Shown: one piece after another, positions 1-64,000 of the stretch
How positions within the stretch are numbered: position 1 is the first letter of the stretch
Layout: each line of letters opens with the position of its first letter
Assembly (NCBI GenBank): GCA_963744095.1
Contig: CAVUSH010000003.1
Coordinates: forward strand, 90,821-154,820
From: an uncultured Chloroflexia bacterium
GTDB taxonomy: Bacteria > Chloroflexota > Limnocylindria > Limnocylindrales > CSP1-4
Direction: 5' to 3'
Length of the DNA: 64,000 nt
The notes under the pieces: generated by a model
Seen by the model: the letters and a program-made list of their open reading frames with translations, nothing else
The model's database searches: none
Told to the model about the DNA's origin: nothing
Made by a program: the position numbers and the translations under genes

Positions 1-590
1 GCGATCGGATGCGGGTAGACCCGGGCCTCCTTCGGAGCGCCGGCAACGTGGGCGCGAATCTGCATCTCCAGCTCGGCGATCGCCTTGCCGCCCGTTCCGG
101 AGACGGCCTGGTAGGTGTCGACGATCACCCGCTCGAGTCCGACCGCGTCCCGGAGCGCCATGAGGGGCGGCACGAGCTGCATCGTGGAGCAGTTCGGGTT
201 GGCGATGATCCCCTCGTGCGCCTCGAGGTCGCCGGGGTTGACCTGGCTCACGACCAGGGGAATGCCCGGCTCCATCCGCCAGGCGCTGGAGTTGTCGACG
301 ACGGTGCAGCCGCGGGCGGCCGCATGGGGCGCCAGCTCGCGGGAGGTGCCGCCGCCGGCGGAGAAGAGGGCCAGGTCGACCCCGTCGAAGGCCTCCGGCG
401 TCGCCTCCTCCACCTCCACCTGGCGCCCGCCGAACGGCAGCGTCGAGCCGGCCGAACGCACGGAGGCCAGGAAGCGGATCTCCCGGATCGGGAACTCGCG
501 CTCGAGGAGGATCCGGGCCATCATGCGTCCGACGACGCCGGTGGCGCCGACGACGGCGACGCTGAGGGGGCGGGGGGAGTGTCCGGACAT
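1..590 (-). CDS. asd: aspartate-semialdehyde dehydrogenase, N-terminal part (gene continues beyond window start)
   Basis: Minus-strand ATG at 590 gives MSGHSPRPLSVAVVGATGVVGRMMARILLERE..., the typical Asd NAD-binding N-terminus. It is absent from the ORF track because it is truncated by the window edge. A TATACT -10-like hexamer (plus AGTATA) lies near 630. Confidence 0.8.
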   Translation of the reverse strand, partial: MSGHSPRPLSVAVVGATGVVGRMMARILLEREFPIREIRFLASVRSAGSTLPFGGRQVEVEEATPEAFDGVDLALFSAGGGTSRELAPHAAARGCTVVDNSSAWRMEPGIPLVVSQVNPGDLEAHEGIIANPNCSTMQLVPPLMALRDAVGLERVIVDTYQAVSGTGGKAIAELEMQIRAHVAGAPKEARVYPHPI

Positions 591-709
591 GGCTCCGCTT
601 TCAGGGCGTGAGAGGACCAACGGGCACCGACGGAGTATAGCAGCGCCCCCGGGAAGCCCCGGGGGCGCGCTCGGTGCAGGCTGCGGCCACGCGCGGTGGC
701 CGGTCTCCC

Positions 710-3289
710 CTACCCCTTGGCGAGGTGCCGCTGCATGGCCGCCTTGCGGGAAAGGTTGACGCGGCCCTGGCGGTCGACTTCCGTGACGACGACCATCACC
801 TCGTCGCCGACCGAGACGACGTCCTCCACCGACGGGACGTGGTAGTCGGCGAGCTCGCCGATCCGGACGAGCCCTTCCTTGCCCGGGAGGATCTCCACGA
901 AGGCGCCGAAGGTCATGATCCGGGTGACGGTGCCGAGATAGAGGGCTCCGATCTCGACCTCGCGGGTGAGGCTCTCGATCCAGTGGATCGCCTTGCGGGC
1001 GTTCTCGCCCTGCACGGCCGCGATCTCCACGGTGCCGTCGTCCTCGACGTTGATCTCGGTCCCGGTCTCCTCCTGGATCTTGCGGATCATGGAGCCGCCC
1101 TTGCCGATGATGTCGCGGATCTTCTCGGGGTTGATCTTGATCTTGGTGATCCGCGGCGCGAAGTCGCTCATCGTGTCGCGGGAGGCAGGCAGGACCTCGG
1201 CCATCCTGTCGAGGATCGTCATCCGGGCGGCGTGGGCCTTGGCCAGGCCGGTCCGGATGATCGCCTCGTTGATGCCCTTGACCTTGATGTCCATCTGGAG
1301 GGCGGTGATCCCGTCGCGGGTGCCGGTCACCTTGAAGTCCATGTCGCCGAAGGCATCCTCCTTGCCGAGGATGTCGGTCAGGACGGCGAAGGTGCCATCG
1401 GCCTCGGAGATGAGGCCCATGGCGGCTCCGGCGACCGGCGCCGAGATCGGCACGCCGGCGTCCATGAGGGCAAGCGTCGAGCCGCAGGTGGAGGCCATCG
1501 ACGTGGACCCGTTCGACGTCACGCACTCCGACACCAGCCGGATGACGTACGGGAAGTCGTCCTTCGAGGGCAGGACCGGGAGGAGCGCCCGCTCGGCAAG
1601 ATGGCCGTGGCCGATCTCGCGCCGGCCGGGGCCCCGCATCATCTTGTTCTCGCCGGTGGAGTACGGCGGCATGTTGTAGTGGTGGAGGTAGCGCTTCTCC
1701 AGGGTCGGGCTGATCGTGTCGATCCGCTGGACGTCGGAGGACGGGCCGAGCGTGGCGACGGTCAGGGCCTGGGTCTCGCCGCGGGTGAAGAGGCCGGAGC
1801 CGTGGGCGCGCGGCACGAGGCCGACTTCCACGGTGATCGGGCGGATCTCGTCGACGCCCCGGCCGTCCATGCGGATCCCCTCGGCCAGGGTCAGCTTCCG
1901 GGCGGTCTTCTTGTGGACCAGGCCGAAGAGGCCCTTGCTCACGCGCGCTGCCCGGCGCGCGGCGTCGAGCTTCGCCTTGGCCTCGTCCGTGGAGGTCCGC
2001 TGGGTTCGGATCGAGTCGGCGATGCCGTCGGCGAGGGTCGCCAGACGCCCGGGGAGCTCGCCGGCGATCGCCACGAGCAGCTCGGCCGTGGCCTCCGCGT
2101 CCGGGAGGGCGCGGTGGGCCTGCTGGAGCTGGATCCCGAAGAAGCGCGAGAGCTCGCCGAGGGTGTAGCTCGGGAGGTCCGGGTAGCCGTCGCGGGTAAG
2201 GGTGAGGGTGTCGAGGTAGCGACCCTTCGCGATCCGCGTCCCGTCGCCGAGGGCGGCCTCGAGGAAGGCGATGTCGAAGCCGACCGAGTGGCCGACGATC
2301 GTGGCGTCGCCCACGAAGGCGAGCGCCTTCCTGGCTGCCTCGGCGGGGCTCGGGGCGCCCTTGACGTCCTTGTCGGTGATGCCGTGCATCTGGTTGCCGA
2401 AGATCGGGCGGCCCGGGTTGACGAAGGTCGACCAGCGGTCGGACACCTTGCCGCGCTTCACGCGGACGGCGGCGACCTCGACCAGGTCGGCCATCTCCGC
2501 GTTGGTGCCGGTGGTCTCCACGTCGACGATCACGAACTCGGCGCCGGCCTTCACCATGGCCGCGAAGTCGAGGACCGATTCGGTGCCGGGATCGAGGTAC
2601 GGCAGGCGCTTCGCCTTGCCGACCGCCTCCTGCAGCTCGAGCTGCAGGTCGATGAGCGGCTGGAGGGCGCGGTGGGCGAAGAGGATGGCGTCCGCCATCA
2701 CGTCCTCGGGGAGGATCTTCGCGCCGGCCTCGACCATCATGATCGCGTCGCGGGTGCCGGAGACGACGAGGTCGAGCTCGCTCTCCTCGAGCTGGGGGAT
2801 CGTGGGGTTGATCACGAACTCGCCCCCGACGCGACCGACGCGGATGGCCGCGATCGGGCCCTGGAACGGGATCTCGCTGATCGTGAGGGCGGCCGAGGCG
2901 GCGATGGTGCCCAGGATGTCCGGGTCGTTCTCCTGGTCGGTGGAGAGGACCGTGATGACGCACTGGACGTCGTCCTTGTACCCCTCGGGGAAGAGCGGCC
3001 GGATCGGGCGGTCCGTCAGCCGGCAGGCGAGGATGGCGGCCTCCGACGGGCGCGATTCGCGCTTGATGAATCCGCCGGGGATCTTGCCCGCGGCGTACAT
3101 CCGCTCCTCGAAGTCGATCGTGAGCGGGAAGAAGTCGAGGCCGGGGCGCGGCTCCGAGCGGTTGGCGGTGCCGAGCACCACCGTGTCGCCGTAGCGAACG
3201 GTGACGGCGCCACCGGCGAGCCGGGCCATGCGGCCGGTCTCGATGGTCAGCGTGCGACCACCGAACTCGACGGAGAGGGAATGAGACAC
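710..3289 (-). CDS. pnp: polynucleotide phosphorylase (PNPase) with an inserted DEDDh (DnaQ/epsilon-like) 3'-5' exonuclease domain
   Basis: 859 aa. It has RNase PH domain 1 with the FFRR-type loop (KRESRPSE), RNase PH domain 2, a KH domain (GKGGSMIRKIQEETG) and an S1 domain. Residues ~250-412 (nt ~2054-2542) carry Exo I VDVETTG, Exo II HSVGFDIAFL and Exo III HRALPDAEA motifs in place of the normal all-alpha linker. It sits directly upstream of rpsO. Confidence 0.9.
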   Translation of the reverse strand: MSHSLSVEFGGRTLTIETGRMARLAGGAVTVRYGDTVVLGTANRSEPRPGLDFFPLTIDFEERMYAAGKIPGGFIKRESRPSEAAILACRLTDRPIRPLFPEGYKDDVQCVITVLSTDQENDPDILGTIAASAALTISEIPFQGPIAAIRVGRVGGEFVINPTIPQLEESELDLVVSGTRDAIMMVEAGAKILPEDVMADAILFAHRALQPLIDLQLELQEAVGKAKRLPYLDPGTESVLDFAAMVKAGAEFVIVDVETTGTNAEMADLVEVAAVRVKRGKVSDRWSTFVNPGRPIFGNQMHGITDKDVKGAPSPAEAARKALAFVGDATIVGHSVGFDIAFLEAALGDGTRIAKGRYLDTLTLTRDGYPDLPSYTLGELSRFFGIQLQQAHRALPDAEATAELLVAIAGELPGRLATLADGIADSIRTQRTSTDEAKAKLDAARRAARVSKGLFGLVHKKTARKLTLAEGIRMDGRGVDEIRPITVEVGLVPRAHGSGLFTRGETQALTVATLGPSSDVQRIDTISPTLEKRYLHHYNMPPYSTGENKMMRGPGRREIGHGHLAERALLPVLPSKDDFPYVIRLVSECVTSNGSTSMASTCGSTLALMDAGVPISAPVAGAAMGLISEADGTFAVLTDILGKEDAFGDMDFKVTGTRDGITALQMDIKVKGINEAIIRTGLAKAHAARMTILDRMAEVLPASRDTMSDFAPRITKIKINPEKIRDIIGKGGSMIRKIQEETGTEINVEDDGTVEIAAVQGENARKAIHWIESLTREVEIGALYLGTVTRIMTFGAFVEILPGKEGLVRIGELADYHVPSVEDVVSVGDEVMVVVTEVDRQGRVNLSRKAAMQRHLAKG

Positions 3290-3401
3290 GAGCTACTCCT
3301 TGCTCGCGTCGGCGCGGGACCGAGGGCCGAGCGCGGTTGACGCCCGGGCCGAGATGCACGGGACCCGGGCCGTTCGGCCCCGGGTCGTCGATGCTGCGGT
3401 G

Positions 3402-3698
3402 CTAGCGGCGCAGCCCCAGGCGGGCGATGACGGCCCGGTACCGGGAGGCGTCCTTCTTCACGAGGTACGCGAGAAGGCGCCGGCGATGCCCGACGAGCTT
3501 GAGGAGGCCGCGGCGGGAGTGGTTGTCCTTGGGGAACTGCTTCAGGTGCCCCGTCAGGTCCTTGATCCGCTCCGTGAGAAGCGCGATCTGGACTTCCGGG
3601 GAGCCGGTGTCACCGGGCTTGACGGCGAACTCGCCGACGATCCGGTCCTTGGTATCCCGCACGAGCGGCACTCGGTCCTCCGACACGATTGACTTCAA
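3402..3698 (-). CDS. rpsO: 30S ribosomal protein S15
   Basis: [25 protein letters not shown]...[20 protein letters not shown] signature. The exact start is uncertain; the N-terminus is ~9 aa longer than usual. Confidence 0.9.
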
Positions 3699-3870
3699 CT
3701 TCCGTTACTTCAACCCGCCGAGAGTAGCAGGGAGGCGGAATCCGCGCAAACGTGACCGGCACAGCAGGGACGGCGGGCGGGCGTTCCGGCCCCGCGGTCG
3801 CCGGCCCCGCGCGCGACCGCGGTTGACGCCCGTCCCGCGCGCCGGCGCCGGGCACGTCTAGCATGACGGG

Positions 3871-4596
3871 ATGACGACCGAGCAGCCGGCTCGCCCGCCA
3901 CGCGTCCTGGCCTTGATTCCCGCCCACGACGAGGCGCCCCGGATCGCGGCCGTCGTCCGGGGGGTCATGGCTCACCTCCCCGCCCTCGTGGTCGACGACG
4001 GCTCGTCGGACGACACGGCCCGGGTCGCGCGCGAGGCCGGCGCCCAGGTCCTGGAGCAGCGCCCGAACGCCGGGAAGGGGGCCGCGTTGCGGGCCGGATT
4101 CCGCCATGCGCTCGAGGCCGGCTACGTCGGCGTGGTCACGCTCGACGGCGACGGCCAGCACGACGCCGGGGAGATCCCCGCGTTCCTCGCAGCATTCGCC
4201 GCCCGCGGCACCGCGGATCCACCGGACCTCGTCGTCGGCTGCCGCGACTTCTCGCGCATGCCGCCGGCCAGGCGCCTCGCGAACACGATCGGAGGCCGAA
4301 CGTTCTCGTGGGCCGTCGGCACCCACGTGCCCGACAATCAGTCCGGGTACCGCCTCGTCGGGCGCCGGCTCATGGAGGCGTCGATCGGCAGCGAGGAGCA
4401 CGGCTTCGAGTTCGAGGTCGAGATGCTGGCGGTCTGCATCGCCCGCGGCTGGCGGGTGGCCTGGGTGCCGATCCGGACGATCTACGCCGGCGGGCCGAGC
4501 CACATCCGGCCCGCTGCTCACGTGCGCCACTTCTTCCGGGCGGTTGCCGCCGCCCGGCGCACCGTGCGGAAAGCGCATCGGGCGCCGCGTTCCTGA
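3871..4596 (+). CDS. family 2 glycosyltransferase (polyprenyl-phosphate sugar transferase-like)
   Basis: LIPAHDEAPRI...VVDDGSSDDTA...DGDGQHD motifs typical of GT2/DPM1-like enzymes. TAGCAT lies 6 nt before the ATG, so the transcript is possibly leaderless. Confidence 0.8.
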   Translation: MTTEQPARPPRVLALIPAHDEAPRIAAVVRGVMAHLPALVVDDGSSDDTARVAREAGAQVLEQRPNAGKGAALRAGFRHALEAGYVGVVTLDGDGQHDAGEIPAFLAAFAARGTADPPDLVVGCRDFSRMPPARRLANTIGGRTFSWAVGTHVPDNQSGYRLVGRRLMEASIGSEEHGFEFEVEMLAVCIARGWRVAWVPIRTIYAGGPSHIRPAAHVRHFFRAVAAARRTVRKAHRAPRS

Positions 4597-4609
4597 CCCC
4601 GTCGCCTGC

Positions 4610-4668
4610 CTGACGGCTCCGCTCTCGCCCCCGGCGGTTCGTGCTCGCCCCCGGCGATTCGCCGTCAG
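4610..4668. terminator. structured convergent intergenic region between GT2 and ribF: inverted repeat CTGACGGC/GCCGTCAG enclosing two 13-18 nt direct repeats (CTCGCCCCCGGCG)
   Basis: Seen directly at 4610-4617 / 4661-4668 with repeats at 4623-4635 and 4644-4656, between the convergent stop codons at 4596 and 4665. Confidence 0.35.
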
Positions 4669-5474
4669 CTGATGAAGGCAACCCGCAGCCGGTCGTGCCG
4701 GAGGGCGTCGGGATCCGCCCGAACCAGCAGCGAGCCGGGCTCATCGACCACGACCGACGCGCGGCGGGCGGGCCCAGGACGGAGGCCCGGGCTCCACGCC
4801 GCCGAGAGCGCCGCGCGGTAGGGGCCGATGGGCGGCAGGGCGACGGGGAGCGGGAACCGCAGCAGCGCCTCGCGGCCGTCGAGGCTCCGCTCCGCCACGA
4901 ACCCGGTGACCGCGACGCGGCGGCCGAGGAGCGCGCGCGCCCCGGCCAGGTCGCCGGTTGCGATCGCGCGACGAATCTCGGAGCTGCGGACCGGGTGCCC
5001 GGCCAGCTCGAACGGGGGCACGACCACCACCGCGAACCCCACCTCCAGCCCCAATCGGGCGAGCGTCTCGGGCGTGCCGCGCCGCTCGTGGCCGAAGGCG
5101 GCGTCGGGCGTCATCAGGAAGCCGGCCAGCCGGGTCCGCGCCCGGATGCTGGCGACGAACGCGTCGTAGGACGTCCGGCGCAGCGCCTCGTCGAAGTGCT
5201 CCACGACGGTGACCGCCACCCCGTCGCGCTCGAGCCGGGCCAGCCGCTCGTCCGGGTCGCAGAGAAGTGGCGGCGCGGCCCCGGCCAGGATCTCGTCCGG
5301 ATGGTGGTCGAAGGTCAGGACCGTGGGACGGGCGTGAAGGCGGAGGGCCGCCCGCCGCAGCTCGCGCAGGAGGTAGAGATGGCCGCGGTGAAGCCCGTCG
5401 AAGACCCCCACCGCGACGAGGAGCGGCCCGTCCGCGGGTCGCAGGGCCGCGATACCCGGCAGCGCGTCACGCAC
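4665..5474 (-). CDS. ribF: bifunctional riboflavin kinase / FMN adenylyltransferase
   Basis: LLVAVGVFDGLHRGHLYLL...VLTFDHHPDEIL motifs. The GTG start at 5474 overlaps the truB stop. The ORF track shows it fused in-frame to the truB frame (4665..6575), which is an artefact of missing stops. Confidence 0.8.
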   Translation of the reverse strand: MRDALPGIAALRPADGPLLVAVGVFDGLHRGHLYLLRELRRAALRLHARPTVLTFDHHPDEILAGAAPPLLCDPDERLARLERDGVAVTVVEHFDEALRRTSYDAFVASIRARTRLAGFLMTPDAAFGHERRGTPETLARLGLEVGFAVVVVPPFELAGHPVRSSEIRRAIATGDLAGARALLGRRVAVTGFVAERSLDGREALLRFPLPVALPPIGPYRAALSAAWSPGLRPGPARRASVVVDEPGSLLVRADPDALRHDRLRVAFIS

Positions 5475-6452
5475 GGAGCGCCTCGCCGTCGAAGGCCACT
5501 GCTTCCCGCTCGAGCAGCACCTTGTCCGTGACCAGGCGGCCGCCGTCCGCCACCCGGGCGATCGCGGCGAGGGAGCCGTCGGGGGCCAGGAGGCGGACCG
5601 CCCGCCGGACGTGATCCCCTCCCCCGCGGCTCCGAGGCGCTCGACGCGCCCGGTCCAGCCGCCGTGTGCCACCACCCGCAGCTCCGCGGCGGCGAGCGCC
5701 ACGGCGGGCAGGTCCTCGAGGCCGGCACCGGCGGGCAGGAGAAGGCCGACGAGCCGTTCGGCGGCCGCCGCGGCCCGGACCTCGTCCAGCGGCCGGGCGT
5801 CGGCCAGGGTGAAGGGACCGGACGCCGTGCGCCGGAGCGCCCCCAGGTAGGCGGCAGCTCCCACGGCCGCACCCAGGTCGCGGGCCAGGGCCCGGATGTA
5901 GGTGCCCGCAGAGCAGGCGACGTCCACCACGGCGATCGGGTGCTCCGGGTCGGAGTCGTCCCAGCGGACCAGGACCAGCTCGTGGAAGGTCACGGTGCGG
6001 GGCTTGAGCTCGGGCGTCTCGCCGCGGCGCGCGAGGGCGTAGGCCCGGCGCCCACCCACCTTGCGGGCCGAGAACGCGGGCGGGCGCTGCTCGTGCACTC
6101 CCTCGAACGCCGCGAGAGCGAACGCCACGGCCTCGCGGCTCGGTGGCGCCCCCTCGGCGGGCGTGATCTCCCCCTCGAGATCGTCGGTCGTGGAGCTCCC
6201 CCCGAAGACGACGGTGGCGCGGTAGGCCTTGCGCGCGCCGAGGTGGAACTCCACGACCCGCGTCCCGAGGCCCAGGTAGAGGGGCAGGACTCCCGACGCA
6301 AACGGGTCCAGCGTGCCGCCATGCCCGATCTTCCGCGTTCCGGCGAGACGTCGGACCAGCGCCACGACGTCGTGCGACGTGGGGCCGATGGGCTTGTCGA
6401 CCACGAGGATCCCGTCGACGCGGGCCTCCACGCGCGCGCTCCCCGCGGTCAT
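5467..6452 (-). CDS. truB: tRNA pseudouridine(55) synthase TruB, apparently frameshifted (-1) in a G-run near 5611-5630
   Basis: The catalytic domain ILVVDKPIGPTSHDVV...GHGGTLDPFASG is in the frame of ORF 4665..6575 from the ATG at 6452. The C-terminal PUA-like part RAVRLLAPDGSLAAIARVADGGRLVTDKVLL is in the frame of ORF 5467..6573 and ends at 5467. The two frames join at GCCGCGGGGGAGGGGATCAC. Confidence 0.7.
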
Positions 6453-7474
6453 CGCACGACGGCCCTGGCCAGGCGTTCCGCGACGGGCAGCACGGCCGCC
6501 CGGGCCTCGCCGAGCGGCAGGGGCAGCGAGGCGCCGGCCGCCCGCGGATGCCCGCCACCCCCCCACGTTGCACACAGGACCGTAGCGTCCACGCCGCCCG
6601 GCTTCGTTCGGACGGACAGGCGCGTCTCGGCGTCCTTCTCCTTCAGGAGGAGGGCGACCTCGGCGGTCTCCGACTGGGCCAGGATGTCGATGATCCCCTC
6701 GGAATGCTCCGACCGCGCGCCGGTCGCCACCAGGTCGGCGAGCTCCATCACCGAGGCGACCACGAGCCCGTCGGCATGGCGTTCGAGGCGGGCCAGCACG
6801 CGGCCGAACAGCGCGAGCTGGGCGTCCGGCTTCGTGCGGTAGAGGCGCCGGCTGATGTCGGAGAGCGGCGCCCCGGCCTCGACGAGGGCGGCCGCGACGC
6901 GCAGCGTCCGGGGCGTCGCATTCGGGTGGGCGAACGTGGCGGTATCCATCACGATGCCCGCCATCAGGGACGCGGCCAGGTCCCCCTCGCCGGCCGTGAG
7001 CGGGATCCCGAGGCGGACCGCAAGCAGGGCCACCATCTCGCAGGTGGCGGCGGCGTCCGGGTCGATCCAGGCCAGGTCGCCGGCACGGTCATTGCTGGCG
7101 TGGTGGTCGATCGTCAGGAGGGGCGCGGCGGCGAAGAGCTCGGCGTTGCGCTCGCGGATGGGGCCGGCGCGCGAGAGGTCCCCGCAGTCACAGAGGACCA
7201 CGAGGTCGTACGCCACGCCGGGCTCGGGGTCGGTGCGCACCCGGGCGATCCCCGGGAGGAACGCGTAGAGCGCGGGGGCGCCGTCGCTCACGGCGACGGT
7301 GGCGCGTCCTCCGCGAGCCTCGACCAGCAGGGCGACCGCCAGCGCCGCGCCCAGCGCGTCGGCGTCGGGGCTCTCGTGTCCGACGGCCAGGACCGAGCGC
7401 GCCACTCGCAGCCGCTCGACGACCGCATCGGGGACGGTCGCGGCGAGAACCGCGAGGTCGGACCCGGCGATCAT
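6449..7474 (-). CDS. nrnA: bifunctional oligoribonuclease / pAp phosphatase NrnA (DHH-DHHA1 family)
   Basis: 341 aa from MIAGSDLAVL, with a DHH motif (TIDHHASN) and a GGGH C-terminal motif. The upstream part of ORF 6449..8152 is out-of-frame rbfA sequence. Confidence 0.85.
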   Translation of the reverse strand: MIAGSDLAVLAATVPDAVVERLRVARSVLAVGHESPDADALGAALAVALLVEARGGRATVAVSDGAPALYAFLPGIARVRTDPEPGVAYDLVVLCDCGDLSRAGPIRERNAELFAAAPLLTIDHHASNDRAGDLAWIDPDAAATCEMVALLAVRLGIPLTAGEGDLAASLMAGIVMDTATFAHPNATPRTLRVAAALVEAGAPLSDISRRLYRTKPDAQLALFGRVLARLERHADGLVVASVMELADLVATGARSEHSEGIIDILAQSETAEVALLLKEKDAETRLSVRTKPGGVDATVLCATWGGGGHPRAAGASLPLPLGEARAAVLPVAERLARAVVR

Positions 7475-8046
7475 CGGTTTGCCCGGCGCGGCGGGGACCG
7501 ACGTCCTCGCGGCTTCGGTTGGCGGCCGCGGGCACGACCCGGCGGACGTCGCGGGTCCGTCGCCCCGACGACGGGGGTGGTCTCGCCGGTCGGGGCTGCC
7601 TCGTCGTCGCCGGCCTCCTCGTCGCCCTCGCGAGGCAGGCGGGGCACGGGGGTCGGCAGCGTCTCCGAGCGCGGCATGTCGGCCAGCGCCTCGCCGGCCG
7701 CGTCGTGGCCCCGGCCGAGCTCCTCGATGATCCGGAGGACCCGCGTTCCGCGCGCCGCCGAGTCGTCGAGGGCCACGTGGAGCGCCGGGATCCGCTTGAT
7801 CCGGAGCCGGACCCCGAGCTCGTGACGCACGAACCCCATGGCCCGTTCCAGGGCGGCAAGCGTCTCGGCCCGCTCCGGGGCGCCGCCGATCACGCTGACC
7901 CAGACCCGCGCGTGGCGCAGGTCCGGCGTCGTCTCGACGGCGGTGACGGTGGCAAAGCCGACGTGCGGGTCCTGGACGTCCTTGGCCAGGATCCTGCCGA
8001 TCTCCTGGCGGAGGAGCTCGTCGACGCGGTCGGTGCGCTGGCTCAT
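7471..8046 (-). CDS. rbfA: ribosome-binding factor A with a charged C-terminal extension
   Basis: MSQRTDRVDELLRQEIGRILAKDVQDP... is an RbfA core of ~115 aa, followed by an acidic then Arg/Pro-rich tail. It sits between infB and nrnA, as usual. Confidence 0.85.
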   Translation of the reverse strand: MSQRTDRVDELLRQEIGRILAKDVQDPHVGFATVTAVETTPDLRHARVWVSVIGGAPERAETLAALERAMGFVRHELGVRLRIKRIPALHVALDDSAARGTRVLRIIEELGRGHDAAGEALADMPRSETLPTPVPRLPREGDEEAGDDEAAPTGETTPVVGATDPRRPPGRARGRQPKPRGRRSPPRRANR

Positions 8047-8055
8047 GGCCGGGCG

Positions 8056-9954
8056 TCAGCGAGGCGCGGCGCGGCTCACCGCCTGCTGGGTGAACGCCTC
8101 GATGACGTCGCCCTCCACCAGGTCGTGGTAGCCGGCGAGCCCAATGCCGCATTCGTAGCCCTGGGCCACCTCGCGCACGTCGTCCCGGAAGCGACGGAGC
8201 GAATCGATCCGGTCGCTCGTGATGACCTTGCCGCCGCGGTAGACCCGGGCGCCGGCGTTCCGGACGATCCGGCCGTCGGTCACGAAGGAACCCGCGATGA
8301 CGGTGCTCTTCCCGACGCGGAAGATCTGGCGCACCTCGGCCCGGCCCTCGACGACTTCCACGATCTCCGGCTCGAGCATCCCGCTGAGGGCCGCCTCGAT
8401 GTCGTCGGTCAGCTTGTAGATGATGTCGTAGAGGCGGACGTCGACCTTCTCCGCTTCTGCCGTCCGGCGGGCCTGGGGGTCGATCTTCGTGCTGAACCCG
8501 ACCACGATCGCGTTCGACGCCGAGGCCAGGAGGATGTCGGTGTCCGTGATGTCGCCGGTCCCCTCGTGGAGGACGCTGATCCGGACCTCGTCGGACTGGA
8601 TCTGCCCCAGCGCGTGGGTGATGGCTCCGAGAGACCCCGAGACGTCCGCCTTCAGGATGATCCGGAGCTCCTTCGCCTGGCCTTCCTTGAACTGCTGGAA
8701 GAGGTCCTCCAGCGTCGCCTTCTGGCTGGTGCCGGCGGCCGAGCTGGCCGCGGCCCGGGTGCCCTCCACGAGCGACCGGGCGATCTTCTCGTCGGCCACG
8801 ACCCTGAGGATGTCACCGGCCTCCGGGACCTCGCCGAGGCCCAGCACGACGGACGCCGAGGACGGGCCGACCTTCAGGGTCCGCTTGCCGGCCGCGTTCG
8901 AGAGGGCGCGGACCTTGCCGTAGGTCTTGCCGACGACGACCACGTCGCCGATCCGGAGCGTGCCGGTCTGCACCACGACCGTGGCCACGGGGCCCCGGCC
9001 CTTGTCCATCTCGGCCTCGATGATCGTGCCGACCGCGGGCCGCTTGGGGTTGGCCGTGAGCTCCTGGAGGTCCGCGACGAGCAGGATCATGTCGAGGAGC
9101 TCCTCGAGTCCGATCCGCGCCTTCGCCGAGACGGGCACGAGCGGCACGTCGCCGCCGTACTCCTCCACGACCACGTTGGCCCCGGCGAGCTCGGTCTTCA
9201 CCCGGTCCTGGTCGGCATCCGGCTTGTCGATCTTGTTGAGGGCGATGACGATCGGCACCTTCGCCGCGCGCGCGTGGCTGATCGCCTCGAGCGTCTGGGG
9301 CATGACCCCGTCGTCCGCCGCGACGACGATCACCGCGATGTCGGTGACCCGTGCGCCTCGGGCCCGCATGGCGGTGAACGCCTCGTGGCCGGGGGTGTCG
9401 AGGAAGACGACCTTCTTGCCGTCCTTGGTCACCTCGGATGCGCCGATGTGCTGGGTGATCCCGCCACGCTCGCCGGCGGCCACGGTCGTGCTCCGAATGG
9501 CGTCGAGCAGGCTCGTCTTCCCGTGGTCGACGTGGCCCATGACGGTGACGATCGGGGGACGGGGCAGCAGGAGGGCGGGGTCGTCCTCACCCAGCAGGCC
9601 CGGATCCTTCGTGGCGGGCGCGACGGCCTCGGTCGTGGTCTCCGCGATCTCGGCGGCGGTCTCCTCGGCCTCGGCCACCTCGTAGCCGAGCTCCGTCGCG
9701 ACGAGCGATGCGGTGTCGCGGTCGATGAGCTGGTTGATCGTGGCGAAGATGCCACTCTTGATCAGCTCGCGGATGACGTCGGCGGGGTTCACGTCGAGGA
9801 GCTCGGCGAGCTCCTTGACCGTGATCGTCGGCGGCAGCGTGACGGCCGCGCGATCGCGCGGCTCAGCGACGGAGACCGGCGCGAAGCCGCCCTCGCGTCG
9901 CGGTGGCTTGCGGGGACCGCGTCGCCCGCGGGTCCCGCTCCTGCTCCTGGCCAT
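8056..9954 (-). CDS. infB: translation initiation factor IF-2 (short N-terminus form, ~632 aa)
   Basis: G domain [16 protein letters not shown]...DTPGH...NKIDK. The ATG at 9954 overlaps the upstream stop as TGATG. Upstream residues in ORF 8056..10602 are out-of-frame read-through. Confidence 0.9.
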
Positions 9955-10253
9955 CAGGACCCTCCTTCGTGATCGATGACGATGTCGTCGGTGGATGCCC
10001 CGGGTGCCGGCAGCGGTCCGAAGAGACCGGCCGGGATCGGGCTGTCGAGGGCTCGGCGAAGGGCCCCTCGCGTGATCGCGTTGTGCTGGCAGGCGGGGTC
10101 GAGGCAGACGTAGGCACCGCGTCCGGCGGCTTTGCCGCTCGGGTCGATGGCGACGCCGCCGGCCGGCGCGCGGACCACGCGCAGGAGCTCGCGCTTCCGC
10201 CTGGCGGTCCGGCACGCGACGCAGGTCCTGGTCGGGAACTGCCGCTGGGGCAG
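9954..10253 (-). CDS. ylxR: YlxR/DUF448 family protein (nusA-infB operon RNA-binding protein); start codon uncertain
   Basis: GRGAYVCLDPAC motif. The conserved N-terminal TCVACRTARRKRELLRVVR is encoded upstream of the first GTG at 10178. An AAGGAGG SD follows the nusA stop at 10292-10284, but no ATG/GTG/TTG follows it in frame. Candidate starts are CTG at 10253 or GTA/GTC at 10277/10280. Confidence 0.7.
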   Translation of the reverse strand: MPQRQFPTRTCVACRTARRKRELLRVVRAPAGGVAIDPSGKAAGRGAYVCLDPACQHNAITRGALRRALDSPIPAGLFGPLPAPGASTDDIVIDHEGGS

Positions 10254-10301
10254 CCCGCCGGTCGCGCCGCGCGCTACGACGCCACCTCCTTTGCGCCGCC
10301 G

Positions 10302-11423
10302 TCACTCCCCACCTGCGGGGCGGCGGCCACGCGGAGCGGCGGCAACCGCGGCGGCCACGGGAGCGGCGGCAACCGGCACGGCGGCGGGCTCCAGGCCCTG
10401 GGCGTCGCTGCGGATGTTGATTCGCCAGCCCGTCAGCTTGGCCGCCAGGCTGGCGTTCTGGCCGCCACGTCCGATCGCGAGGGAGAGCATCTTCTCGGGG
10501 ACGGTGACGTTGGCGACGCGGTTCTCCTCGTCGATGACCACGCCGTCGACCTGGGCCGGCGAGAGGGCCTTGGCGACGAAGACCGCGGGGTCCTCGTGCC
10601 ACTCGATGACGTCGATCTTCTCCCCGGCGAGCTCGGCGACGACCGCCTGGACCCGCGCCCCGCGCTGGCCCACCGTCGCGCCCACCGGATCGAGGCCCTC
10701 CTGGCGCGACGCCACGGCGACCTTGCTCCGGCTTCCCGGGTCTCGCGAGATCGCCTTGATCTCCACCGTCCCGGCGTGGATCTCCGGGACCTCCAGCTCG
10801 AACAGGCGGCGCAGGAAGCCCTTGTGCGTCCGGCTGACGAGGACCTGGGGGCCCTTGGGCGCCCGCCGCACCTCGAGCACGAAGGCCTTGACGTTCTGGC
10901 CGATCCGGTAGTGCTCCACCGGCGACTGCTCGGTGGTCGCGAGGATCGCCTCGGCCTTGCCGAGGTCGAGGATGATGGCCCGCGGCTCGACGCGGTTGAC
11001 CGTCCCCGTGATGAGGTCGCCCTCACGGCTGGCGAACTGGTCGAAGACGACGTCGCGCTCGGCTTCGCGGAGGCGCTGGAGCACGACCTGCTTGGCCGTC
11101 TGGGCGCCGATCCGGCCGAAGGCGTCCTGCCCCAGCTGCTCGGTGACGACCACGTCGCCGGGCGCCGCGTCGTCCTTGAAGGCGACTGCCGCGGCGACGG
11201 TGATCTGGGTCAGCTCGTCCTCGATCACCTCGACGACGAGCCGTTCCCGGGTCACCATCATCTCGCCCCGCTCGGGATCGATCCGGACGCGGACGTCCTC
11301 GTTCCCGGGGATCCGCCGGTAGGCCGATTCGATGGCATCCTCGATCGTCCGGATCAGGTGCTCCCGCGGAACGCCCTTCTCCGCGTTGAGCTGGAGGAGG
11401 GCGCCGACGAAGTCTCGGCTCAT
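10302..11423 (-). CDS. nusA: transcription termination/antitermination factor NusA
   Basis: N-terminal domain, S1, and KH1/KH2 (KIDVIEW...GRGGQNASLAAKLTGWRINI). The ATG at 11423 has a GGAGG SD. No rimP gene lies upstream. Confidence 0.9.
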   Translation of the reverse strand: MSRDFVGALLQLNAEKGVPREHLIRTIEDAIESAYRRIPGNEDVRVRIDPERGEMMVTRERLVVEVIEDELTQITVAAAVAFKDDAAPGDVVVTEQLGQDAFGRIGAQTAKQVVLQRLREAERDVVFDQFASREGDLITGTVNRVEPRAIILDLGKAEAILATTEQSPVEHYRIGQNVKAFVLEVRRAPKGPQVLVSRTHKGFLRRLFELEVPEIHAGTVEIKAISRDPGSRSKVAVASRQEGLDPVGATVGQRGARVQAVVAELAGEKIDVIEWHEDPAVFVAKALSPAQVDGVVIDEENRVANVTVPEKMLSLAIGRGGQNASLAAKLTGWRINIRSDAQGLEPAAVPVAAAPVAAAVAAAPRGRRPAGGE

Positions 11424-11496
11424 GCGCGCACCTCCGTGTTCCTTCTCGTCGTCGTCCGACACATCGCCGTCCGACGCCTGCCGTGCCCGCCGGACC

Positions 11497-11526
11497 GAAA
11501 GAAAAACGTGGCGGTCAGCCACGTCA
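11497..11526 (-). promoter_or_regulatory. terminator-like hairpin plus U-tract in the nusA leader (candidate attenuator)
   Basis: Minus strand ACGTGGC-TGACC-GCCACGT followed by TTTTTCTTTC. It is ~70 nt upstream of the nusA ATG and ~30 nt downstream of a TATACT -10-like element (plus AGTATA at ~11556-11561). Confidence 0.45.
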
Positions 11527-11663
11527 TGGGGCGGCGCGGTCGTGTTGTCGCGCAGTATAGCGCGCCACGAGATCCCCGGGATCGACGTCCACCGGTCCGG
11601 GCGGATCGGCGCTCGGAGCCGCCGGACCGGACCGCCCGGTGCCCGGGGTGGCGTACCCGTCGG

Positions 11664-12941
11664 TCAGCGGTCTCCGGCGGGTACCTCGCCACTACGAGCC
11701 ACGCCAGCCGCGGGGGCCGGGAAGCGGCGGTCGACGTATTCCTCCAGGAGGGCGATGAAGCGCTCCACGATGTCGTCGCCGCGGAACGTGTCGTGGAGCT
11801 TCCCGTCGACGAAGACGGGAGCCACCGGCTCCTCGAATGTGCCGGGCAGGCTGATCCCGATGTCGGCGTGCTTGCTCTCACCCGGCCCGTTCACGACGCA
11901 GCCCATGACGGCCACGGTGAGCTCCTCGACGCCCGGGTGGGTCGCCCCCCACACGGGCATCTGCTCCTTCAGGTGGCGCTGGATGTCGCGGGCCATCTCC
12001 TGGAAGAAGACGGAGGTCGTGCGCCCGCAGCCCGGGCAGGCGCTCACCTGGGGCAGGAAGCTGCGCAGGCCCAGGGACTGGAGCACCTGCTGGGCGACCT
12101 CCACCTCCAGCTCACGGCCGGCGCCCGGCTCCGGGGTCAGGGAGACCCGGATGGTGTCCCCGATCCCCTCGTTCAGCAGGATCGCCAGGCCGGCGGTGGA
12201 GGCGACGATCCCCTTCATCCCCATGCCGGCCTCCGTGAGGCCGAGGTGGAGCGCGTAGTCGCAGCGGGCGGCCAGGAGCCGGTAGACGTCCACCAGGTCG
12301 CGGACGCCGGAGACCTTCGCGCTCACGACGATGCGGTCGTGGCGGAGCCCGGTCTCCTCGGCCAGCTCGGCTGATCGCAGGGCCGATTGGAGCATCGCCT
12401 CGACCATCACGTCGCGCGCGTCCCGCGGCTCGGCGAGGCGGGCGTTCTCCTCCATGAGCGTGGTCAGGAGCGCCGGATCGAGCGAGCCCCAGTTCACCCC
12501 GATGCGGATCGGCTTGTCGTGCTCCAGCGCCGCCCGGACGATCGTCTGGAAGTTCGCGTCGTGCCGCTTCCCACCCACGTTGCCGGGGTTGATCCGGTAC
12601 TTCGCGAGGGCCCTGGCTGCCTCCGGGTATTCCACCAGCAGCTTGTGGCCGTTGTAGTGGAAGTCACCGATGATCGGCGTGTCGAAGCCCAGGTCGCGCA
12701 CCTTGCGGATCATCTCCGGGACCGCGGCCGCCGCCGCCTCCGTGTTGACGGTGACGCGCACGAGCTGCGAGCCGGCCTTGGCCAGCCCGACGACCTGGAG
12801 GGCCGTCGCGTCGGCGTCCGCCGTGTCGGTGTTGGTCATCGACTGGACAACCACCGGGTGGGCGCTCCCCACGAGCACGCCGCCGACGTCCACGGAGGGC
12901 GTCGGGCGTCGCCGTGGCCGCAGGCGGTCGGGCGCTGTCAC
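11664..12941 (-). CDS. ispG: 4-hydroxy-3-methylbut-2-enyl diphosphate synthase IspG/GcpE
   Basis: [13 protein letters not shown]...ACPGCGRT motifs. Confidence 0.9.
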
Positions 12942-14092
12942 GGCGCCGAGCCGCTCACCTGCCGCACGATGTCGAAGTAGGTGATCCAGATCAGGAAGCC
13001 GAAGAGGAAGACGAACCCGACCAGGTAGGTGAGCCGCTCCACCGAGAGGGTGGTGGCGGCGGACGGCCCGTTGACGCGGATGCCGGCGGACCGCAGCAGG
13101 CGCCCGCCGGCTCCGAAGAAGGCCTTGAGGAGGAGGACGAGCATCCGGCCCCCGTCGAGGGGCGGGAACGGCAGGATGTTGACGAGGGCCAGGTTCGCCG
13201 ACAGGAGCCCGGCCAGGTAGAGGGTGAAGATCGGCCCGAGCTGCCAGAAGACGTCACCCACCTGGGCCGCGATCCCCACCGGCCCCGAGACCGGCGGCGC
13301 CTCTCCCGGGTTCGCGACGATCGAGGCCACGAGATCGGCCAGGCCGTTGAGGATCAGGGTGAACGCGGCGACGGTCCAGGCGAGGCCCGCCTCGATCGCC
13401 GAGACGATGTCGCGTCCGCGGTACTCCCCGGTGAAGACGAGCTGCGCCCCGCGGATGCCCAGGGCACCCTTGTCGGCCGCGACCTCGGGCGGCCGGAGGG
13501 TGACCTCGACCTCCCGGACGGCCCCGTCGTCGCCCTCCACGGTCAGGGTGACGGTCTCGCCGGCCCGCTCCCGGAGCGCCTCGATGGCGGCCCGGCCGGC
13601 ATCGGGACTCGGGAAGAGGTCGAACGCCTGCCCGTCGACGGCGACGATCGTGTCGCCGGCCACGAGACCGGCTGCTTCCGCCGGTGAGCCGGCCGTCACC
13701 TCCGCGAACGTGAGGCCTCCCTGCGGCGTGGCCAGCCAGGCGATGCTGAAGAAGATGACGAAGGCCAGCAGGAGGTTCATCCCGACGCCGGCGACCAGGA
13801 CGACGGTCTTCTTCCAGAGGCGCTGCACCGCGAACGAGCGCGGGTCCTCGGAGTCGCCGTCCTCGCCCTCGAGGCGGACGAAGCCGCCGATCGGCAGCCA
13901 GTTCAGGGTGTAGAGCGTCTCGCCCTTCGCGCGGAGCACCTTCGCCCGCGGTGGGAAGCCGATGCCGAATTCGAGGACGCGGATGCGGAAGACACGGGCC
14001 AGGACGAAGTGGCCCACCTCGTGGATGACGACGAGGCCGCCCAGGATGAGGATGAAGAGGGCGATCGTGATCGCGCCCTGGATGATGGCCAT
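12938..14092 (-). CDS. rseP: RIP zinc metalloprotease RseP (site-2 protease) with PDZ domain
   Basis: HEVGHF...LPFPPLDGG motifs with a central PDZ domain. The ATG at 14092 has an AAGGGAG SD. The upstream part of ORF 12938..14818 is out-of-frame dxr. Confidence 0.9.
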
Positions 14093-14100
14093 GGTCTCCC

Positions 14101-15342
14101 TTACGCTCCCGGGCCCGTCCCGGTTCCTCGCGCCGTCCCAGCCGCCGCGTACGCGTCGCGGACTTCCCGGTCGAGGGCGACGAGGTCGTCGATCCCCGGC
14201 GCCTGGTCGGGTCCGGACCCATAGCGTGCCACGGCTTGCTCGAGAAGGCGCGCGATGCCCGGGAAGTCGAGCGTCCCCGCCAGGAATCGGGCGACGGCCA
14301 CGTCGTCGGCGGCGATGAGCGCCGCCGTCGCCCGGGATCCGATCGCGCCTGCCTCGCGGGCGATCCGAAGGGCGGGAAAGCGACCTTCGTCGGGCGCCCG
14401 GAAGTCCAGGCGCGCCGCCGCGACGAGGTCCGGCGGCGCGACCGGCGAGGGCAGGCGGCGCGGATGGGTGATCGCGTACTGGATCGGCAGCCGCATGTCC
14501 GGCGTCCCCAGCTGGGCCTTGAGCGACCCGTCCCGGAAGAGGACGGCCGAATGGACGACCGACTGCGGATGGACGACGACATCGATCCGGTCGTAGGTCA
14601 TCCCGTAGAGCCAATGGGCCTCGACGACCTCCAGCCCCTTGTTGGCGAGCGTCGCCGAATCGATCGTGATCTTGGCGCCCATCGTCCAGGTCGGGTGGCG
14701 CAGGGCGCGGGCGGGGGTGATGCCCGCGAAGCCGTCGAGCGGCGTGTCGAGGAAGGGCCCGCCCGAGGCGGTGAGGACAAGGCGGGCGACCTCGTCGAGC
14801 GTCTCCCCGGCGAGGCACTGCCAGATCGCGGAGTGCTCCGAATCGATCGGGCGCAGCCAGCCGAGCGGCGTGGCCAGGGGGTCGCGAGAATCCGCTGCCG
14901 CACGTTCTGCGGCCCGGGCTCCGGCCTCGGCCATCACGAGGTGGCCGCCCGCCACGAGGGTCTCCTTGTTGGCGGTCGCGACGACCTTCCCGGTCCGGAG
15001 AGCCGCGAGGACGGGGCGCAGGCTCACGACGCCGCCGGTGGCGACGATCACCAGGTCCACGTCCGCCCGCGTGGCAAGCTCCTCCAGGGCGCCCGGGCCG
15101 CGCACCTGGGTGCAGCCGGACGGCAGGTCGAGGGCCGCGTCCGAACCGACCGCCGCGACGAGGGGACGGAGTCGCCGGGCCTGCTCCTCCAGCAGGGCGG
15201 CCTGCGAGCCGGTTGCGATGGCGACGACCTGCCAGTCGGGGGCGAGGGCGACGAGGACGTCGACCGCCTGCGTCCCGATCGATCCGCCCGATCCGAGGAG
15301 GGCGACCCTGGTCGGCGCACGCGGCGGTTGCGGATCAGCCAT
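14101..15342 (-). CDS. dxr: 1-deoxy-D-xylulose 5-phosphate reductoisomerase
   Basis: RVALLGSGGSIGTQAVDV...ANKE...DSEHSAI motifs. ATG at 15342. Confidence 0.9.
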   Translation of the reverse strand: MADPQPPRAPTRVALLGSGGSIGTQAVDVLVALAPDWQVVAIATGSQAALLEEQARRLRPLVAAVGSDAALDLPSGCTQVRGPGALEELATRADVDLVIVATGGVVSLRPVLAALRTGKVVATANKETLVAGGHLVMAEAGARAAERAAADSRDPLATPLGWLRPIDSEHSAIWQCLAGETLDEVARLVLTASGGPFLDTPLDGFAGITPARALRHPTWTMGAKITIDSATLANKGLEVVEAHWLYGMTYDRIDVVVHPQSVVHSAVLFRDGSLKAQLGTPDMRLPIQYAITHPRRLPSPVAPPDLVAAARLDFRAPDEGRFPALRIAREAGAIGSRATAALIAADDVAVARFLAGTLDFPGIARLLEQAVARYGSGPDQAPGIDDLVALDREVRDAYAAAGTARGTGTGPGA

Positions 15343-16213
15343 GGGCGAGCGCGACCCAGGCGGCAAGGACCGGGGCCGCGAAGAGGATCGAGTCGATGCG
15401 ATCGAGGATCCCACCGTGCCCCGGCAGGAGCGTGCCCGAGTCCTTGGCGCCGGCGGCGCGCTTGAGGAGCGATTCGGCGAGGTCGCCGGCCTGGGCGGCC
15501 ACACCCAGCAGCGGGCCGAGGACGAGGGCCTCCAGGGGCGAGCTGCCGCTGATCGCGAGGACGACGGCGACGCCCAGGGTGGCCGCGACGATCCCGCCGA
15601 TCACTCCCTCGAGCGTCTTCTTCGGGGAGATCCAGGGGAGGAAGGGTCGCCGACCGATCGCGCGGCCGACGAGGTAGGCGCCCGTGTCGAAGACCCAGAC
15701 GGCGGCCAGCAGGACGAGGATCCAGCGTCGCTCCGGCCAGAAGGCCCCCCCGGTCGACGACGGATCGGTCCACGCGGTCGTGAGGGTGGCAACCGCGCCG
15801 ATGAGAGCCACGTAGGCAGCCCCGAAGACGGTCGACGACCAGGCGGCGAACCCGTCGGCCGGATCGCGCCGGGCGAAGGCGAGCATCGCCAGCGCAGCGG
15901 CGACGACGCCGACGAGGGCGATGCCGTCGATGGCCTCGACGCGGGTTGCGAGGTCGAGGGCCGCCTCGGGCCGGCCGAGCAGGTGGCTGCCGAGGATCGC
16001 CGGGATCGCCGCCGCGGCCACGAGGACGGTCGCTCCCGCGGCGACCCCGGCGCGGATGACCGGACGTCCGGCGAGGGGCAGCAGGCGCTCGGCCTCGTGC
16101 GCCGCCAGGATCGCGAGAACGAGGACGAGGATCCCGATGCCGACCCCGCCTGCGGCGATCGCCAGCACCACGACCGGGACGATCAGCAGGGTGCTGAGGG
16201 TGCGCTCGCGCAC
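15335..16213 (-). CDS. cdsA: phosphatidate cytidylyltransferase
   Basis: Multi-TM protein with a CTP-transferase signature (KDSGTLLPGHGGILDRIDS). Confidence 0.85.
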   Translation of the reverse strand: MRERTLSTLLIVPVVVLAIAAGGVGIGILVLVLAILAAHEAERLLPLAGRPVIRAGVAAGATVLVAAAAIPAILGSHLLGRPEAALDLATRVEAIDGIALVGVVAAALAMLAFARRDPADGFAAWSSTVFGAAYVALIGAVATLTTAWTDPSSTGGAFWPERRWILVLLAAVWVFDTGAYLVGRAIGRRPFLPWISPKKTLEGVIGGIVAATLGVAVVLAISGSSPLEALVLGPLLGVAAQAGDLAESLLKRAAGAKDSGTLLPGHGGILDRIDSILFAAPVLAAWVALAHG

Positions 16214-16222
16214 GATCGCCTC

Positions 16223-17017
16223 CTAGGTTCCGTACCGCCGCGAGCGCAGCGCGAACGCGTCGAGGGCCGCGTCGTAGGCGGCCTCGTCGAAGTCCGGCCA
16301 GAGGACGTCGCATGACCAGAACTCGGCGTAGGCGCTCTGCCAGATGAGGAAGTTCGAGAGCCGCTGCTCGCCGCCCGTGCGGATCACGAGGTCGGGGTCG
16401 GGCATCCCCGCCGTGTACAGGCGCGCCGCGATGGCAGGCTCGTCGATGGCGTCGGCCGCCAGGCCGTCGGCGACCAGCGCCCGGACTGCATCGACCAGCT
16501 CCGTGCGGCCCGCGTAGTTGAACGCGACGGCCAGGGTCAGGCGGTCGCCCTGCTCGGTCGCGGCAAGCGCGTCGCCGATCGACCGGCGGAGGTCATCGGG
16601 AAGCTCATCGAGGCGTCCAAGGAGACGCACCCGCACACCCTGTCGCACGAGCTCCGGCGTCTCGGCCCGGATCGCCTGCTCGAGGATCCGGAAGAGCCCG
16701 GTCACCTCGTCGTCGGACCGCGCCCAGTTCTCCCGGCTGAAGGCGTAGAGGGAGAGGACGGCTACCCCGCGGCGCAGCGTGTGCTCCACGAGCCAGCGGA
16801 TCTTCTCGACGCCCGCGGCGTGACCGTCGAGCTCGGAGAGGCCGCGCTCGCGCGCCCAGCGCCGGTTGCCGTCCATGATGATGGCCACGTGGGCCGGGCG
16901 GGTCGGCGGGTCGGCCTCGCCGCCGTCGCTCGGATCGAGGGCGCCGTCTGCCCCCGTCCGCGCCCCGTTGGCCGCGGGCGGCACGTCCGCCGGACGCGCG
17001 AGCGGGGCGCGCGCCAC
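16223..17017 (-). CDS. uppS: isoprenyl transferase (undecaprenyl diphosphate synthase family)
   Basis: HVAIIMDGNRRWA...FSRENW...RTGGEQRLSNFLIWQ motifs. The real start may be downstream of M1. Confidence 0.9.
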   Translation of the reverse strand: MARAPLARPADVPPAANGARTGADGALDPSDGGEADPPTRPAHVAIIMDGNRRWARERGLSELDGHAAGVEKIRWLVEHTLRRGVAVLSLYAFSRENWARSDDEVTGLFRILEQAIRAETPELVRQGVRVRLLGRLDELPDDLRRSIGDALAATEQGDRLTLAVAFNYAGRTELVDAVRALVADGLAADAIDEPAIAARLYTAGMPDPDLVIRTGGEQRLSNFLIWQSAYAEFWSCDVLWPDFDEAAYDAALDAFALRSRRYGT

Positions 17018-17574
17018 TAGACCTCCATCACCTCGCGCTCCTTGGAGCCGCCAACAGCGTCGACGTCGGCGACGTGGCGGTCGGTCACCTTCTGGAGCTG
17101 CTCGAGCTCGCGGTGCGCCTCGTCCGTGCCGATGACGCCGTCCCGCTCCTCGTGCTTGATCGCGTCCGCGGCCTCCCGTCGAAGGTTCCGGATCTCCACC
17201 TTCGCCTCTTCCATGCGACGGTGGACCACCTTGACGAGCTCGCGACGCCGTTCCTCGGTCAGGGGCGGGATGTTGAGCCGGACGACGGTCCCGTCAACGT
17301 TCGGCGTCAGGCCGATGTCGCTCCGCAGGATCGCCTTCTCGATCGCGCCGAGGACGCCGCGGTCCCACGGCTGGATGACGATCAGGTGGGGCTCGGGGAC
17401 GCTGATGCCGGCGAGCTGGTTGAGGGCCGTTGGCGTCCCGTAATACTCGACGTGGATGCGCTCGACGAGCGCGGTGGAGGCGCGTCCCGTCCGGACGCCC
17501 TGGAGGTCGCGCTCCATCACCTCGACGGCGCGGGCCATCTTCGGCTCGATGGTCGCGAGGACCTGGCTGGTCAT
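17017..17574 (-). CDS. frr: ribosome recycling factor
   Basis: VRTGRAS...[21 protein letters not shown] motifs. Confidence 0.9.
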
Positions 17575-18338
17575 GCGGGGGAACCTCCGGAGATGCGGGT
17601 CCCTACCTGCTCCCCCATCGCCGCCAGCCGGACGTTGTCGGGCTGGTTGAGGTCGAAGACGATGATGGGAAGGTCATTCTCCATGCAGAGCGACACGGCC
17701 GTCGCGTCGAGGACGGCGAGCCGCTCGCTCAGGACGTCCGCGTAGGTGAGCTCGGTGTAGCGCTTCGCCCCGGGATGGGTCAGGGGGTCCGCGTCGTAGA
17801 CGCCGTCGACCCTGGTGGCCTTGAGCAGGACGGTGGCGCCGATCTCGACGGCCCGCAGCGCTGCGGCGGTGTCGGTCGTGAAGTAGGGGTTGCCGGTCCC
17901 GGCCACGAAGAGCGTGACGCGGCCCTTCTCGAGGTGGCGGATCGCCCGCCGCCGGATGTACGGCTCTGCAACTTCGTTCATGGCGATGGCGGTCATCACC
18001 CGGGTCGGCACGCCGACCCGCTCGAGGGCGTCCTGGAGCGCGAGGCCGTTCATCACGGTCGCCAGCATCCCCATGTAGTCGCCGGTCGCCCGGTCCATCC
18101 CGCGCGCGGCGGCGGCCAGGCCGCGGAAGATGTTCCCGCCGCCGACCACCAGGCCGACCTGGATGCCTGCCCGGTGCGCCGCCGCGACCTGTGTCGCGAC
18201 GTACGTGCAGTAGGCGGGATCGACCCCATAGGGGCGGTCCCCGAGGAGCGCCTCGCCGGAGATCTTGAGCAGGATGCGCCCGTAGCGGACCGCCGGCGAC
18301 CCGCCGGTGCCGTCGGCCGTCGGACCGGGGTCGCTCAC
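17571..18338 (-). CDS. pyrH: UMP kinase
   Basis: [11 protein letters not shown]...GGGNIFRG...[15 protein letters not shown] motifs. The GTG start at 18338 overlaps the tsf stop as GTGA. Confidence 0.85.
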
Positions 18339-18934
18339 AGCTCCTCGCCGAGCGCGTACCGCGTGAAGCGCCGGACGCGGATGTTCTCGCCGATGGTGGC
18401 GATGGCCGCCGTCACGAGCGCCCTCACGGTCTGGTCGGTGTCGCGGAAGGGCTGCTCGAGCAGGCACACCTCGGCCTGCCACTTCTTCAGCTGGCCCTCG
18501 ACGATCTGGGACCGAAGGTGCTCCGGCTTCTTCTGGACCGTCTCGTCGCCGAGAAGGGCGGCCCTCTTCGCCGCCAGCTCGGCCTCGGGGATCCGCTCGA
18601 TGTCGACGTAGATCGGCGCGAGGCCCGCGACCTGCATCGCGAGGTCGCGGACTAGCTTCTGGAACTCGTCGGTACGGGCCACGAAGTCCGTCTCGCAGTT
18701 GACCTCGATGAGGACGCCGACCCGGCCGCCCGGGTGGATGTAGCTCGCGACGACGCCCTCGCGGGCCTCGCGACCTGCCCGTTTCGCGGCCGCGGCCAGG
18801 CCGCGCTCGCGCAGGAGCGCGACGGCCGCCTCGACGTTGCCGTCGGCCTCTTCGAGGGCGCGCTTGCAGTCCATCATGCCGGCGCCGGTCCGCTCGCGGA
18901 GATCCTTGACGTCGCCGGCGGAGAAGTTCGCCAT
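18335..18934 (-). CDS. tsf: elongation factor Ts (short ~199 aa form)
   Basis: [40 protein letters not shown]-like N-terminus. ATG at 18934. Confidence 0.9.
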
Positions 18935-19018
18935 GGGTAGGTGCATCTCCTGTCGTCCGCCCGACCGCTGCCGGGGGCTCGCGTGCGGCGGCTCACACCG
19001 CGGCACGATGGGGTCTGA

Positions 19019-19888
19019 CTACTGGGACTCGGCCTCGGCGACCGGGGCCTCGGGGAGGAGCTCCTCCTCGGCATCCGGCTCGAAGGTGAGCGCCCCGCCT
19101 GCCGCGAGCTGAGCCACGAGGTCGTCGGCGGAGGCGATCTCCTCGATCGCGAATGCTTCCACGAACTCGGGCTCCGGCTCGGGCTCGCGCTCGGACCGGG
19201 CCGCTCGCTCGCGGCCCCCCTCGATTGCCGCGTCGGCGACGAGCTGGCAGAGGAGGCGGATCGCCCGGATGGCGTCGTCGTTGGCCGGGATGATGTAGTC
19301 GATCTCGTCCGGGTCGACGTTCGTGTCGCCGGTGCCGACGATCGGGATCTCGAGCTTGCGGGCCTCGGCCACGGCGATCCGCTCGCGGGCCGGATCGACG
19401 ATGAAGATCGTCCCGGGCAGGCGCTTCATCTTGCGGATGCCACCCAGGGTGAGGCGGAGCTTGCGCAGCTCCTCCATGTGGCGGGCAGCCTCCTTCTTCG
19501 GCATGCGCTCGAAGTCGCCGTTCGCGAGGCGTGCCTCGAGCTGCTCGAGGAGGCCGAGCCGCTTCTTGATCGTGATGAAGTTCGTGAGCATGCCGCCGAG
19601 CCAGCGCTGGTTGACGTACGGCTGGCCGGCCCGATCGGCCTCCTGGGAGATCGGCTCCTGGGCCTGCTTCTTCGTTCCCACGAAGAGGACGGCTTCGCCT
19701 CGCCCGGCGGTCTCGCGGACGGCGGCGAGGGCGACGTCGAGCCGCTGGACGGTCTGGGCGAGGTCGATGATGTGGATCCCATTGCGCTCCGCGAAGATGA
19801 ACGGGCGCATCTTGGGATTCCAGCGGCGGGTCTGGTGGCCGAAGTGGACGCCGGCCTCGAGAAGCTGCCGCATGGAGACGGTGGGCAC
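19019..19888 (-). CDS. rpsB: 30S ribosomal protein S2
   Basis: [24 protein letters not shown] motif. The GTG start at 19888 has a GGAGGA SD 6 nt upstream. The upstream portion of ORF 19019..20524 is spurious. Confidence 0.9.
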
Positions 19889-20061
19889 GCGTGGTCCTCC
19901 TGTTCGGTTCGATCCTCCGCGGGCCCCGACCCGGACCGGGCAGCGCGAGCCTCGTGCTCGGCTCCCCGGCACCGCCGGGTTCGGTTGCGGCACCGCGTGT
20001 GAGCTCGTCGCCGCGGGCGCAGCGACGGCGGCTGCCCGAACGGCCGGCAGCCCGGCGGAGT

Positions 20062-20502
20062 CTACCACAGGGGTCCCCCCTCCCCCAGCGCACCGATCCC
20101 CCGGTGGTGGCGCAGCCGCAGCCGTCCCCCGGCGGCAGCCGGCTCCACGGCCACGAGGTCCAGGCGCAGCGGGAGGCCGGGGAGCCGGGAGCCGTCCGCG
20201 AGCGCCCCGCGGGCCACCAGCCCGGCCGCCCCAAGGCGCAGCCGGCGCAGCTTGCGGCCGTCGGCCGTCTCCTCGGGCAGGCCGAACGAACGCGAGCGCC
20301 GCCAGCGAACCTCGACGACCGCCAACGCCGGCGGCGGCCCCGGGTCCACGGCGACGATATCGAGCTCGAGACGGCCGACCCGCACCTTTCGCCCCAGGAT
20401 CCGCCAGCCGGCCGCCGCGAGAGCCGCGGCGACGGCATCCTCCGCCGCGTCGCCCGAGCGCTGGGCCGCCGTGCGCCTCGTCGCCGCTGCTCCCGCGTCC
20501 AT
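20062..20502 (-). CDS. yraN: YraN family (UPF0102) endonuclease
   Basis: [19 protein letters not shown]...ELDIVAV pattern typical of UPF0102. It lies downstream of rnhB, as in many genomes. Confidence 0.7.
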
Positions 20503-20547
20503 CTCCGGAGGCTATCGGGCGCAACGTACCGCGGACTTATCCGGGGA

Positions 20548-21255
20548 TCAGCGCGGTCCGCGGCCCCCGGCAGACACGAGATCGAAGCCCAGCTGCTCGA
20601 CCCCCTCGATGGCGCGTCGCGTCGTGATGAACGAGCGGCGATGGAAGGCAGTCACGCCCAGCATGCTCATCGCCGCGCGATGCTCCGCCGTCGCGTAGCC
20701 CGCGTTGCGTTCCCAGCCGTACCCCGGGTGGCGGGCTGCCAGGCGCGCCATGAGGCAGTCGCGCACGACCTTGGCGACGATCGAGGCGCAGGCGATCGAG
20801 TAGACGTGGGCGTCGCCGTCGACGATGGCGTCGTACGGCCCCACCTCCGCCTCGAACCCCGCGATCGCGAGCCCGTCGACGAGGACATGGTCGTGGCCGC
20901 CCAGCCGGAGCAGCGCCCGCCGCATCGCGAGGTGGGTTGCGTGGTAGATGTTGAGGCGGTCGATCTCGACGACCGATGCCGCCCCGACGCCCACGGCGAG
21001 AGCCCGCCGCCGGACCTCCGGGGCCAGCGCCTCCCGTTGGGCGGCAGTGAGGGTCTTCGAATCGCGGACGCCCGGGATCCGGTGGGCGTTGGGCCGGATG
21101 ATCACGGCGGCCGCGACGACAGGGCCGCACGCGGGGGCCACGCCGACCTCGTCCACGCCCGCCACGCGGGTCGCCCCGGCACGCCAGAGGGCGCGCTCGC
21201 GGCGGAGCGTCGGAACGAGAGGGGCCACGCCGCCAAGGGTACCGGGAATCGGCAC
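20548..21255 (-). CDS. rnhB: ribonuclease HII
   Basis: VAGVDEVGVAPACGPVVAAAVII...DSKTL...VDGL motifs. The start is approximate (GTG at 21255). The upstream portion of ORF 20548..21747 is out of frame. Confidence 0.8.
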   Translation of the reverse strand: MPIPGTLGGVAPLVPTLRRERALWRAGATRVAGVDEVGVAPACGPVVAAAVIIRPNAHRIPGVRDSKTLTAAQREALAPEVRRRALAVGVGAASVVEIDRLNIYHATHLAMRRALLRLGGHDHVLVDGLAIAGFEAEVGPYDAIVDGDAHVYSIACASIVAKVVRDCLMARLAARHPGYGWERNAGYATAEHRAAMSMLGVTAFHRRSFITTRRAIEGVEQLGFDLVSAGGRGPR

Positions 21256-21317
21256 GGCCCCGCCGGATGACGGGGCCGTCGGGTAGCGGGTGCCGGCCGC
21301 CACGGACCGGTCCGCGG

Positions 21318-21665
21318 CTAGCTCGGGCGTCGCTCGCGGAGCGTCGCGGCCTTGCCGACGCGCTTGCGCAGGAAGTAGAGCTTCGCCCGGCGGGCGACCC
21401 CGTGGCGCACGACCTCGATCTTGTCGATGCGGGGGCTGTTGATCTTGAAGGTGCGCTCGACGCCGACGCCGGAGGCGATCCGGCGCACGGTCACGGAGCG
21501 GGTGATCCCTCCCCCGGTGAGGCGCAGGACCGTCCCCTCGAACACCTGGATCCGCTCGCGGGTGCCCTCGACGACCTTCGCGGCAACCTTCACGGTGTCG
21601 CCGGGCGCGAGCTCGGGGATGTCGGTGCGGAGCTGGTCCTTGACGATCTCGTCGAGCACGTTCAC
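21318..21665 (-). CDS. rplS: 50S ribosomal protein L19
   Basis: (V)[26 protein letters not shown]...[29 protein letters not shown] start at 21665. A TATACT -10-like element lies ~95 nt upstream. Confidence 0.9.
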
Positions 21666-21783
21666 GGAGTTCCCCTGCGTTCTCTGGGAGCGGCCGGGTG
21701 ATTCCGCGTGCCGCGTCGTGGGCGTAGTGAGGCGGTCGTGGGAGCACGACCGACGGCGGAGTATAGCACGGCCTTCGCTCCCA

Positions 21784-22557
21784 TCAGCCGGCGTCGTCGG
21801 CGGGTGCCGTATCCGGCCCGGGCGGGCGGTCGCCGAGCTCCTCGCGGACGTCGGCAAGGAGGCGCTCCTCCTCCGCGCTCCAGGCGCGCTCCACGAGGAG
21901 GTCCGGGCGGCGCTCGAGGGTGCGCCTGATCGACGCACGTAGCCGCCAGCGGCGCACCGCGCCGTGGTCGCCGGAGGCCAGGACGGCGGGCACGCCGCGC
22001 CCCTCGAAGACGGCGGGCCGGGTGAACTGCGGATACTCCAGCAGGCCCCGGGAGAACGACTCGTCCTCGAGCGAGGCCGCCTCGATCGCACCCGGGAGGA
22101 GGCGCAGGACCGCGTCGACCACGACGAGCGCGGCAAGCTCGCCGCCGGTCAGCACGTAGTCCCCGATCGAGAGCTCGAGGTCGACGAGCGCCCGGATCCG
22201 CTCGTCGACACCCTCGTAGCGGGGGCACAGGAAGACGAGGTGGGTCGAGCCGGCGAGGCGCTCCGCGGCGGAATGGCGAAACCGCTCGCCCGCGGGATCG
22301 AGCAGGATCACGAGCGAGTCGGGCCGGCGGAGCGCCGCCAGGGCGCCCGCCACGGGCTCCGGACGGAGGATCATCCCGGCCCCGCCGCCGTAGGGCGCGT
22401 CGTCCACGCTCCTGTGGCGGCCGAGGCCCCAGGTGCGCAGGTCGTGGACCCGAACGGTGGCCAGCCCCTGCTCCTGGATGCGGCCGGGAATGCTGGCGGC
22501 GAGCGGGCCTGCCACCATCTCCGGGAAGAGGGTGACGATGTCGATCTCGAGGGGCAC
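21784..22557 (-). CDS. trmD: tRNA (guanine37-N1)-methyltransferase
   Basis: [14 protein letters not shown]...YGGGAGMIL...[12 protein letters not shown] motifs. Confidence 0.9.
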
Positions 22558-22560
22558 GGA

Positions 22561-23265
22561 TCAGCCCTCGGCGGGCGCGTCGGCCGGGGGCGGCGCGTCA
22601 CCGCTCGTCCCCTCGTCGCCGGCCCGAGGCGGGTCGGCGGCCGCCGTCGGCCCGGCGGCGAGCACGGCAGGGCGGCGGCGGGTGGCCCGGCGGGGCCGCG
22701 GAGGACGCGCCGGCGCCGGCGGCCGGACCTGGTCGAGCGGGGTGAGATCGAGTGCGTCGGGATCGGCGACGATCTCGCCCCGCCGCGGCGCGAGGATCCG
22801 GACGAAGGGCCGGATGATCGGGAGATCGAAGTCGCCGCGGGGCCCGCCGACGACCTCGAGCACGTCGGCGCCGCCGGCACGGTAGACGTCGCGCACCGTG
22901 CCCAGCAGCGCCCCGTCGAGGTCGCGAACCGCGACACCGACCATCTCGTGCCAGAAGTAGGCCCCCCGCGGAAGGGCGTCCGTCGGTCCGGCTTCCACCT
23001 CGAGGTAGGCGAGCCGCAGGTGCTCGGCCGCCTCGCGCGTGCCCACCTCGCCGAAGCGCAGGATCCAGCCCGGGTTGGCGGGTCGTGCCTCGACGATCGT
23101 GAGCGCGGTCGCCGATCCCTCGAGATTGAGCCGCGCGCCCACGACGAAGCGCTCCGCGGGTCGGTCCGTCAGGGTCTCGACCCGCACGGCGCCGTGGATG
23201 CCGTGGAGGCCCCGGACCAGCGCGACGACGAGCCGCCCGGCCGGAGCGCCCTCGGCGTCGATCAG
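22561..23265 (-). CDS. rimM: 16S rRNA processing protein RimM; non-canonical or uncertain start
   Basis: PRC-barrel C-terminus. The conserved N-terminal LVVALVRGLHGIHGAVRV is encoded upstream of the first ATG/GTG (23187). A CTG at 23265 overlaps the KH-protein stop (CTGA). Confidence 0.75.
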   Translation of the reverse strand: MIDAEGAPAGRLVVALVRGLHGIHGAVRVETLTDRPAERFVVGARLNLEGSATALTIVEARPANPGWILRFGEVGTREAAEHLRLAYLEVEAGPTDALPRGAYFWHEMVGVAVRDLDGALLGTVRDVYRAGGADVLEVVGGPRGDFDLPIIRPFVRILAPRRGEIVADPDALDLTPLDQVRPPAPARPPRPRRATRRRPAVLAAGPTAAADPPRAGDEGTSGDAPPPADAPAEG

Positions 23266-23495
23266 ACGATCTCCAGCTGGAACTGCTCGCCGTCCCGCGC
23301 GGAGACGACCTTGAGGAGCGTCCGGAGGGCCTTGGCGACGCTGCCGTTGCGGCCGATCACCTTGCCCATGTCGTCCTCCGCGACGCGGAGCTCGATCACG
23401 GTGGCGCCGGCCTCCTGGCTGACGGTGACCTCGACCTGCTCGGGGTGATCGACGAGCGACTTGGCGACGTATTCGACGAGCTGGGGGGCGGCCAT
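23262..23495 (-). CDS. KH-domain RNA-binding protein (YlqC/UPF0109 family)
   Basis: 77 aa with GKVIGRNGSVAKALRTLLK, lying between rpsP and rimM. Confidence 0.85.
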   Translation of the reverse strand: MAAPQLVEYVAKSLVDHPEQVEVTVSQEAGATVIELRVAEDDMGKVIGRNGSVAKALRTLLKVVSARDGEQFQLEIV

Positions 23496-23504
23496 GGCGA
23501 TCCC

Positions 23505-23759
23505 CTACTTCGCGGCCGGCAGGACGCCGGCGTTTCGCAGCAGCCGCTCGACGGTCTCCGTCGGCAGCGCGCCCTTGGCGAGCCAGGCCTTCGTCTTCTC
23601 GACGTCGACCGCGAACTCGACCGGCTCCATCCGCGGGTTGTAATGCCCGAGGATCTCGATGGCGCGGCCGTCGCGGGGCTTGCGGCTGTCGGCCACGACG
23701 ACGCGGTAGGTCGGCTGCTTCGTCGCGCCGACGCGGGTGAGGCGGATGCGTGCTGCCAT
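23505..23759 (-). CDS. rpsP: 30S ribosomal protein S16
   Basis: [42 protein letters not shown] motif. Confidence 0.9.
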
Positions 23760-23775
23760 CTGGTGCGGATCCCTC

Positions 23776-25596
23776 CTACTTCGTGAACGTGAGAACGGCG
23801 CGGGACACGGCCGTCGCGCCGGGGGCTTCGGTCACCGAGGCGTACGCCTCGAGCGGCACGAGGAAGGGCTTGATCTCGGTCTCGTAGCGGTCCTTCGCCT
23901 CGGCGGGAATCATCGCCTCCACGCCGGCCCGGATGCCGGCGATGTCGATGAAGAGGTCGCTCAGCCCGTCGCCGCCGGCGAGGGCGATGGCGCGTTCGTA
24001 GACCGGATCCTTGGCCAGCGATTCGGCCGCGCTCGTGTCGACCACGGCCTTGACGAAGTCGATGGTCCCGACGACGAAGACGCCCCCTTGCACCGTCGCG
24101 GCGATCTCCGGAACGGCGGCGCCCGTGGCCTGGGGCGGGATGGTGACGACCAGCAGCGTCCCGTCGCCGTAGGGTTCCTCGCGCGACGCGAGGCCCGCCC
24201 CGGCGCCGCCGAGGGCGAGGAGCGCCTGCAGCTGGTCGAGGGCGCGGCCGGCCGCCGCCTCGTCGGTGACGGTCGCGGCGAGGCCGCCGCCGAAAGCGGT
24301 GCCGTCCACGGTCGCAGCGATCGCGGTGTCGTCGGCCCACCCGGCGAGCGCCTCGGCGCCGCCGACGGCCGCCAGCGCCTGCTCGACCTGGTCAATGGTC
24401 GCGGCCGTCGACGGGTCGCAGGCGAGGGTCGTCTTGAGAGAGTCGAGGGCGGCCACGAGGCCGGGCCCCAGGTCGCGCACTTCGAGGGCAGCCACCGTCG
24501 ACGCGGGGAGGCGCGAGGCGATGGCACTGGCGCTGTTCTTGGCGGTCGAGGTGGCGCCGGCCGTCGAAGCGGTGGCGGTGAAGACGAGGGCGTCGTCCTC
24601 GGCACGGGCGGAACCCGCGGCCCAGGCCGGGATCTTCGCCATCATCGTGTCGAGACACGCCGCCGGCAGGGTCGCCTGCTCCCCGGCCGCGGCGAGGGCC
24701 GCGTCGGTGAACGCCTTGAGGTCCACGTAGCCGTACCCAAGGTAGGCACTCGGCGCGGTCTTGCCGGCCGCGGTGAACGATTCGGAGGACGCGAACGCGC
24801 TCGCGCCTGCCGTGTCGAGGGCGGCCTTCACGGTCTTCTCGGGCCCCAGGATCAGGACGGTGCCGCGGACGGCGAAGGCGAGATTGCTTTTCAGGGGGCC
24901 GCTGACGATGGTGATCTCGCCGCCGGCGTACGTCTCCGTCGTCTGGGAGCCTCCGAGCTCCTTCGAGACCCAGGCCTTGGCGGCGGCGCCGTCCTTCACG
25001 GCGATCAGCACCACGGCCCCGTCGTCGGGCGCCTTCCCGGCATCGGGGCCGTCGAGGGGGTAGACGCCGGTCATCTTCGCGACGTCGAGGGCGGCAGCGG
25101 TGGCCGCGAGCCCGACCTCGCCGTCGACCCACGGCTTGACGTCGCTGGTCCAACTGACGCCGGACCCTTCGAGGATGCGGTTCAGCGCCTCGTCGATCTT
25201 CCCGTCCAGCGAGGCCTGGTCGGCGAAGCCCGGGAACTTCGCGAGAAGGTCGCCGACCTTGGCCCGCTGGTCGCCCGGCAGGTCGGCCCGGATCTCCAGG
25301 TAGGCGACGGTGTCATTCGGAAGCCAGCCCTGGACGGCGGACGCGGCGCCGCCCGCGGCGAGCAACGCGGCCGCCACCGAGACGACGCCGACCATCACCG
25401 CCACGACCAGCAGGGCGACGCCCCAGCGCACGAGGTTCCTGGGGCGGGCGGCCGGCGGGGGCGGCGCGGCCGCTGCCGGGGGTGCCGCCGGCGGCTCGGC
25501 GGCGGTCACGGCACCCGCCTCGACGGGCGCAGTCGGGACCGGCCCGGCGTCACCCGCCGTGGCGCTCGTCCCGGAGACCGGCTCGATCTCGGCCAT
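23776..25596 (-). CDS. hypothetical membrane-anchored Ala/Gly-rich protein (606 aa), function unknown
   Basis: A Pro/Ala-rich N-terminus is followed by one hydrophobic anchor ([29 protein letters not shown]) and then a ~500-aa predicted extracytoplasmic domain. It is inserted between ffh and rpsP. Confidence 0.7.
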
Positions 25597-25613
25597 GTCG
25601 ACTCCTCCCGGCC

Positions 25614-26933
25614 TCAGCGGCCGAACATCCCGGGGATCCGACGACCCCCGCGGAGCTGCTTCATGAGCTTCTGCATGTCGGTGAACTGCTTGACCAGCCG
25701 GTTGACCTCGGCGATCGAGGTCCCGGACCCGGCCGCGATCCGGCGTCGCCGACTCGCGTTGAGGACATCCGGGTCGCGCCGTTCCTTGGGGGTCATCGAG
25801 CGGATGATCGCCTCGGTCCGCTTCAGGTCGCCCCGATCGACCGAGTCCTGCGCTTCCTTCGCCATCCCGCCCAGCCCCGGGATCATCTCGATCACCTGGC
25901 CCAGCGGGCCCATCTTCTTGACCTGCTGGAGCTGCTCGAGCATGTCCTCGAGGGTGAAGCTCCCCGATTGCAGCCGTGACGCGGTCTTCTCGGCCTGCTT
26001 CTGGTCGAACGCGTCCTGCGCCCGCTCCACAAGCGTCAGCACGTCGCCCATCCCGAGGATGCGCCCGGCGAGGCGGTCCGGGTGGAACGGCTCGAGGGCG
26101 TCCGTCTTCTCGCCCGTGCCCAGGAACTTCACGGGCAGCCCGGTCACGGCACTGATGGAGAGCGCCGCGCCCCCGCGGGCGTCGCCGTCGATCTTGCTGA
26201 GGACCAGGCCCGTGAGGGGCACCGCGGCTGCGAAGGCCTGGGCGACGGCAACCGCCTCCTGGCCGACCATCGCGTCGACCACCAGGAGGGTCTCCACGGG
26301 CCGAACCACCCGGGTGAGCTCGGTGATCTCGGCCATCAGGACCTCGTCGACCGTGAGCCGGCCGGCCGTGTCGAGGATGATCGTGTCGCGGACCTCGCGC
26401 CGGGCCGCCTCGATCCCGAGCCGCCCGATCTCGGGGACGGGGGTGCCCGGCGGCGCCGCGAAGACCGGGATGTCGAGGCTCTTCCCCAGCGTCCGGAGCT
26501 GCTCCACTGCCGCCGGGCGGTAGGGGTCGGCCGCGACGAGCATCGGCCGGCGGCCGAGCTTGACGACGTGGCGCGCGAGCTTGGCCGCGGAGGTCGTCTT
26601 GCCGGATCCCTGGAGGCCGACGAGGGCGACCACCGCCGGGTTGCCGGACAGGTGGAAGGTCCGGTCGCCCGCGGAGAGGAGCGCGGTCAGCTCCTCGTTG
26701 ACGATCCCGACGACCTGCTGGCCGGCATTGAGCGAGTCCAGGACGTCCGCGCCGACGGCCCGCTCGCGCACGCGGGCCGTGAAATCCTTGACGACCTTGA
26801 AGTTGACGTCGGCCTCGAGGAGCGCCAGGCGGACCTCGCGCATGGCGGCCTCGACGTCGGCCTCGCTGACCCGGCCCCGGCCGGTCAGGCTGCCGAGCGT
26901 CTTGCGGAGGCGGTCGGAGAGGGCGTCGAACAT
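25614..26933 (-). CDS. ffh: signal recognition particle protein Ffh
   Basis: 439 aa from MFDALSDRL with an NG domain (GLQGSGKTTSAAKLA, DTAGR) and a Met-rich M domain. The rest of ORF 25614..28181 upstream is out-of-frame ftsY. Confidence 0.9.
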   Translation of the reverse strand: MFDALSDRLRKTLGSLTGRGRVSEADVEAAMREVRLALLEADVNFKVVKDFTARVRERAVGADVLDSLNAGQQVVGIVNEELTALLSAGDRTFHLSGNPAVVALVGLQGSGKTTSAAKLARHVVKLGRRPMLVAADPYRPAAVEQLRTLGKSLDIPVFAAPPGTPVPEIGRLGIEAARREVRDTIILDTAGRLTVDEVLMAEITELTRVVRPVETLLVVDAMVGQEAVAVAQAFAAAVPLTGLVLSKIDGDARGGAALSISAVTGLPVKFLGTGEKTDALEPFHPDRLAGRILGMGDVLTLVERAQDAFDQKQAEKTASRLQSGSFTLEDMLEQLQQVKKMGPLGQVIEMIPGLGGMAKEAQDSVDRGDLKRTEAIIRSMTPKERRDPDVLNASRRRRIAAGSGTSIAEVNRLVKQFTDMQKLMKQLRGGRRIPGMFGR

Positions 26934-27067
26934 GCGGAGGCGAGGGCTCCTGTGGACCGGGATCCCGCGGGGCGCAGGTGCACTCCGGAGGTGGTGCGCG
27001 GGTTCTGGCGACACCGATGGTGCCGAGAGTCTAGCGCATCCCGGCGACGTGTCCTCGGCCGGCGTTC

Positions 27068-28177
27068 CTAGGCGAAGAGCGCAGCCACGAACGCATCGGG
27101 GTCGAACGGCAGGAGGTCCCCCACCTTCTCCCCCACTCCCACGAACCGGACGGGCACGCCGAGGGCGTGCTCGATGGCGAAGACGATGCCGCCCTTCGCG
27201 GTCGAGTCGAGCTTGGTGAGGACGATCCCGGTCAGCCCCGTGGCCTCGTGGAAGGCCCGGGCCTGGGCGAGGCCGTTCTGGCCGGTCGTGGCGTCGAGGA
27301 CGAACAGGACCTCCGGCCGGGATCCCGGCAGGCGGCGGTCGATCACCCGCCGCATCTTGGCCAGCTCGTCCATCAGGTTCGACTTGGTGTGGAGCCGCCC
27401 GGCGGTGTCGGCGATGAGGATGTCGACGCCGCGGGCGACTGCCGCGTCGACCGCATCGTAGATGACCGCCGCTGGGTCGGCGCCTGGAGCGTGGGCGATC
27501 ACCGGGGCACCGGCGCGCTCGCCCCACAGGCGGAGCTGGCCGATGCCTGCCGCGCGGAACGTGTCGCCGGCCGCCAGCAGAACGGTGCGTCCGATCGCCC
27601 GCTCCCGCGCGGCGATCTTGCCGATCGTGGTCGTCTTGCCCGTCCCGTTGACGCCGACGACGAGGATGACGGCGGGCTGCCCCGGTGCGGCGGGCTCGAA
27701 GGTCCAGCCGGGCTCCCGCGGCGCGAGCAGGGCGGCGAGCTCCTCCCGGACACCTGCCTCCGGGCCGGCGGGGTGGCGCCGGGCCCGCGCCCGCTCCACG
27801 ATCTCCATCGCCAGCGTTCCCCCGACGTCCCCCGCGATCAGGATCTCCTCGACTTCCTCCCACGTGGTCGCGTCGAGATCGCCCCTGCCGAGGATCCCCC
27901 GCAGGCGGGCGACGAACCCGACCCGGCTTCGCGCCACGCCGTCGGCGAGGTCGCCCTCCACGATCGGCGCCATGTCCGCGTCCGCCACCAGGGGGCCGAC
28001 GGGCTGGGGGGTCTGCTCGCTGGATGGCGGGACGGCGGGCTCCTCGACGGGCTCGGCGGAAGCGAGCTCTGCCTCCAGCTGCGCCTCGATCTCGGCGTCG
28101 GACCCTGGAGCTTCCTCCTCGGGAGACGCGGCCGTGCCCGGGTCGGGGTCCTCCTGTGGCTTGCGTCGCCAGAACAT
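27068..28177 (-). CDS. ftsY: signal recognition particle receptor FtsY
   Basis: NG domain [15 protein letters not shown]...DTAGR with an acidic N-terminus. The ATG at 28177 has a GGAGG SD. Confidence 0.9.
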
Positions 28178-28205
28178 GCATCCTCCGTCCGGGTGGGGCG
28201 CGGTG

Positions 28206-31200
28206 TCAGCCGGCCCTCTGCGAGTCGAGCGCACCGCGGCCATCGTGGCCGGCGCGCGCTCGGTCGGCGATCGAGCGGGCCTCCTCGATCCGAAGGCTCA
28301 CGACCCGGCTGACGGCGTCCTCGCCGACGGTGATCCCGTAGAGCGCGTCCGCCGCCTCGATCGTCCCCCGGTTGTGGGTGATCACGACGAACTGGGTCGT
28401 CTCGGCCAGGCCGCGAAGCGCGTCGACGAAGCGGCCGACGTTCGCCTCGTCGAGAGCGGCGTCCACCTCGTCGAGGACGCAGAAGGGAACGGGACGCACC
28501 TCGAGCATCGCGAAGAGCAGGGCGACGGCCGTGAGGGCCCGCTCGCCGCCGGAGAGCATGGCGAGGGCCTGCGCCTTCTTGCCGGGCGGCCGGGCGACGA
28601 TCTCGATGCCGGTCTGGGCGAGGTCCCCGGGATCGGTAAGGCTGAGCCGGGCGTAGCCGCCCCCGAAGAGCTGCTGGAAGCGCCGGTCGAAGGCCGTCTC
28701 GAGCGCGGCGAACGTGTCCCGGAACCGCCGGGCGATCAGGGCGTCCAGCTCGGCGATCAGGGAGCGCGTCTTCTCGATGGCCCCGACGAGGTCGCCCCGC
28801 TGGGCCTCGAGGCCATCGACGCGGGCGCGAAGCTCCGCGTGCTCCTCCGCGGCGTACGGATTCGCGACCCCAAGCTCGTGGAAGCGTCGTCGCAGGGAGG
28901 CGAGCCGGCCCGGGCCCGGCGGCTCCTCCGCGGACGGGCTCGCCGCCCACCGGGCACCTGCGGCTCCCAGCGCCTCCGCGAGCGCCGCGCCTTCGTCCTC
29001 CAGGTCGCTCGCGCTGGCCGCAGGATCGAGTGCTCGGAGCCCCACGGCCCCGAGCCCGGCAAACTCGACCAGCGCCTGCTCCCGGACGGCGTCGAGCCCG
29101 AGCCGCGCCTCCAGCTCCTGGACCTCGCCGATCCGGTGGGCGTCCTCGGCCCGGCGCAGCGCCTCGCGGGCGCTCGCCACGTCCGCCTCCGCGAGGCGGA
29201 GGCGGACGCGCCCGGCGCTGTCCGCAGCGCGCACGGCATCGAGCGCCGCCCGGGTGACCGACTCGCGGGAGGCAGCCTCGGCGCGCGCCGCGTCGCGTGC
29301 CGCGCGAGCAGCCTCCAACAGGGCATGGCGACCCGCAAGGGACACGGACTCGACGTCGGCCCGCCCGATCCGCTCCTCGGCTGTCTGCGCCGACGCTTCG
29401 GCGCGCGCCCGGCCAGCCTCCGCCGCCCGCCGGTCCGCGTCGTGGACGGCCCGCGCGGCCGACAGCGAATCCCGCCGACCTGCAAGCTCGGCGGCGCGGC
29501 TGTCCCACGCTGCCAGGGCGCCGGCGACGCCCTCCCCGGCCGCCGCGACGTCCTCCGTCAACGGGGGCGGGCCCGTCAGCTCCGGGATCGCCAGCCTCTC
29601 CCGCAGGGGCCGCCGCTCCTCGTCGAGAGCGGCCTCCCGGGCCGCGCCCCAGGCCGCCTCGCGGGCCGCATGCTCGGCGCTCCGACCGGCCTGGCGCTCG
29701 GCCTCGTCCGCGGTGCGACGCCGGCCCGTCGCCTCTGCCTCGGCCCTGCGCGCCGCCTCCACCTCTGCCCGGGCGTGCGCGGCGGCCTCCTCGGCCGCGG
29801 CGACGCGCTCCTCGAGCGCGACAGCCCCGGCCTCGGCCGCCGCGAGATCGAGCACCACGGCGTCGAGCTCCATCCGGTGCGCCAGCGGCGCATCCGGCGC
29901 CCCGAGCACAACGACGCCGTCGGCCCCGGCTAGCCCCCCGTCGCGCGCGACGATGCGCCATCCGGCCGGCAACGACCCGGCGAGGTCCACGGCGTCGGCC
30001 AGCGATGGAGCCCAGGCCCATCGCGCCAGCAGCCGCAGGACCACTCCCGTGGGGTCGGCTCGGATGCCATCCGCAAGCAGGCCCCCACCACGGCCCGCCG
30101 CGCCGCTCCGGGCTTGTTCCACCTCGCCACTATCGGGCGCCCGCGTCCCGGCCCCGCTGGCGTCGCCGAGGACGACCACGCCCTGCTCGCCGGCGAGCCG
30201 AGCCAGCGCGGCCCGGGGGACGACGAAGCTCCTCCCGAGCTCACCGAGCGCCGCCGCCACGACGGAGCGCAGGGCAGGTTCCACGTCCAGGTCGCCCGCG
30301 ACGGCGCGGCCGCCTGCTCGCCGCGCCGCGGGCGCGATCCCGCGCCCCTGTTCGGACGCCAGCCGCGCGCGCATCGTCTCCGCGCGGCCACGCAACGTGG
30401 CGACGCGGGCCCGCGCCGCGGCCGCCGCGTCCGCAGCGGAGTGGTGGGCCGCCTCCGCGTCCACGAGCGCCAGGCGCGCCGCCTCGCGCCGCCCGCGGGC
30501 GGCGTCCTCGGCGGCATGGACGTCGCGAACGGCCCCGCGCGCCTGCTCCAGCGCTGCACTCGCGACGGCTGCCCGGGCCCGGGCGGCGGCCGTCGCCTCC
30601 CGCGCCTCTGCGTGCGCCTCGTCGGCTGCAGTCAGGCGGCGCCGGAGTCCCGCACGCTCATCGGCGCGGGCGGCCGCGGCCCGCCGCAGCGCTGCCTCCG
30701 CTTCGGAACGGCGGGCCGTCGCGGCGCGCAGGGCACCAGCCTCCGCGCGGGCCTCGGCGAGGGCCCGGTCGACCTCTGCGAGCTCTCGTTCCACGGCGGA
30801 GTCGAGGGCCGGAATCGGGAGCGCCAGCTGGCGGCGCCGCTCGGCCAGCTCGGCTTCCGCGGCCGCCCGCTCGGATGCCAGGCGGTCGCGATCGCGGTCG
30901 ATCGAGGCGGCCTCCGCCACCGCCGCAGCCGCCTCGAGGTCGAGCATCGAGAGGGCCTCGCGCGCGGCCTCGTGGGAGGCCCGACGATCGGACTCGACGG
31001 CCACGTGCGCCGCCAGCTCATCGGCCGCGGCCGCGGCGCCGTTCTCGGCCGCCTGGAGGGTGTCGAGCGCCGCGGCCGCCACCCGCCGCGCCCCGGCGAG
31101 CCGTTCTGCAGCGCGGCGCGCACCTCCTGCCGCGGCCTGCCAGCGGGCGCTGAAGGCGGCGACCAGCGCGGCGGCCAGCTCGTCGCCGGCACGCGAGCGG

Positions 31201-31850
31201 GAGGCCTGCTGCTCGGCCTGCGCGGCGAGCCGGCGGACCTGGGGGCGCAGCTCGGCCAGGATGTCCTCGACGCGGGCAAGGTTCGCGGATGCCTCCTCGA
31301 GCTGACCCTCCGCGCGTCGTCGTCGCCGTTCGTGCCGGCGCACGCCGGCGACCTCCTCGAAGAGCGGGCGACGCTCCTCGGGTCGGAGGGCGAGCGCCTG
31401 GTCCACCATTCCCTGGCCGATGAACAGAAAGGCGTTGTCCGCGAGGTGCGCCGCGTCGAGCAGCTCCACCAGGTCCTTCAGGCGGACACGCTGGCGATTG
31501 ACGAGGTAGTCGTTCTCCCCGGATCGGTAGAGCCGGCGGCCGATCTCGAGGACGGCGAAGTCGACGGGCACGAGGCCGTCCGCGTTGTCGAGCACCAGGG
31601 TGACGTCGGCCATCCCGAGCGCCGCCCTCCGCTCGGATCCCGCGAACACGACGTCCTCCGCGCGACGCGAGCGGAGCGCCCGACCCTGCTCGCCGAGGGC
31701 CCAGCGCAAGGCGTCCGCAAGGTTGCTCTTGCCCGAGCCGTTGGGCCCGACAACGGCGTTGATCCCCGGGACGAACTCGACGGTCGTCCGCTCGGCGAAG
31801 GACTTGAACCCCTGCAGCCGCAGAGCCTGGAGCCGGGCGGGCCCGCTCAC
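28206..31850 (-). CDS. smc: chromosome partition protein Smc
   Basis: 1214 aa with N-terminal Walker [10 protein letters not shown], long Ala/Arg-rich coiled coils, a hinge, and C-terminal [16 protein letters not shown]...[10 protein letters not shown]. Confidence 0.9.
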
Positions 31851-32671
31851 CGGGCAGCATCCGGGCCGTCTGCCGGATCGGGGGTCGAAGGACCCGGGGC
31901 CTCCGCCGCGCTGCTCGCGCCCCCTGGATCCTGGCGCCGCTCGGCCGCCAGGGTCTCGAGGGCGGCCGTCGCGGCCGCCGTCTCGGCGCTGCGCCGGGAG
32001 CCGCCGCTGCCCGTGCCCGCGATCCGACCGCCGACCGCCACCTCGACGACGAACCGCTTCTCGTGCTCGGGGCCGGTGACCCCGGCGAGGCGGTAGTCGG
32101 GCCGCTCTCCCGAGCTGCGCTGGGTCAGCTCCTGGAGGCGGCTCTTGGGACTCTTCAGCGACCCGGGCGGGGCGTCCGCCGCAAGCTCGGGCGCCGCGAG
32201 CGCGCAGAGCCAGGTGCGGGCCGCTTCCCAGCCCTGGTCGAGGAAGATCGCGGCCGCCACCGCTTCGAGGGCCGACGCCAGCAGGATGGGCCGGGCGCGG
32301 CCGCCGCGGTGGGCCTCACCCTCGCCCAGGAGGAGGTAGTCGCCGAGGTTGATCCGCCGGGCAAGGCGAGCCAGGCCGCTCGTGCTCACGATCGCGGCCC
32401 TGCGCGCGGAGAGGATCCCTTCGTCGTCGTCGGGACGGCGGCCGTGGAGCGCCTCGGAGATGACGAGGCTGACCACGGCGTCGCCGAGGAACTCGAGGCG
32501 CTCGTTGTGGCCGATCGCGTCATCCGGGTGCTCGTGCTGCCACGAACCGTGGACGAGCGCGCGGGCCAGGAGCGAAGGATCGCGAAACCGGAGCCCGAGC
32601 CGCTCAGCAGCCTCGGGCGCGTGACGCGGCGTGACAGCGTCCTCCCCCGGCCGTGACCGGGGCGCCGTCAG
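31847..32671 (-). CDS. rnc: ribonuclease III; start codon uncertain
   Basis: Catalytic signature [22 protein letters not shown] plus a dsRBD. The signature lies upstream of the first GTG (32476), and no ATG/GTG/TTG occurs in frame before it. A CTG at 32671 overlaps the acpP stop (CTGA). Confidence 0.75.
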
Positions 32672-32904
32672 CTCGCGTGCTCGTCGATGTAGTCGGCGGC
32701 GTCCTGGACGGTGCGGATCTTCTCGGCTTCTTCGTCCGAGATCTCCATTCCGAACTCTTCCTCGAGGCTCATGATGAGCTCGACGAGGTCGAGCGAATCG
32801 GCATTGAGATCATCGACGAACGAGGCCTCGGGGTTCACCTCGGCCTCATCGACGCCGAGCTGCTCGACGACGATCTTCTTCAGCCGCTCGTACGTGGTCG
32901 CCAC
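32668..32904 (-). CDS. acpP: acyl carrier protein
   Basis: 78 aa with the [21 protein letters not shown] phosphopantetheine-attachment motif. Confidence 0.9.
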
Positions 32905-32925
32905 TGGCTCCTTCCTCCCTGGGTG

Positions 32926-33426
32926 TCACTGCTGCGCGTCGGGGACTGCTGTGCTGCGCGGTCCCGGTTGAGACTCCAGCACCTCGGCCGCAACGTCCCT
33001 GGCCACGCGACCGAGGACCCCGTTGACAAGGCGCCTGGCGGGGTCCCCTCCGTAGACCCGCGCGAGCTCGACCCACTCGGCGATCGCCACCCGGGCCGGC
33101 GTCGCGGGCGAGTGTAGCACCTCGCAGATGCCCGCACGGAGGAGAACGCGGTCCATCCGGGCGAGGGTGGCCACGGGGTATTGGGGCGCCGCCGCTTCGA
33201 TGCGGGCGTCGATCGGCTCGCGGTTGGCGACCGCCGCGTCCACGAGGAGGCGGGCGTGGCGGGCCGTCTCCGGGTCTCCCTCGGTCTCCGCGAGGTGGCG
33301 CTCCAGCACGACCGGCGCCGTCCTCTGGCCGAACTCCGCCTCGAAGAGCGCCGCCAGCGCGAGGCGCCGAGCCGCCCGGCGCGAACGGACGAGGTCGCCG
33401 CCGGACCGGACGGGCCGTCCGCTCAC
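32926..33426 (-). CDS. nusB: transcription antitermination factor NusB
   Basis: SRRAARRLALAALFEAEF...AIAEWVELARVYG motifs. The start is approximate (GTG ~33426, 5 nt after the asp23 stop). Upstream residues of ORF 32926..33609 are out of frame. Confidence 0.75.
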   Translation of the reverse strand: MSGRPVRSGGDLVRSRRAARRLALAALFEAEFGQRTAPVVLERHLAETEGDPETARHARLLVDAAVANREPIDARIEAAAPQYPVATLARMDRVLLRAGICEVLHSPATPARVAIAEWVELARVYGGDPARRLVNGVLGRVARDVAAEVLESQPGPRSTAVPDAQQ

Positions 33427-33430
33427 GGGC

Positions 33431-33745
33431 TCAGCCGCCGATTCCGTCGATCCGGACCGTGACCTCGCCGATCTCGAGGCCCAGGAGGCGCTCGACGGCA
33501 GCGGCCACGGCGGACCGGACGTCGGCGGCGAGCGCCTCGAGCGGCTGACCGGGCCGGGCGATGACGACCACCCGGGCCTCCACGATCCCGCCCCGAACCC
33601 GGACCGCAATGGGCCGCCCCGCGAAGAGTCGACGCCACGGCGGGCTCGCCCAGCCGACGCGGAGGACGCCGGGGACCTCGATCGCCGCGAGGCCGACGAG
33701 ATCGCGGACCACGGTCCGGCTCACGGCCAGCCCGGATTCGTTCAT
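33431..33745 (-). CDS. Asp23/Gls24 family (alkaline shock protein-like) protein
   Basis: 104 aa from MNESGLAVSRTVVRDLVGLAAIEVPGV. This is the first of two Asp23 paralogues in the window. Confidence 0.75.
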   Translation of the reverse strand: MNESGLAVSRTVVRDLVGLAAIEVPGVLRVGWASPPWRRLFAGRPIAVRVRGGIVEARVVVIARPGQPLEALAADVRSAVAAAVERLLGLEIGEVTVRIDGIGG

Positions 33746-34818
33746 CCTTCCGGCTCCGGAGCCGCCGGGGTGCCGTCGTCGGGCCCTCCGGTCGGGGGGC
33801 GAAAGGCATCGCCGATCAGCTCGGGGACCCGGGCCCGGGCGGCCGCCGCGCCGACGCCGATGGCGTGCTTCACCATCCGCCGCTTCGCCCGGCCGTGGGT
33901 GATGACGACCATGCCCCGGACTCCCAGCAGCGGCGACCCGCCGAGGACCTCGTAGTCGAAGGTCCGGCGGATCCGCCCGATCCCGGGACGCATGAGGAGG
34001 TAGGCGATCCGGCCGCGCAGGGAGCCGCGGAACTCCTTGGCCCACAGGTCGAAGATGAACCCCGCGAGCCCCTCGAAGAACTTGATGGTGACGTTGCCGA
34101 GGACGGCGTCGCAGACCACGACGTCCGCGGGGTGATGGACCAGGTCCTTGCCCTCCACGTTCCCCGTGAAGTTGAGGTCGGACGCATCGAGAAGCTCGGT
34201 CGCCCGCTGGATGCGGGCGTCGCCCTTGCCCTTCTCCTCGCCGATCGAGAGGAGCGCGACGCGGGGCCGTTCGATGCCGAGGGCGCGCTCGGCGAACAGG
34301 GCTCCCATGTGGGCGTACTGGGCGAGGTTCTCCGGGGTCGAGTCGGGGTTCGCCCCGATGTCGAGGAGCACGAGCGGTCCCGTGTCGGTGAGCATCTGGA
34401 TCGCCAGGGCGGGGCGATCCACGCCGCGGGTGCGGCCCAGGCGCAGGACGGCGGCCGCCATCGCGGCGCCGGTGTGCCCCGCGGTGATCACGGCGTCGGC
34501 CCGACCGTGCTTCACGAGGTCGCAGGCGACGAGGATGGAGGCGTCCCTCTTCTCGCGGAGCGCGAGGGCCGGGTGCTCGTGCATCTCGATGACCTGGCTG
34601 GCGGCCTCGATGGTCACGTTGGGCGGGAGGGCGGCTCCGACGACGGTGGCGATCCGCGCCGGCGCCCCCACGAGGACTACCTCGTCGTCGGGGTTCTCCG
34701 CAGCGTACAGAAGCGCCCCGGCCACGACCTCGTCCGGGGCGTGGTCACCGCCCATCGCGTCGACCGCCAGGCGGACCCGGCGGCCGTGCCCGATGCCCCG
34801 AACGGTCGCGAGGTCCAT
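33742..34818 (-). CDS. plsX: phosphate acyltransferase PlsX
   Basis: RLAVDAMGGDHAP...ITAGHTGAAMA motifs. Confidence 0.9.
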   Translation of the reverse strand: MDLATVRGIGHGRRVRLAVDAMGGDHAPDEVVAGALLYAAENPDDEVVLVGAPARIATVVGAALPPNVTIEAASQVIEMHEHPALALREKRDASILVACDLVKHGRADAVITAGHTGAAMAAAVLRLGRTRGVDRPALAIQMLTDTGPLVLLDIGANPDSTPENLAQYAHMGALFAERALGIERPRVALLSIGEEKGKGDARIQRATELLDASDLNFTGNVEGKDLVHHPADVVVCDAVLGNVTIKFFEGLAGFIFDLWAKEFRGSLRGRIAYLLMRPGIGRIRRTFDYEVLGGSPLLGVRGMVVITHGRAKRRMVKHAIGVGAAAARARVPELIGDAFRPPTGGPDDGTPAAPEPEG

Positions 34819-34855
34819 GAAGGGCGGCGGCTGGCGGCAGCGGCGCGGGCGGCGG

Positions 34856-35056
34856 TCAGGAGGCCGCCTCGCTGCCCTTCTTCTTGAGCTCGACGGCCTG
34901 CCGACCGTTGTAGTAGCCGCAGCTCGGGCAGACGTGGTGCGAGCGCTTCATGGCGTGGCAGTGGCTGCACTCGACCAGGCTTGGCAGGCTCAGGGCGAGA
35001 TGCGAGCGCCGCTCGCCCTGCCGGGCGTGCGAGACCTTCCGCTTCGGGAGACCCAT
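34856..35056 (-). CDS. rpmF: 50S ribosomal protein L32
   Basis: MGLPKRKVSHARQGERRSH...CSHCHAMKRSHHVCPSCGYY, 66 aa. Confidence 0.9.
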   Translation of the reverse strand: MGLPKRKVSHARQGERRSHLALSLPSLVECSHCHAMKRSHHVCPSCGYYNGRQAVELKKKGSEAAS

Positions 35057-35179
35057 CGGGGTTGCTGCTCCTGTCGTGTGCCGGGCGGTGCGGCGCGGGC
35101 GCGCGGGACCGCGATCGTGCATTCATGGGGCGTCGCGGCGCGCCGGCGCCGTCGGGCCGAAGCCGGAGTGTAGCCGGTT

Positions 35180-35734
35180 TCAGCCGTCGTCGTCGATCCG
35201 CAGCTCGCGAAGGATGGACAGCCGCGGATCGTCCGCCACGTCACCGTGATCGTGCGGCCCCACGTTGAGGTCGCCGCCGCACTCGGGGCAGAGTCCCCGG
35301 CAGTCCGGCCGGCACACCGGCGCGATGGGCGCCGCGAGCTGGATCGCCTCGCGGGCGAGCGGCTCCAGGTCCAGCTCGTGGTGGTCGGTGAGGCGGAACA
35401 CCTCCGGCTCGGCGGTCGTGTCGAGCCGCAGCCCGGACTGCAGGTCGAGGAGGGGCAGGACCTCCTCCTCGATCGGGGCGTCGATGGAGATCCGCAACGG
35501 CGCGAGGCAGCGGCCGCACGTGTCCGCCAGGTCGGTCCGCACGCGGCCCGCGACGACGACGCCCCGGTTCGTCCGGGCGACCCGGACGCGGACGACCACG
35601 GGCGCGGCATGGGCGAGGTCGTCGCCGAGCTCGAGCTGGGCGACGTCAACGACCACGTCACGATGCGAGCCGGGTGGCTCGCCCAGGAGCCCGGCCACGT
35701 TGAGGACGAGGGCGTCACCCGGGACGGTGGTCAT
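35180..35734 (-). CDS. yceD: YceD/DUF177 family protein (large-subunit rRNA accumulation protein)
   Basis: C-terminal CxxC...CxxC pattern (CRPDCRGLCPECG), lying immediately upstream of rpmF. Confidence 0.8.
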   Translation of the reverse strand: MTTVPGDALVLNVAGLLGEPPGSHRDVVVDVAQLELGDDLAHAAPVVVRVRVARTNRGVVVAGRVRTDLADTCGRCLAPLRISIDAPIEEEVLPLLDLQSGLRLDTTAEPEVFRLTDHHELDLEPLAREAIQLAAPIAPVCRPDCRGLCPECGGDLNVGPHDHGDVADDPRLSILRELRIDDDG

Positions 35735-36225
35735 CCCGCGGCGGGCGCGGCCGGCTCCTCCGTCACCTCCCCGGCCGCGGCGGAAGCATCGTCGCGGACG
35801 CCCAGGGCGTCGATCCCCCGCTCGATCTGTCCGAGCACGCGCGAGACCTCGCCTTCGAGTCGGACGAGGACGTCCGCGGCATAGTCGTCGGCGCCGCGGC
35901 GGGTGTCGTCGGCCTCGGCCCCCGCCTCGGCGATGAGCCGCCGGCTCTCGGCCTCGGCCGCCTCGGTCAGGCCCTGCTCGTCGATGAGCTGCGCTGCCTG
36001 CTCGCGGGCCCGGACGACGACCCGCTCGGCCTCCTGGTTCGCCCGCTCGAGGATGCGTTCACCCTCGGCGTTGATCCGGCGCGCCGATTGCACCTCCTCG
36101 GGGATCGCGTGCCGGAGCTCGTCGATGAGCTCGAGCGCCGCGGCCTGGTCGATGACGACGCTGGACGTCAACGGCAGCTTCTTGCCGTTCGCGAGCATCC
36201 CCTCGAGACGCTCGACGAAGAACAT
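35731..36225 (-). CDS. hypothetical coiled-coil protein (ATP-synthase-b/DivIVA-like helical), 164 aa
   Basis: MFFVERLEGMLANGKKLPLTSSVVIDQAAALELIDELRHAIPEEVQ, followed by a charged helical region. The ATG at 36225 has a GGAGGG SD. TATAAT at 36280-36275 overlaps the coaD stop. Confidence 0.6.
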   Translation of the reverse strand: MFFVERLEGMLANGKKLPLTSSVVIDQAAALELIDELRHAIPEEVQSARRINAEGERILERANQEAERVVVRAREQAAQLIDEQGLTEAAEAESRRLIAEAGAEADDTRRGADDYAADVLVRLEGEVSRVLGQIERGIDALGVRDDASAAAGEVTEEPAAPAAG

Positions 36226-36275
36226 GATGTCGATGGGACGGCCCTCCTCGGCGCCCGGGGCGATGATGCGAGGGA

Positions 36276-36782
36276 TTATAGCCGCGGGCTCTCCTCCCCC
36301 GACGCGCGAAGGCGAGCGGCCACGCCGGCCGGGACCATGGCCGACACGTCCCCACCGAACCGGGCGATCTCCTTCACGAGGCTGGACGAGAGGTACCCGT
36401 ACTCGAGGGCGGTCATGAAGAAGACGGTATCGATCTCGGGAGCCAGGCGGTGGTTCATGTGGGCCATCTGCAGCTCGGCCTCGAAGTCGGAGACCGCCCG
36501 CAGCCCCCGCACGATGTGGCGGGCCTCCGCCGCCCGACAGGCGTCGACGGTGAGCCCGTCGAAGACCCGCACCTCGATCCGCCCGGCGAGGTCGGGAAGG
36601 GCCTCCGCCACCGCCTCGCGGATCGCGGTCACGCGGCCGTCCGCCTCGCCGGTGGGCGCCTTGCGCGGATTGACGAGGACGGCCACGACCACCCGGTCGA
36701 AGACGCCGGCGGCGCGGCGCAGGACGTCGACGTGCCCGAGGGTGATCGGGTCGAACGATCCGGGGTAGACCGCGGTGCGCAT
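36276..36782 (-). CDS. coaD: phosphopantetheine adenylyltransferase
   Basis: AVYPGSFDPITLGHVDV...SSSLVKE motifs. Confidence 0.9.
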   Translation of the reverse strand: MRTAVYPGSFDPITLGHVDVLRRAAGVFDRVVVAVLVNPRKAPTGEADGRVTAIREAVAEALPDLAGRIEVRVFDGLTVDACRAAEARHIVRGLRAVSDFEAELQMAHMNHRLAPEIDTVFFMTALEYGYLSSSLVKEIARFGGDVSAMVPAGVAARLRASGEESPRL

Positions 36783-36793
36783 CCCGTCTCCGA

Positions 36794-37384
36794 TCAGTCC
36801 GCGGCCGCGACCCCACCCGGGTCCCGGCGGTAGAGGGTGATCGCGGTTTCTCCGAAGCGGCGGACCCGCACGGATCGTAGCAGCCCCACCTCGTCCGGCG
36901 GCGGCTCGCGCCAGTAGGCGGTCACGACGACGGTCGCGCCCGCCCGCAGGGGCCCGTCCGGGGCGGCGAGGATCGCCAGGATGGCATCGCGGAGGGGGGT
37001 CTCGGCGTACGGGGGGTCAACGATCGCGAGGTCGAATTGCTGGCCGCGCAGGGCCGGGCCGCGCAGTGCGGCCACGGCGTCGCGGTGCACAACGACCGCC
37101 GCAGCGGCGAGGCCCGTCCGCCGCAGGTTCTCGCGGATGACGCCGACGGCGCCCGCGTCGCGCTCCACGAGGACCGCCCGGGCAGCGCCGCGCGAGAGCG
37201 CCTCGATGGCGGCCGCGCCCGAGCCGGCGCAGAGGTCCAGCACCGCCGCCCCGGAAAGCAGCGGTTCGAGGGAGCCGAAGACCGCCTGCTTGACGCGGTC
37301 GGCGAGCGGCCGCGTGCCCGGTCCGGCCGCGGCCAGCTGGATCCCGCCGGCGCTGCCCGCCACGACCCTCCCCGAGCCGGCCAT
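36794..37384 (-). CDS. rsmD: 16S rRNA (guanine966-N2)-methyltransferase RsmD
   Basis: LDLCAGSGAAAIEALSRGA...AIVDPPY motifs. ATG at 37384. Confidence 0.85.
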   Translation of the reverse strand: MAGSGRVVAGSAGGIQLAAAGPGTRPLADRVKQAVFGSLEPLLSGAAVLDLCAGSGAAAIEALSRGAARAVLVERDAGAVGVIRENLRRTGLAAAAVVVHRDAVAALRGPALRGQQFDLAIVDPPYAETPLRDAILAILAAPDGPLRAGATVVVTAYWREPPPDEVGLLRSVRVRRFGETAITLYRRDPGGVAAAD

Positions 37385-37388
37385 CGGG

Positions 37389-39578
37389 TCAGGCCCCCGA
37401 GGCGGGATCGCCCGCGAAGACCCGCGCCAGCCAGCCCGCGGTGAGCTCGCGGGCGAGCGGCGCGCCCGCCACCCGGAATCCGCCCTTCGCGTCGAGCAGG
37501 GCCTCCGCCTGGCGGCGGGCGGCCCCGGCCAGGTCACGGTGGTCGGGGCGAGCCAGCGTCGCGACGCGGAGTCGCGGCAGACCGCTCTGGGCCAGGCCCA
37601 GGACGTCGCCCTCCCGGCGCAGAGCGAAGTCGGTCTCCGCCAGCTCGAAGCCGTCGAGGGTCCGCTGGACGGCGTCCAGGCGCTCGCCGGCCGCAGAGTC
37701 CCGGGCGACGTCGGCGACCAGCACGCACCACGACGCCGCGGTGCCGCGCCCGACGCGCCCGCGCAGCTGGTGCAGCTGGGCCAGCCCGAAGCGATCGGCG
37801 CCCTCGATGACCATCACGCTCGCTTCGGGCACGTCGACGCCGACCTCGACCACGCTCGTCCCGACCAGGACGTCCAGGCTGCCGTCGCGGAAGCGCGCCA
37901 TCTCCTCGTCGCGGACGGCCGCCTTCATCCGACCGTGGACGAGGCCCACCCGGAGGGGAGCCAGCAGGTCGCGCAGGCGCGCCGCCTCGGCCTCGGCCCC
38001 CGCCACGTTCTCCTCCTCGTCCTCCAATTCGTCGATGTGCGGAACCACCACGAACGCCCGGTGCCCGTCGGCGGCCTCGCGGCGGACGTGGTCCCAGAGC
38101 CGGTCGAGGTCGCCGGGGCGGCGGATCACGGTCCTGATGGGGACGCGTCCGGCCGGGACCGTCCGGAGGTTCGAGACGTCGAGGTCCGCGTAGACAACCT
38201 GGCCGACCGTCCGCGGGATGGGCGTCGCGGTCATCAGCAGGACGTGGGCGGCCCCATGCGTGGTCTTCGCCTCGAGGGCGCCGCGCTGCTCGACACCGAA
38301 GCGGTGCTGCTCGTCGACCACGACCAGGCCCAGGTTCGCGTAGCGCACCCGCTCGGAGAAGAGGGCGTGCGTGCCGACGACGACCGCGGCCCGCCCGTCG
38401 GCGATCGCACCCAGGGCATGCGCGGCGCCGGGACCCGACAGCGAGCCCGTCAGGAGCGTCACCGGGATCCCGAGCGGAGCAAGGAAGTCGCCGAGCGTGA
38501 CGGCGTGCTGCCGGGCGAGGAGGTCGGTCGGCGCAAGGAGGGCGCCCTGGACGCCCGCCTCCGCTGCCACGGCCAGCGCGTAGGCGGCCACCGCCGTCTT
38601 CCCCGATCCCACGTCGCCCTGGAGCAGTCGCAGCATCGGGTGGCGACCCGCCATGTCGCCGCGGACGTCGGTCATCGCCGCCGCCTGATCGCCGGTCAGC
38701 TGCACACCCGGCCCGAGCCGCGCGCCAAGAGCATCAACGAGGGCGCCCCGGATCGCGGCGTCGCGGTGGTCGGGGGTCGTCACGCTCACCGCCGCCGCCA
38801 CGACGCGCTGGCGCCGACGCGCCACCATGCCGACCTGGAGGGCGAGGAGCTCGTCGAAGGCGAGCCGCCGCAGCGCCGCGTCGCGACGCGGGAACTCGTC
38901 CGGGAAGTGGGCCTGCTCGAGGGCCACGGCGATCCCTTCGAGCCGCTCGGCAGCCAGCAGATCGGCCGGCAGGTACTCCGGATACGGCGGCCAGCGGTCC
39001 AGGGCAGCCCGGATCGCGGCCCGCAGCGCCTTGAGGGCAAGTCCCTCCGTGAGGCGGTAGACGGGCACGATCCGCCCGACATGGAGGAGGTCTCCCTCGG
39101 GGACCTGGAAGGCGGGATTGTCGAGAAGAACCCCGAAACCGTGCTTCTTGAGCCTGCCGGAGAACAGGTACTCGGTGCCCGGCAGCAGGCGGCGCTCCAC
39201 GAACTGCCGGCCGTACCACTGGGCCTCGGCGGACCCGGTCCCGTCGGTCAGCACCGCGGTCACCACGGGCGTTCGACGGCGCGCGGTGCGGCCCTGGCGG
39301 ACGCTCACCACGCGGGCTCGGGCGCTGACGATGCTGTCCGGATCGAGATACCGCAACGCCCCCAGGTCGTACACCGTCCGCAGGTCGTCGTAGCGTCGGG
39401 GGAGCCAGAGGAGGAGGTCGCGCACGGTCCGCAGGCCGATCCGCCCGCCGACGCGCCCGAGCGCCGCCGCCCCCGGGAGGCGGCTGACCCGGAGCGCCGT
39501 CGCGAAGACATCGGCGGGCGGAGACGCGGCCTGGGGATCGGCAGGTGCAGGCTTCGCACGCGCGCCCGGGGATGCCAC
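37389..39578 (-). CDS. recG: ATP-dependent DNA helicase RecG
   Basis: Wedge domain plus helicase motifs (LLQGDVGSGKT, VVDEQHRFG, LMTATPIPRT, QLRGRVGRG). The start is ambiguous: GTG at 39578 (preferred), or ATG at 39728, which would overlap yloV by 139 nt. Confidence 0.85.
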   Translation of the reverse strand: MASPGARAKPAPADPQAASPPADVFATALRVSRLPGAAALGRVGGRIGLRTVRDLLLWLPRRYDDLRTVYDLGALRYLDPDSIVSARARVVSVRQGRTARRRTPVVTAVLTDGTGSAEAQWYGRQFVERRLLPGTEYLFSGRLKKHGFGVLLDNPAFQVPEGDLLHVGRIVPVYRLTEGLALKALRAAIRAALDRWPPYPEYLPADLLAAERLEGIAVALEQAHFPDEFPRRDAALRRLAFDELLALQVGMVARRRQRVVAAAVSVTTPDHRDAAIRGALVDALGARLGPGVQLTGDQAAAMTDVRGDMAGRHPMLRLLQGDVGSGKTAVAAYALAVAAEAGVQGALLAPTDLLARQHAVTLGDFLAPLGIPVTLLTGSLSGPGAAHALGAIADGRAAVVVGTHALFSERVRYANLGLVVVDEQHRFGVEQRGALEAKTTHGAAHVLLMTATPIPRTVGQVVYADLDVSNLRTVPAGRVPIRTVIRRPGDLDRLWDHVRREAADGHRAFVVVPHIDELEDEEENVAGAEAEAARLRDLLAPLRVGLVHGRMKAAVRDEEMARFRDGSLDVLVGTSVVEVGVDVPEASVMVIEGADRFGLAQLHQLRGRVGRGTAASWCVLVADVARDSAAGERLDAVQRTLDGFELAETDFALRREGDVLGLAQSGLPRLRVATLARPDHRDLAGAARRQAEALLDAKGGFRVAGAPLARELTAGWLARVFAGDPASGA

Positions 39579-39589
39579 GGCCGGGTCCC

Positions 39590-41302
39590 CTACTCCACGC
39601 TGACGAGATACCGATAGTGCGGCTGGCCCCCGTGGCGGACCTCGACCTCCTCGACGGCCGGCCACGCGCCCTGCACGAGGCGGGCCAGGTGCTCGGCGTC
39701 CGCGAGGTCGGCCCCGTTGCCGTACCACAGCGTGACGAGGCTGAACCCCGGCTCGAGGGCCGCGATCCCGGCCAGCACCGCCCGCCCGTGATCGTCGTCG
39801 GCCGCAAGCAGCCCATCGTCCGGATCGAGGGCCATCGTCTGGCCACGGCGGACCTTCCGCCCCGAGACGACGGCGTCGCGCACGGCCTCGGTCACGAGCA
39901 GGGTCTGGACGGCGCGCCCAGCCGCGAGCATCAGCTCGGCGTTGCCGCTGGCCCCCGCCTCCGGGTCCACCTCGAGGAGGGCCGCGATCCCCTCCGCGAC
40001 GTTGCGCGTCGGCACGACCCGGACCGGTCGGTCGGCCATCTCGGCCGCCTGGCCGGCGGCAAGCTTCACGTTCGGGTTGTTCGGGAGAATCACGACCTCC
40101 TCGCCGGGTGAGGCGGTGATCGCTGCCAGGATCTCCCCGGCGCTCGGGTTCTCCGCCTGGCCGCCGCGCACGATGGAGACGTGCAGCCGCTCGTCGGCGA
40201 TGCCGAACGCCGCCAGCGCCTCGGCCAGCCCATCTCCCGCCGCGACGGCCACGATCCCGAGCGGGACGCGCGTGCCGGCCGTCCTGCCCCCGGGCGCGGC
40301 GGCCGCCGGAATCGCGTTGGCGGGCTGGACGTGTCCCGTCCGCGGCGCGGCCTCGCGTGCCTGACGGGCCTCGCGCACCTCGGCCGTCTGGTGGTCGAGG
40401 TCCACGATCGTGGCGTTCACGATCCGCCCAAGCTGCAGCGCCTGGCGGAGGACGAGGTCGGGTCGTCCGTTGTGGACGTGGATCTTGGCCGCCTTGGGGT
40501 CGCCGGCGACGTTGACCGACTCGCCGGTCCGCACGAGATAGCCCCGGATCCGGTCGAGGTCGAGAAGCTGCCCGGGAAACGGGTGAACGAGGTAGACCGT
40601 CTCGTAGCCATGGCCCGTCTCGAGGTGAACGAACTCCGCCGGCATCGGGCTGGGGATCCGCGGCGCGCGGACGGGGGCGGGCACGGCAACCTCGCCGCGC
40701 AGGTAGGCCAGGGCCCCTTCGAAGAGCCTGAGCAGGCCGGCCCCCCCGGAATCGACCACCCCGGCCTCGCGGAGGACCGGCAGGAGGCTCGGGGTCTTGT
40801 CGAGAGCGCGCGCCGCCGCGTGGGTCGCCGCCCAGAGCACCGCCTCAAGGTCGTTCGATCGCTCGGCAGTCTCGACGGCGACCGCCGACGCTTCACGGAT
40901 CACCGTGAGCATCGTGCCCTCGACCGGCCGCGGAACCGCCCCGTAGGCTGCCGTCGAGGCGAGGGCGAGCGCGTGGGCCAGGTCGAGCCCGTTGAAGCGG
41001 CGCTTCCCGGCGAAACCCTCGGCGAGCCCACGCACGACCTGGCTGAGGATGACGCCCGAGTTGCCCCGCGCGCCGAAGAGCGCTCCCTCGCGAAGGCGTT
41101 CGGCGACCACGTCGACGCTCGTGTCCTCGCGGACGTAGCCGAGCATCTCGCGACAGGTGGCCGCCATGTTCGAGCCCGTGTCGCCGTCGGGGACGGGGAA
41201 CACGTTGAGCGCGTTGATCTCGTCGATGTGCGCTTCGAGGTTGGCGACGGCGGCCCGGACGGCCTCGAGGAGCCCGGTGCCGTCACAGGCGAGGCGGACC
41301 AC
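39590..41302 (-). CDS. yloV: DAK2 domain fusion protein YloV
   Basis: N-terminal DAK2 domain (PDGDTGSNM...GARGNSGVILSQ) and a C-terminal DegV-like domain, lying downstream of Asp23 (yloU). Confidence 0.85.
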   Translation of the reverse strand: MVRLACDGTGLLEAVRAAVANLEAHIDEINALNVFPVPDGDTGSNMAATCREMLGYVREDTSVDVVAERLREGALFGARGNSGVILSQVVRGLAEGFAGKRRFNGLDLAHALALASTAAYGAVPRPVEGTMLTVIREASAVAVETAERSNDLEAVLWAATHAAARALDKTPSLLPVLREAGVVDSGGAGLLRLFEGALAYLRGEVAVPAPVRAPRIPSPMPAEFVHLETGHGYETVYLVHPFPGQLLDLDRIRGYLVRTGESVNVAGDPKAAKIHVHNGRPDLVLRQALQLGRIVNATIVDLDHQTAEVREARQAREAAPRTGHVQPANAIPAAAAPGGRTAGTRVPLGIVAVAAGDGLAEALAAFGIADERLHVSIVRGGQAENPSAGEILAAITASPGEEVVILPNNPNVKLAAGQAAEMADRPVRVVPTRNVAEGIAALLEVDPEAGASGNAELMLAAGRAVQTLLVTEAVRDAVVSGRKVRRGQTMALDPDDGLLAADDDHGRAVLAGIAALEPGFSLVTLWYGNGADLADAEHLARLVQGAWPAVEEVEVRHGGQPHYRYLVSVE

Positions 41303-41713
41303 CTACCGCGAGTCCCCGTCCGGGCGGGAGCCGTCGGGGTCGGCCGCGGCGGGGGCCTCCGCGCCCGGGGTGGTGAACGGGCCGGTGGCGAGCCCGGCCA
41401 CGTGGATCCGGACCGCGGCGATGTCGCGGTCGAGTGCCCGGCGCAGCGCGTAGCGGATCGCCGAGTCGACCTGGCGGGCGACCTCGGCGACGGGAAGCCC
41501 GGCCGCGATGATGAGACGGACGTCGACCGCCACCTCCGGCTGGACGTGGACCCGGATCGCTCGTTCGCCGAGGCGCAGGCGGCGCAGGAACGGCTCGGCG
41601 AGCCCGGTGACCCCGTAGCTGCCGAGCACGGCGGTCCGCACGATGTCCACGAGGGCGCGCTGCGTCACGAGGCTCCGGCCGGGCACGGCGGAGCGCGACG
41701 GCGCGTCGGGCAT
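41303..41713 (-). CDS. yloU: Asp23/Gls24 family protein (YloU-like)
   Basis: 136 aa with the LVDIVRTAVLGSYGVTGL...VHVAGL Asp23 pattern, paired with DAK2 as in Firmicutes yloU-yloV. Confidence 0.8.
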   Translation of the reverse strand: MPDAPSRSAVPGRSLVTQRALVDIVRTAVLGSYGVTGLAEPFLRRLRLGERAIRVHVQPEVAVDVRLIIAAGLPVAEVARQVDSAIRYALRRALDRDIAAVRIHVAGLATGPFTTPGAEAPAAADPDGSRPDGDSR

Positions 41714-41868
41714 GCGTGGTCCACCTCCGGGCTGGGCGGGCGGGCGCGGAACGATGTGCTAGCATACAGCCTCCCCGGAACCGGACCGGCGGCGCTTCGA
41801 CGTGCCGGTGACCGGATCGGCGGGCCGGGCCCACCCCGGTCCGCAAGCACTGCATCCAGAGGAACTCG

Positions 41869-42066
41869 ATGTCCCGTAGCTGCGCGATCTGCGGCAAGGC
41901 CGCGATGAGCGGCTTCAATCCGCAGTCGAGCGGGATGAACCGCGTCCGCACCCACCGGCGCCTCCAGCCGAACCTCCAGACGCTCGCCGTCATCGAGGGT
42001 GGCGTCGTGACCCGCAAGCTCGTCTGCACGCGCTGCAAGCGCACCCAGGCGAAGAAGCCCCGCTGA
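41869..42066 (+). CDS. rpmB: 50S ribosomal protein L28
   Basis: MSRSCAICGKAAMSGFNPQSSGMNRVRTHRRLQPNLQ, 65 aa. It is divergent from yloU. TAGCAT lies in the shared intergenic region. Confidence 0.9.
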   Translation: MSRSCAICGKAAMSGFNPQSSGMNRVRTHRRLQPNLQTLAVIEGGVVTRKLVCTRCKRTQAKKPR

Positions 42067-42071
42067 GCCCC

Positions 42072-42092
42072 GCCGGCCGCGACCCGGCCGGC
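42072..42092 (+). terminator. GC-rich hairpin downstream of rpmB (GCCGGCC-gcgaccc-GGCCGGC), no U-tract
   Basis: The inverted repeat is seen in sequence between the convergent rpmB and dtd genes. Confidence 0.3.
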
Positions 42093-42175
42093 CCCCTGGA
42101 CGCCCGGCCCGGTCCGTCCGCAGCGACCGGGCCAAGGGTGCGCCGGGCGCCACGCCCGCGGGTCCGGTCCCGGCG

Positions 42176-42622
42176 TCAGCGCTCGGCCGTGTCCAGCCAG
42201 ATCGTGAACGGGCCGTCGTTCACCAGCTCGACCTCCATCGAGGCCCCGAACCGGCCCCGCTCCGTTGGCACGCCGCGCTCCTCCAGGGCCATGCAGAAGC
42301 GGTCGTAGATCGCGGCCGCATGGGCCGGCTCGGCGGCCCCGGTGAACCCGGGGCGCCGCCCCCGTCGGGTGTCCGCGTAGAGGGTGAACTGGCTCACGGC
42401 GAGGACCGACCCACCGATGTCTGCGAGGGCGAGGTTCGTCCGCCCCTCGGCGTCGGCGTGGATCCGCAGCTCTTCAACCCGGCGAGCCAGCGCTCGGGCG
42501 GTGGTGGCATCGTCGTCCGGGGCGACGCCGAGCAGCACCAGGACTCCGCGGCCGATCGCCCCGACGACCCGGCCGTCCACCCGCACCTCGGCGCGCGACA
42601 CCCGCTGGACCAGGGCCCGCAC
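42176..42622 (-). CDS. dtd: D-aminoacyl-tRNA deacylase
   Basis: MRALVQRVSRAEVRV...SQFTLYAD...GPFTIWLD motifs. Confidence 0.9.
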   Translation of the reverse strand: MRALVQRVSRAEVRVDGRVVGAIGRGVLVLLGVAPDDDATTARALARRVEELRIHADAEGRTNLALADIGGSVLAVSQFTLYADTRRGRRPGFTGAAEPAHAAAIYDRFCMALEERGVPTERGRFGASMEVELVNDGPFTIWLDTAER

Positions 42623-43618
42623 CTAGGAGCTCCCCGACCCCGCCGGGTCCGCGGAGGGCGCACCCGCCGCGACACGCGCCGCCGCGGCCTCGTCGTTGAG
42701 GGCATCGCGGCGGGCGCCGAAGCGGTCCTCCACCCAGGCGGCCGCCACGCGGGGCACGAGGAGGTCCACGTCGCGAACACCGTCGGGCCCGACGAGCCCG
42801 CTCCCCCGGAGCATGACCACCGGCACTCCCGCGGCCTCGATCGCGTCGCGCAGGGGTTCGCCGAGCACGCGCGGCAGGCTCGCCAGCCGGACCATCTGCT
42901 CACGGGGCGCGGGCCGAACGCCGTCGTTGAGCTCCAGGGCGTAGCCCTCGTCCGCCAGCGCCCGCATGAGCCGGACCTCGCGACCGGGGTTGCGGCCTTT
43001 CGCGAAGAGGGCCGTGCCCGCGATGAGGACGTCAGCCCCGAGGCCGCCCACCAGCTCGGCGGTCTCGCGGTTCAGCCCGCCGTCCACGTGGACCTCGCCG
43101 CCCCACGGCTTCTCCGAGAGCAGCAGCCGCGCCTCAGGGATCTTGAGCTGCGCCACCTCGCGCATGAAGGCCTGGCCGCCGTGGCCCGGCTCGACCGTCA
43201 TGACCATCACGATGTCGAGCAGGCGCCGGTACGGCTCGAGCGCCGCCATCGGGGTCCCCGGTCGCATCGCCAGGCCGGCGGCCCGCCCGGCGGCCTTGAT
43301 CCGCCGCAGGAGAGGCTCGAGCGGCTCCTCCACCTCGACGTGGACGGTGATCGAGTCGCACCCGGCCGCCAGGAAGTCGTCGAGCCAGCGCCCGGGCTCC
43401 GCGATCATCAGGTGGGCGTCGAACGGCGCCTGGGTGACCGGGCGGAGCTGGGCGATCGTCGTCCACCCGAAGGTCAGGTTGGGGACGAAGTGGGCGTCCA
43501 TGACGTCGAGGTGGATCCGGTCGGCGCCGGCCTTGACGGCCCGCCGGACCTCGCGGGCCAGGTTCGCAAGGTCGCTGTTGAGGACGCTCGCGGCGATGAT
43601 GGCCCGGCCGTCGCCCAT
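42623..43618 (-). CDS. rpe: ribulose-phosphate 3-epimerase with a ~100-aa C-terminal minimal-nucleotidyltransferase-like extension
   Basis: An Rpe core of ~225 aa (HLDVMDAHFVPNLTFG...VDGG...LIAGTALF) is followed by LASLPRVLGEPLRDAIEAAGVPVVMLRGSGLVGPDGVRDVDLLV, which matches the GS-x9-11-D.D MNT motif. Confidence 0.8.
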   Translation of the reverse strand: MGDGRAIIAASVLNSDLANLAREVRRAVKAGADRIHLDVMDAHFVPNLTFGWTTIAQLRPVTQAPFDAHLMIAEPGRWLDDFLAAGCDSITVHVEVEEPLEPLLRRIKAAGRAAGLAMRPGTPMAALEPYRRLLDIVMVMTVEPGHGGQAFMREVAQLKIPEARLLLSEKPWGGEVHVDGGLNRETAELVGGLGADVLIAGTALFAKGRNPGREVRLMRALADEGYALELNDGVRPAPREQMVRLASLPRVLGEPLRDAIEAAGVPVVMLRGSGLVGPDGVRDVDLLVPRVAAAWVEDRFGARRDALNDEAAAARVAAGAPSADPAGSGSS

Positions 43619-44964
43619 CAGCGCCCGCCCGACGGTGCGGGGCGCCGACGCGCGGGTGGTGCCGGGCGGCGGGCGCCGGACGCGGGACGGCGGCCCGCGC
43701 CGGGACCCCCCGGCCGCGCAAGCGACCTTCCGGGCCTGCCGAGGCCCGCGGGAGCGGGCTCCGGGCTGCGCTCACCGCGGAGGGCGATTGCCGACGCGGC
43801 CTCGAGGAGCTCGCGCCGCCGGGCCACGGCCGGCGCCGGCGGCTCGCCGGCCTGCTCCGCAGCCAGCTGGCCACAGGCCGCTCCGACCTCCTGGCCGCGA
43901 TTGCGCCGAATGGTCACGCCCAGCCCTCCTGCCCGGAGTCGCTCGGCAAAGGCCGCGATCCGCGGCGGCGTGCTGGCTCGCCAGGGGGTGTGCGCCACGG
44001 GGTTCATCGGGATGCAGTTGACGTGGGCGCCGGAGCCGCGCAGGAGCCGCACGACCGCCTCGGCGTCGGCAGCGGTGTCGTTGATGCCGTCGATCAGCAC
44101 GTACTCGTAGCTGACGCGCCGGCCGGTCGCCTCCCCGTAGGCGCGTGCGGCGGCCACCACGTCCGCGACGGGCCAGCGGCGATTGAGCGGGACGAGGAGG
44201 TCGCGCAGCGGATCGCGGGCGGCGTGGAGGCTGATCGCCAGGGTCCACTGGGGCCGCAGCCGGGCGAGCCGCTCGATCCCCGGGACCACGCCCGACGTCG
44301 AGATCGTGATGTGGCGCGCTCCCAGCCCGAAGCGCGCCGGATCCGTGAGAGCTGTCGCGGCGTCCAGGACCGCGTCGAGGTTGAGGAGCGGCTCGCCCAT
44401 CCCCATGAAGACGACGTTCGTGAGATGGCCCCCGACGCCGGCCAGGCGGCGCCTGGCATGGCGCGCCTGGTCAACGATCTCGGCCACGTCAAGATCGCGG
44501 TCGAAGCCGAGCTCCCCGGTGGCACAGAACGGGCAGCCGACGGCACACCCCGCCTGGCTGCTGATGCAGAGGGTGTTCCGCTCCCGCCGGTCGGCGCCGC
44601 CCGGGTAGTGCATCAGGACGGACTCGACGAGCCGCCCGTCGGAGAGGCCGTGGAGGGCCTTCTGCGTCGTGGCGCCGTCGGCGACGCGGATCGTCGTGGC
44701 CGCGACGGTGTCGAAGCGGAGGCGCTCGGCGAGGGCCGTCCGGAGCGGCCGGGCGAGCGTGGTGACCTCGTCCCAGTCGGCGGCCGAGGACCGCCACGCG
44801 GCGTCGGCGACCTGGCGGGATCGGAACGCCGGCTCGCCCAGCCCTTCGACCAGGGCGTCGACCTCCGCCACGATGAGCCCGCCGACGCCGGGTCGGGGGT
44901 CGCCCGGAGCCGCCAGCACGGGGAGCGCGCGCGTGGCGGGGAAGGCCGTGGACGGATCGGTCAT
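43618..44964 (-). CDS. rlmN: 23S rRNA/tRNA m2A methyltransferase RlmN (radical SAM)
   Basis: GCAVGCPFCATG radical-SAM cysteine motif. The C-terminal ~90 aa of the ORF are low-complexity (Pro/Arg/Gly-rich). Confidence 0.85.
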   Translation of the reverse strand: MTDPSTAFPATRALPVLAAPGDPRPGVGGLIVAEVDALVEGLGEPAFRSRQVADAAWRSSAADWDEVTTLARPLRTALAERLRFDTVAATTIRVADGATTQKALHGLSDGRLVESVLMHYPGGADRRERNTLCISSQAGCAVGCPFCATGELGFDRDLDVAEIVDQARHARRRLAGVGGHLTNVVFMGMGEPLLNLDAVLDAATALTDPARFGLGARHITISTSGVVPGIERLARLRPQWTLAISLHAARDPLRDLLVPLNRRWPVADVVAAARAYGEATGRRVSYEYVLIDGINDTAADAEAVVRLLRGSGAHVNCIPMNPVAHTPWRASTPPRIAAFAERLRAGGLGVTIRRNRGQEVGAACGQLAAEQAGEPPAPAVARRRELLEAASAIALRGERSPEPAPAGLGRPGRSLARPGGPGAGRRPASGARRPAPPARRRPAPSGGR

Positions 44965-44974
44965 CGCGGTCGCC

Positions 44975-45913
44975 TCATCGTACCCGCGACCCGACAGCTG
45001 CGGGGTGTCCGCGCCGGTAGGCCGCCCCGTCCATCGGGCGACCGCCGGCCGGCTGGACGTGGAGGAGGCGGAGCCGGCCTCCTGCCGTCGACAGGGCGAG
45101 GCCGGCGCCGTCGGCGACCAGGGTGCCGGGAGCGTCCGCGGGGGCGTCGTCTGCCACTGCCGCGCGGAGGACGGCGAGCCGCCCGGCCGGTATCTCGACG
45201 AAGCTCCCGGGCCAGGGACGGAGGGCCCGGACCTGCCGCTCGAGGATCACCGCCGGCAGCGTCGCGTCCAGCCGTCCGTCGCCGCGCTCCAGCGGCCGGG
45301 ACACCGTGATGCCGGTGTCCGGCTGGGGGCGCGGGGTGACCTCGCCGCGGAGGTACGGGCCGACGGATCGGGCGACCAGCGCCGCCGCCATCCGGGCCAG
45401 CCGCGCCTCGAGCTCGGGTGCGTCGACGGCGGGATCGAGGGGAGTCCGCTCGACGGCAACCAGCGGACCCGTGTCCATCCCCGGATCCATCCGGAAGAGG
45501 GAGACGCCGGTCGTCGGGTCTCCGGCGAGGATCGTGGCCGGGATGGGCGCGGCCCCGCGATGGCGGGGCAGGAGCGACGGATGGACGTTCAGGATCCCGT
45601 GCGGCACCATCTCCAGCACCGCCGGGGGCAGGAGCTTGCCGTAGTCCGCGAGGACGCCGAGCGCAGGGTCCAGCGCCGCCAGCGCCTCGAGGAATCTCGG
45701 CTCGCGCAGCCGCTCCGGGGTGAGCAGCGGCAGGCCCATCGACGACGCTCGCGCGCCCACCGGGGTGGAAGCCAGCTCCCCCCGCCGCCCGGCCGGGCGG
45801 GGCGGCGCCGTCACCACCGCCTCGAGCGAGAGCTCGGGCGCCGTCGCGACGGCCTCGAGGACGGGGACGGCGAACGCGCCGGACCCGAAGAAGATCGTCC
45901 GGGCGCGCCCCAC
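44975..45913 (-). CDS. fmt: methionyl-tRNA formyltransferase
   Basis: TIFFGSGAFAVPVLEAV...NVHPSLLPRHRGAAPI motifs. GTG at 45913. The upstream part of ORF 44975..46006 is out-of-frame def. Confidence 0.85.
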   Translation of the reverse strand: MGRARTIFFGSGAFAVPVLEAVATAPELSLEAVVTAPPRPAGRRGELASTPVGARASSMGLPLLTPERLREPRFLEALAALDPALGVLADYGKLLPPAVLEMVPHGILNVHPSLLPRHRGAAPIPATILAGDPTTGVSLFRMDPGMDTGPLVAVERTPLDPAVDAPELEARLARMAAALVARSVGPYLRGEVTPRPQPDTGITVSRPLERGDGRLDATLPAVILERQVRALRPWPGSFVEIPAGRLAVLRAAVADDAPADAPGTLVADGAGLALSTAGGRLRLLHVQPAGGRPMDGAAYRRGHPAAVGSRVR

Positions 45914-45914
45914 G

Positions 45915-46472
45915 TCAGCCGCGGGAGGCCGCCTTCGCCTTCTCGGGGTCGATGCCGCGGCGCTCGAGCTCGGCGTTGACGTCGTCCTCCTCATCCTGGT
46001 CGCCACCGTGGCCGACCGGGATCAGCTCGTCGGGCGACGCGAGGTAGTCGATGTAGAGCTTCCCCTGCAGGTGATCGAGCTCGTGCTGCAGAGCTCGTCC
46101 AAGCAGGCCGGCGCCGGCGATCTTGACCTTCCGGCCGAGGCGGTTCTGGGACACGACCCAGACCTGCTCGCGCCGCGTCACGTAGGCGACGAAGCCCGGG
46201 ATGGACAGGCAACCCTCGAGGTCCCTGTCGTCGCCCTCGGCCCGGACGATCCGCGGATTGACCAGCTCGAGGAGCCGATCGCCGACCTCGACCACCGCCA
46301 CGTTGAGCGCCTCGCCGAGCTGCGGGGCCGCGAGGCCGACGCCCGGGGCGTGCCGCATCGTGTCGGTCAGGTCGTCGATCAGGTGGTGGAGCAGCTTGCC
46401 GAAGCTCTCGACGGGCTCCCCCCTGAGGCGTAGTCGCGGGTCACCGAGCGTGAGGATCGGGAGAACGCTCAT
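45915..46472 (-). CDS. def: peptide deformylase
   Basis: GVGLAAPQLG, EGCLSIPG and QHELDHLQG motifs. TATACT lies 6 nt upstream of the ATG, so the transcript is probably leaderless. Confidence 0.9.
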   Translation of the reverse strand: MSVLPILTLGDPRLRLRGEPVESFGKLLHHLIDDLTDTMRHAPGVGLAAPQLGEALNVAVVEVGDRLLELVNPRIVRAEGDDRDLEGCLSIPGFVAYVTRREQVWVVSQNRLGRKVKIAGAGLLGRALQHELDHLQGKLYIDYLASPDELIPVGHGGDQDEEDDVNAELERRGIDPEKAKAASRG

Positions 46473-46515
46473 GCCGCGAGTATACGAGACGCTCCTGGGC
46501 GAGCCCGCGCCCGGG

Positions 46516-46950
46516 TCAGGCCGGCGGCTCCTCCTCGCGCGCAGGCGCCTCCCCGGGCTCAGCCGTCGCGGAGTCGACGGGCGCCGGCGCGTCTCCCTCG
46601 ACGCCCCGGTGGCGCATGTCGTCCGCGAAGCGGCGCGACCGCTGGGCCACGCGAGTGCCGACGTCGCCGGTCACGTCAGCGGCGCGGCGGGCGATGGGTC
46701 CCGCCTTCTCCCCCGCCACGGCGGCGAGCTCGGCGGCCTTGACCGCCACGTCGCGGGCGACCGGCCCGGCCTCGGTGGTGACCCGGTCGATCATCTGCTG
46801 GAGCTGCGCGAGCCACTCGCGGCCCTGGGAGCTCCTGGCCTCCTCGCCGCCGGGCGGCGCGGGTGGGGCCCCCGCGGGCGGGACCTCGCCATGCGCAGCA
46901 GGCTCGGGTTCGGGATCGGTCCCGGGGAGCGGGTTCATCTCTTCCGTCAT
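46516..46950 (-). CDS. hypothetical acidic/Pro-rich protein, 144 aa
   Basis: The ATG at 46950 has an AAGGAG SD. A Pro/Glu-rich N-terminus is followed by an Ala-rich predicted helical region. No recognisable family. Confidence 0.55.
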   Translation of the reverse strand: MTEEMNPLPGTDPEPEPAAHGEVPPAGAPPAPPGGEEARSSQGREWLAQLQQMIDRVTTEAGPVARDVAVKAAELAAVAGEKAGPIARRAADVTGDVGTRVAQRSRRFADDMRHRGVEGDAPAPVDSATAEPGEAPAREEEPPA

Positions 46951-47003
46951 CGGTCGACTCCTTGGTGCGGACCTCCATTGTCGCCGAGGACGCCGCGATG
47001 GGC

Positions 47004-49487
47004 TCAGAGGAGACTTTCCGGGTCCACGTCGATCGACCACGGCGGCCCCGGATCGCCGTTCAGCACGGCGAGCGGGTCCGCACCTCGGAGCACGACGTTG
47101 AACCGCCATCGTCCGCCCCGGCGCGGCACGTAGGCCGGGGCCGGGCCGGAGACCGCCACCGCGAGGCCCAGCTCCGCCGCGCGCCCGCGGAGGCGATCGG
47201 CCATCTCCCGGCCGGCGGTCCGGGCGGCATCGCGATCCTCGTCACCCACCGTCAGCTTGACGGTCGCCCCGAACGGCGGCGCCCCGAACCGCTCGCGCGC
47301 CGCGAGCTCGGCGTCGTAGAAGGCCGCCGCGTCTCCCCCGACGGCCGCCAGGATGGCCGGGTGCTCGGGCTGGTAGGTCTGGACGATGGCGCGGCCGGCG
47401 CGATCGCCGCGACCCGCGCGTCCGATCGCCTGGACGAGGAGCTGGTAGGTCCGCTCGGCAGCCCGCTCGTCGGGGAGGGTGAGAGCCACGTCGGCGGAGA
47501 CGACGCCCACGAGGGTGACCTCGGGGATGTCGAGTCCTTTCGTGACGAGGCTCGTGCCGAGCAGGACCTCGAGGCGGCCGTCCGTGAAAGCATCGACGAC
47601 CCGGGCGGCCGCGCCGCGCCGCTCGACCACGTCCCGATCGAGACGGCCGACCCGCAGCTGCGGAAAGCGTTCCCGGACCTCGGCCTCCAGGCGCTCCGTG
47701 CCCCCGCCGAGGAAGCGGATCCGCGGCGACGCGCAGGCCGGGCACCGGGCGGCCAGGGGCGCGGCGGCGCCGCAGTGGTGGCAGCGGAGCGTCATCCCGG
47801 CCTGGTGGAAGACGAGGGGCCGGGTGCACTCGGGACACGCCTGCACGTGCCCGCAGTCACGACAGAGGACAGCCGAGGCCGCTCCGCGTCGATTGATCAC
47901 GAGGATCGCGCGGTCGCCGGCCACGGCGTCGAGGGCTCCGAGGAGCCCGGCCAGCCGCCGGGAGATCAGGCCCCGGTTCCCGGAAGCCAGCTCCTCCCGG
48001 AGGTCGACGATCTCGACCTCGGGCAGAGCCCCTGCGGCCCGCTCCGGCAGGGTGAGCCGCCGATGTCGCCCGAGCCGGGCCCGTCCCATCGACTCCACGG
48101 ATGGGGTGGCGCTTCCGAGCACGACGGCCGCACCGGCGAGGGCGCCGAGGCGAATCGCGACGTCGCGGGCCTGGAACCGGGGCGTCCGGTCGCTCTTGTA
48201 GGTCGCCTCGTGCTCCTCGTCCACGATGACGATTCCGACGTCCGCCAGCGGTGCCAGGACCGCCGTCCGCGTCCCCACGACGACGTCGACGGCGCCGGCC
48301 CGGATCCGCCGCCACGCGTCGGCCCGCTCGCCCTCGCCGAGGCCGGAGTGGACCACGGCGACCTCGGCTCCCAGGTCGGCTCGCAGGCGGTCGACGAGCG
48401 GCAGGGCCAGGGCGATCTCGGGCACGAGGACGAGGGCGGGCCGCCCCCCGGCCAGCGACGTCGCAATGGCCTCCGCATAGACCGCGGTCTTGCCCGCCCC
48501 GGTGGGTCCGTCGATGAGGAGCGGCGTGGCGTCACGGGTCTCCAGCGCGGCCACGATGGCTCCCACCGCGGCGACCTGCGCCGCCGACAGCGTCGAATCG
48601 GGGGGACGCGAGCCGCGCCCCCCCGCCCCCCGCGCCTCCAGGAGGTCCCGCGGGCGCTCGCGCGTCACCAGCTCGACGAGGCCGCGGCGGGCGAGCCCGG
48701 CCAGGCTCCCGCCGCCGTGGCGCGCCGCGAGGGGCGGCGCGGGAAGGTCCCCATCGTCGAGCGCCGCCAGCTCGGCGAGCAGGGCTCGCTGGCGAGGACC
48801 GAGCGGCCGGGCGTCCGCGGGCCGGGATCCGGCGGCGACGGCCCGTCCGGCGGGTGTGGCGCGCACCCGCCGTTCGAACCGCGGGAGGGCCCCGGCTGCC
48901 CCGAGCGCCCATTCCAGGTGGACCCGCCCGGCGCGCTCGAGCGACCGCAGGCGCCGCAGCACGGCAGGCCGGCTCTCGGTGCCGGCGAGCGCCCGGACGG
49001 GGCGCGGCCCCGTCGCCAGGGCGGCCAGCAGCGTGGCCGTCGCGGCGTCGTCGCCCGAGTCGCTGCCACCCGCGGCCGTCGCCACCAGGTCGAGGCGCTC
49101 GAGGAGTCCCGGCGGGAGCATGGCCCGGATTGCCAGGGCCGGCGGCGCGAGGTAGTGCTCGCTGATCCAGCGCGCGACCGCGAGGGAAAGCGGCGGGAGG
49201 AGCGGGCCGTCGGCCCGGACCCGCGCGGCCAGCGGCTTCGCCGTGAGGCCGTCGGGCGGCGGGGCGTCGCCCAGGATGATGCCGATGGCGCGCCGGCGCC
49301 CCCACTCCACGATGACCGCCTCTCCCGGCTCCACCCCGCCGAGGGCGTCCGGAACGCGGTAGGTCCAGGTTCGATCGCCGGCCACGCCGGGCGCGTCGAC
49401 GGCGACCTCGACATGGCGCGGTTCGGCCGGGCCGGCCGGGGTGCCCGGCCTGCTCTCGCCGGACCCCGCGGACGGGCCGGTGCGCAC
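47004..49487 (-). CDS. priA: primosomal protein N' (PriA helicase)
   Basis: DExH helicase motifs (DGPTGAGKT, VDEEH), zinc-binding CxxC...CxxC...CxxC, and a C-terminal domain. The start is approximate (GTG 49487, just after the gmk stop). The rest of ORF 47004..50321 is read-through. Confidence 0.85.
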   Translation of the reverse strand: MRTGPSAGSGESRPGTPAGPAEPRHVEVAVDAPGVAGDRTWTYRVPDALGGVEPGEAVIVEWGRRRAIGIILGDAPPPDGLTAKPLAARVRADGPLLPPLSLAVARWISEHYLAPPALAIRAMLPPGLLERLDLVATAAGGSDSGDDAATATLLAALATGPRPVRALAGTESRPAVLRRLRSLERAGRVHLEWALGAAGALPRFERRVRATPAGRAVAAGSRPADARPLGPRQRALLAELAALDDGDLPAPPLAARHGGGSLAGLARRGLVELVTRERPRDLLEARGAGGRGSRPPDSTLSAAQVAAVGAIVAALETRDATPLLIDGPTGAGKTAVYAEAIATSLAGGRPALVLVPEIALALPLVDRLRADLGAEVAVVHSGLGEGERADAWRRIRAGAVDVVVGTRTAVLAPLADVGIVIVDEEHEATYKSDRTPRFQARDVAIRLGALAGAAVVLGSATPSVESMGRARLGRHRRLTLPERAAGALPEVEIVDLREELASGNRGLISRRLAGLLGALDAVAGDRAILVINRRGAASAVLCRDCGHVQACPECTRPLVFHQAGMTLRCHHCGAAAPLAARCPACASPRIRFLGGGTERLEAEVRERFPQLRVGRLDRDVVERRGAAARVVDAFTDGRLEVLLGTSLVTKGLDIPEVTLVGVVSADVALTLPDERAAERTYQLLVQAIGRAGRGDRAGRAIVQTYQPEHPAILAAVGGDAAAFYDAELAARERFGAPPFGATVKLTVGDEDRDAARTAGREMADRLRGRAAELGLAVAVSGPAPAYVPRRGGRWRFNVVLRGADPLAVLNGDPGPPWSIDVDPESLL

Positions 49488-49492
49488 GGTCG

Positions 49493-50161
49493 TCAGACGA
49501 CGACCCGGCGGTCCGGGTTGCGCGCCCGCTCGGCCCGGATGATCGCGTCGATCCGCTGCGCCGTCCGTTTCACCTGGCCGTCCTCGTTGACCACGACGTG
49601 GTCGTAGTCGCCGGCGCGGGCGAGCTCGATGGCGGCGTTCCGCTGGCGCAGCTCGAGCTGCTCGGCGGTCTCGGTCGCCCGTGCCCGCAGGCGCCGGAAG
49701 AGCGCCTCCAGGGATGGCGGCACGACGAACACGAGGAGGGCCGCGGGGACCAGCGACTTCACCGCAGCCGCGCCCTGGACGTCGATCTTCAGGATCACGT
49801 CGCGGCCCGCGGCGAGGGCCCGGCGCACCTCCGCCCGCGGGGTGGCGTACCAGTTGCCGTGGACATCGGCCCACTCCAGGAAGGCGCCGCCGTCCCGGAG
49901 CGCCGCGAACCGCTCGGGGGCCAGGAAGTGGTAGCTGACCCCGTCGACCTCGCCGGCCCGCGGGGAGCGCGTCGTGCACGTCACGACGTAGTGGTACTCC
50001 GGAACCGCTGAGCGCGCCCGGAGGGCCTCGATGATCGTGTCCTTGCCGACCCCGGACGGGCCCGAGACGACGACCAGCAGCGCCCCGGGGGCTCCGGCGC
50101 TCGGGGCGCCGGCGAGCGGATCGTCGGGAGCCGGGGCAGCTCCCAGGGGCTGCTCCGTCAC
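49493..50161 (-). CDS. gmk: guanylate kinase
   Basis: GPSGVGKDT P-loop. The GTG at 50161 has an [15 protein letters not shown]. Confidence 0.85.
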   Translation of the reverse strand: MTEQPLGAAPAPDDPLAGAPSAGAPGALLVVVSGPSGVGKDTIIEALRARSAVPEYHYVVTCTTRSPRAGEVDGVSYHFLAPERFAALRDGGAFLEWADVHGNWYATPRAEVRRALAAGRDVILKIDVQGAAAVKSLVPAALLVFVVPPSLEALFRRLRARATETAEQLELRQRNAAIELARAGDYDHVVVNEDGQVKRTAQRIDAIIRAERARNPDRRVVV

Positions 50162-51126
50162 CGCCCTTCCTCTCCTTCGCCCGCGGTGGGTGGTCGCGGC
50201 GGAGCGCCCGGGGCGCCAGCGCGGAGACCCTCGAGGGCAACCTCCAGGGCAAACGGAAGCGGGGCCTCCAGGCGAACCAGGTCGCCGGTCGCCGGAGAGA
50301 CGAACACGAGCCGCCACGCATGCAGGAAGAGGCGCTCCAGGCCCTCGGGTCCGCGCCGCGCTGTCCCGGTGCCGTAGACGGAGTCGCCCGCGACCGGGTG
50401 ACCCAGGGCGGCCAGGTGGACGCGAATCTGGTGGGTCCGGCCGGTGACGAGATCCACCTCGAGCAGGGTCCACGCCGAGAACCTCTCCCGGACTCGGTAA
50501 CCCGTGACGGACGGCCGCCCGTCCGGGACCACGGCCATGCGCATCCGATTCTTCGGGTCGCGCCCGATCGGCGCCTCGACCCGGCCGACCGCCGCCTGCA
50601 CGCTCCCCAGGACGAGGGCCAGGTAGGTCTTCTTCACCCGGCGCGCCTTGAGCTGGGCCATGAGGCTCGCCTGCGCCGTGTCGCTCTTGGCCACCATGAG
50701 CAGGCCGGACGTGTCCCGGTCGAGGCGGTGAACGATCCCCGGCCGCTCCACGCCCGCGATCCCGCCGTAGGCGGTGTCGCGCGCGAGCAGCCCGTGGACC
50801 AGCGTCCCGGACCAGTGCCCGGGGCTCGGATGGACCACCAGCCCGGTCGGCTTGTCCACGACGAGCACGTCGTCGTCCTCGTAGACCACGTCGAGCGGGA
50901 TGGCCTCGGGCTCGATCCCGGCGGGCTCGACCGGCGGCACGTCGATGACGAGGATGGCTCCCGGCTGAAGCAGGGTGTTCGCCTTGACCGGCTGCCCGTC
51001 CGCGGTGACGTGCCCCTCGGTGATGAGGCGCTGGACACGACTTCGCGACAGTCCGGAGAGGTCGGCGGCACATCGGTCCGCGCGGCCGCTTCGGCCAGCC
51101 GGGACGACGAGCCGCAGCTCCGTCAT
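50158..51126 (-). CDS. rluD: RluA-family pseudouridine synthase (RluD-like) with N-terminal S4 domain
   Basis: HRLDRDTSGLLMVAK catalytic motif. ATG at 51126. It follows lspA, the conserved pairing. Confidence 0.85.
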   Translation of the reverse strand: MTELRLVVPAGRSGRADRCAADLSGLSRSRVQRLITEGHVTADGQPVKANTLLQPGAILVIDVPPVEPAGIEPEAIPLDVVYEDDDVLVVDKPTGLVVHPSPGHWSGTLVHGLLARDTAYGGIAGVERPGIVHRLDRDTSGLLMVAKSDTAQASLMAQLKARRVKKTYLALVLGSVQAAVGRVEAPIGRDPKNRMRMAVVPDGRPSVTGYRVRERFSAWTLLEVDLVTGRTHQIRVHLAALGHPVAGDSVYGTGTARRGPEGLERLFLHAWRLVFVSPATGDLVRLEAPLPFALEVALEGLRAGAPGAPPRPPTAGEGEEGR

Positions 51127-51611
51127 CCGCCGCGCGCCTCGCGGCGCCCCGGCGGCAGGACCGCCATCAGGAGGAGCAGGAGGATCGAGACCGTGATCGC
51201 CGCGTCGGCCACGTTCCAGGTGTAGAAGCGCCAGCCGCCGGGAAGCCCCATGTCCACGAAGTCGACGACGTGCCCGAGCCGGGCCCGGTCGATGAAGTTG
51301 CCGACGGCACCGCCCAGGAGCAGGCCGAGGGCGACCGTCGCCAGCCACCCGTTCCCGGCAACGGCTCGGCCGTGGTACCAGACGATGAGCACGATCACGG
51401 CGATGCTGAGGGCGGCGAAGACGACCGCCTGGTCGCGGAAGAGCCCGAAGAGGGCGCCCGTGTTGGCCACGGACCAGATCCGGAGCCACGCCCCGAGGAT
51501 CTCGACGGGCTCGTTGAAGGGGAAGTCGGCGACGATCCAGGCCTTGCTGACCTGGTCGGCGACGATGACCGCCGCGGCGAGGCCGAAGAATGCCGCCCGG
51601 TGGCGGTTCAC
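51123..51611 (-). CDS. lspA: lipoprotein signal peptidase (signal peptidase II)
   Basis: Four-TM protein with NTGALFG...FIDR...VVDF motifs. Confidence 0.9.
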   Translation of the reverse strand: MNRHRAAFFGLAAAVIVADQVSKAWIVADFPFNEPVEILGAWLRIWSVANTGALFGLFRDQAVVFAALSIAVIVLIVWYHGRAVAGNGWLATVALGLLLGGAVGNFIDRARLGHVVDFVDMGLPGGWRFYTWNVADAAITVSILLLLLMAVLPPGRREARGG

Positions 51612-51620
51612 CGGCGCATC

Positions 51621-54600
51621 CTAGGACGCGTCATCGCGGCGGCGGATGGCGATCGCGGCCTCGGCGCCACCGAGGACGACGGTCGCGCGCGGCCACCCGT
51701 CCGGCAGGGGTCCCTCGGCGACGGCGTCGGCGAGGGTCTCGGCGGCCACGGCCGGCAGGTGCGGGCGCACCCCGGCGACCCCGTCGGGCAGCGCAACGAC
51801 GACGTCGATCCGGTCGTCCAGCTCCAGCCCGACGTCACGGCGCAGGTCCTGGATTGCCCGCTGCAGCTCCCGCGCATCGCCCTCGGCCCGCAGCGCGTCC
51901 GTCAGCTCCGTGTCGATCACGATCACGAGCCCGTCATCGTGCGCGACGGCCGTGCCGGGACGCGGAGCGGCGATGATCTCCACCTCGTCGGGTGCGAGCA
52001 CGACGCCACCGAGAGCCACCGATCCGTCCGTGAGGATCTCGAACCGTCCGGCGCGCGCGGCAGCCATCACCGCGGGGATGGCGGGGCCCAGCCTCTTCCC
52101 GATCTTCGGGAGGAGCGGCTTCACGCGCCGCTCGACGAGCGTGGACTCGTCGCCGATCCGGACGACCTCCCGGACGTTGACCTCTTCGGCGACCAGGTCC
52201 AGGAGCGCGTCCAGCTCGGCGTGGTCGCCGCCGGGGATCGCGATCCAGAGCCGGGCGAGGGGCTGCCGGGTGCGGATGCCCGCCTGCGCCCGCAGCGTGC
52301 GGGCCAGCTCCACCGCGCGCTGGACCGTCTCCATGGCGCTCTCGAGGGCGGCATCGCGGCCGTCGGCGAGCTCCGCCGACGGCCAGCGCGTCAGGTGCAC
52401 GCTGTCGGGTGCCGCCAATCCGCCGCGCACCACCAGGTTCTGGTGGATCGCTTCCGAGAGGAACGGCAGGAGCGGGGCCGCGACCCGCACGAGCCCGACA
52501 AGGACGCCGTGGAGCGTCGCGAACGCCGCCGCCCGGTCCGCCCCGTCGCCGGCCCGCGAGAACCGGCGCCGGGTCCGGCGCAGGTACCAGGTCGACAGCT
52601 CGTCGATGAAGCGCGCAACCGCCGCCGCCGCCGCATCGGGGTCGTAGTCGTGGAGGCGGTCCTCCACGCGCGCAGCAAGGCCGGCGAGGCGGGAGAGGAT
52701 CCAGCGGTCGAGCGTGGGACGCTCGGCGATCGGCGGCGCCGGGTCGTCGGGACGCCAGCCCGCCAGCCGGGCGTAGGTGACGAAGAAGCTGTAGACATTC
52801 CAGAGGACCAACAGCTCGCGTCGCGCCTCGTCCGCGGCATGCCACCCGAAGAGGATGTTGTCCTGGGGCCGGGCGTTGGCGTACATCCAGCGCATCACGT
52901 CGACGCCCATCCGCTCGGCGGCCTCGTCGAACTCGATGGCGTTGCCCCAGCTCTTGTGCATGGGACGGCCGTCCTCGCCGAAGAGGGTCGCGTACCCGAA
53001 GATCGCCCGGAAGGGCGCTTCCCGGCGCAGCACGGTGCTCATGGCGAGCATCGAGTAGAACCAGTTTCGGAACTGCCCGGGGAAGCTCTCCGTGATGAAG
53101 TCCGCCGGGAACCAGTCCGCCCAGTGAGCGGGGTCCTCGCGATAGTGGAGCGTCGAGAAGGGCACGATCCCGGCGTCGAGCCACGGGTTCCCCACCTCGG
53201 GGATTCGGGCCACGGGCGCGCCGCAGCCCGGGCAGGCGATCAGGACCGCGTCCACGTGCGGGCGGTGGGGCGTATGCCCCTCCAGGGCCTCCCAGCCGGC
53301 GACGGCACGCTCGCGGAGCTCGTCGCGACCCCCGACCACGTCGAAGGTGCCGCACGCCGCGCAGTCGTAGATGGGGAGGGCGAGGCCCCAGTACCGCTTC
53401 TTGCTGATCATCCAGTCGTGCATGTTGAGGAGCCAGTCGAGCTCGCGCTCGTACCCGAACGCCGGGATCCACCGGATCTTGTCCACGACCTCCATGATCT
53501 GGTAGCGGAGGCTGGCCTCGATCTCGGCCGGCGTCAGCTCCTCGCGCGGCCGGTCGTATACCGGACCCATCCTGATGTACCACTCGTCGACCAGGCGGAA
53601 GACGAGCGCGGTGCCGCACCGCCAGCAGTGCGGGTAGCGGTGGACGTACGGCTCCAGGCGGTAGAAGAAGCCGTGGTGCCGCAGGTGCTCCACCACCGGG
53701 TCGGCAGAGTCGCGGACGTCGCGGCCGGCCAGGAATCCGAAGCCGTCGATGAAGATCCCGCCCTCGTCCAGGGGCGCCAGGATCGGCAGGCCCAGCGCCG
53801 CACCGAGGGCGAAGTCGTCGGCGCCGCACCCCGGCGCGATGTGGACGATGCCCGTCCCTTCCTCCTCGCCGACCTGGTCCCAGGCGACGACGCGGTGCTC
53901 ATATGGGCCCCCGTCGGCTCCACCGCCGGCGAATGCGGTCCGCACCGCCGGCAGCTCGTCGAAGGGACCCCGGTAACGCCAGCCGACAAGGTCGCTCCCG
54001 GCGACCTCGTCGAGCACCTCGAACGGACCCACCAGGGCCTGCCGGAGGGTCCCCCGCCCCAGCCAGTGGACGGCCTCGCCCTGGCGCACCTTGACGTAGC
54101 GCAGGTCCGGGCCGACGGCCGCAGCCACGTTGCTGGTGAGGGTCCAGGGCGTCGTCGTCCAGACGAGGAGCGCCTCCCCCGGCCGGTCGACCAGCGGGAA
54201 GCGCACCGTGAGCCCGGGGTCCGTCCGGTCGGCGTAGCCCTCGGTCATCTCGTGCTGGCTGATCCCGGTGCCGCAGCGAGCGCACCAGGGCATCGTGTCG
54301 TGGCCCTTGTAGAGCCAGCCGCGGCGGTGGCACTCGGCGAGGAACCCCCAGATGAGGTCGTTGTTCTCGTTGCTGAAGGTGAAGTAGGAGCCTCCCAGCT
54401 CCGGCATGCCGAGGCGCCCGACGAGCATCTCCACGGTGTCGGTGACGAGACCCTTCGGCCCCTGGAGCGTCAGGACGCGGGTCGGATCGGCAGCGAGCTG
54501 GTCGCGCAGGCGGCGGAGCTCGTCCGGGTCGTTCCAGTCCATCCAGTAGCCGAGACGGATCGACTGTTCCGTCTGGCGGGCGGCGAAGGTGAGCACGCGC

Positions 54601-54965
54601 TGCTTGCAGAGGCTCACGAACTCGGCGATGCCGTGCTCCTCGATGTCCCGCTTCGAGGTGAAGCCGAGGTCGCGCTCGACGTTGACCTCCACCCACAACC
54701 CCTGGCAGTCGAACCCGTTCTGCCAGCGCTGGTCCTCGCCGAGCATGGCGTGGAAGCGCTGGAAGACGTCCTTGTACGCCCGCCCCCAGGCGTGGTGGAC
54801 GCCCATCGGGTTGTTCGCCGTGATCGGCCCGTCGAGGAAGCTCCAGCGGGGCCCGCCCGCGTTCTGGGCGCGGAGACGCGCGAACGTCCGCCGCTCGCGC
54901 CACAGGGCGAGGATCTCGTGCTCCTGGGCGACGAGGTCGGGCTTGCTGCTGACGGGGTCGAACAT
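51621..54965 (-). CDS. ileS: isoleucine--tRNA ligase (long, type-2/eukaryote-like form, 1114 aa)
   Basis: HHAWGR (HIGH) and KMSKS-like (PMHKSWGN) motifs plus a CP1 editing domain. Its length and C-terminal architecture match type-2 IleS. No T-box leader is recognisable. Confidence 0.9.
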   Translation of the reverse strand: MFDPVSSKPDLVAQEHEILALWRERRTFARLRAQNAGGPRWSFLDGPITANNPMGVHHAWGRAYKDVFQRFHAMLGEDQRWQNGFDCQGLWVEVNVERDLGFTSKRDIEEHGIAEFVSLCKQRVLTFAARQTEQSIRLGYWMDWNDPDELRRLRDQLAADPTRVLTLQGPKGLVTDTVEMLVGRLGMPELGGSYFTFSNENNDLIWGFLAECHRRGWLYKGHDTMPWCARCGTGISQHEMTEGYADRTDPGLTVRFPLVDRPGEALLVWTTTPWTLTSNVAAAVGPDLRYVKVRQGEAVHWLGRGTLRQALVGPFEVLDEVAGSDLVGWRYRGPFDELPAVRTAFAGGGADGGPYEHRVVAWDQVGEEEGTGIVHIAPGCGADDFALGAALGLPILAPLDEGGIFIDGFGFLAGRDVRDSADPVVEHLRHHGFFYRLEPYVHRYPHCWRCGTALVFRLVDEWYIRMGPVYDRPREELTPAEIEASLRYQIMEVVDKIRWIPAFGYERELDWLLNMHDWMISKKRYWGLALPIYDCAACGTFDVVGGRDELRERAVAGWEALEGHTPHRPHVDAVLIACPGCGAPVARIPEVGNPWLDAGIVPFSTLHYREDPAHWADWFPADFITESFPGQFRNWFYSMLAMSTVLRREAPFRAIFGYATLFGEDGRPMHKSWGNAIEFDEAAERMGVDVMRWMYANARPQDNILFGWHAADEARRELLVLWNVYSFFVTYARLAGWRPDDPAPPIAERPTLDRWILSRLAGLAARVEDRLHDYDPDAAAAAVARFIDELSTWYLRRTRRRFSRAGDGADRAAAFATLHGVLVGLVRVAAPLLPFLSEAIHQNLVVRGGLAAPDSVHLTRWPSAELADGRDAALESAMETVQRAVELARTLRAQAGIRTRQPLARLWIAIPGGDHAELDALLDLVAEEVNVREVVRIGDESTLVERRVKPLLPKIGKRLGPAIPAVMAAARAGRFEILTDGSVALGGVVLAPDEVEIIAAPRPGTAVAHDDGLVIVIDTELTDALRAEGDARELQRAIQDLRRDVGLELDDRIDVVVALPDGVAGVRPHLPAVAAETLADAVAEGPLPDGWPRATVVLGGAEAAIAIRRRDDAS

Positions 54966-55083
54966 CGGGCCTCGGCTGGGGATCGTGAACGGCGGGCGGC
55001 GAGCGCCTGCGTCACGCCGTCGCGCCCGCAGGCGTCAGAGCACTCCGGACACGCTTCACGGAGGTTCCTCTATCCTACCCGCG

Positions 55084-56865
55084 ATGACCCGACCGCAGGA
55101 GCCGCGCCGACGCGCCCGCTCCGCCTTCACGGCCGCCTTCCTGTCGCTTCTCTTTCCGGGGCTCGGCCACGCGTACGCGGGCGCCTGGTATCGCGCCCTC
55201 GGCTTCGCAGCCGCGCCGTTCCTCCTCCTCGCCCTGGGCCTGGGCGTCGTCGCCGGCTACCGGCTGGACCTGGTCGGCGTCGTCCTCCAGCCGGCAGTCC
55301 TCGTCTCCATCCTGGTGGGCAACGTCGTCGCGCTCCTCTACCGGGCGATCGCGGCCGTCGATGCCTACCGCGTGGCCCTCTACCTCAATCGCTGGGACGA
55401 AGGCGCCGGGCGGCTCGGCGCGTCGCGGTCCGTCCTGGCCCCGATCTCGGTCGCGGGCCTGCTCGCCGTCCTCCTCGTGATGGGCGGGGCGCACGCGGCC
55501 GTCGCCTACTACGACCTGCAGGCGCTCGACCTGGTCCAGGGCGTCTTCAACCCGAATGACGAGGCGGATCTCACCCCGGATCCGTCCGCGAGCGCCGTCC
55601 CGTCGCCCGACGGGTCACCGGATGCGGCGGAGGCGCCGCTCTCCACGCCGCCCCCGGGCGCCACGGCCGCACCTGCCGGGCCTGCGGCGTCGCCCTGGGA
55701 TGGCACGGGGCGGCTCAACGTCCTCCTGATCGGCTCCGACCGGCGGCCGGGCGAAGGCGCGTACAACACGGACACCCTCATCGTCGCCAGCGTCGACCCG
55801 GGGAGCGGCCAGGTGGCCATGTTCAGCATTCCCCGGGACACGACCGGGATCCCGCTCACCGGTCCGGCGCGCTCCTTCTTCGGCACGACGTGGAACCGCA
55901 AGATCAACGCCCTCTTCCAGCAGGCGCGCGCCCGGCCGGACATCTTCCCCGGCGGCAAGCTGAGCGGCTACCAGGCCTTGAAGGACACGCTCGGCGGCCT
56001 CTACGGCGTCGACATCCAGTACTTCGTCGAGGTCGACTTCGGCGGCTTCACCCAGGTCGTCGATGCGCTGGGCGGGGTCACGGTCAACGTGCAGCTTCCC
56101 GTCGTGGACGACTACTACCCCGGCGACAAGGGGGCCCTCCGCGTCTACATCCCGACCGGCGTCCGGCACATGACCGGTGCCGAGGCGCTCGTCTATGCCC
56201 GCTCGCGGCACGGCTCGACGGACTTCGACCGCGCGGCCCGCCAGCAGCGCGTCCTCCTCTCCCTCCGCCAGCAGGCCGACTTCGCGACCCTCCTGCGACG
56301 CCTTCCCGAGCTGGTGAAGAGCACGAAGAAGGCGGTCAAGACCGACTTCCCCGTCGACAAGCTTCCCCAGCTCATCGACCTCGCCAGCCGGATCGACGCC
56401 GGCAACGTCCGCTCGTACGTCTTCACGCCGCCGCGCTACGGGACCGAGGGCACGGTCAACGGCTTCTACGTGCTCGAGGCGAACGTGCCGGCGATCCGCG
56501 CAGCGGCCGCCAACGCGTTCACCTTCGATCCACGCGAGGAATCCGAGCGCCAGGCGATCGCCGAGGAAGGCGCCCGCGTCTGGGTCGTCACGAGCACGGG
56601 CGAGGCAGGCCGGGCGGCCGATCTCGCCGGCTACCTCGAGTACCACGGGTTCGCGGCGTCGGCGCCGCGCGGGCGAAACCCCGACGCCGTCGAGCCGACG
56701 ACCGTCGTGGTCGCCTACAACGGGGCCGAGACCCGCTTCCCGGCATCGATCGCCTGGCTCGAGACCCGCTTCAAGCTCACGGTGACGCCGCTGACGGACG
56801 CCAAGGCCGGCACCGACATCGTGGTCGTCCAGGGCACGAACACGGCGAAGCTCAGGGCCCCCTGA
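55084..56865 (+). CDS. LytR-CpsA-Psr (LCP) family cell-envelope phosphotransferase, membrane anchored
   Basis: N-terminal TM helices, then NVLLIGSDRR...ADTLIVASV...R...D LCP catalytic-domain motifs. It is divergent from ileS. Confidence 0.85.
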   Translation: MTRPQEPRRRARSAFTAAFLSLLFPGLGHAYAGAWYRALGFAAAPFLLLALGLGVVAGYRLDLVGVVLQPAVLVSILVGNVVALLYRAIAAVDAYRVALYLNRWDEGAGRLGASRSVLAPISVAGLLAVLLVMGGAHAAVAYYDLQALDLVQGVFNPNDEADLTPDPSASAVPSPDGSPDAAEAPLSTPPPGATAAPAGPAASPWDGTGRLNVLLIGSDRRPGEGAYNTDTLIVASVDPGSGQVAMFSIPRDTTGIPLTGPARSFFGTTWNRKINALFQQARARPDIFPGGKLSGYQALKDTLGGLYGVDIQYFVEVDFGGFTQVVDALGGVTVNVQLPVVDDYYPGDKGALRVYIPTGVRHMTGAEALVYARSRHGSTDFDRAARQQRVLLSLRQQADFATLLRRLPELVKSTKKAVKTDFPVDKLPQLIDLASRIDAGNVRSYVFTPPRYGTEGTVNGFYVLEANVPAIRAAAANAFTFDPREESERQAIAEEGARVWVVTSTGEAGRAADLAGYLEYHGFAASAPRGRNPDAVEPTTVVVAYNGAETRFPASIAWLETRFKLTVTPLTDAKAGTDIVVVQGTNTAKLRAP

Positions 56866-56913
56866 CGAGCGCGGCCGGGTGGGGGCGCGCTGATCGCCAG
56901 CCGGGGCGCCTGC

Positions 56914-57894
56914 TCAGCCGCCGTGGACCGGCGTCACCCAGTGCGCGTACGCCGGCACGTTGCCACGGACGATGTCGAAGTAGCGGTCCTTGATCCGCCG
57001 GGTGATCGGGCCCACGGTTCCGGTGCCGAGCGAGCGACGATCGACCTCGACGATCGGGCTGATCTGGGCGCCGGTGCCGCAGAAGAAGGCCTCGTCGGCG
57101 ACGTAGATCTCGGAGCGGTCGATGGAGCGCTCCACGACCCGCAGGCCCAGCTCGGCGCAGATCTCGATGATTCCGGCCCGGGTGATCCCCTCGAGGATGT
57201 CGTCCGTCACCGGCGGGGTGAGGAGCACCCCGTCGCGGACGACGAAGATGTTCTCGGCGGAGCCCTCGGAGATGTGGCCGTCCTCGGTGAGCACGAGGGC
57301 CTCGTCGTACCCGTTGAGCAGCGCCTCGGACTTGCTGAAGGCGGGGTTGACGTAGCTGCCCACGATCTTGGCCCGCGACGGGATGGCGGCGTCGCCAGTC
57401 CGGCGCCAGGAGACGGTGGCGATCTTCACCCCGACCGTGGTGTCGACGTAGTCGCCGAAGGGGAGGGCGAGGATGTAGTAGCGGTGCTCCAGCCCGTGGA
57501 GCTTCACGCCGATCGCCTGGGTGCTCTTGTAGAACGATGGCCGGACATAGGCGTCCTCGCGGAAGGCGTTGCGCCGGAGGACCTCGAGGGCCTCGCCCGT
57601 CAGCTGATCGACCGACGGCAGGTCCTGCATCAGGAGGATCCGGGCGGAGTCCCGGATCCGCTCCATGTGCTCACGCACCTTGAGGGCGTAGAGCTGGCCC
57701 TGCTCCGCGTTCCAGTACGCCCGGATCCCCTCGAACACGGCCGTTCCGTACATGAAGGCGTGGGTCATGATGCTGACGTTGGCCTCGCCGAGGGGAACGT
57801 AGCGGCCTTCGAACAGGCACGTCAGCGACGCGGTGTCGAGGGGGGCACCGGCCGCGCGCGGCGCGCGCCCGGCGGCGGGCTTCTGGGTGAGCAT
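56914..57894 (-). CDS. ilvE: branched-chain amino acid aminotransferase (class IV)
   Basis: FEGIRAY...K...ENIFVV...EAFFCGTGAQISPI motifs. AAGGGAG SD. A TATACT hexamer lies ~60 nt upstream. Confidence 0.85.
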   Translation of the reverse strand: MLTQKPAAGRAPRAAGAPLDTASLTCLFEGRYVPLGEANVSIMTHAFMYGTAVFEGIRAYWNAEQGQLYALKVREHMERIRDSARILLMQDLPSVDQLTGEALEVLRRNAFREDAYVRPSFYKSTQAIGVKLHGLEHRYYILALPFGDYVDTTVGVKIATVSWRRTGDAAIPSRAKIVGSYVNPAFSKSEALLNGYDEALVLTEDGHISEGSAENIFVVRDGVLLTPPVTDDILEGITRAGIIEICAELGLRVVERSIDRSEIYVADEAFFCGTGAQISPIVEVDRRSLGTGTVGPITRRIKDRYFDIVRGNVPAYAHWVTPVHGG

Positions 57895-58008
57895 CCGGTC
57901 GGCTCCCTTCGCGTGGTCTGGCGGGTCGGCGAATCCCGACGGCAGGCGACCCGAGTATAGACCGGCCGCCTGGCCGGATCGGGCCGGGCGTCCGCCGGTC
58001 CGTGTCCC

Positions 58009-59058
58009 TCAGGCCGCGCCGGCCATCGTGGCGAGGACGAGGCCGAGGTAGAGGACGTAGAAGGCGCCCCCGACCATCAGCCCGCGACCGGTGAGCCGCC
58101 CGCGCCGAAGTGCCGGCAGGACGACGGCCGCGAGCGACGCGGCGGCAATGCCCGCGGACAGGAAGGCGAGCAGGCTCCCCTCCTCGATCGTCCACGCCTG
58201 GGGGGCAAAGACCAGGGCCACGCTGGGGGGGATCGCGCCCTGGAAGACCATCGCCCCGGTGATGTTGCCGAGGGCGAGGTTGTCCTTGCCCTGGCGGACC
58301 CAGATGACGCTGTTGAACTTCTCGGGGAGCTCTGTCGCGATCGGAGCGATCACGAGCGCGAGGAGCGTCCCGTCGATGCCGAAGGCGCCGGCCACGCGCT
58401 CCACGGCGCCGACGAAGAACACCGCCCCGACGATGATGCAGGCGAGAGCGACGACGACCTGGAGCCCCACGACCCAGAGATGTGGAGGCCACTCGGGCTC
58501 GCGTCGCGCGGTTGGGCTCAGGTGGCGCAGGCGCAGCGGCTCGGGGTCCTCGAGGTCCTCGGCCCGGGCCACCCCGAGGTGAGACCGGACGTAGCGCGCG
58601 TACAGGAGGGCCAGGCCGATCGCGACCACCCACGACAGTGAGCGCAGGTCGTCCGGGAGGAAGGCCGCCCCGATGGCGATGGCATAGACGACGAAGAACG
58701 CCTGCGCATCCCGGGACAGCACCGCGAGGTCGACGTGCGCCCGCACGCCGGTCGGCCGTCGGCGGCGGAAGGCGAGGACGGCAAGGCCGGTCACGAACAT
58801 GGCGAGCGTGGCGAGCATGAACGGCGCGCCGAGGATCGCCCCCACCCCGATCGCGTCCCCCGCCGGCCCGGTCGCGAAGACGATCGCGATGATCGGGATC
58901 ATCGTCTCCGGCAGCGCGGTGCCGACCGCCGCGAGCACGCTCCCGACGGCACCCTCGGCGAGGTCGAAGTGCTTCCCCAGCCACTCGATGCCGTTCGTGA
59001 ACAGCTCGGCGCCGATCAGGATGACGCCCAGGGCGACGATGAGGATCAGGCCGTCCAC
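58009..59058 (-). CDS. Ca2+/cation antiporter (CaCA, Na+/Ca2+ exchanger) family membrane protein
   Basis: Two alpha-repeat regions (GAELFTNGIEWLG; GNITGAMVFQ) in ~10 TM helices. Confidence 0.8.
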   Translation of the reverse strand: MDGLILIVALGVILIGAELFTNGIEWLGKHFDLAEGAVGSVLAAVGTALPETMIPIIAIVFATGPAGDAIGVGAILGAPFMLATLAMFVTGLAVLAFRRRRPTGVRAHVDLAVLSRDAQAFFVVYAIAIGAAFLPDDLRSLSWVVAIGLALLYARYVRSHLGVARAEDLEDPEPLRLRHLSPTARREPEWPPHLWVVGLQVVVALACIIVGAVFFVGAVERVAGAFGIDGTLLALVIAPIATELPEKFNSVIWVRQGKDNLALGNITGAMVFQGAIPPSVALVFAPQAWTIEEGSLLAFLSAGIAAASLAAVVLPALRRGRLTGRGLMVGGAFYVLYLGLVLATMAGAA

Positions 59059-59061
59059 GGA

Positions 59062-59409
59062 TCAACCCGCCGCCAGGCCGGCGACGACGGCGAGGGCGAT
59101 CACGACGAGGACCGCCACGCCGAGGGCGGCCAGGCGCCGCTCCCCTGCCCGTCCGAAGCCCCAGGTGGACGCCGCCACGCGCAGGATCGGGGTCGCGATC
59201 GTCGCCATGAGCCCCAGCCAGAGGAAGGCCGTCGGCTCGAGGGCGAGGAGGTCGGCTGGCAGCGACGCCAGGTCGAGGGGTGGCCAGTCCGGCGTCAGCG
59301 GCGAGGTGCCCGCGGCGATCATCAGGAGGCTCCCGATGGCAAGGAGAGCGACGGCCGCGCGCGTCCCCACCGTCAGGATCCGGGCGATCCGCGTCTCCAC
59401 GCTGCTCAT
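59062..59409 (-). CDS. DUF1634 family small membrane protein
   Basis: 115 aa with three predicted TM helices. It is encoded immediately downstream of the TauE/SafE gene, the usual pairing. Confidence 0.6.
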   Translation of the reverse strand: MSSVETRIARILTVGTRAAVALLAIGSLLMIAAGTSPLTPDWPPLDLASLPADLLALEPTAFLWLGLMATIATPILRVAASTWGFGRAGERRLAALGVAVLVVIALAVVAGLAAG

Positions 59410-60257
59410 CCGAGTGCCCGCAGGGCCATCTCGGCGGCCGTCAGGGACAGGACGCCGACGAAGAGGAGGCGCAGGATCCGGACGTCGATCCGGGCTGCCA
59501 GGCGTGAGCCGACCAGCGCCCCCGCGAAGACGCCGACGGCGGTCGGGCCGGCGACGTATGGGTCGATCCCGCCCCGGACCAGGTAGACGACCGCCGAGGC
59601 GGCGGCGGTCACCCCGATCATGAGGTTGCTGGTGGCGGCGGCCGCCTTGAGGGGCACGCCCATGGCGAGGTGCATGAGCGGCACCTTCACGATGCCGCCC
59701 CCGACGCCGAGCAGCGCGGACAGGACCCCTGCGCCCAGGCTGCCGCCGGCGCCGGCAACCAGGCGTCGCGGGCGGTATCCGGGCCCGGCCACGTCGTCCG
59801 CGAGAGTTCGCGCCGGCGGGCTCGAATCCGGCCCCGCGTCCCGTGCGGCCCCCGCCCCGTCGACCGCCGCGTCGGGAGAGGGCGGCGCAACCGGGGCCCG
59901 GCTCCCGCGCGACATGGAGAACGCCGTGTAGGCGAGGAGCGCCGCGAAGAGGCCGGCAAGCACCCGCTCGGACAGGATGAACGCGACCAGCCCGCCCACG
60001 AGCGCGCCCGTGGCCGTGAAGACCTCGAGGAACATGCCGAGTCGCAGGTTCGCCGTGTGGCGCTCGAGGTAGACGCCCGCCGCGGCGCTGCTCGTCACGA
60101 TCACGCAGACGAGGCTGACCCCGACCGCTTCGCGGAACGGGACGCCGAAGCCCACGGTGAGCAGCGGGACGATGAGGATCCCGCCCCCGAGCCCGAGGAG
60201 CGAGCCGAAGACGCCGGCCCCGAAGCCGCCGGCGGCGAGGAGGAGCGCGACGATCAC
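59406..60257 (-). CDS. TSUP (TauE/SafE) family anion exporter
   Basis: Two internal repeats with GxGGG motifs (LLGLGGGILIVPLL; LLGVGGGIVKVPLM). Confidence 0.8.
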   Translation of the reverse strand: MIVALLLAAGGFGAGVFGSLLGLGGGILIVPLLTVGFGVPFREAVGVSLVCVIVTSSAAAGVYLERHTANLRLGMFLEVFTATGALVGGLVAFILSERVLAGLFAALLAYTAFSMSRGSRAPVAPPSPDAAVDGAGAARDAGPDSSPPARTLADDVAGPGYRPRRLVAGAGGSLGAGVLSALLGVGGGIVKVPLMHLAMGVPLKAAAATSNLMIGVTAAASAVVYLVRGGIDPYVAGPTAVGVFAGALVGSRLAARIDVRILRLLFVGVLSLTAAEMALRALG

Positions 60258-60291
60258 CCTGCGCTGGGCCGGCGGAGGGACCGGCGCGGCG

Positions 60292-60558
60292 TCAGGGCCG
60301 CAGGTGCTGCGGCGCGTACGGCAGCAACGCCACGGTCCGGGCTCGCTTCAGGGCGACCGCCAGCTCCCGCTGGTGGGCCGCACAGGTGCCGGTCTTGCGG
60401 CGCGGCTCGATCTTGGCCCGCTCGGAGAGATAGCGGCGCAGGCGGCTGACCTCCTTGTAGTCGATCTGGGGCGTCTTGTCGGCGCAGAAGGCGCAGACCT
60501 TGCGGCGCCGGCGATCGCGGTAGTAGTCGTCGCGCTTCTTCGATCGTGCAGGGGGCAT
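60292..60558 (-). CDS. rpsR: 30S ribosomal protein S18
   Basis: [36 protein letters not shown] motif. Confidence 0.9.
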
Positions 60559-60585
60559 GGGAGGAAGGGCTCCTTGACGTGGTCG

Positions 60586-61047
60586 TCAGAACGGGAGGTC
60601 GTCGAGGTCGGACGGGACGTCCTCGGCGGGAGCGTCGCGGCGAACCGGCGACGACGCAGGGCGCGGGTCGGCGGGGAATGACGGGGCGGAGGCGCCCTCG
60701 CCCTCCTCGCGCCCACCCCGCTCGAGACTGATGACGTTGTCGGCGGTGATCTCGAGGGCCGTCCGCTTCTGGCCGTCGCGGCCCTCGAACTCGCGGGTGC
60801 GGAAGCGGCCCTCGACGAAGACCTTGTTCCCCTTGCGGAACTGCTCCGCGGCTCGCTCGCCGCGCTCGCCCCAGATGGTGACCCGGTACCAGTCGGTCCC
60901 CTGGTCCACCCATTCGCCGGATTGGGCGTCCTTTCCCCGGTGGGAGACGGCAACGCTGAACTCGGTCACCGGGCGCCCCGAGGGCGTATAGCGCATCTCG
61001 GGATCGCGCCCGAGGTTCCCGATGATCATCAGCTTGGCAAAGGCCAT
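60586..61047 (-). CDS. ssb: single-stranded DNA-binding protein
   Basis: OB-fold MAFAKLMIIGNLGRDPEMRYTPSGRPVTEFSVAV... with the acidic C-terminal tail DLDDLPF. The upstream part of ORF 60586..62661 is spurious. Confidence 0.9.
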   Translation of the reverse strand: MAFAKLMIIGNLGRDPEMRYTPSGRPVTEFSVAVSHRGKDAQSGEWVDQGTDWYRVTIWGERGERAAEQFRKGNKVFVEGRFRTREFEGRDGQKRTALEITADNVISLERGGREEGEGASAPSFPADPRPASSPVRRDAPAEDVPSDLDDLPF

Positions 61048-61060
61048 CGGATCGTCCCCC

Positions 61061-61480
61061 TCAGTCGGTGGCCGCCGGGGCGGCTTCACTCTCGGATTCG
61101 TCGATCCGCTCGCCCTGCAGCTCGTCCTCGACCTCGTCGCCGAGCTCGGGGACAAGGTCGCCGTCATCTCCCTTGTCGCGCGCGGCGCGGACGGGGCGGT
61201 CGACGCGAACGACGAGGTGCCGGAGCACCTCCTCGGTGATGAGGAGGGTGCGCTCCAGGTCGACGATCGACTCGGGGGGAGCATCGAAGTGGAGGATGTG
61301 GTACGAGCCTTCGCGGTACCGGTCGATCTGGTACGCGAGGCGGCGGCGGCCCCAGGGGGCCGTCTTGACGATCTGGCCGCCCGTCTCCGTGACGTGGCGG
61401 GTCGTCTTCTCCAGGACCGCCGAGATTCGGTCCTCCGGCGCGTCCGGCCGAAGGACGAGCATGAGCTCATAGCGGCGCAT
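61061..61480 (-). CDS. rpsF: 30S ribosomal protein S6 with acidic C-terminal tail
   Basis: MRRYELMLVLRPD...WGRRRLAYQI motif. The ATG at 61480 has an AGGAAGGAG SD. Confidence 0.9.
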   Translation of the reverse strand: MRRYELMLVLRPDAPEDRISAVLEKTTRHVTETGGQIVKTAPWGRRRLAYQIDRYREGSYHILHFDAPPESIVDLERTLLITEEVLRHLVVRVDRPVRAARDKGDDGDLVPELGDEVEDELQGERIDESESEAAPAATD

Positions 61481-61569
61481 GGCCGTGTCCGCTCCTTCCT
61501 GTGGGGTATGCCCCGCTCGGCGCGGCCGGAACCCGGCCCGTCCCCCGGCGGAGCAGAAAGGACCGCGGC

Positions 61570-61578
61570 AGCATACCA
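61570..61578 (-). promoter_or_regulatory. candidate extended -10 (TGGTATGCT) for the rpsF-ssb-rpsR operon
   Basis: Minus-strand TGGTATGCT lies ~90 nt upstream of the rpsF ATG. The leader contains the partially self-complementary GCATACC/GGTATGC segments. Confidence 0.3.
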
Positions 61579-61704
61579 CGGGGTGCCGGCCGGCCCGGCG
61601 AGAGGCCCGCAGCTCGGCCCCGGCGGGACGCTCCGGGCGGGGGGGCCGCACCGCGTGTATCCTTCGCCCCGATCAGAGCACGGAACCAGGGGACGCGCAG
61701 CACC

Positions 61705-62928
61705 GTGACGACCACGTCCATCCTTCTCCTCTCGGCGGTCGCCGAGGCTGCCGAGCCGCTGGCGGCCGCCCTGCGCGCGGCAGGCCACGAGGTCACCACC
61801 GTGGCCGACGCGGACGAGGCGATCCGGCGCGCCGGCGAGTTCACCCTCGTCACGATCGACGCCGTCGCGCCGCCGCGGAACGGCACGGAGGTCTGCACCG
61901 AGATCCGGCGCAACCCCTCGTTGACGGCGATTCCGGTCCTTTGCGTCTCCCAGAAGTACGACGTGGAGGAGCGTGTCCGCTTCCTGGAGGCGGGCGCCGA
62001 CGACGTGATTGCCCGGCCCTTCGACCCACGTGAGCTCGAGGCGCGCGTGGAGGGGCTCCTCATCCGCTTCAGGCGCTCTCGCGACCATGCGCCCCAGACG
62101 GGCGGGGAGACCCCGCTGGCCGGCCCCCGGCACCTGATCGCGTGCTTCAGCCCCAAGGGAGGCGTCGGGACCACCACGATCGCGGTCAACATCGCGATGG
62201 CCCTGGCGGAGCTGGCGCCCGCCCAGGTTGCCATCCTGGATCTCGACGTCGACTTCGGCCAGGTGGCCACTCACGTCAACCTGAAGCCGCGCCTGACCGT
62301 GGCGGACCTCGCCCAGGACGACGGGGGGATGCGGGACCAGGAGCTGCTCCGGACCTACGCCGAGATGGTCGAGCCCGGGCTGCATGTGATCGCGGCCCCG
62401 GCGACGCCCGAGACGGGGCGGCTGATCACCGGCGCCCACGTCGACCAGATCCTCACGACGGCTCTGCTCGGGTACGGCACCCTCGTCGTCGACGCCGGCT
62501 CCACGCTGGACGAGCGGTCGCTCGCGGTCCTGGACCGGGCCGAAGCCGTCATCGTGCCCATCGTCCCCGAGATCGGGGCCCTGAAGGCGCTGCACAGCTT
62601 CCTCGAATACCTGACCGAGCAGGGCACCGTGCCCGCCAAATCCACGTTCGTCCTGAACCACCTCTTCGCCCGCGACATGCTCTCCATGAGACAGATCGAG
62701 AACTCCATCGCCGCAAAGGTCGATGCCGAGCTGCCGTACGACCCGGGCCTCTACCTGAAGGCCGTCAACGAGGGCGTGCCTCTCCTGCGGGGCGCGCCCG
62801 CGTCCGCACCCGCTCGCGCCCTCGCGCGCCTCGCGACGCTCACGGCCGGTGCCGACGTGGTGGGCGACGCCGGCCGCGAGGCGAAACGTGGCGTCGGCAT
62901 CCTCGGAGGATTGCGCCGGCGCGGCTGA
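61705..62928 (+). CDS. TadZ/CpaE-like protein: N-terminal pseudo-receiver domain + MinD/ParA-type ATPase domain with degenerate Walker A
   Basis: GTG start. The REC-like domain lacks the N-terminal acidic pair (ILLLSAVAE). The ATPase domain has FSPKGGVGTTTIAVNIA, in which the second Lys of the deviant Walker A KGGxGK[ST] is replaced by Thr. A D-x-D Walker B-like motif is also present. Confidence 0.7.
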   Translation: MTTTSILLLSAVAEAAEPLAAALRAAGHEVTTVADADEAIRRAGEFTLVTIDAVAPPRNGTEVCTEIRRNPSLTAIPVLCVSQKYDVEERVRFLEAGADDVIARPFDPRELEARVEGLLIRFRRSRDHAPQTGGETPLAGPRHLIACFSPKGGVGTTTIAVNIAMALAELAPAQVAILDLDVDFGQVATHVNLKPRLTVADLAQDDGGMRDQELLRTYAEMVEPGLHVIAAPATPETGRLITGAHVDQILTTALLGYGTLVVDAGSTLDERSLAVLDRAEAVIVPIVPEIGALKALHSFLEYLTEQGTVPAKSTFVLNHLFARDMLSMRQIENSIAAKVDAELPYDPGLYLKAVNEGVPLLRGAPASAPARALARLATLTAGADVVGDAGREAKRGVGILGGLRRRG

Positions 62929-62932
62929 GAGG

Positions 62933-63322
62933 TCAGCCGGTCACCTTCACCTGGCCGGCCTGGACGATCGAGATGACGCCGCCCCACGCGCACGCGCACG
63001 TCGAGGTGCTCGTCAGGACCGGGACGCCACCCGCGCTGACCTTCGGGGACCCGGGTGTCCACGGCGCGGTGATGACCGGGACGCACGGTTGGGGGGTCAG
63101 GACGCCGGACGCGGCCGAGGTGGCCGCCGCGACCTGCGGGTTCGATGGCGTCGTGCACATGCCGAATGGCGAAACGTTGGCCATCGGGGCGAAGTCAACG
63201 ACCCGCGCCAGGAGCTGGCCTCCCACCTGGAGAATCGGGCCGGACGGGATCACCGCGAGCGTGGATGGCGCGACCCCGAACGTGCAGGTCACCTGGGCCC
63301 CGTTGACGACGAGGTCCGGCAT
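62933..63322 (-). CDS. DUF4280 (PAAR-like) domain protein, standalone, ~129 aa
   Basis: MPDLVVNGAQVTCTFGVAPSTLAVIP...PMANVSPFGMCTTPSNPQVAAATSAASGVLTPQPCVPVITAPWTPGS...STCACAWGGVISIVQAGQ matches the DUF4280 consensus. The ATG at 63322 has a GGGGAGG SD. An alternative GTG lies at 63349. Confidence 0.7.
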   Translation of the reverse strand: MPDLVVNGAQVTCTFGVAPSTLAVIPSGPILQVGGQLLARVVDFAPMANVSPFGMCTTPSNPQVAAATSAASGVLTPQPCVPVITAPWTPGSPKVSAGGVPVLTSTSTCACAWGGVISIVQAGQVKVTG

Positions 63323-63530
63323 GCGCGGCCTCCCCTGCTCCGCCGGCACGGCTCGTGCGGCTGGGCCGAGTGTCGCATGCCTCGCGCTTCCCGAACGGGC
63401 ACGAGTTGCCGCCTCGGGGGGCGAGCCCTGCGCGGTCGGCGGAACGGCCCCCGAATGGAGTGGATCACCCCGGGTCGCCCGTCCGTCCCCATCACGCCGA
63501 GGCGGAGCGGGCTTGCCGGGCGGGCCGGGG

Positions 63531-64000
63531 CTACTTCACCTGCTGCTTCGAAACCGCGGTGGCGTACTGGTTGATCTGCCCGGCCGTCACCTTGTCGATG
63601 AGCGTCCAGCCCCACGCGCCCGTCGTCCAGAACTTCGTGCCGGGGCACTTCGGAACCCGGCTGGAGAGGACCCGCGTCTGCAAGTCCTTGCCGGTCGCGG
63701 CGACGACCACGCGAACCGTCACCTTGTCCTGGGATCGAACGACCTCGCCGACCTCTCCGCCCTCCGTCTTGTAGAGACCGCACGAGCCCACCTTCTTCTC
63801 GTCATGGCGAGCGCACACGACGAGCTGAATCGGGCTCGGCCATCGCCAGCCGCCCGCCCGGAAGTCCTCGTTGATGGCCACGTCGTAGGCCAGCCACGCG
63901 TTGTTCATGTCGACGACGACGAGGGGATGAACCTTGCCGGCATACGGCGCGGCTCCCGGCACGGGCGTCCCGCGGTAGCAGGCATCCCACAGCTCGATCT
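63531..64000 (-). CDS. C-terminal portion of a larger hypothetical protein (ORF continues past the window end)
   Basis: The frame is open from 64000 down to the stop at 63531 (…IELWDACYRGTPVPGAAPYAGKVHPLVVVDMNNAWLAYDVAINEDF…KCPGTKFWTTGAWGWTLIDK…). The ORF track start at 63962 is only an internal GTG. No recognisable family. Confidence 0.5.
   Translation of the reverse strand, partial: IELWDACYRGTPVPGAAPYAGKVHPLVVVDMNNAWLAYDVAINEDFRAGGWRWPSPIQLVVCARHDEKKVGSCGLYKTEGGEVGEVVRSQDKVTVRVVVAATGKDLQTRVLSSRVPKCPGTKFWTTGAWGWTLIDKVTAGQINQYATAVSKQQVK

Follow-up and report, generated by a model that had tools for sequence, protein, structure and literature searches.

A DEDDh exonuclease domain nested within the polynucleotide phosphorylase of Candidatus Limnocylindria: a putative bifunctional 3′-5′ exonuclease

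The polynucleotide phosphorylase (PNPase) gene, pnp, of an uncultured Chloroflexia bacterium encodes an 859 aa protein in which a complete DEDDh 3′-5′ exonuclease domain is nested between its pair of RNase PH domains. The gene is found in a 64,000 nt stretch of DNA, referred to here as the window. The initial annotation of the window had proposed this arrangement, and domain search, comparison with solved structures, structure prediction and a survey of relatives all agree with it. The same annotation regarded the architecture as undescribed, and indeed no description of a PNPase with a nested DEDDh domain was found in the full-text literature searched. The most likely reading, held with moderate confidence, is that the gene product is a single housekeeping PNPase with an ancestrally inserted, still-competent DEDDh domain, i.e. 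a bifunctional 3′-5′ exonuclease.

The pnp gene and its PNPase core

Features of the gene, its PNPase domains and the adjacent sequence are as follows.

710..3289, minus strand: coding sequence of pnp (859 aa), a PNPase in which a DEDDh exonuclease domain is nested (open reading frame; TIGR03591 equivalog)
2618..3289, minus strand: RNase PH1 with RNase_PH_C, residues 1–224 (Pfam; aligns to residues 19–238 of PNPase 8zaw)
1190..1879, minus strand: RNase PH2 catalytic domain, residues 471–700 (Pfam; alignment to solved PNPases)
974..1156, minus strand: KH domain, residues 712–772 (PF00013, E-value = 1.2e-11)
743..958, minus strand: S1 domain, residues 778–849 (PF00575, E-value = 2.4e-18)
3402..3698, minus strand: rpsO, ribosomal protein S15, directly 5′ of pnp (PF00312, E-value = 3.4e-35)
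3290..3401, minus strand: rpsO-pnp intergenic leader with GC-rich hairpins (RNA fold −62.9 kcal/mol)

The NCBIfam PNPase equivalog model TIGR03591 gives 941.7 bits (cutoff 525.05), with the match in two stretches parted by the insert. Pfam shows two copies each of RNase_PH (PF01138) and RNase_PH_C (PF03725), as well as KH, S1 and RNase_T, in the 859 aa protein. Identity with solved PNPases is ~40%, and the PH1-PH2 core, loop, PH2 residues, KH, S1 and locus are those of the canonical bacterial enzymes of E. coli, C. crescentus and S. antibioticus (3cdi, 4aim, 1e3p). The FFRR-like loop of PH1 consists of F74-I75-K76-R77, and the loop residues are kept in 76–78 of 77–78 sequences. In PH2, the phosphate-binding GSTS is situated at residues 594–597 and EDAFGDMDFK at residues 644–653. 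D645, D651, K653, S595-T596-S597 and R556/R557 all align to solved PNPases and are kept in at least 76 of 77 relatives. Their equivalents in E. coli PNPase are presumably D486, D492, K494, the S437–S439 loop and R398/R399. Judged from these alignments, the PNPase catalytic residues of the Limnocylindria protein are intact.

The claim that every normal PNPase element is intact holds for PH1, PH2, KH, S1 and the FFRR-like loop but not quite for the all-alpha domain, of which only the last ~30 PF03726 positions are recognizable. Compared with canonical PNPase there is a net gain of ~150 residues, with the DEDDh domain placed in the all-alpha domain and the last helix alone matching PF03726. Reviews give PNPase as a five-domain protein.

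The initial annotation had put pnp upstream of rpsO; in the direction of transcription pnp is downstream, which is the canonical rpsO-pnp order, and the order is the same in four related loci (L001, L002, L083 and L084). The wider context, nusA-infB-DHH/DHHA1-truB-ribF...rpsO-pnp, is found in the window and in relatives, and from this context pnp is the housekeeping orthologue. The DHH/DHHA1 gene, four genes upstream of pnp, is NrnA-like and a candidate nanoRNase. In relatives, a gene for uracil-DNA glycosylase occurs downstream of pnp, within one or two genes. The fold of the rpsO-pnp leader is not significant (z = −1.57), and an Rfam scan of window positions 1–9000, leader included, matched no family.

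The nested domain, its relatives and its junctions

The inserted segment and its flanks display the following features.

2054..2542, minus strand: DnaQ-like DEDDh 3′-5′ exonuclease domain, residues 250–412 (PF00929, PolC exonuclease match, model)
2507..2527, minus strand: Exo I VDVETTG, residues 255–261 (D256, E258)
2261..2290, minus strand: Exo II HSVGFDIAFL, residues 334–343 (D339)
2090..2116, minus strand: Exo III HRALPDAEA, residues 392–400 (H392, D397), where H-x4-D is the DEDDh signature
2543..2617, minus strand: N-terminal junction, residues 225–249, linker KAKRLPYLDPGT and then a short helix, 237–247 (AF2 secondary structure)
1880..2053, minus strand: remodelled remnant of the all-alpha domain, residues 413–470 (AF2 helices; partial PF03726)

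The three DEDDh motifs named in the initial annotation are found where it had put them, VDVETTG from residue 255, HSVGFDIAF from residue 334 and HRALPDAEA from residue 392, and the profile search proposed there for residues 250–412 returns a full exonuclease match far beyond chance. The RNase_T profile PF00929 aligns over its entire length (positions 1–164 of 164) to residues 253–405 with an E-value = 4.9e-26 and 92.7 bits (cutoff 24), and NCBIfam DEDD exonuclease models match residues 249–408 with E-values down to 2.6e-42. As to DEDDy features, PF01612 (DNA_pol_A_exo1) gives no match on the window protein, and Exo III has the form H392-x4-D397, without Y-x3-D.

The AF2 model of the insert (pLDDT 92.6, pTM 0.88) superposes on the PolC, epsilon and DinG exonucleases in Foldseek, and the insert is thus predicted to fold as a complete DnaQ domain with the RNase H-like alpha/beta fold. 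The two closest relatives are PolC and DinG. The PolC exonuclease 9qpc is the best sequence match among solved chains (36% identity, E-value = 2.1e-25), and the PolC exonuclease superposes in Foldseek with an rmsd of 2.0 Å over 161 columns; the DinG exonuclease 8zef ranks first by Foldseek E-value, and epsilon gives a TMt of 0.81. Other near relatives are Cas2-DEDDh, exo+GIY-YIG/UVR and exo+BRCT proteins, all DNA-directed. RNase T shows a weak sequence match (2f96, E-value = 1.1e-4), not at equivalog level, and a fold match with TMt ~0.64. No Orn or REXO2 chain is present among the PDB sequence matches at E-value ≤ 0.001, the top 50 Foldseek hits or the top 25 NCBIfam models. The insert is not a PolC as such, as NF001688 gives 123.6 bits (cutoff 873), in the exonuclease region only, with no PHP or polymerase match. 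An exhaustive profile search for a specific donor family returned only generic DnaQ/PolC/DinG-type relatives at ~145–160 bits, the higher scorers being tandem-domain proteins.

In the full-length AF2 model the pLDDT falls below 50 over PH2 and S1, because the alignment had close homologues only; the model is unreliable there, and a PDB fold search with it simply returns PNPases.

The insert interrupts the all-alpha linker domain, as had been suggested, and about the first two-thirds of that domain is displaced. On the window protein PF03726 matches with profile positions ~51–80 only (E-value = 0.01, 16.7 bits, under the cutoff of 24.6), and the homologue P0240 clears the cutoff with 25.6 bits. 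Four residues of the N-terminal junction, K225, K227, P230 and V239, do not vary across 60 species. On the C-terminal side, AF2 predicts three long helices, 394–429, 434–448 and 452–470, with pLDDT >90, the first of which is continuous with the Exo III helix. The remnant carries a net charge of +6.3 (range +4 to +8) and 10 of its positions are ≥93% K/R in 60 species. This conserved basic stripe is unlike the exonuclease domain itself, which is acidic.

Occurrence and conservation in Candidatus Limnocylindria

Proteins of ~859 aa with 81–100% identity, all with PF00929, form >120 clusters in NCBI, ENA and JGI; one of them, P0121, is identical to the window protein and is encoded on an 868-kb contig. 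An exact query of a contig index with the window protein gave no match. The same architecture is present at no fewer than 80 GTDB species-representative loci, with 59–88% identity spanning both junctions; this count comes from the best 80 inspected out of 564 stretches, the scan patterns being such that generic DnaQ domains fit them as well. All credible carriers are Chloroflexota of the class Candidatus Limnocylindria, Ca. Limnocylindrus included, and all are known from uncultured MAGs. Full-length identity is 70% for a Ca. Limnocylindrus cluster (P0243), and a divergent branch (P0101) has an insert with 41–44% identity. The fusion gene is always at the rpsO-pnp locus.

An assembly chimera, a mis-joining of genes or an insertion of intein-like or mobile type might be suspected, as the databases contain numerous fragments under the label "exonuclease domain-containing protein, partial". 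Such fragments stem from long-read contigs rich in frameshifts or from gene calls that start internally. The identical in-frame junctions recur in no fewer than 80 species genomes, as in the >120 clusters, in short-read and long-read assemblies, and because these assemblies are independent the chimera, which the initial annotation had named as a formal possibility, is refuted. GC content is even over both junctions, and Pfam shows no Hint, intein or homing-endonuclease match in the 859 aa protein. An artefact or mobile element can for practical purposes be dismissed.

A naturally split pnp, with PH1 and the exonuclease in one gene and PH2, KH and S1 in another, was considered and rejected. L001, L002 and L084 are frameshifted long-read contigs, and at L083 the open reading frame is intact and the apparent split comes from a gene call that starts internally. 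The L026 gene is intact with its catalytic residues present (tblastn and motif checks).

The pentad D256/E258/D339/H392/D397 is invariant in 81 of 81 sequences, among which identity in the insert goes down to ~60%, and the P0101 branch keeps it also. The neighbouring motif residues T259, T260, H334, F338 and R393 are kept in nearly every sequence. Insert length is 239–242 aa in 60 species, and residues 225–470 include 57 invariant positions. With the frameshift-affected L004 comparison left out, dN/dS is 0.16–0.38 for the exonuclease domain against 0.11–0.38 for the PH domains. The pentad, fixed length, dN/dS and invariant positions suggest selection for catalysis in the insert.

This pattern bears on another reading, in which the nested domain is no longer a nuclease and acts as a structural lid or as a regulatory or nucleic-acid-binding module on the alpha domain. 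Pseudo-nuclease DnaQ folds are known in other proteins, a point in its favor. The alpha domain that was replaced is itself reported to have a regulatory role, gating active-site access for phosphate and NDP (PMC6181284). Set against five catalytic residues that never vary, even in P0101, and motif neighbours that are nearly all kept, loss of nuclease function appears very improbable.

Possible functions and known systems

Both centres have all of their key residues, the phosphorolytic site in PH2 and the two-metal hydrolytic site of the DEDDh domain. In the bifunctional reading favored here, a DEDDh domain of the PolC/epsilon/DinG type would have been inserted into the all-alpha linker in an ancestor of the Limnocylindria, with catalytic competence kept since. 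The PNPase trimer ring would still form and would therefore carry three hydrolytic sites. Their mounting would be rigid, on the ring face or rim at which the alpha domain lies, the region with the reported gating role (PMC6181284); in human PNPase the alpha-domain residue K306 contacts RNA, and the minimal product is a trinucleotide (PMC12685370). The enzyme would thus be a bifunctional 3′-5′ exonuclease. Long single-stranded RNA would reach PH2 by way of KH, S1 and the channel and be phosphorolysed there to NDPs, and the nested site would hydrolyse to NMPs those 3′ ends that PH2 handles poorly. Candidate substrates of the latter are short limit oligonucleotides, short 3′ overhangs beside structure and, under phosphate scarcity, RNA of any kind. 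The basic helices may serve as a guide for nucleic acid passing between the sites. That the insert hydrolyses RNA is something we infer, because the PolC/epsilon/DinG branch consists of DNA-directed enzymes.

Elsewhere PNPase works with separate DEDD-superfamily hydrolytic nucleases, e.g. Orn/REXO2 acting downstream of it (PMC7261184) and RNase D in the Caulobacter degradosome (PMC4245959). The nested domain may be an in-cis version of these trans partnerships, and of that between the exosome PH ring and Rrp6/Dis3. It differs from them in being part of the same protein, RNase D is DEDDy, and the insert has no specific similarity to Orn/REXO2. The eukaryotic RNA exosome also couples a PH-domain ring physically to hydrolytic 3′-5′ exonucleases, with Dis3 at the bottom of the ring. 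However, the exosome ring is catalytically dead and its nucleases are separate subunits, Rrp6 being DEDDy and Dis3/Rrp44 an RNB enzyme, whereas the presumed Limnocylindria ring keeps the residues of the phosphorolytic site and has its DEDDh nuclease in the same polypeptide. The parallel with Rrp6 that the initial annotation had drawn is apt as a functional likeness; by family the two part, Rrp6 as DEDDy and the insert as DEDDh of the PolC/epsilon/DinG branch.

A stronger form, a "one-polypeptide exosome", may be put forward tentatively as a possibility. In a trimeric ring, the live PH2 site and the rigidly mounted DEDDh site would swap an RNA 3′ end or limit oligonucleotide along the basic helical track and degrade it to mononucleotides, with the capability of doing so independently of phosphate and without RNase R, RNase II or Orn. 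If true, this could be an adaptation of streamlined oligotrophic bacteria.

It is rather doubtful, though worth serious consideration, that the nested domain is instead a 3′-5′ exonuclease for DNA or RNA-DNA hybrids, serving DNA-end processing, recombinational repair or R-loop removal and not bulk RNA decay. Its closest relatives (PolC, epsilon, DinG, Cas2-DEDDh, exo+GIY-YIG/UVR and exo+BRCT) are all DEDDh modules of DNA metabolism. The DinG exonuclease breaks down ssDNA and, in hybrids, the RNA strand; that of B. subtilis has a preference for ssDNA and requires Mn2+ to cut free ssRNA (PMC12525004). The 3′-5′ ssDNase activity of B. subtilis PNPase serves double-strand-break repair with RecN and RecA (PMC2709576, PMC3241651). 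The uracil-DNA glycosylase gene near pnp in relatives points the same way, but its position may be incidental. Further, the host is an rpsO-linked housekeeping RNA enzyme with its RNA-handling elements (KH, S1, FFRR-like loop) intact, and homology does not fix the substrate because DEDDh domains readily change between DNA and RNA, RNase T and Orn having the same fold.

A narrower version of the RNA model would make the domain a dedicated nanoRNase/oligoribonuclease that finishes the 2–5-nt limit products of PH2 in place of a free-standing Orn, and this seems unlikely. It agrees with the position of Orn and REXO2, both DEDDh enzymes, directly downstream of PNPase (PMC7261184, PMC6613908), with the oligonucleotide end products of PNPase, a trinucleotide for hPNPase (PMC12685370), and with the placement of the insert on the domain gating the active-site exit (PMC6181284). 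But similarity to Orn/REXO2 is no higher than to generic DnaQ domains, and Orn is a dimer with a closed 5′-phosphate cap, neither of which is indicated for the nested domain. The NrnA-like DHH/DHHA1 gene in the same cluster is a nanoRNase candidate, so the cell is not obviously short of an oligonucleotide-finishing enzyme.

Nesting of a DEDDh domain has a counterpart in PolC, where the proofreading domain likewise lies within another domain (PHP). There a DNA polymerase is the host, with DNA proofreading as the function, whereas here the host is a phosphorolytic RNase. The DinG helicases of S. aureus and B. subtilis carry a close fold and sequence neighbour (8zef) as an N-terminal DEDDh exonuclease, which demonstrates that the branch can cut RNA too, in hybrids or with Mn2+ (PMC12525004). 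DinG differs in that the exonuclease is a terminal fusion to an SF2 helicase, not nested, and acts in DNA replication-stress pathways.

Few RNA-decay enzymes have received as much study as PNPase, and its plan of five domains is taken to be universal; the Limnocylindria protein adds a sixth domain that is clade-wide and catalytically conserved. A PH-ring nuclease thus appears able to gain a hydrolytic partner through domain nesting, a bacterial in-cis parallel to the exosome with Rrp6/Dis3 and to PNPase with Orn/REXO2. The protein offers a natural system for the coordination of phosphorolytic and hydrolytic 3′-end decay and for the role of the PNPase alpha-domain face. It also bears on whether a dedicated DNA exonuclease can reinforce the reported role of PNPase in DNA repair.

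Database labels for these proteins vary from plain PNPase to "DNA polymerase III epsilon subunit family exonuclease" and "exonuclease domain-containing protein" (also as "partial"), and such uneven labels can lead astray those who inventory metabolic and replication genes in this lineage, which is abundant in soil and fresh water.

An exonuclease domain within the PNPase reading frame

710–3289, minus strand: pnp, an 859 aa open reading frame (identified by ORF, Pfam and NCBIfam)

The PNPase of the window displays two RNase_PH, two RNase_PH_C, a KH and an S1 domain with Pfam. Between the PH halves, residues 253–405 match the entire PF00929 profile (RNase_T/DnaQ exonuclease, positions 1–164 of 164; E-value = 4.9e-26, 92.7 bits against a cutoff of 24). 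The NCBIfam PNPase equivalog TIGR03591 is matched in two stretches with 941.7 bits (cutoff 525), and residues ~249–410 are matched by DEDD-exonuclease, DinG-exo and PolC models, the best with an E-value = 2.6e-42. The initial annotation had placed such a domain at nt 2054–2542, which are indeed residues 250–412, and its motif positions are also correct (VDVETTG at 255, HSVGFDIAF at 334 and HRALPDAEA at 392). The presence of a DEDDh exonuclease domain inside this PNPase is thus confirmed, far beyond chance. The further claim that all normal PNPase elements are intact holds for PH1 and PH2, the FFRR-like loop, KH and S1, but not for the all-alpha domain.

Residues 5–224 align with positions 19–238, and residues 417–849 with positions 281–713, of the solved PNPase chain 8zaw; thus ~190 residues stand in place of ~40, which lengthens the protein by about 150 residues net. 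The insert interrupts the all-alpha linker domain in its first part. Of the PF03726 profile, only positions ~51–80 of 81 are detectable, at residues ~451–477, and the match (E-value = 0.01) does not reach the cutoff, which one homologue does pass.

Modeled alone, the insert yields a confident DnaQ fold (pLDDT 92.6, pTM 0.88), which superposes on the PolC exonuclease with an rmsd of 2.0 Å over 161 columns (36% identity) and on Pol III epsilon with TMt 0.81. DinG exo, a Cas-associated DnaQ domain, RNase T, ExoX and ExoI also superpose. AF2 models show DnaQ-fold strands and helices over residues 252–412; the helix that starts at the Exo III motif continues to residue 429 and is followed by helices at 434–448 and 452–470. 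In the full-length model PH2 and S1 are unreliable, the input having been limited to close homologues. As the Exo III helix runs into those of the helical domain in these models, the exonuclease appears rigidly spliced into that domain, not carried on flexible linkers.

Recurrence, taxonomic range and conservation

A full-length search gave at least 120 clusters of 796–890 aa, mostly 859 aa, with 77–100% identity, one of them identical to the window protein. Every one shows PF00929 together with the PNPase domains, and the sources are NCBI, ENA and JGI assemblies with contigs up to 2 Mb. An insert-plus-junction profile was also run against one genome per GTDB species. The best 80 loci show 59–88% identity over all 243 query residues, and both junctions are therefore covered. 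Sixty of the extracted genes are complete in one frame, and in all 60 the segment 225–465 is 239–242 aa long. The GC content is even across both insert junctions. The database survey proposed in the initial annotation thus shows the fusion in independent assemblies, and recurrence of the junctions in NCBI, ENA, JGI and GTDB species genomes rules out an assembly artefact.

Short entries annotated as "exonuclease domain-containing protein, partial" on long contigs suggested split pnp genes. This reading falls, since the entries stem from frameshift-rich long-read assemblies, where the RNase J and truB neighbors are likewise broken, or from an internal-start gene call. Related loci L001, L002 and L084 are long-read metagenome contigs (ERZ250394xx/396xx) with many frameshifts that break up pnp, RNase J and truB, and fragments from contigs of this type are the NCBI "partial" entries. 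L084 is interrupted once, by a frameshift at residue ~415 on the exo/helix boundary; in locus L083 the gene call begins internally and the open reading frame itself is intact.

Credible carriers are all Chloroflexota of the class Candidatus Limnocylindria. They include Limnocylindrales MAGs from soil and groundwater and the freshwater genus Ca. Limnocylindrus, whose 864 aa protein is 70% identical over its full length and carries the plain GenBank label "polyribonucleotide nucleotidyltransferase"; pipelines label the public sequences of the fusion inconsistently. The next PNPase matches outside this family have a normal PF03726 and no PF00929. Among 1.84 billion representatives, searched exhaustively, very few 50%-identity representatives match the junction segments, and the remaining matches cover the exo core only. 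A few 2–5-kb contigs under other taxon names bear the same Limnocylindria-type pnp, probably through binning contamination or coarse taxonomy and not horizontal spread. These are loci L022, L028 and L068 and proteins P0008, P0014, P0045, P0093, P0155, P0382 and P0391, from MAGs named Verrucomicrobiia, Patescibacteria, Saccharimonadia, Acidoferrum, Polarisedimenticolia, Deferrimicrobiaceae, Solirubrobacterales and Anaerolineaceae.

The DEDDh pentad (D256, E258, D339, H392, D397) is present in 81 of 81 sequences, and the motif neighbors T259, T260, H334, F338 and R393 are kept in nearly every one. Across 60 species, 57 positions of residues 225–470 are invariant. Compared with the window protein, the exo domain averages 70% identity, the PH domains 82–84% and the linkers 58–60%. 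Pairwise dN/dS is 0.16–0.38 for the exo domain and 0.11–0.38 for the PH domains, the frameshift-affected L004 locus comparison being left out. Conservation extends to the FFRR-like loop and to the residues of PNPase catalysis and phosphate binding. Together, the invariant pentad, the retained PNPase residues and the dN/dS values indicate that both active sites are under purifying selection for catalysis.

Gene neighborhood

3290–3401, minus strand: rpsO-pnp intergenic leader, GC-rich hairpins, −62.9 kcal/mol
3402–3698, minus strand: rpsO
3871–4596, plus strand: family-2 glycosyltransferase (GT2), wedged between ribF and rpsO
4665–6575, minus strand: truB and ribF in one 636 aa open reading frame, TruB_N/TruB_C_2 and FAD synthetase domain, uninterrupted
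6449–8152, minus strand: DHH + DHHA1 (NrnA-like nanoRNase or pAp phosphatase), between infB and truB

The order in the window is nusA, infB, DHH/DHHA1, truB, ribF, the opposite-strand GT2 gene, rpsO and pnp. The initial annotation had pnp upstream of rpsO; rpsO lies on the 5′ side of pnp as transcribed, so the order is the canonical rpsO-pnp. Relatives show the same order, continuing with UDG, RNase J and ftsK, which are known from the relatives because the window ends before them (pnp stop at 710). This is the housekeeping pnp locus. The leader fold does not stand out significantly from that of shuffled sequences (z = −1.57), and no Rfam family matches the leader in a scan of window positions 1–9000; an rpsO terminator or a pnp autoregulatory hairpin would be conceivable roles.

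Uracil-DNA glycosylase, RNase J and ftsK are common downstream of pnp in L001 (7974–10391), L002 (8228–10644), L083 (6601–9056) and the related locus L084 (5245–7585); some relatives have aspartate-semialdehyde dehydrogenase there. The GT2 gene is at the same place in L002 and absent in L083 and L084. The single truB-ribF frame may be a lineage-specific fusion or a read-through of a high-GC overlap; L083 (383–2218) has TruB and FAD synthetase called as a single 611 aa gene, and in L084 and L002 the genes are separate and overlapping. The DHH/DHHA1 placement is as in actinobacteria. As its domains occupy only residues ~254–550 of the mechanical open reading frame, translation probably starts inside that frame, whose upstream part may contain rbfA. 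Its product is a candidate oligo-finishing enzyme.

Putative function of the nested domain

KH and S1 are placed at the entry face of the PNPase ring, and the alpha domain is assigned a role in gating phosphate/NDP access to the active site (PMC6181284). In human PNPase, RNA density reaches towards the opposite, "bottom" face and the minimal product is a trinucleotide (PMC12685370); a bottom-entry route for RNA is contested. On the best reading, the Limnocylindria protein would form a trimer with three phosphorolytic and three hydrolytic 3′–5′ sites. The PH2 site would process long single-stranded RNA, and hydrolysis at the DEDDh site, held next to the exit of the active site, would deal with 3′ ends poorly handled by PH2, candidate substrates being limit oligonucleotides, short overhangs and RNA under phosphate scarcity. 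Such an enzyme, with any hand-off between its sites, would reproduce in cis what PNPase-Orn/REXO2, degradosome-RNase D and PH ring-Rrp6/Dis3 achieve in trans.

The helices that lead from Exo III into PH2 (residues 413–470) are strongly basic, their net charge being +6.3 (between +4 and +8), with Lys/Arg in at least 93% of sequences across 60 species at 10 positions (R415, R428, R431, R445, R446, R449, K452, K460, K461, R464); the exo domain is acidic (−8.8). This basic stripe possibly binds nucleic acid, consistent with the Pfam name of PF03726, "RNA binding domain", and with K306 of the human alpha domain, which touches RNA (PMC12685370).

A DNA- or R-loop-directed function is a serious, if less probable, rival to the RNA reading. 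The insert falls in the PolC/epsilon/DinG branch of DEDDh exonucleases; outside PNPases it is closest to PolC, DinG-like helicases, and exo+GIY-YIG/UVR and exo+BRCT proteins. The B. subtilis DinG exo acts preferentially on ssDNA, also cleaves the RNA strand in hybrids and attacks free ssRNA only with Mn2+ (PMC12525004), and PNPase of B. subtilis has a role of its own in DNA repair (PMC2709576, PMC3241651). A nanoRNase version of the RNA reading loses weight, since the insert does not resemble Orn specifically and the locus also has an NrnA-like gene. With the catalytic pentad invariant, a non-catalytic role is improbable.

Each of the two domains is familiar on its own. What is new is that one is nested in the other, in a core enzyme of RNA decay, and that this arrangement is fixed across a bacterial class: full-text literature searches gave no description of a PNPase with a nested DEDD/DnaQ domain, as the initial annotation had supposed, and PNPase is still described as having five domains in recent papers (PMC6181284 among them). 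The architecture is real and conserved and would surprise a specialist; its functional consequence is inferred.

The top-scoring non-PNPase relatives of the insert (proteins P0246, P0252 and P0248/P0250/P0258) have DEDDh domains in tandem, two or three per protein, e.g. 3x RNase_T + GIY-YIG + UVR (1045 aa), a 1631 aa PolC whose PHP domain holds two exo domains, and 2x RNase_T + BRCT.

What the first reader, a model, noticed from the sequence alone, without database searches (positions are those of the whole stretch)
62933..64000. Standalone DUF4280 (PAAR-like) protein downstream of a large unknown ORF at the window edge - possible toxin-delivery or contractile-system accessory locus
The ~129-aa protein matches the PAAR-like DUF4280 consensus very closely (VNGAxVTCTFG…PFGMC…NP.VAAAT…PCVPV…PW.PGS…CAWGG.I…GQ). 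Such proteins usually cap VgrG-like spikes in T6SS or extracellular contractile injection systems, or prefix polymorphic toxins. Here it is standalone, in an otherwise pure housekeeping neighbourhood. It lies directly downstream, on the same strand and ~208 nt away, of the C-terminal end of a larger unfamiliar protein that runs off the window. No other T6SS or eCIS gene is visible, so the context is unexplained.
Basis: partly seen in the sequence, partly recalled or inferred. Interest (0 to 1): 0.65.

Follow-up and report, generated by a model that had tools for sequence, protein, structure and literature searches.

The report
Orphan PAAR-like spike-tip gene in Chloroflexota
The gene really does encode a small PAAR-like (DUF4280) "spike-tip" protein, but it is a lone, vertically inherited gene beside ribosomal-protein genes in a soil Chloroflexota lineage, and neither it nor the small lipoprotein gene upstream forms a toxin-delivery locus.

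Summary
Window 62933-63322 (-) encodes a 129-aa protein that matches Pfam DUF4280 end to end (E=4.9e-32). It has four invariant cysteines, and its AlphaFold model matches solved PAAR and PAAR-like spike tips.

The upstream ORF is not large. It is the C-terminal 155 aa of a ~228-aa predicted lipoprotein with no Pfam, PHROG or significant PDB fold match. It is not a conserved partner of the DUF4280 gene.

The whole 64-kb window is housekeeping. A 91-96% identical relative extends 3.3 kb past the window edge and adds only membrane proteins.

Relatives change the picture. Chloroflexota DUF4280 proteins (63-98% identical, one at 55%) fall in one clade in a rough NJ tree and are under purifying selection (dN/dS about 0.12-0.27 within the syntenic group). 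They are always solitary, in five different housekeeping contexts. The commonest context matches the window: convergent with a receiver-ParA ATPase next to rpsF-ssb-rpsR.

A gene-specific upstream motif, CCCGnnCGGGAA-N10-TGCGACACT, travels with the gene. Relatives in other phyla (50-57% identical) mostly sit beside VgrG/T6SS or eCIS genes.

Best reading: a bare structural spike tip for a tail-like machine encoded elsewhere. Whether these genomes have such a machine could not be tested. It is an ordinary family member in an unusual, stable orphan arrangement.

The parts
62933..63322 (-). DUF4280 / PAAR-like protein CDS: 129 aa plus stop codon, bare domain with no N- or C-terminal extension and no signal peptide.
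   Evidence: Pfam PF14107 E=4.9e-32, full-length match. Weak match to the PAAR-like part of NCBIfam IglG. C13, C56, C80 and C111 are invariant in 56 homologues. AF2 model has pLDDT 83.6; Foldseek top hits are 9jg8_B (PAAR-like domain on VgrG, E=1e-6), T4 gp5.4, c1882 PAAR and Pvc10.
63329..63335 (-). Shine-Dalgarno sequence GGGGAGG, 6 nt before ATG 63322. It lies inside a conserved GGAGCAGGGGAGG block.
   Evidence: Read. The block is conserved in 11 related loci.
63369..63399 (-). Conserved gene-specific upstream motif CCCGTTCGGGAA-N10-TGCGACACT: a short palindrome plus an extended -10-like TGnGACACT. The promoter/operator role is inferred.
   Evidence: Single match in the window; 0.04 expected by chance. 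Exact in every syntenic locus. All 9 exact matches in the metagenome collection lie just upstream of a clade DUF4280 gene. Degenerate versions occur in other genomic contexts. There is no covariation for an RNA fold and no Rfam hit.
63323..63530 (-). 208-nt intergenic region between the lipoprotein gene and the DUF4280 gene.
   Evidence: Only the motif and the RBS block are conserved. No sigma-70 consensus or intrinsic terminator was found.
63531..64000 (-). C-terminal 155 codons plus stop of a ~228-aa predicted lipoprotein of unknown function. It is an unrelated neighbour, not part of the system.
   Evidence: 70 homologues of 155-268 aa, no Pfam domain. Full-length homologues have a signal peptide, an L-A-G-C lipobox and a Pro/Thr linker. 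Four conserved Cys. AF2 model pLDDT 90.4 with no significant PDB fold match. GC is 66.6% against 73.5% for the window.
61501..62928 (+). Receiver domain + ParA/MinD-type ATPase gene, convergent with DUF4280 (stop codons 4 nt apart). It is the conserved syntenic neighbour; the true start is probably about 70 codons further in.
   Evidence: Pfam Response_reg, ParA, AAA_31 and CbiA. Homologues are 404 aa. Synteny is conserved in L002-L007, L038, L041, L042, L048, L051, L052, L054 and L055.
60292..61651 (-). rpsF-ssb-rpsR operon. It marks the conserved chromosomal position of the DUF4280 gene.
   Evidence: tblastn synteny. Pfam annotation of L002-L005 and L041.

Best explanation
The gene encodes a bare 129-aa PAAR-like (DUF4280) protein, a small beta-cone held together by a four-cysteine metal site. 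In characterised relatives this cone sits on the blunt end of a trimeric VgrG/gp5-type beta-helical spike and sharpens it.

Here it is a single-gene unit with its own conserved promoter/operator-like motif and a strong RBS. It carries no toxin extension and has no effector or immunity gene behind it.

It belongs to a clade of Chloroflexota orphan DUF4280 genes that has been inherited vertically at the rpsF-ssb-rpsR locus and kept under purifying selection.

The most likely role is structural: the tip of a phage-tail-like spike (eCIS, cytoplasmic CIS or tailocin) encoded elsewhere in the genome.

Shown: family, fold, cysteine conservation, orphan status, synteny, selection and motif specificity. 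Inferred: metal binding, promoter function, and the existence of a distant spike partner.
For: Family and fold:
- Full-length DUF4280 match.
- Four invariant cysteines, matching the four that the IglG papers describe as conserved in DUF4280 and contributing to metal coordination in IglG (PMC5349215).
- The AF2 model matches PAAR-like and PAAR tips solved on VgrG/gp5.

Link to spikes in other phyla:
- Relatives at 50-57% identity, all 122-130 aa, mostly sit directly next to VgrG (Phage_GPD + Phage_base_V + Gp5_trimer_C), TssK, or eCIS Pvc16_N genes. This level of cross-phylum conservation is consistent with a retained spike-capping function (inference).

Orphan clade:
- Chloroflexota members group together in an NJ tree without bootstrap support; dN/dS is 0.12-0.27 for syntenic relatives at 68-90% identity, and higher for three other pairs (0.38-0.42).
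- The synteny with receiver-ParA and rpsF-ssb-rpsR is conserved at 55-98% protein identity.

Independent expression:
- The gene-specific upstream motif was found only upstream of this gene: 9 of 9 metagenome hits, and one hit per syntenic locus.

Precedent:
- About 38% of PAAR genes lack a vgrG within 20 genes. PAAR and vgrG copy numbers correlate genome-wide with r = 0.81 (PMC8651086).
- Class IId eCIS regions exist in some filamentous Chloroflexi (PMC10020575).
Against: - No spike, sheath, tube or baseplate gene was found in the 64-kb window or in the 3.3 kb beyond it.
- None was found within about 10 kb, where the contig allows, of the gene in any of five distinct Chloroflexota contexts.
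- A structural tip that stays unlinked from its machine across a whole clade and behaves like a core gene is unusual, because in eCIS loci the tip is normally encoded in the cluster.
- No phage or PHROG relatives were found.
- Whether any of these genomes carries a VgrG-like gene is unknown.
Confidence: 0.55

Rival explanations
1. CIS-independent role. In this Chloroflexota lineage the PAAR-like cone has been co-opted as a core-like small Cys4 metal-binding protein with a different partner or function, and no contractile machine exists in these genomes.
For: - The gene is always solitary, in five unrelated housekeeping contexts.
- It is vertically inherited at a ribosomal-protein locus and conserved about as well as rpsF: 86/74/73% for DUF4280 against 91/79/80% for rpsF in L006/L007/L003.
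- It has its own conserved cis-motif, which was not found upstream of any other gene.
- It has no phage relatives.
- Earlier authors also noted DUF4280 proteins in Gram-positive bacteria without identifiable T6SS or eCIS genes (PMC5349215; PMC8651086).
Against: - It is 50-57% identical to proteins that are physically next to VgrG, T6SS or eCIS genes.
- The model keeps the complete PAAR-like fold.
- No alternative partner is conserved in the neighbourhood.
- Absence of a CIS in these genomes has not been shown.
Confidence: 0.25
2. DUF4280 and the upstream ORF form a local toxin-delivery or contractile-system accessory locus, with the upstream ORF acting as spike, Rhs protein or toxin.
For: The two genes share a strand and lie 208 nt apart. 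The upstream protein is uncharacterised.
Against: - The upstream protein is a ~228-aa lipoprotein with a signal peptide and lipobox, and no similarity to spikes, Rhs proteins or toxins.
- The pair occurs only in the near-identical relative L002. Its homologue P0001 has no DUF4280 neighbour, and syntenic DUF4280 loci have other genes upstream.
- The DUF4280 gene has its own conserved motif inside the intergenic gap.
- The lipoprotein fragment has lower GC than the window, 66.6% against 73.5%.
Confidence: 0.03
3. Functional coupling with the convergent receiver-ParA/MinD-type ATPase, for example a positioning ATPase for a cell-envelope machine that uses the cone.
For: The pair is conserved tail-to-tail in all context-A loci. 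In the window the stop codons are 4 nt apart.
Against: - The genes are convergent, so they are not co-transcribed.
- Clade members in the four other contexts (L008/L043/L056, L009, L040, L058) have no such neighbour.
- The adjacency is explained by shared vertical synteny with rpsF-ssb-rpsR.
Confidence: 0.05
4. Decaying remnant of a lost contractile system or prophage tail.
For: Orphan status. No CIS genes nearby.
Against: - The ORF is intact at 129-130 aa in more than 120 clusters.
- dN/dS is 0.12-0.27 within the syntenic group.
- The cysteines are invariant.
- The RBS and the upstream motif are conserved.
- GC3 is 0.93, like the neighbouring genes.
Confidence: 0.02

Closest known systems
Francisella IglG and the DUF4280 'PAAR-like' family (Rigard et al. 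2016; Lays et al. 2016, PMC5014421 and PMC5349215)
   Same: Same Pfam domain and four conserved cysteines. IglG's cysteines contribute to metal coordination. The predicted fold is the same PAAR-like cone. NCBIfam IglG aligns to residues 7-127.
   Different: IglG has an N-terminal amphipathic helix that binds IglF, and it is encoded inside the FPI T6SS island. This protein is a bare domain with no extension (IglG model positions 1-57 are unmatched, 40 bits against a cut-off of 200) and no T6SS neighbours.
PAAR-like domain of Bacteroides BtpeA bound to VgrG (PDB 9jg8/9jg9)
   Same: Best structural match (Foldseek E=1e-6, TM 0.67, 29% identity) and best PDB sequence match (E=3e-4, residues 4-129).
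   Different: BtpeA is a 608-aa effector in which the cone is the N-terminal prefix of a toxin, in a T6SS locus. Here the cone is the whole protein.
Standalone DUF4280 proteins next to VgrG/T6SS in Myxococcota and Proteobacteria, and next to Pvc16-type eCIS genes in Lachnospiraceae (loci L010-L037)
   Same: 50-57% identical and nearly the same length (122-130 aa), with the same cysteines.
   Different: Most of these are immediately adjacent to VgrG, TssK or eCIS genes. The Chloroflexota clade never is.
'PAAR_H2' DUF4280 proteins of Firmicutes (Zhang et al. 2021, PMC8651086)
   Same: DUF4280 in monoderm lineages without recognisable T6SS or eCIS genes nearby. [quoted passage not shown]
   Different: 70.8% of PAAR_H2 genes still have a Phage_GPD/vgrG neighbour. 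Here even that is missing.
Canonical PAAR tips: T4 gp5.4, E. coli c1882, PVC Pvc10
   Same: Same overall cone fold (Foldseek rank 4-8, probability 0.21-0.99).
   Different: No PAAR-motif Pfam hit. These proteins use a His3Cys zinc site, whereas DUF4280 has four cysteines (PMC5349215).

Membership tests
DUF4280 / PAAR-like (PF14107) | Significant full-length match to the family HMM | tested here: met
   E=4.9e-32, 111.2 bits against a cut-off of 26.3, profile positions 1-109 of 109.
DUF4280 / PAAR-like (PF14107) | Four highly conserved cysteines (the metal ligands in IglG) | tested here: met
   C13, C56, C80 and C111 are invariant in 56 sequences. Metal binding itself cannot be tested here.
DUF4280 / PAAR-like (PF14107) | PAAR-like conical beta fold | tested here: met
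   AF2 pLDDT 83.6, pTM 0.70. Foldseek hits: 9jg8_B E=1e-6, T4 gp5.4, c1882, Pvc10.
DUF4280 / PAAR-like (PF14107) | Binds the tip of a VgrG/gp5-type trimeric spike | not testable with these tools
   This needs the rest of the genome and biochemistry. No spike gene was found in the 64-kb window or in the flanks of the relatives.
T6SS or eCIS gene cluster / accessory locus | VgrG, sheath, tube, baseplate or T6SS membrane-complex genes in the neighbourhood | tested here: not met
   Pfam scans of 30 window ORFs found none. Pfam annotation up to about 10 kb either side of DUF4280, where the contig allows, found none in 13 Chloroflexota loci (L002-L005, L008, L009, L040-L043, L056-L058). The flanks of L006, L007, L038 and L047-L055 were checked only by tblastn synteny.
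PAAR-toxin / polymorphic toxin with PAAR-like prefix | N- or C-terminal toxin extension, or an effector-immunity pair immediately downstream | tested here: not met
   129 aa is the domain alone. The stop codon lies 4 nt from the stop of a convergent receiver-ParA gene.
Canonical PAAR (PF05488 PAAR_motif) | PAAR repeat motifs or an HMM hit | tested here: not met
   Only DUF4280 was reported at E<=0.1.
Francisella IglG subfamily (NF041248) | Score above the curated cut-off, including the N-terminal helical extension | tested here: not met
   40.4 bits against a cut-off of 200. Only model positions 58-170 align.
Bacterial lipoprotein (upstream ORF) | Signal peptide ending in a lipobox L-[AV]-[AG]-C | tested here: met
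   The N-terminus is outside the window. It is seen in the 91-96% identical relative L002 (VLAGCGG) and in most full-length homologues.

The most novel reading that the evidence does not exclude
The soil Chloroflexota that carry this clade have no VgrG-like spike or contractile machine at all. In that case the PAAR-like cone would be a core, independently regulated protein that either caps an undescribed injection or puncturing structure of these organisms or has a function unrelated to contractile systems.
Probability: 0.22. Interest if true: 0.75.

Novelty: new member of a known kind. Interest (0 to 1): 0.35.

Why it matters
PAAR-like proteins are used as markers for contractile injection systems and their toxins. 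This case shows that a DUF4280 hit alone does not mark a toxin-delivery locus.

In one Chloroflexota lineage the gene is a stable, purifying-selected singleton at a ribosomal-protein locus, with its own conserved cis-element.

If the same genomes turn out to carry a spike elsewhere, this is simply an unlinked structural tip. If they do not, the clade would be a concrete, testable entry point to the old question of what PAAR-like proteins do in bacteria without a known T6SS or eCIS (raised in PMC5349215 and PMC8651086).

Tried and rejected
- **Extending the window.** Exact look-ups of the window's DUF4280 protein (129-aa and 138-aa forms, and the 100%-identical P0071) found no contig. The window could be extended only through the 91-96% identical relative L002.
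- **Regulon hunt.** I scanned the metagenome collection for the upstream motif, hoping to find co-regulated partner genes. All 9 hits were upstream of the same gene, so no partner emerged.
- **RNA element in the 208-nt gap.** There was no Rfam hit at E<=1. RNAalifold gave a weak energy (-6.9 kcal/mol) with no compensatory pairs. Rejected in favour of a DNA-level promoter/operator.
- **Consensus promoter and terminator scan.** It found nothing, which says little at 73.5% GC.
- **Phage origin.** There was no tblastn hit in 50,697 phage records and no PHROG hit. Only three IMG/VR contigs matched, at 43-50% identity and outside the clade.
- **Fold of the lipoprotein.** The model is confident, but the best PDB match has E=0.03 and TM below 0.4, to small lipoproteins such as LptE and CsgG. 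No assignment was made.
- **My own gene caller.** The GC3-based caller picks antisense ORFs in this high-GC DNA. I used it only to choose ORFs for Pfam scans.
- **Unused searches.** I did not use the third large protein search or the representative search. No available query would have placed a spike protein from these particular genomes among the listed hits.

Full report
**1. What is at the coordinates**

The minus strand of window 62933-63349 carries an ORF. From ATG 63322 it encodes a 129-aa protein. A GGGGAGG Shine-Dalgarno sequence lies 6 nt upstream of that ATG (sequence).

The protein matches Pfam DUF4280 (PF14107) over the whole model: E=4.9e-32, 111 bits against a cut-off of 26.3. 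No canonical PAAR-motif family was hit. NCBIfam gives only a sub-threshold match to the PAAR-like part of Francisella IglG, 40 bits against a cut-off of 200, covering model positions 58-170. So this is a bare domain without IglG's N-terminal helix.

In an alignment with 55 homologues, C13, C56, C80 and C111 are invariant. The IglG papers describe four conserved cysteines in DUF4280 that contribute to metal coordination in IglG (PMC5349215, read).

An AlphaFold2 model built from that alignment has pLDDT 83.6 and pTM 0.70. Foldseek against the PDB returns:
- first, the PAAR-like domain of BtpeA sitting on a VgrG spike (9jg8_B, E=1e-6, TM 0.67);
- then a Klebsiella phage baseplate chain (9f4b), T4 gp5.4, E. 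coli c1882 PAAR, a phage P1 baseplate tip, phiKZ gp163.1 and PVC Pvc10.

The same 9jg8 chain is the only meaningful PDB sequence hit.

**2. The upstream ORF**

The same-strand ORF that ends at 63531 and runs off the window has 70 homologues of 155-268 aa, mostly 210-235 aa, with no Pfam domain. Full-length members start with a basic, hydrophobic signal peptide ending in a lipobox (for example VLAGCGG). A Pro/Thr-rich linker follows, then a ~155-aa domain with four conserved cysteines.

The same N-terminus is readable in locus L002. L002 aligns to window 53646-64000 at 91-96% DNA identity and extends 3.3 kb beyond the window. The gene is therefore a ~228-aa predicted lipoprotein, not a large protein.

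Its C-terminal domain models confidently (pLDDT 90.4). It has no significant fold match: the best hit has E=0.03 and TM below 0.4, to small lipoproteins. There are no PHROG or NCBIfam hits.

Beyond it, L002 has two membrane proteins, one weakly DUF998. The closest full-length homologue, P0001 (82% identical), sits in an unrelated context with no DUF4280 nearby. The lipoprotein fragment has 66.6% GC against 73.5% for the window. It is an unrelated, variable neighbour.

**3. The window**

Pfam scans of 30 ORFs spread over the window returned housekeeping families (or, for one ORF, no hit): PNPase, TruB/FAD synthetase, IF-2, IspG, RseP, CdsA, UppS, S2, TrmD, RimM, Ffh, FtsY, SMC, RNase III, NusB-family, PlsX, YceD, RecG, FakA, Asp23, Dtd, Rpe, RlmN, Fmt, Def and PriA. 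One scanned ORF is a DUF3352 protein of unknown function and another a family-2 glycosyltransferase.

The last 10 kb corresponds to IleRS, LytR, aminotransferase IV, Na/Ca exchanger, TauE, and S18-SSB-S6, as annotated in the syntenic loci. No contractile-system or toxin family appears.

**4. What relatives show**

The DUF4280 protein has more than 2,100 database relatives. The best 120 are all 106-145 aa, mostly 129-130 aa, and 63-100% identical. Those that carry a taxon name are called Chloroflexota. Genome-collection loci are labelled Anaerolineaceae, Chloroflexia or Chloroflexota MAGs.

In loci L002-L007, L038, L041, L042, L048, L051, L052, L054 and L055 the gene occupies the same position as in the window. 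It is convergent with a receiver-domain + ParA/MinD-type ATPase, which is followed by rpsF-ssb-rpsR-TauE where the contig reaches that far.

The gene upstream of DUF4280 differs between genomes:
- lipoprotein (window and L002);
- HTH_31 protein (L003-L005);
- unknown small ORFs (L041).

Other clade members lie in four further contexts:
- after a dihydropyrimidine-dehydrogenase-like gene, with or without an ACT-domain gene (L008, L043, L056/L057);
- near dnaE and terB (L009);
- between a luciferase-like oxidoreductase and a VapBC-like pair, beside haem-biosynthesis genes (L040);
- between purH and a SARP/BTAD regulator (L058).

None of these loci, most of them annotated for about 10 kb on each side, contains a VgrG, sheath, tube, baseplate or T6SS gene.

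By contrast, relatives at 50-57% identity from Polyangiales, other Myxococcota, Burkholderiales, Acetobacterales and others lie immediately next to VgrG (Phage_GPD + Phage_base_V + Gp5_trimer_C) or TssK. Relatives from Lachnospiraceae and a Bacillota MAG lie next to Pvc16_N eCIS genes. Two Kitasatospora relatives lack a VgrG neighbour; one is convergent with an Rhs toxin gene.

In a neighbour-joining tree without bootstrap support the Chloroflexota orphans group together, apart from all of these. Pairwise dN/dS against the window gene is 0.12-0.27 for syntenic relatives at 68-90% identity. It is 0.38-0.42 for L002 (too few changes to be informative), L047 and the context-D member L040. The L009 value (1.65) is a misalignment artefact, because the sequences differ by an indel. 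Amino-acid conservation is comparable to ribosomal protein S6 in the same loci.

**5. A gene-specific cis-element**

I aligned the upstream regions of the syntenic loci. They show an invariant CCCGnnCGGGAA-N10-TGCGACACT and a conserved GGAGCAGGGGAGG ribosome-binding block, within otherwise unalignable sequence.

- In the window the motif lies at 63369-63399 (-), 46 nt before the ATG. It occurs once, against 0.04 expected by chance.
- It is present once, in the same place, in every syntenic locus.
- All nine exact matches in the metagenome collection are immediately upstream of a clade DUF4280 gene.
- Degenerate versions, for example GTGCGACACT in L043, accompany the gene in other contexts.
- There is no Rfam match and no covariation for an RNA fold.

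I read the motif as an extended -10-like promoter element (TGnGACACT) with a short palindromic operator. That reading is an inference. It does show that the gene is an independent, conserved expression unit, not part of the lipoprotein's operon.

**6. Interpretation**

The following points are established:
- The protein is a genuine PAAR-like DUF4280 cone.
- It is a bare structural domain, not a toxin prefix.
- It is not linked to the upstream ORF.
- It belongs to a vertically inherited, purifying-selected orphan clade of Chloroflexota.

The function is inferred. Close sequence similarity to spike-associated homologues favours a tip for a tail-like spike encoded elsewhere (confidence about 0.55). 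About 38% of PAAR genes lack a nearby vgrG, while PAAR and vgrG copy numbers correlate genome-wide (PMC8651086). Class IId eCIS regions occur in some filamentous Chloroflexi (PMC10020575).

The main rival is a CIS-independent role (about 0.25). It rests on the gene's core-like behaviour and on the complete absence of linked CIS genes in five contexts. This echoes earlier speculation about DUF4280 in Gram-positive bacteria.

I could not test whether these genomes contain a VgrG-like gene. That whole-genome scan is the decisive missing step.

**7. Verdict**

The family assignment is right. The 'toxin-delivery accessory locus with a large upstream ORF' reading is not supported.

This is a new member of a known family, in a stable orphan arrangement that I did not find described in the DUF4280/PAAR papers I read. 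Interest is moderate to low unless the genomes prove to lack any contractile machine.

Noticed in passing
window 710-3289 (-): The 859-aa PNPase ORF has a Pfam RNase_T (DEDD 3'-5' exonuclease, PF00929) match, E=4.9e-26, at residues 253-405. It sits between the first RNase_PH/RNase_PH_C core and the second RNase_PH domain, where I recall (not checked here) PNPase normally has its all-alpha domain. This looks like an unusual domain insertion.
   Followed up: no
window 4665-6575 (-): A single 636-aa ORF carries TruB_N and TruB_C_2 (residues 75-283) and FAD_syn (residues 384-532). It is either a truB-ribF fusion or two genes read through in one frame. No flavokinase domain was reported.
   Followed up: no
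L052:1458-1920 (JGI contig Ga0316616_100078702): In this syntenic locus the DUF4280 protein is only 55% identical to the window's, while the neighbouring receiver-ParA protein is 77% identical and the upstream motif is exact. This points to accelerated divergence or in-place replacement of the cone.
   Followed up: partly
window 63531-64000 (-) and L002:1-3530: The segment just upstream of DUF4280 is a variable islet. It holds a lipoprotein plus two DUF998-like membrane proteins here, HTH_31 and DUF1232 proteins in L003-L005, and lysyl-oxidase-like and unknown ORFs in L041. The lipoprotein fragment has lower GC, 66.6% against 73.5% for the window.
   Followed up: partly
window 62926-62935: The stop codons of the convergent receiver-ParA gene (TGA 62926-62928) and the DUF4280 gene (62933-62935) are only 4 nt apart, with no terminator-like hairpin. 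In L003-L005 the gap is 64 nt.
   Followed up: no
L039:10001-14684 (Kitasatospora mediocidica): An actinobacterial DUF4280 relative (about 54% identical) lies convergent with a 1,328-aa Rhs protein (DUF6531, RHS repeats, C-terminal DUF3990) and a 103-aa ORF. No VgrG is nearby. The related Kitasatospora locus L020 has a different neighbour.
   Followed up: partly
L002:3015-3801 and 4401-5875: In this near-identical relative the lipoprotein and receiver-ParA genes are broken by frameshifts: an 86-aa and a 124-aa gene were called. These are probably assembly errors rather than pseudogenes, because the window has both reading frames intact.
   Followed up: partly
L058:10310-14589 (JGI Ga0500616_0002445): In this context the orphan DUF4280 is followed on the same strand by an 882-aa SARP/BTAD-type regulator. 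A 259-aa protein with weak Zn-ribbon and NADase_transloc hits lies 3.7 kb away.
   Followed up: no
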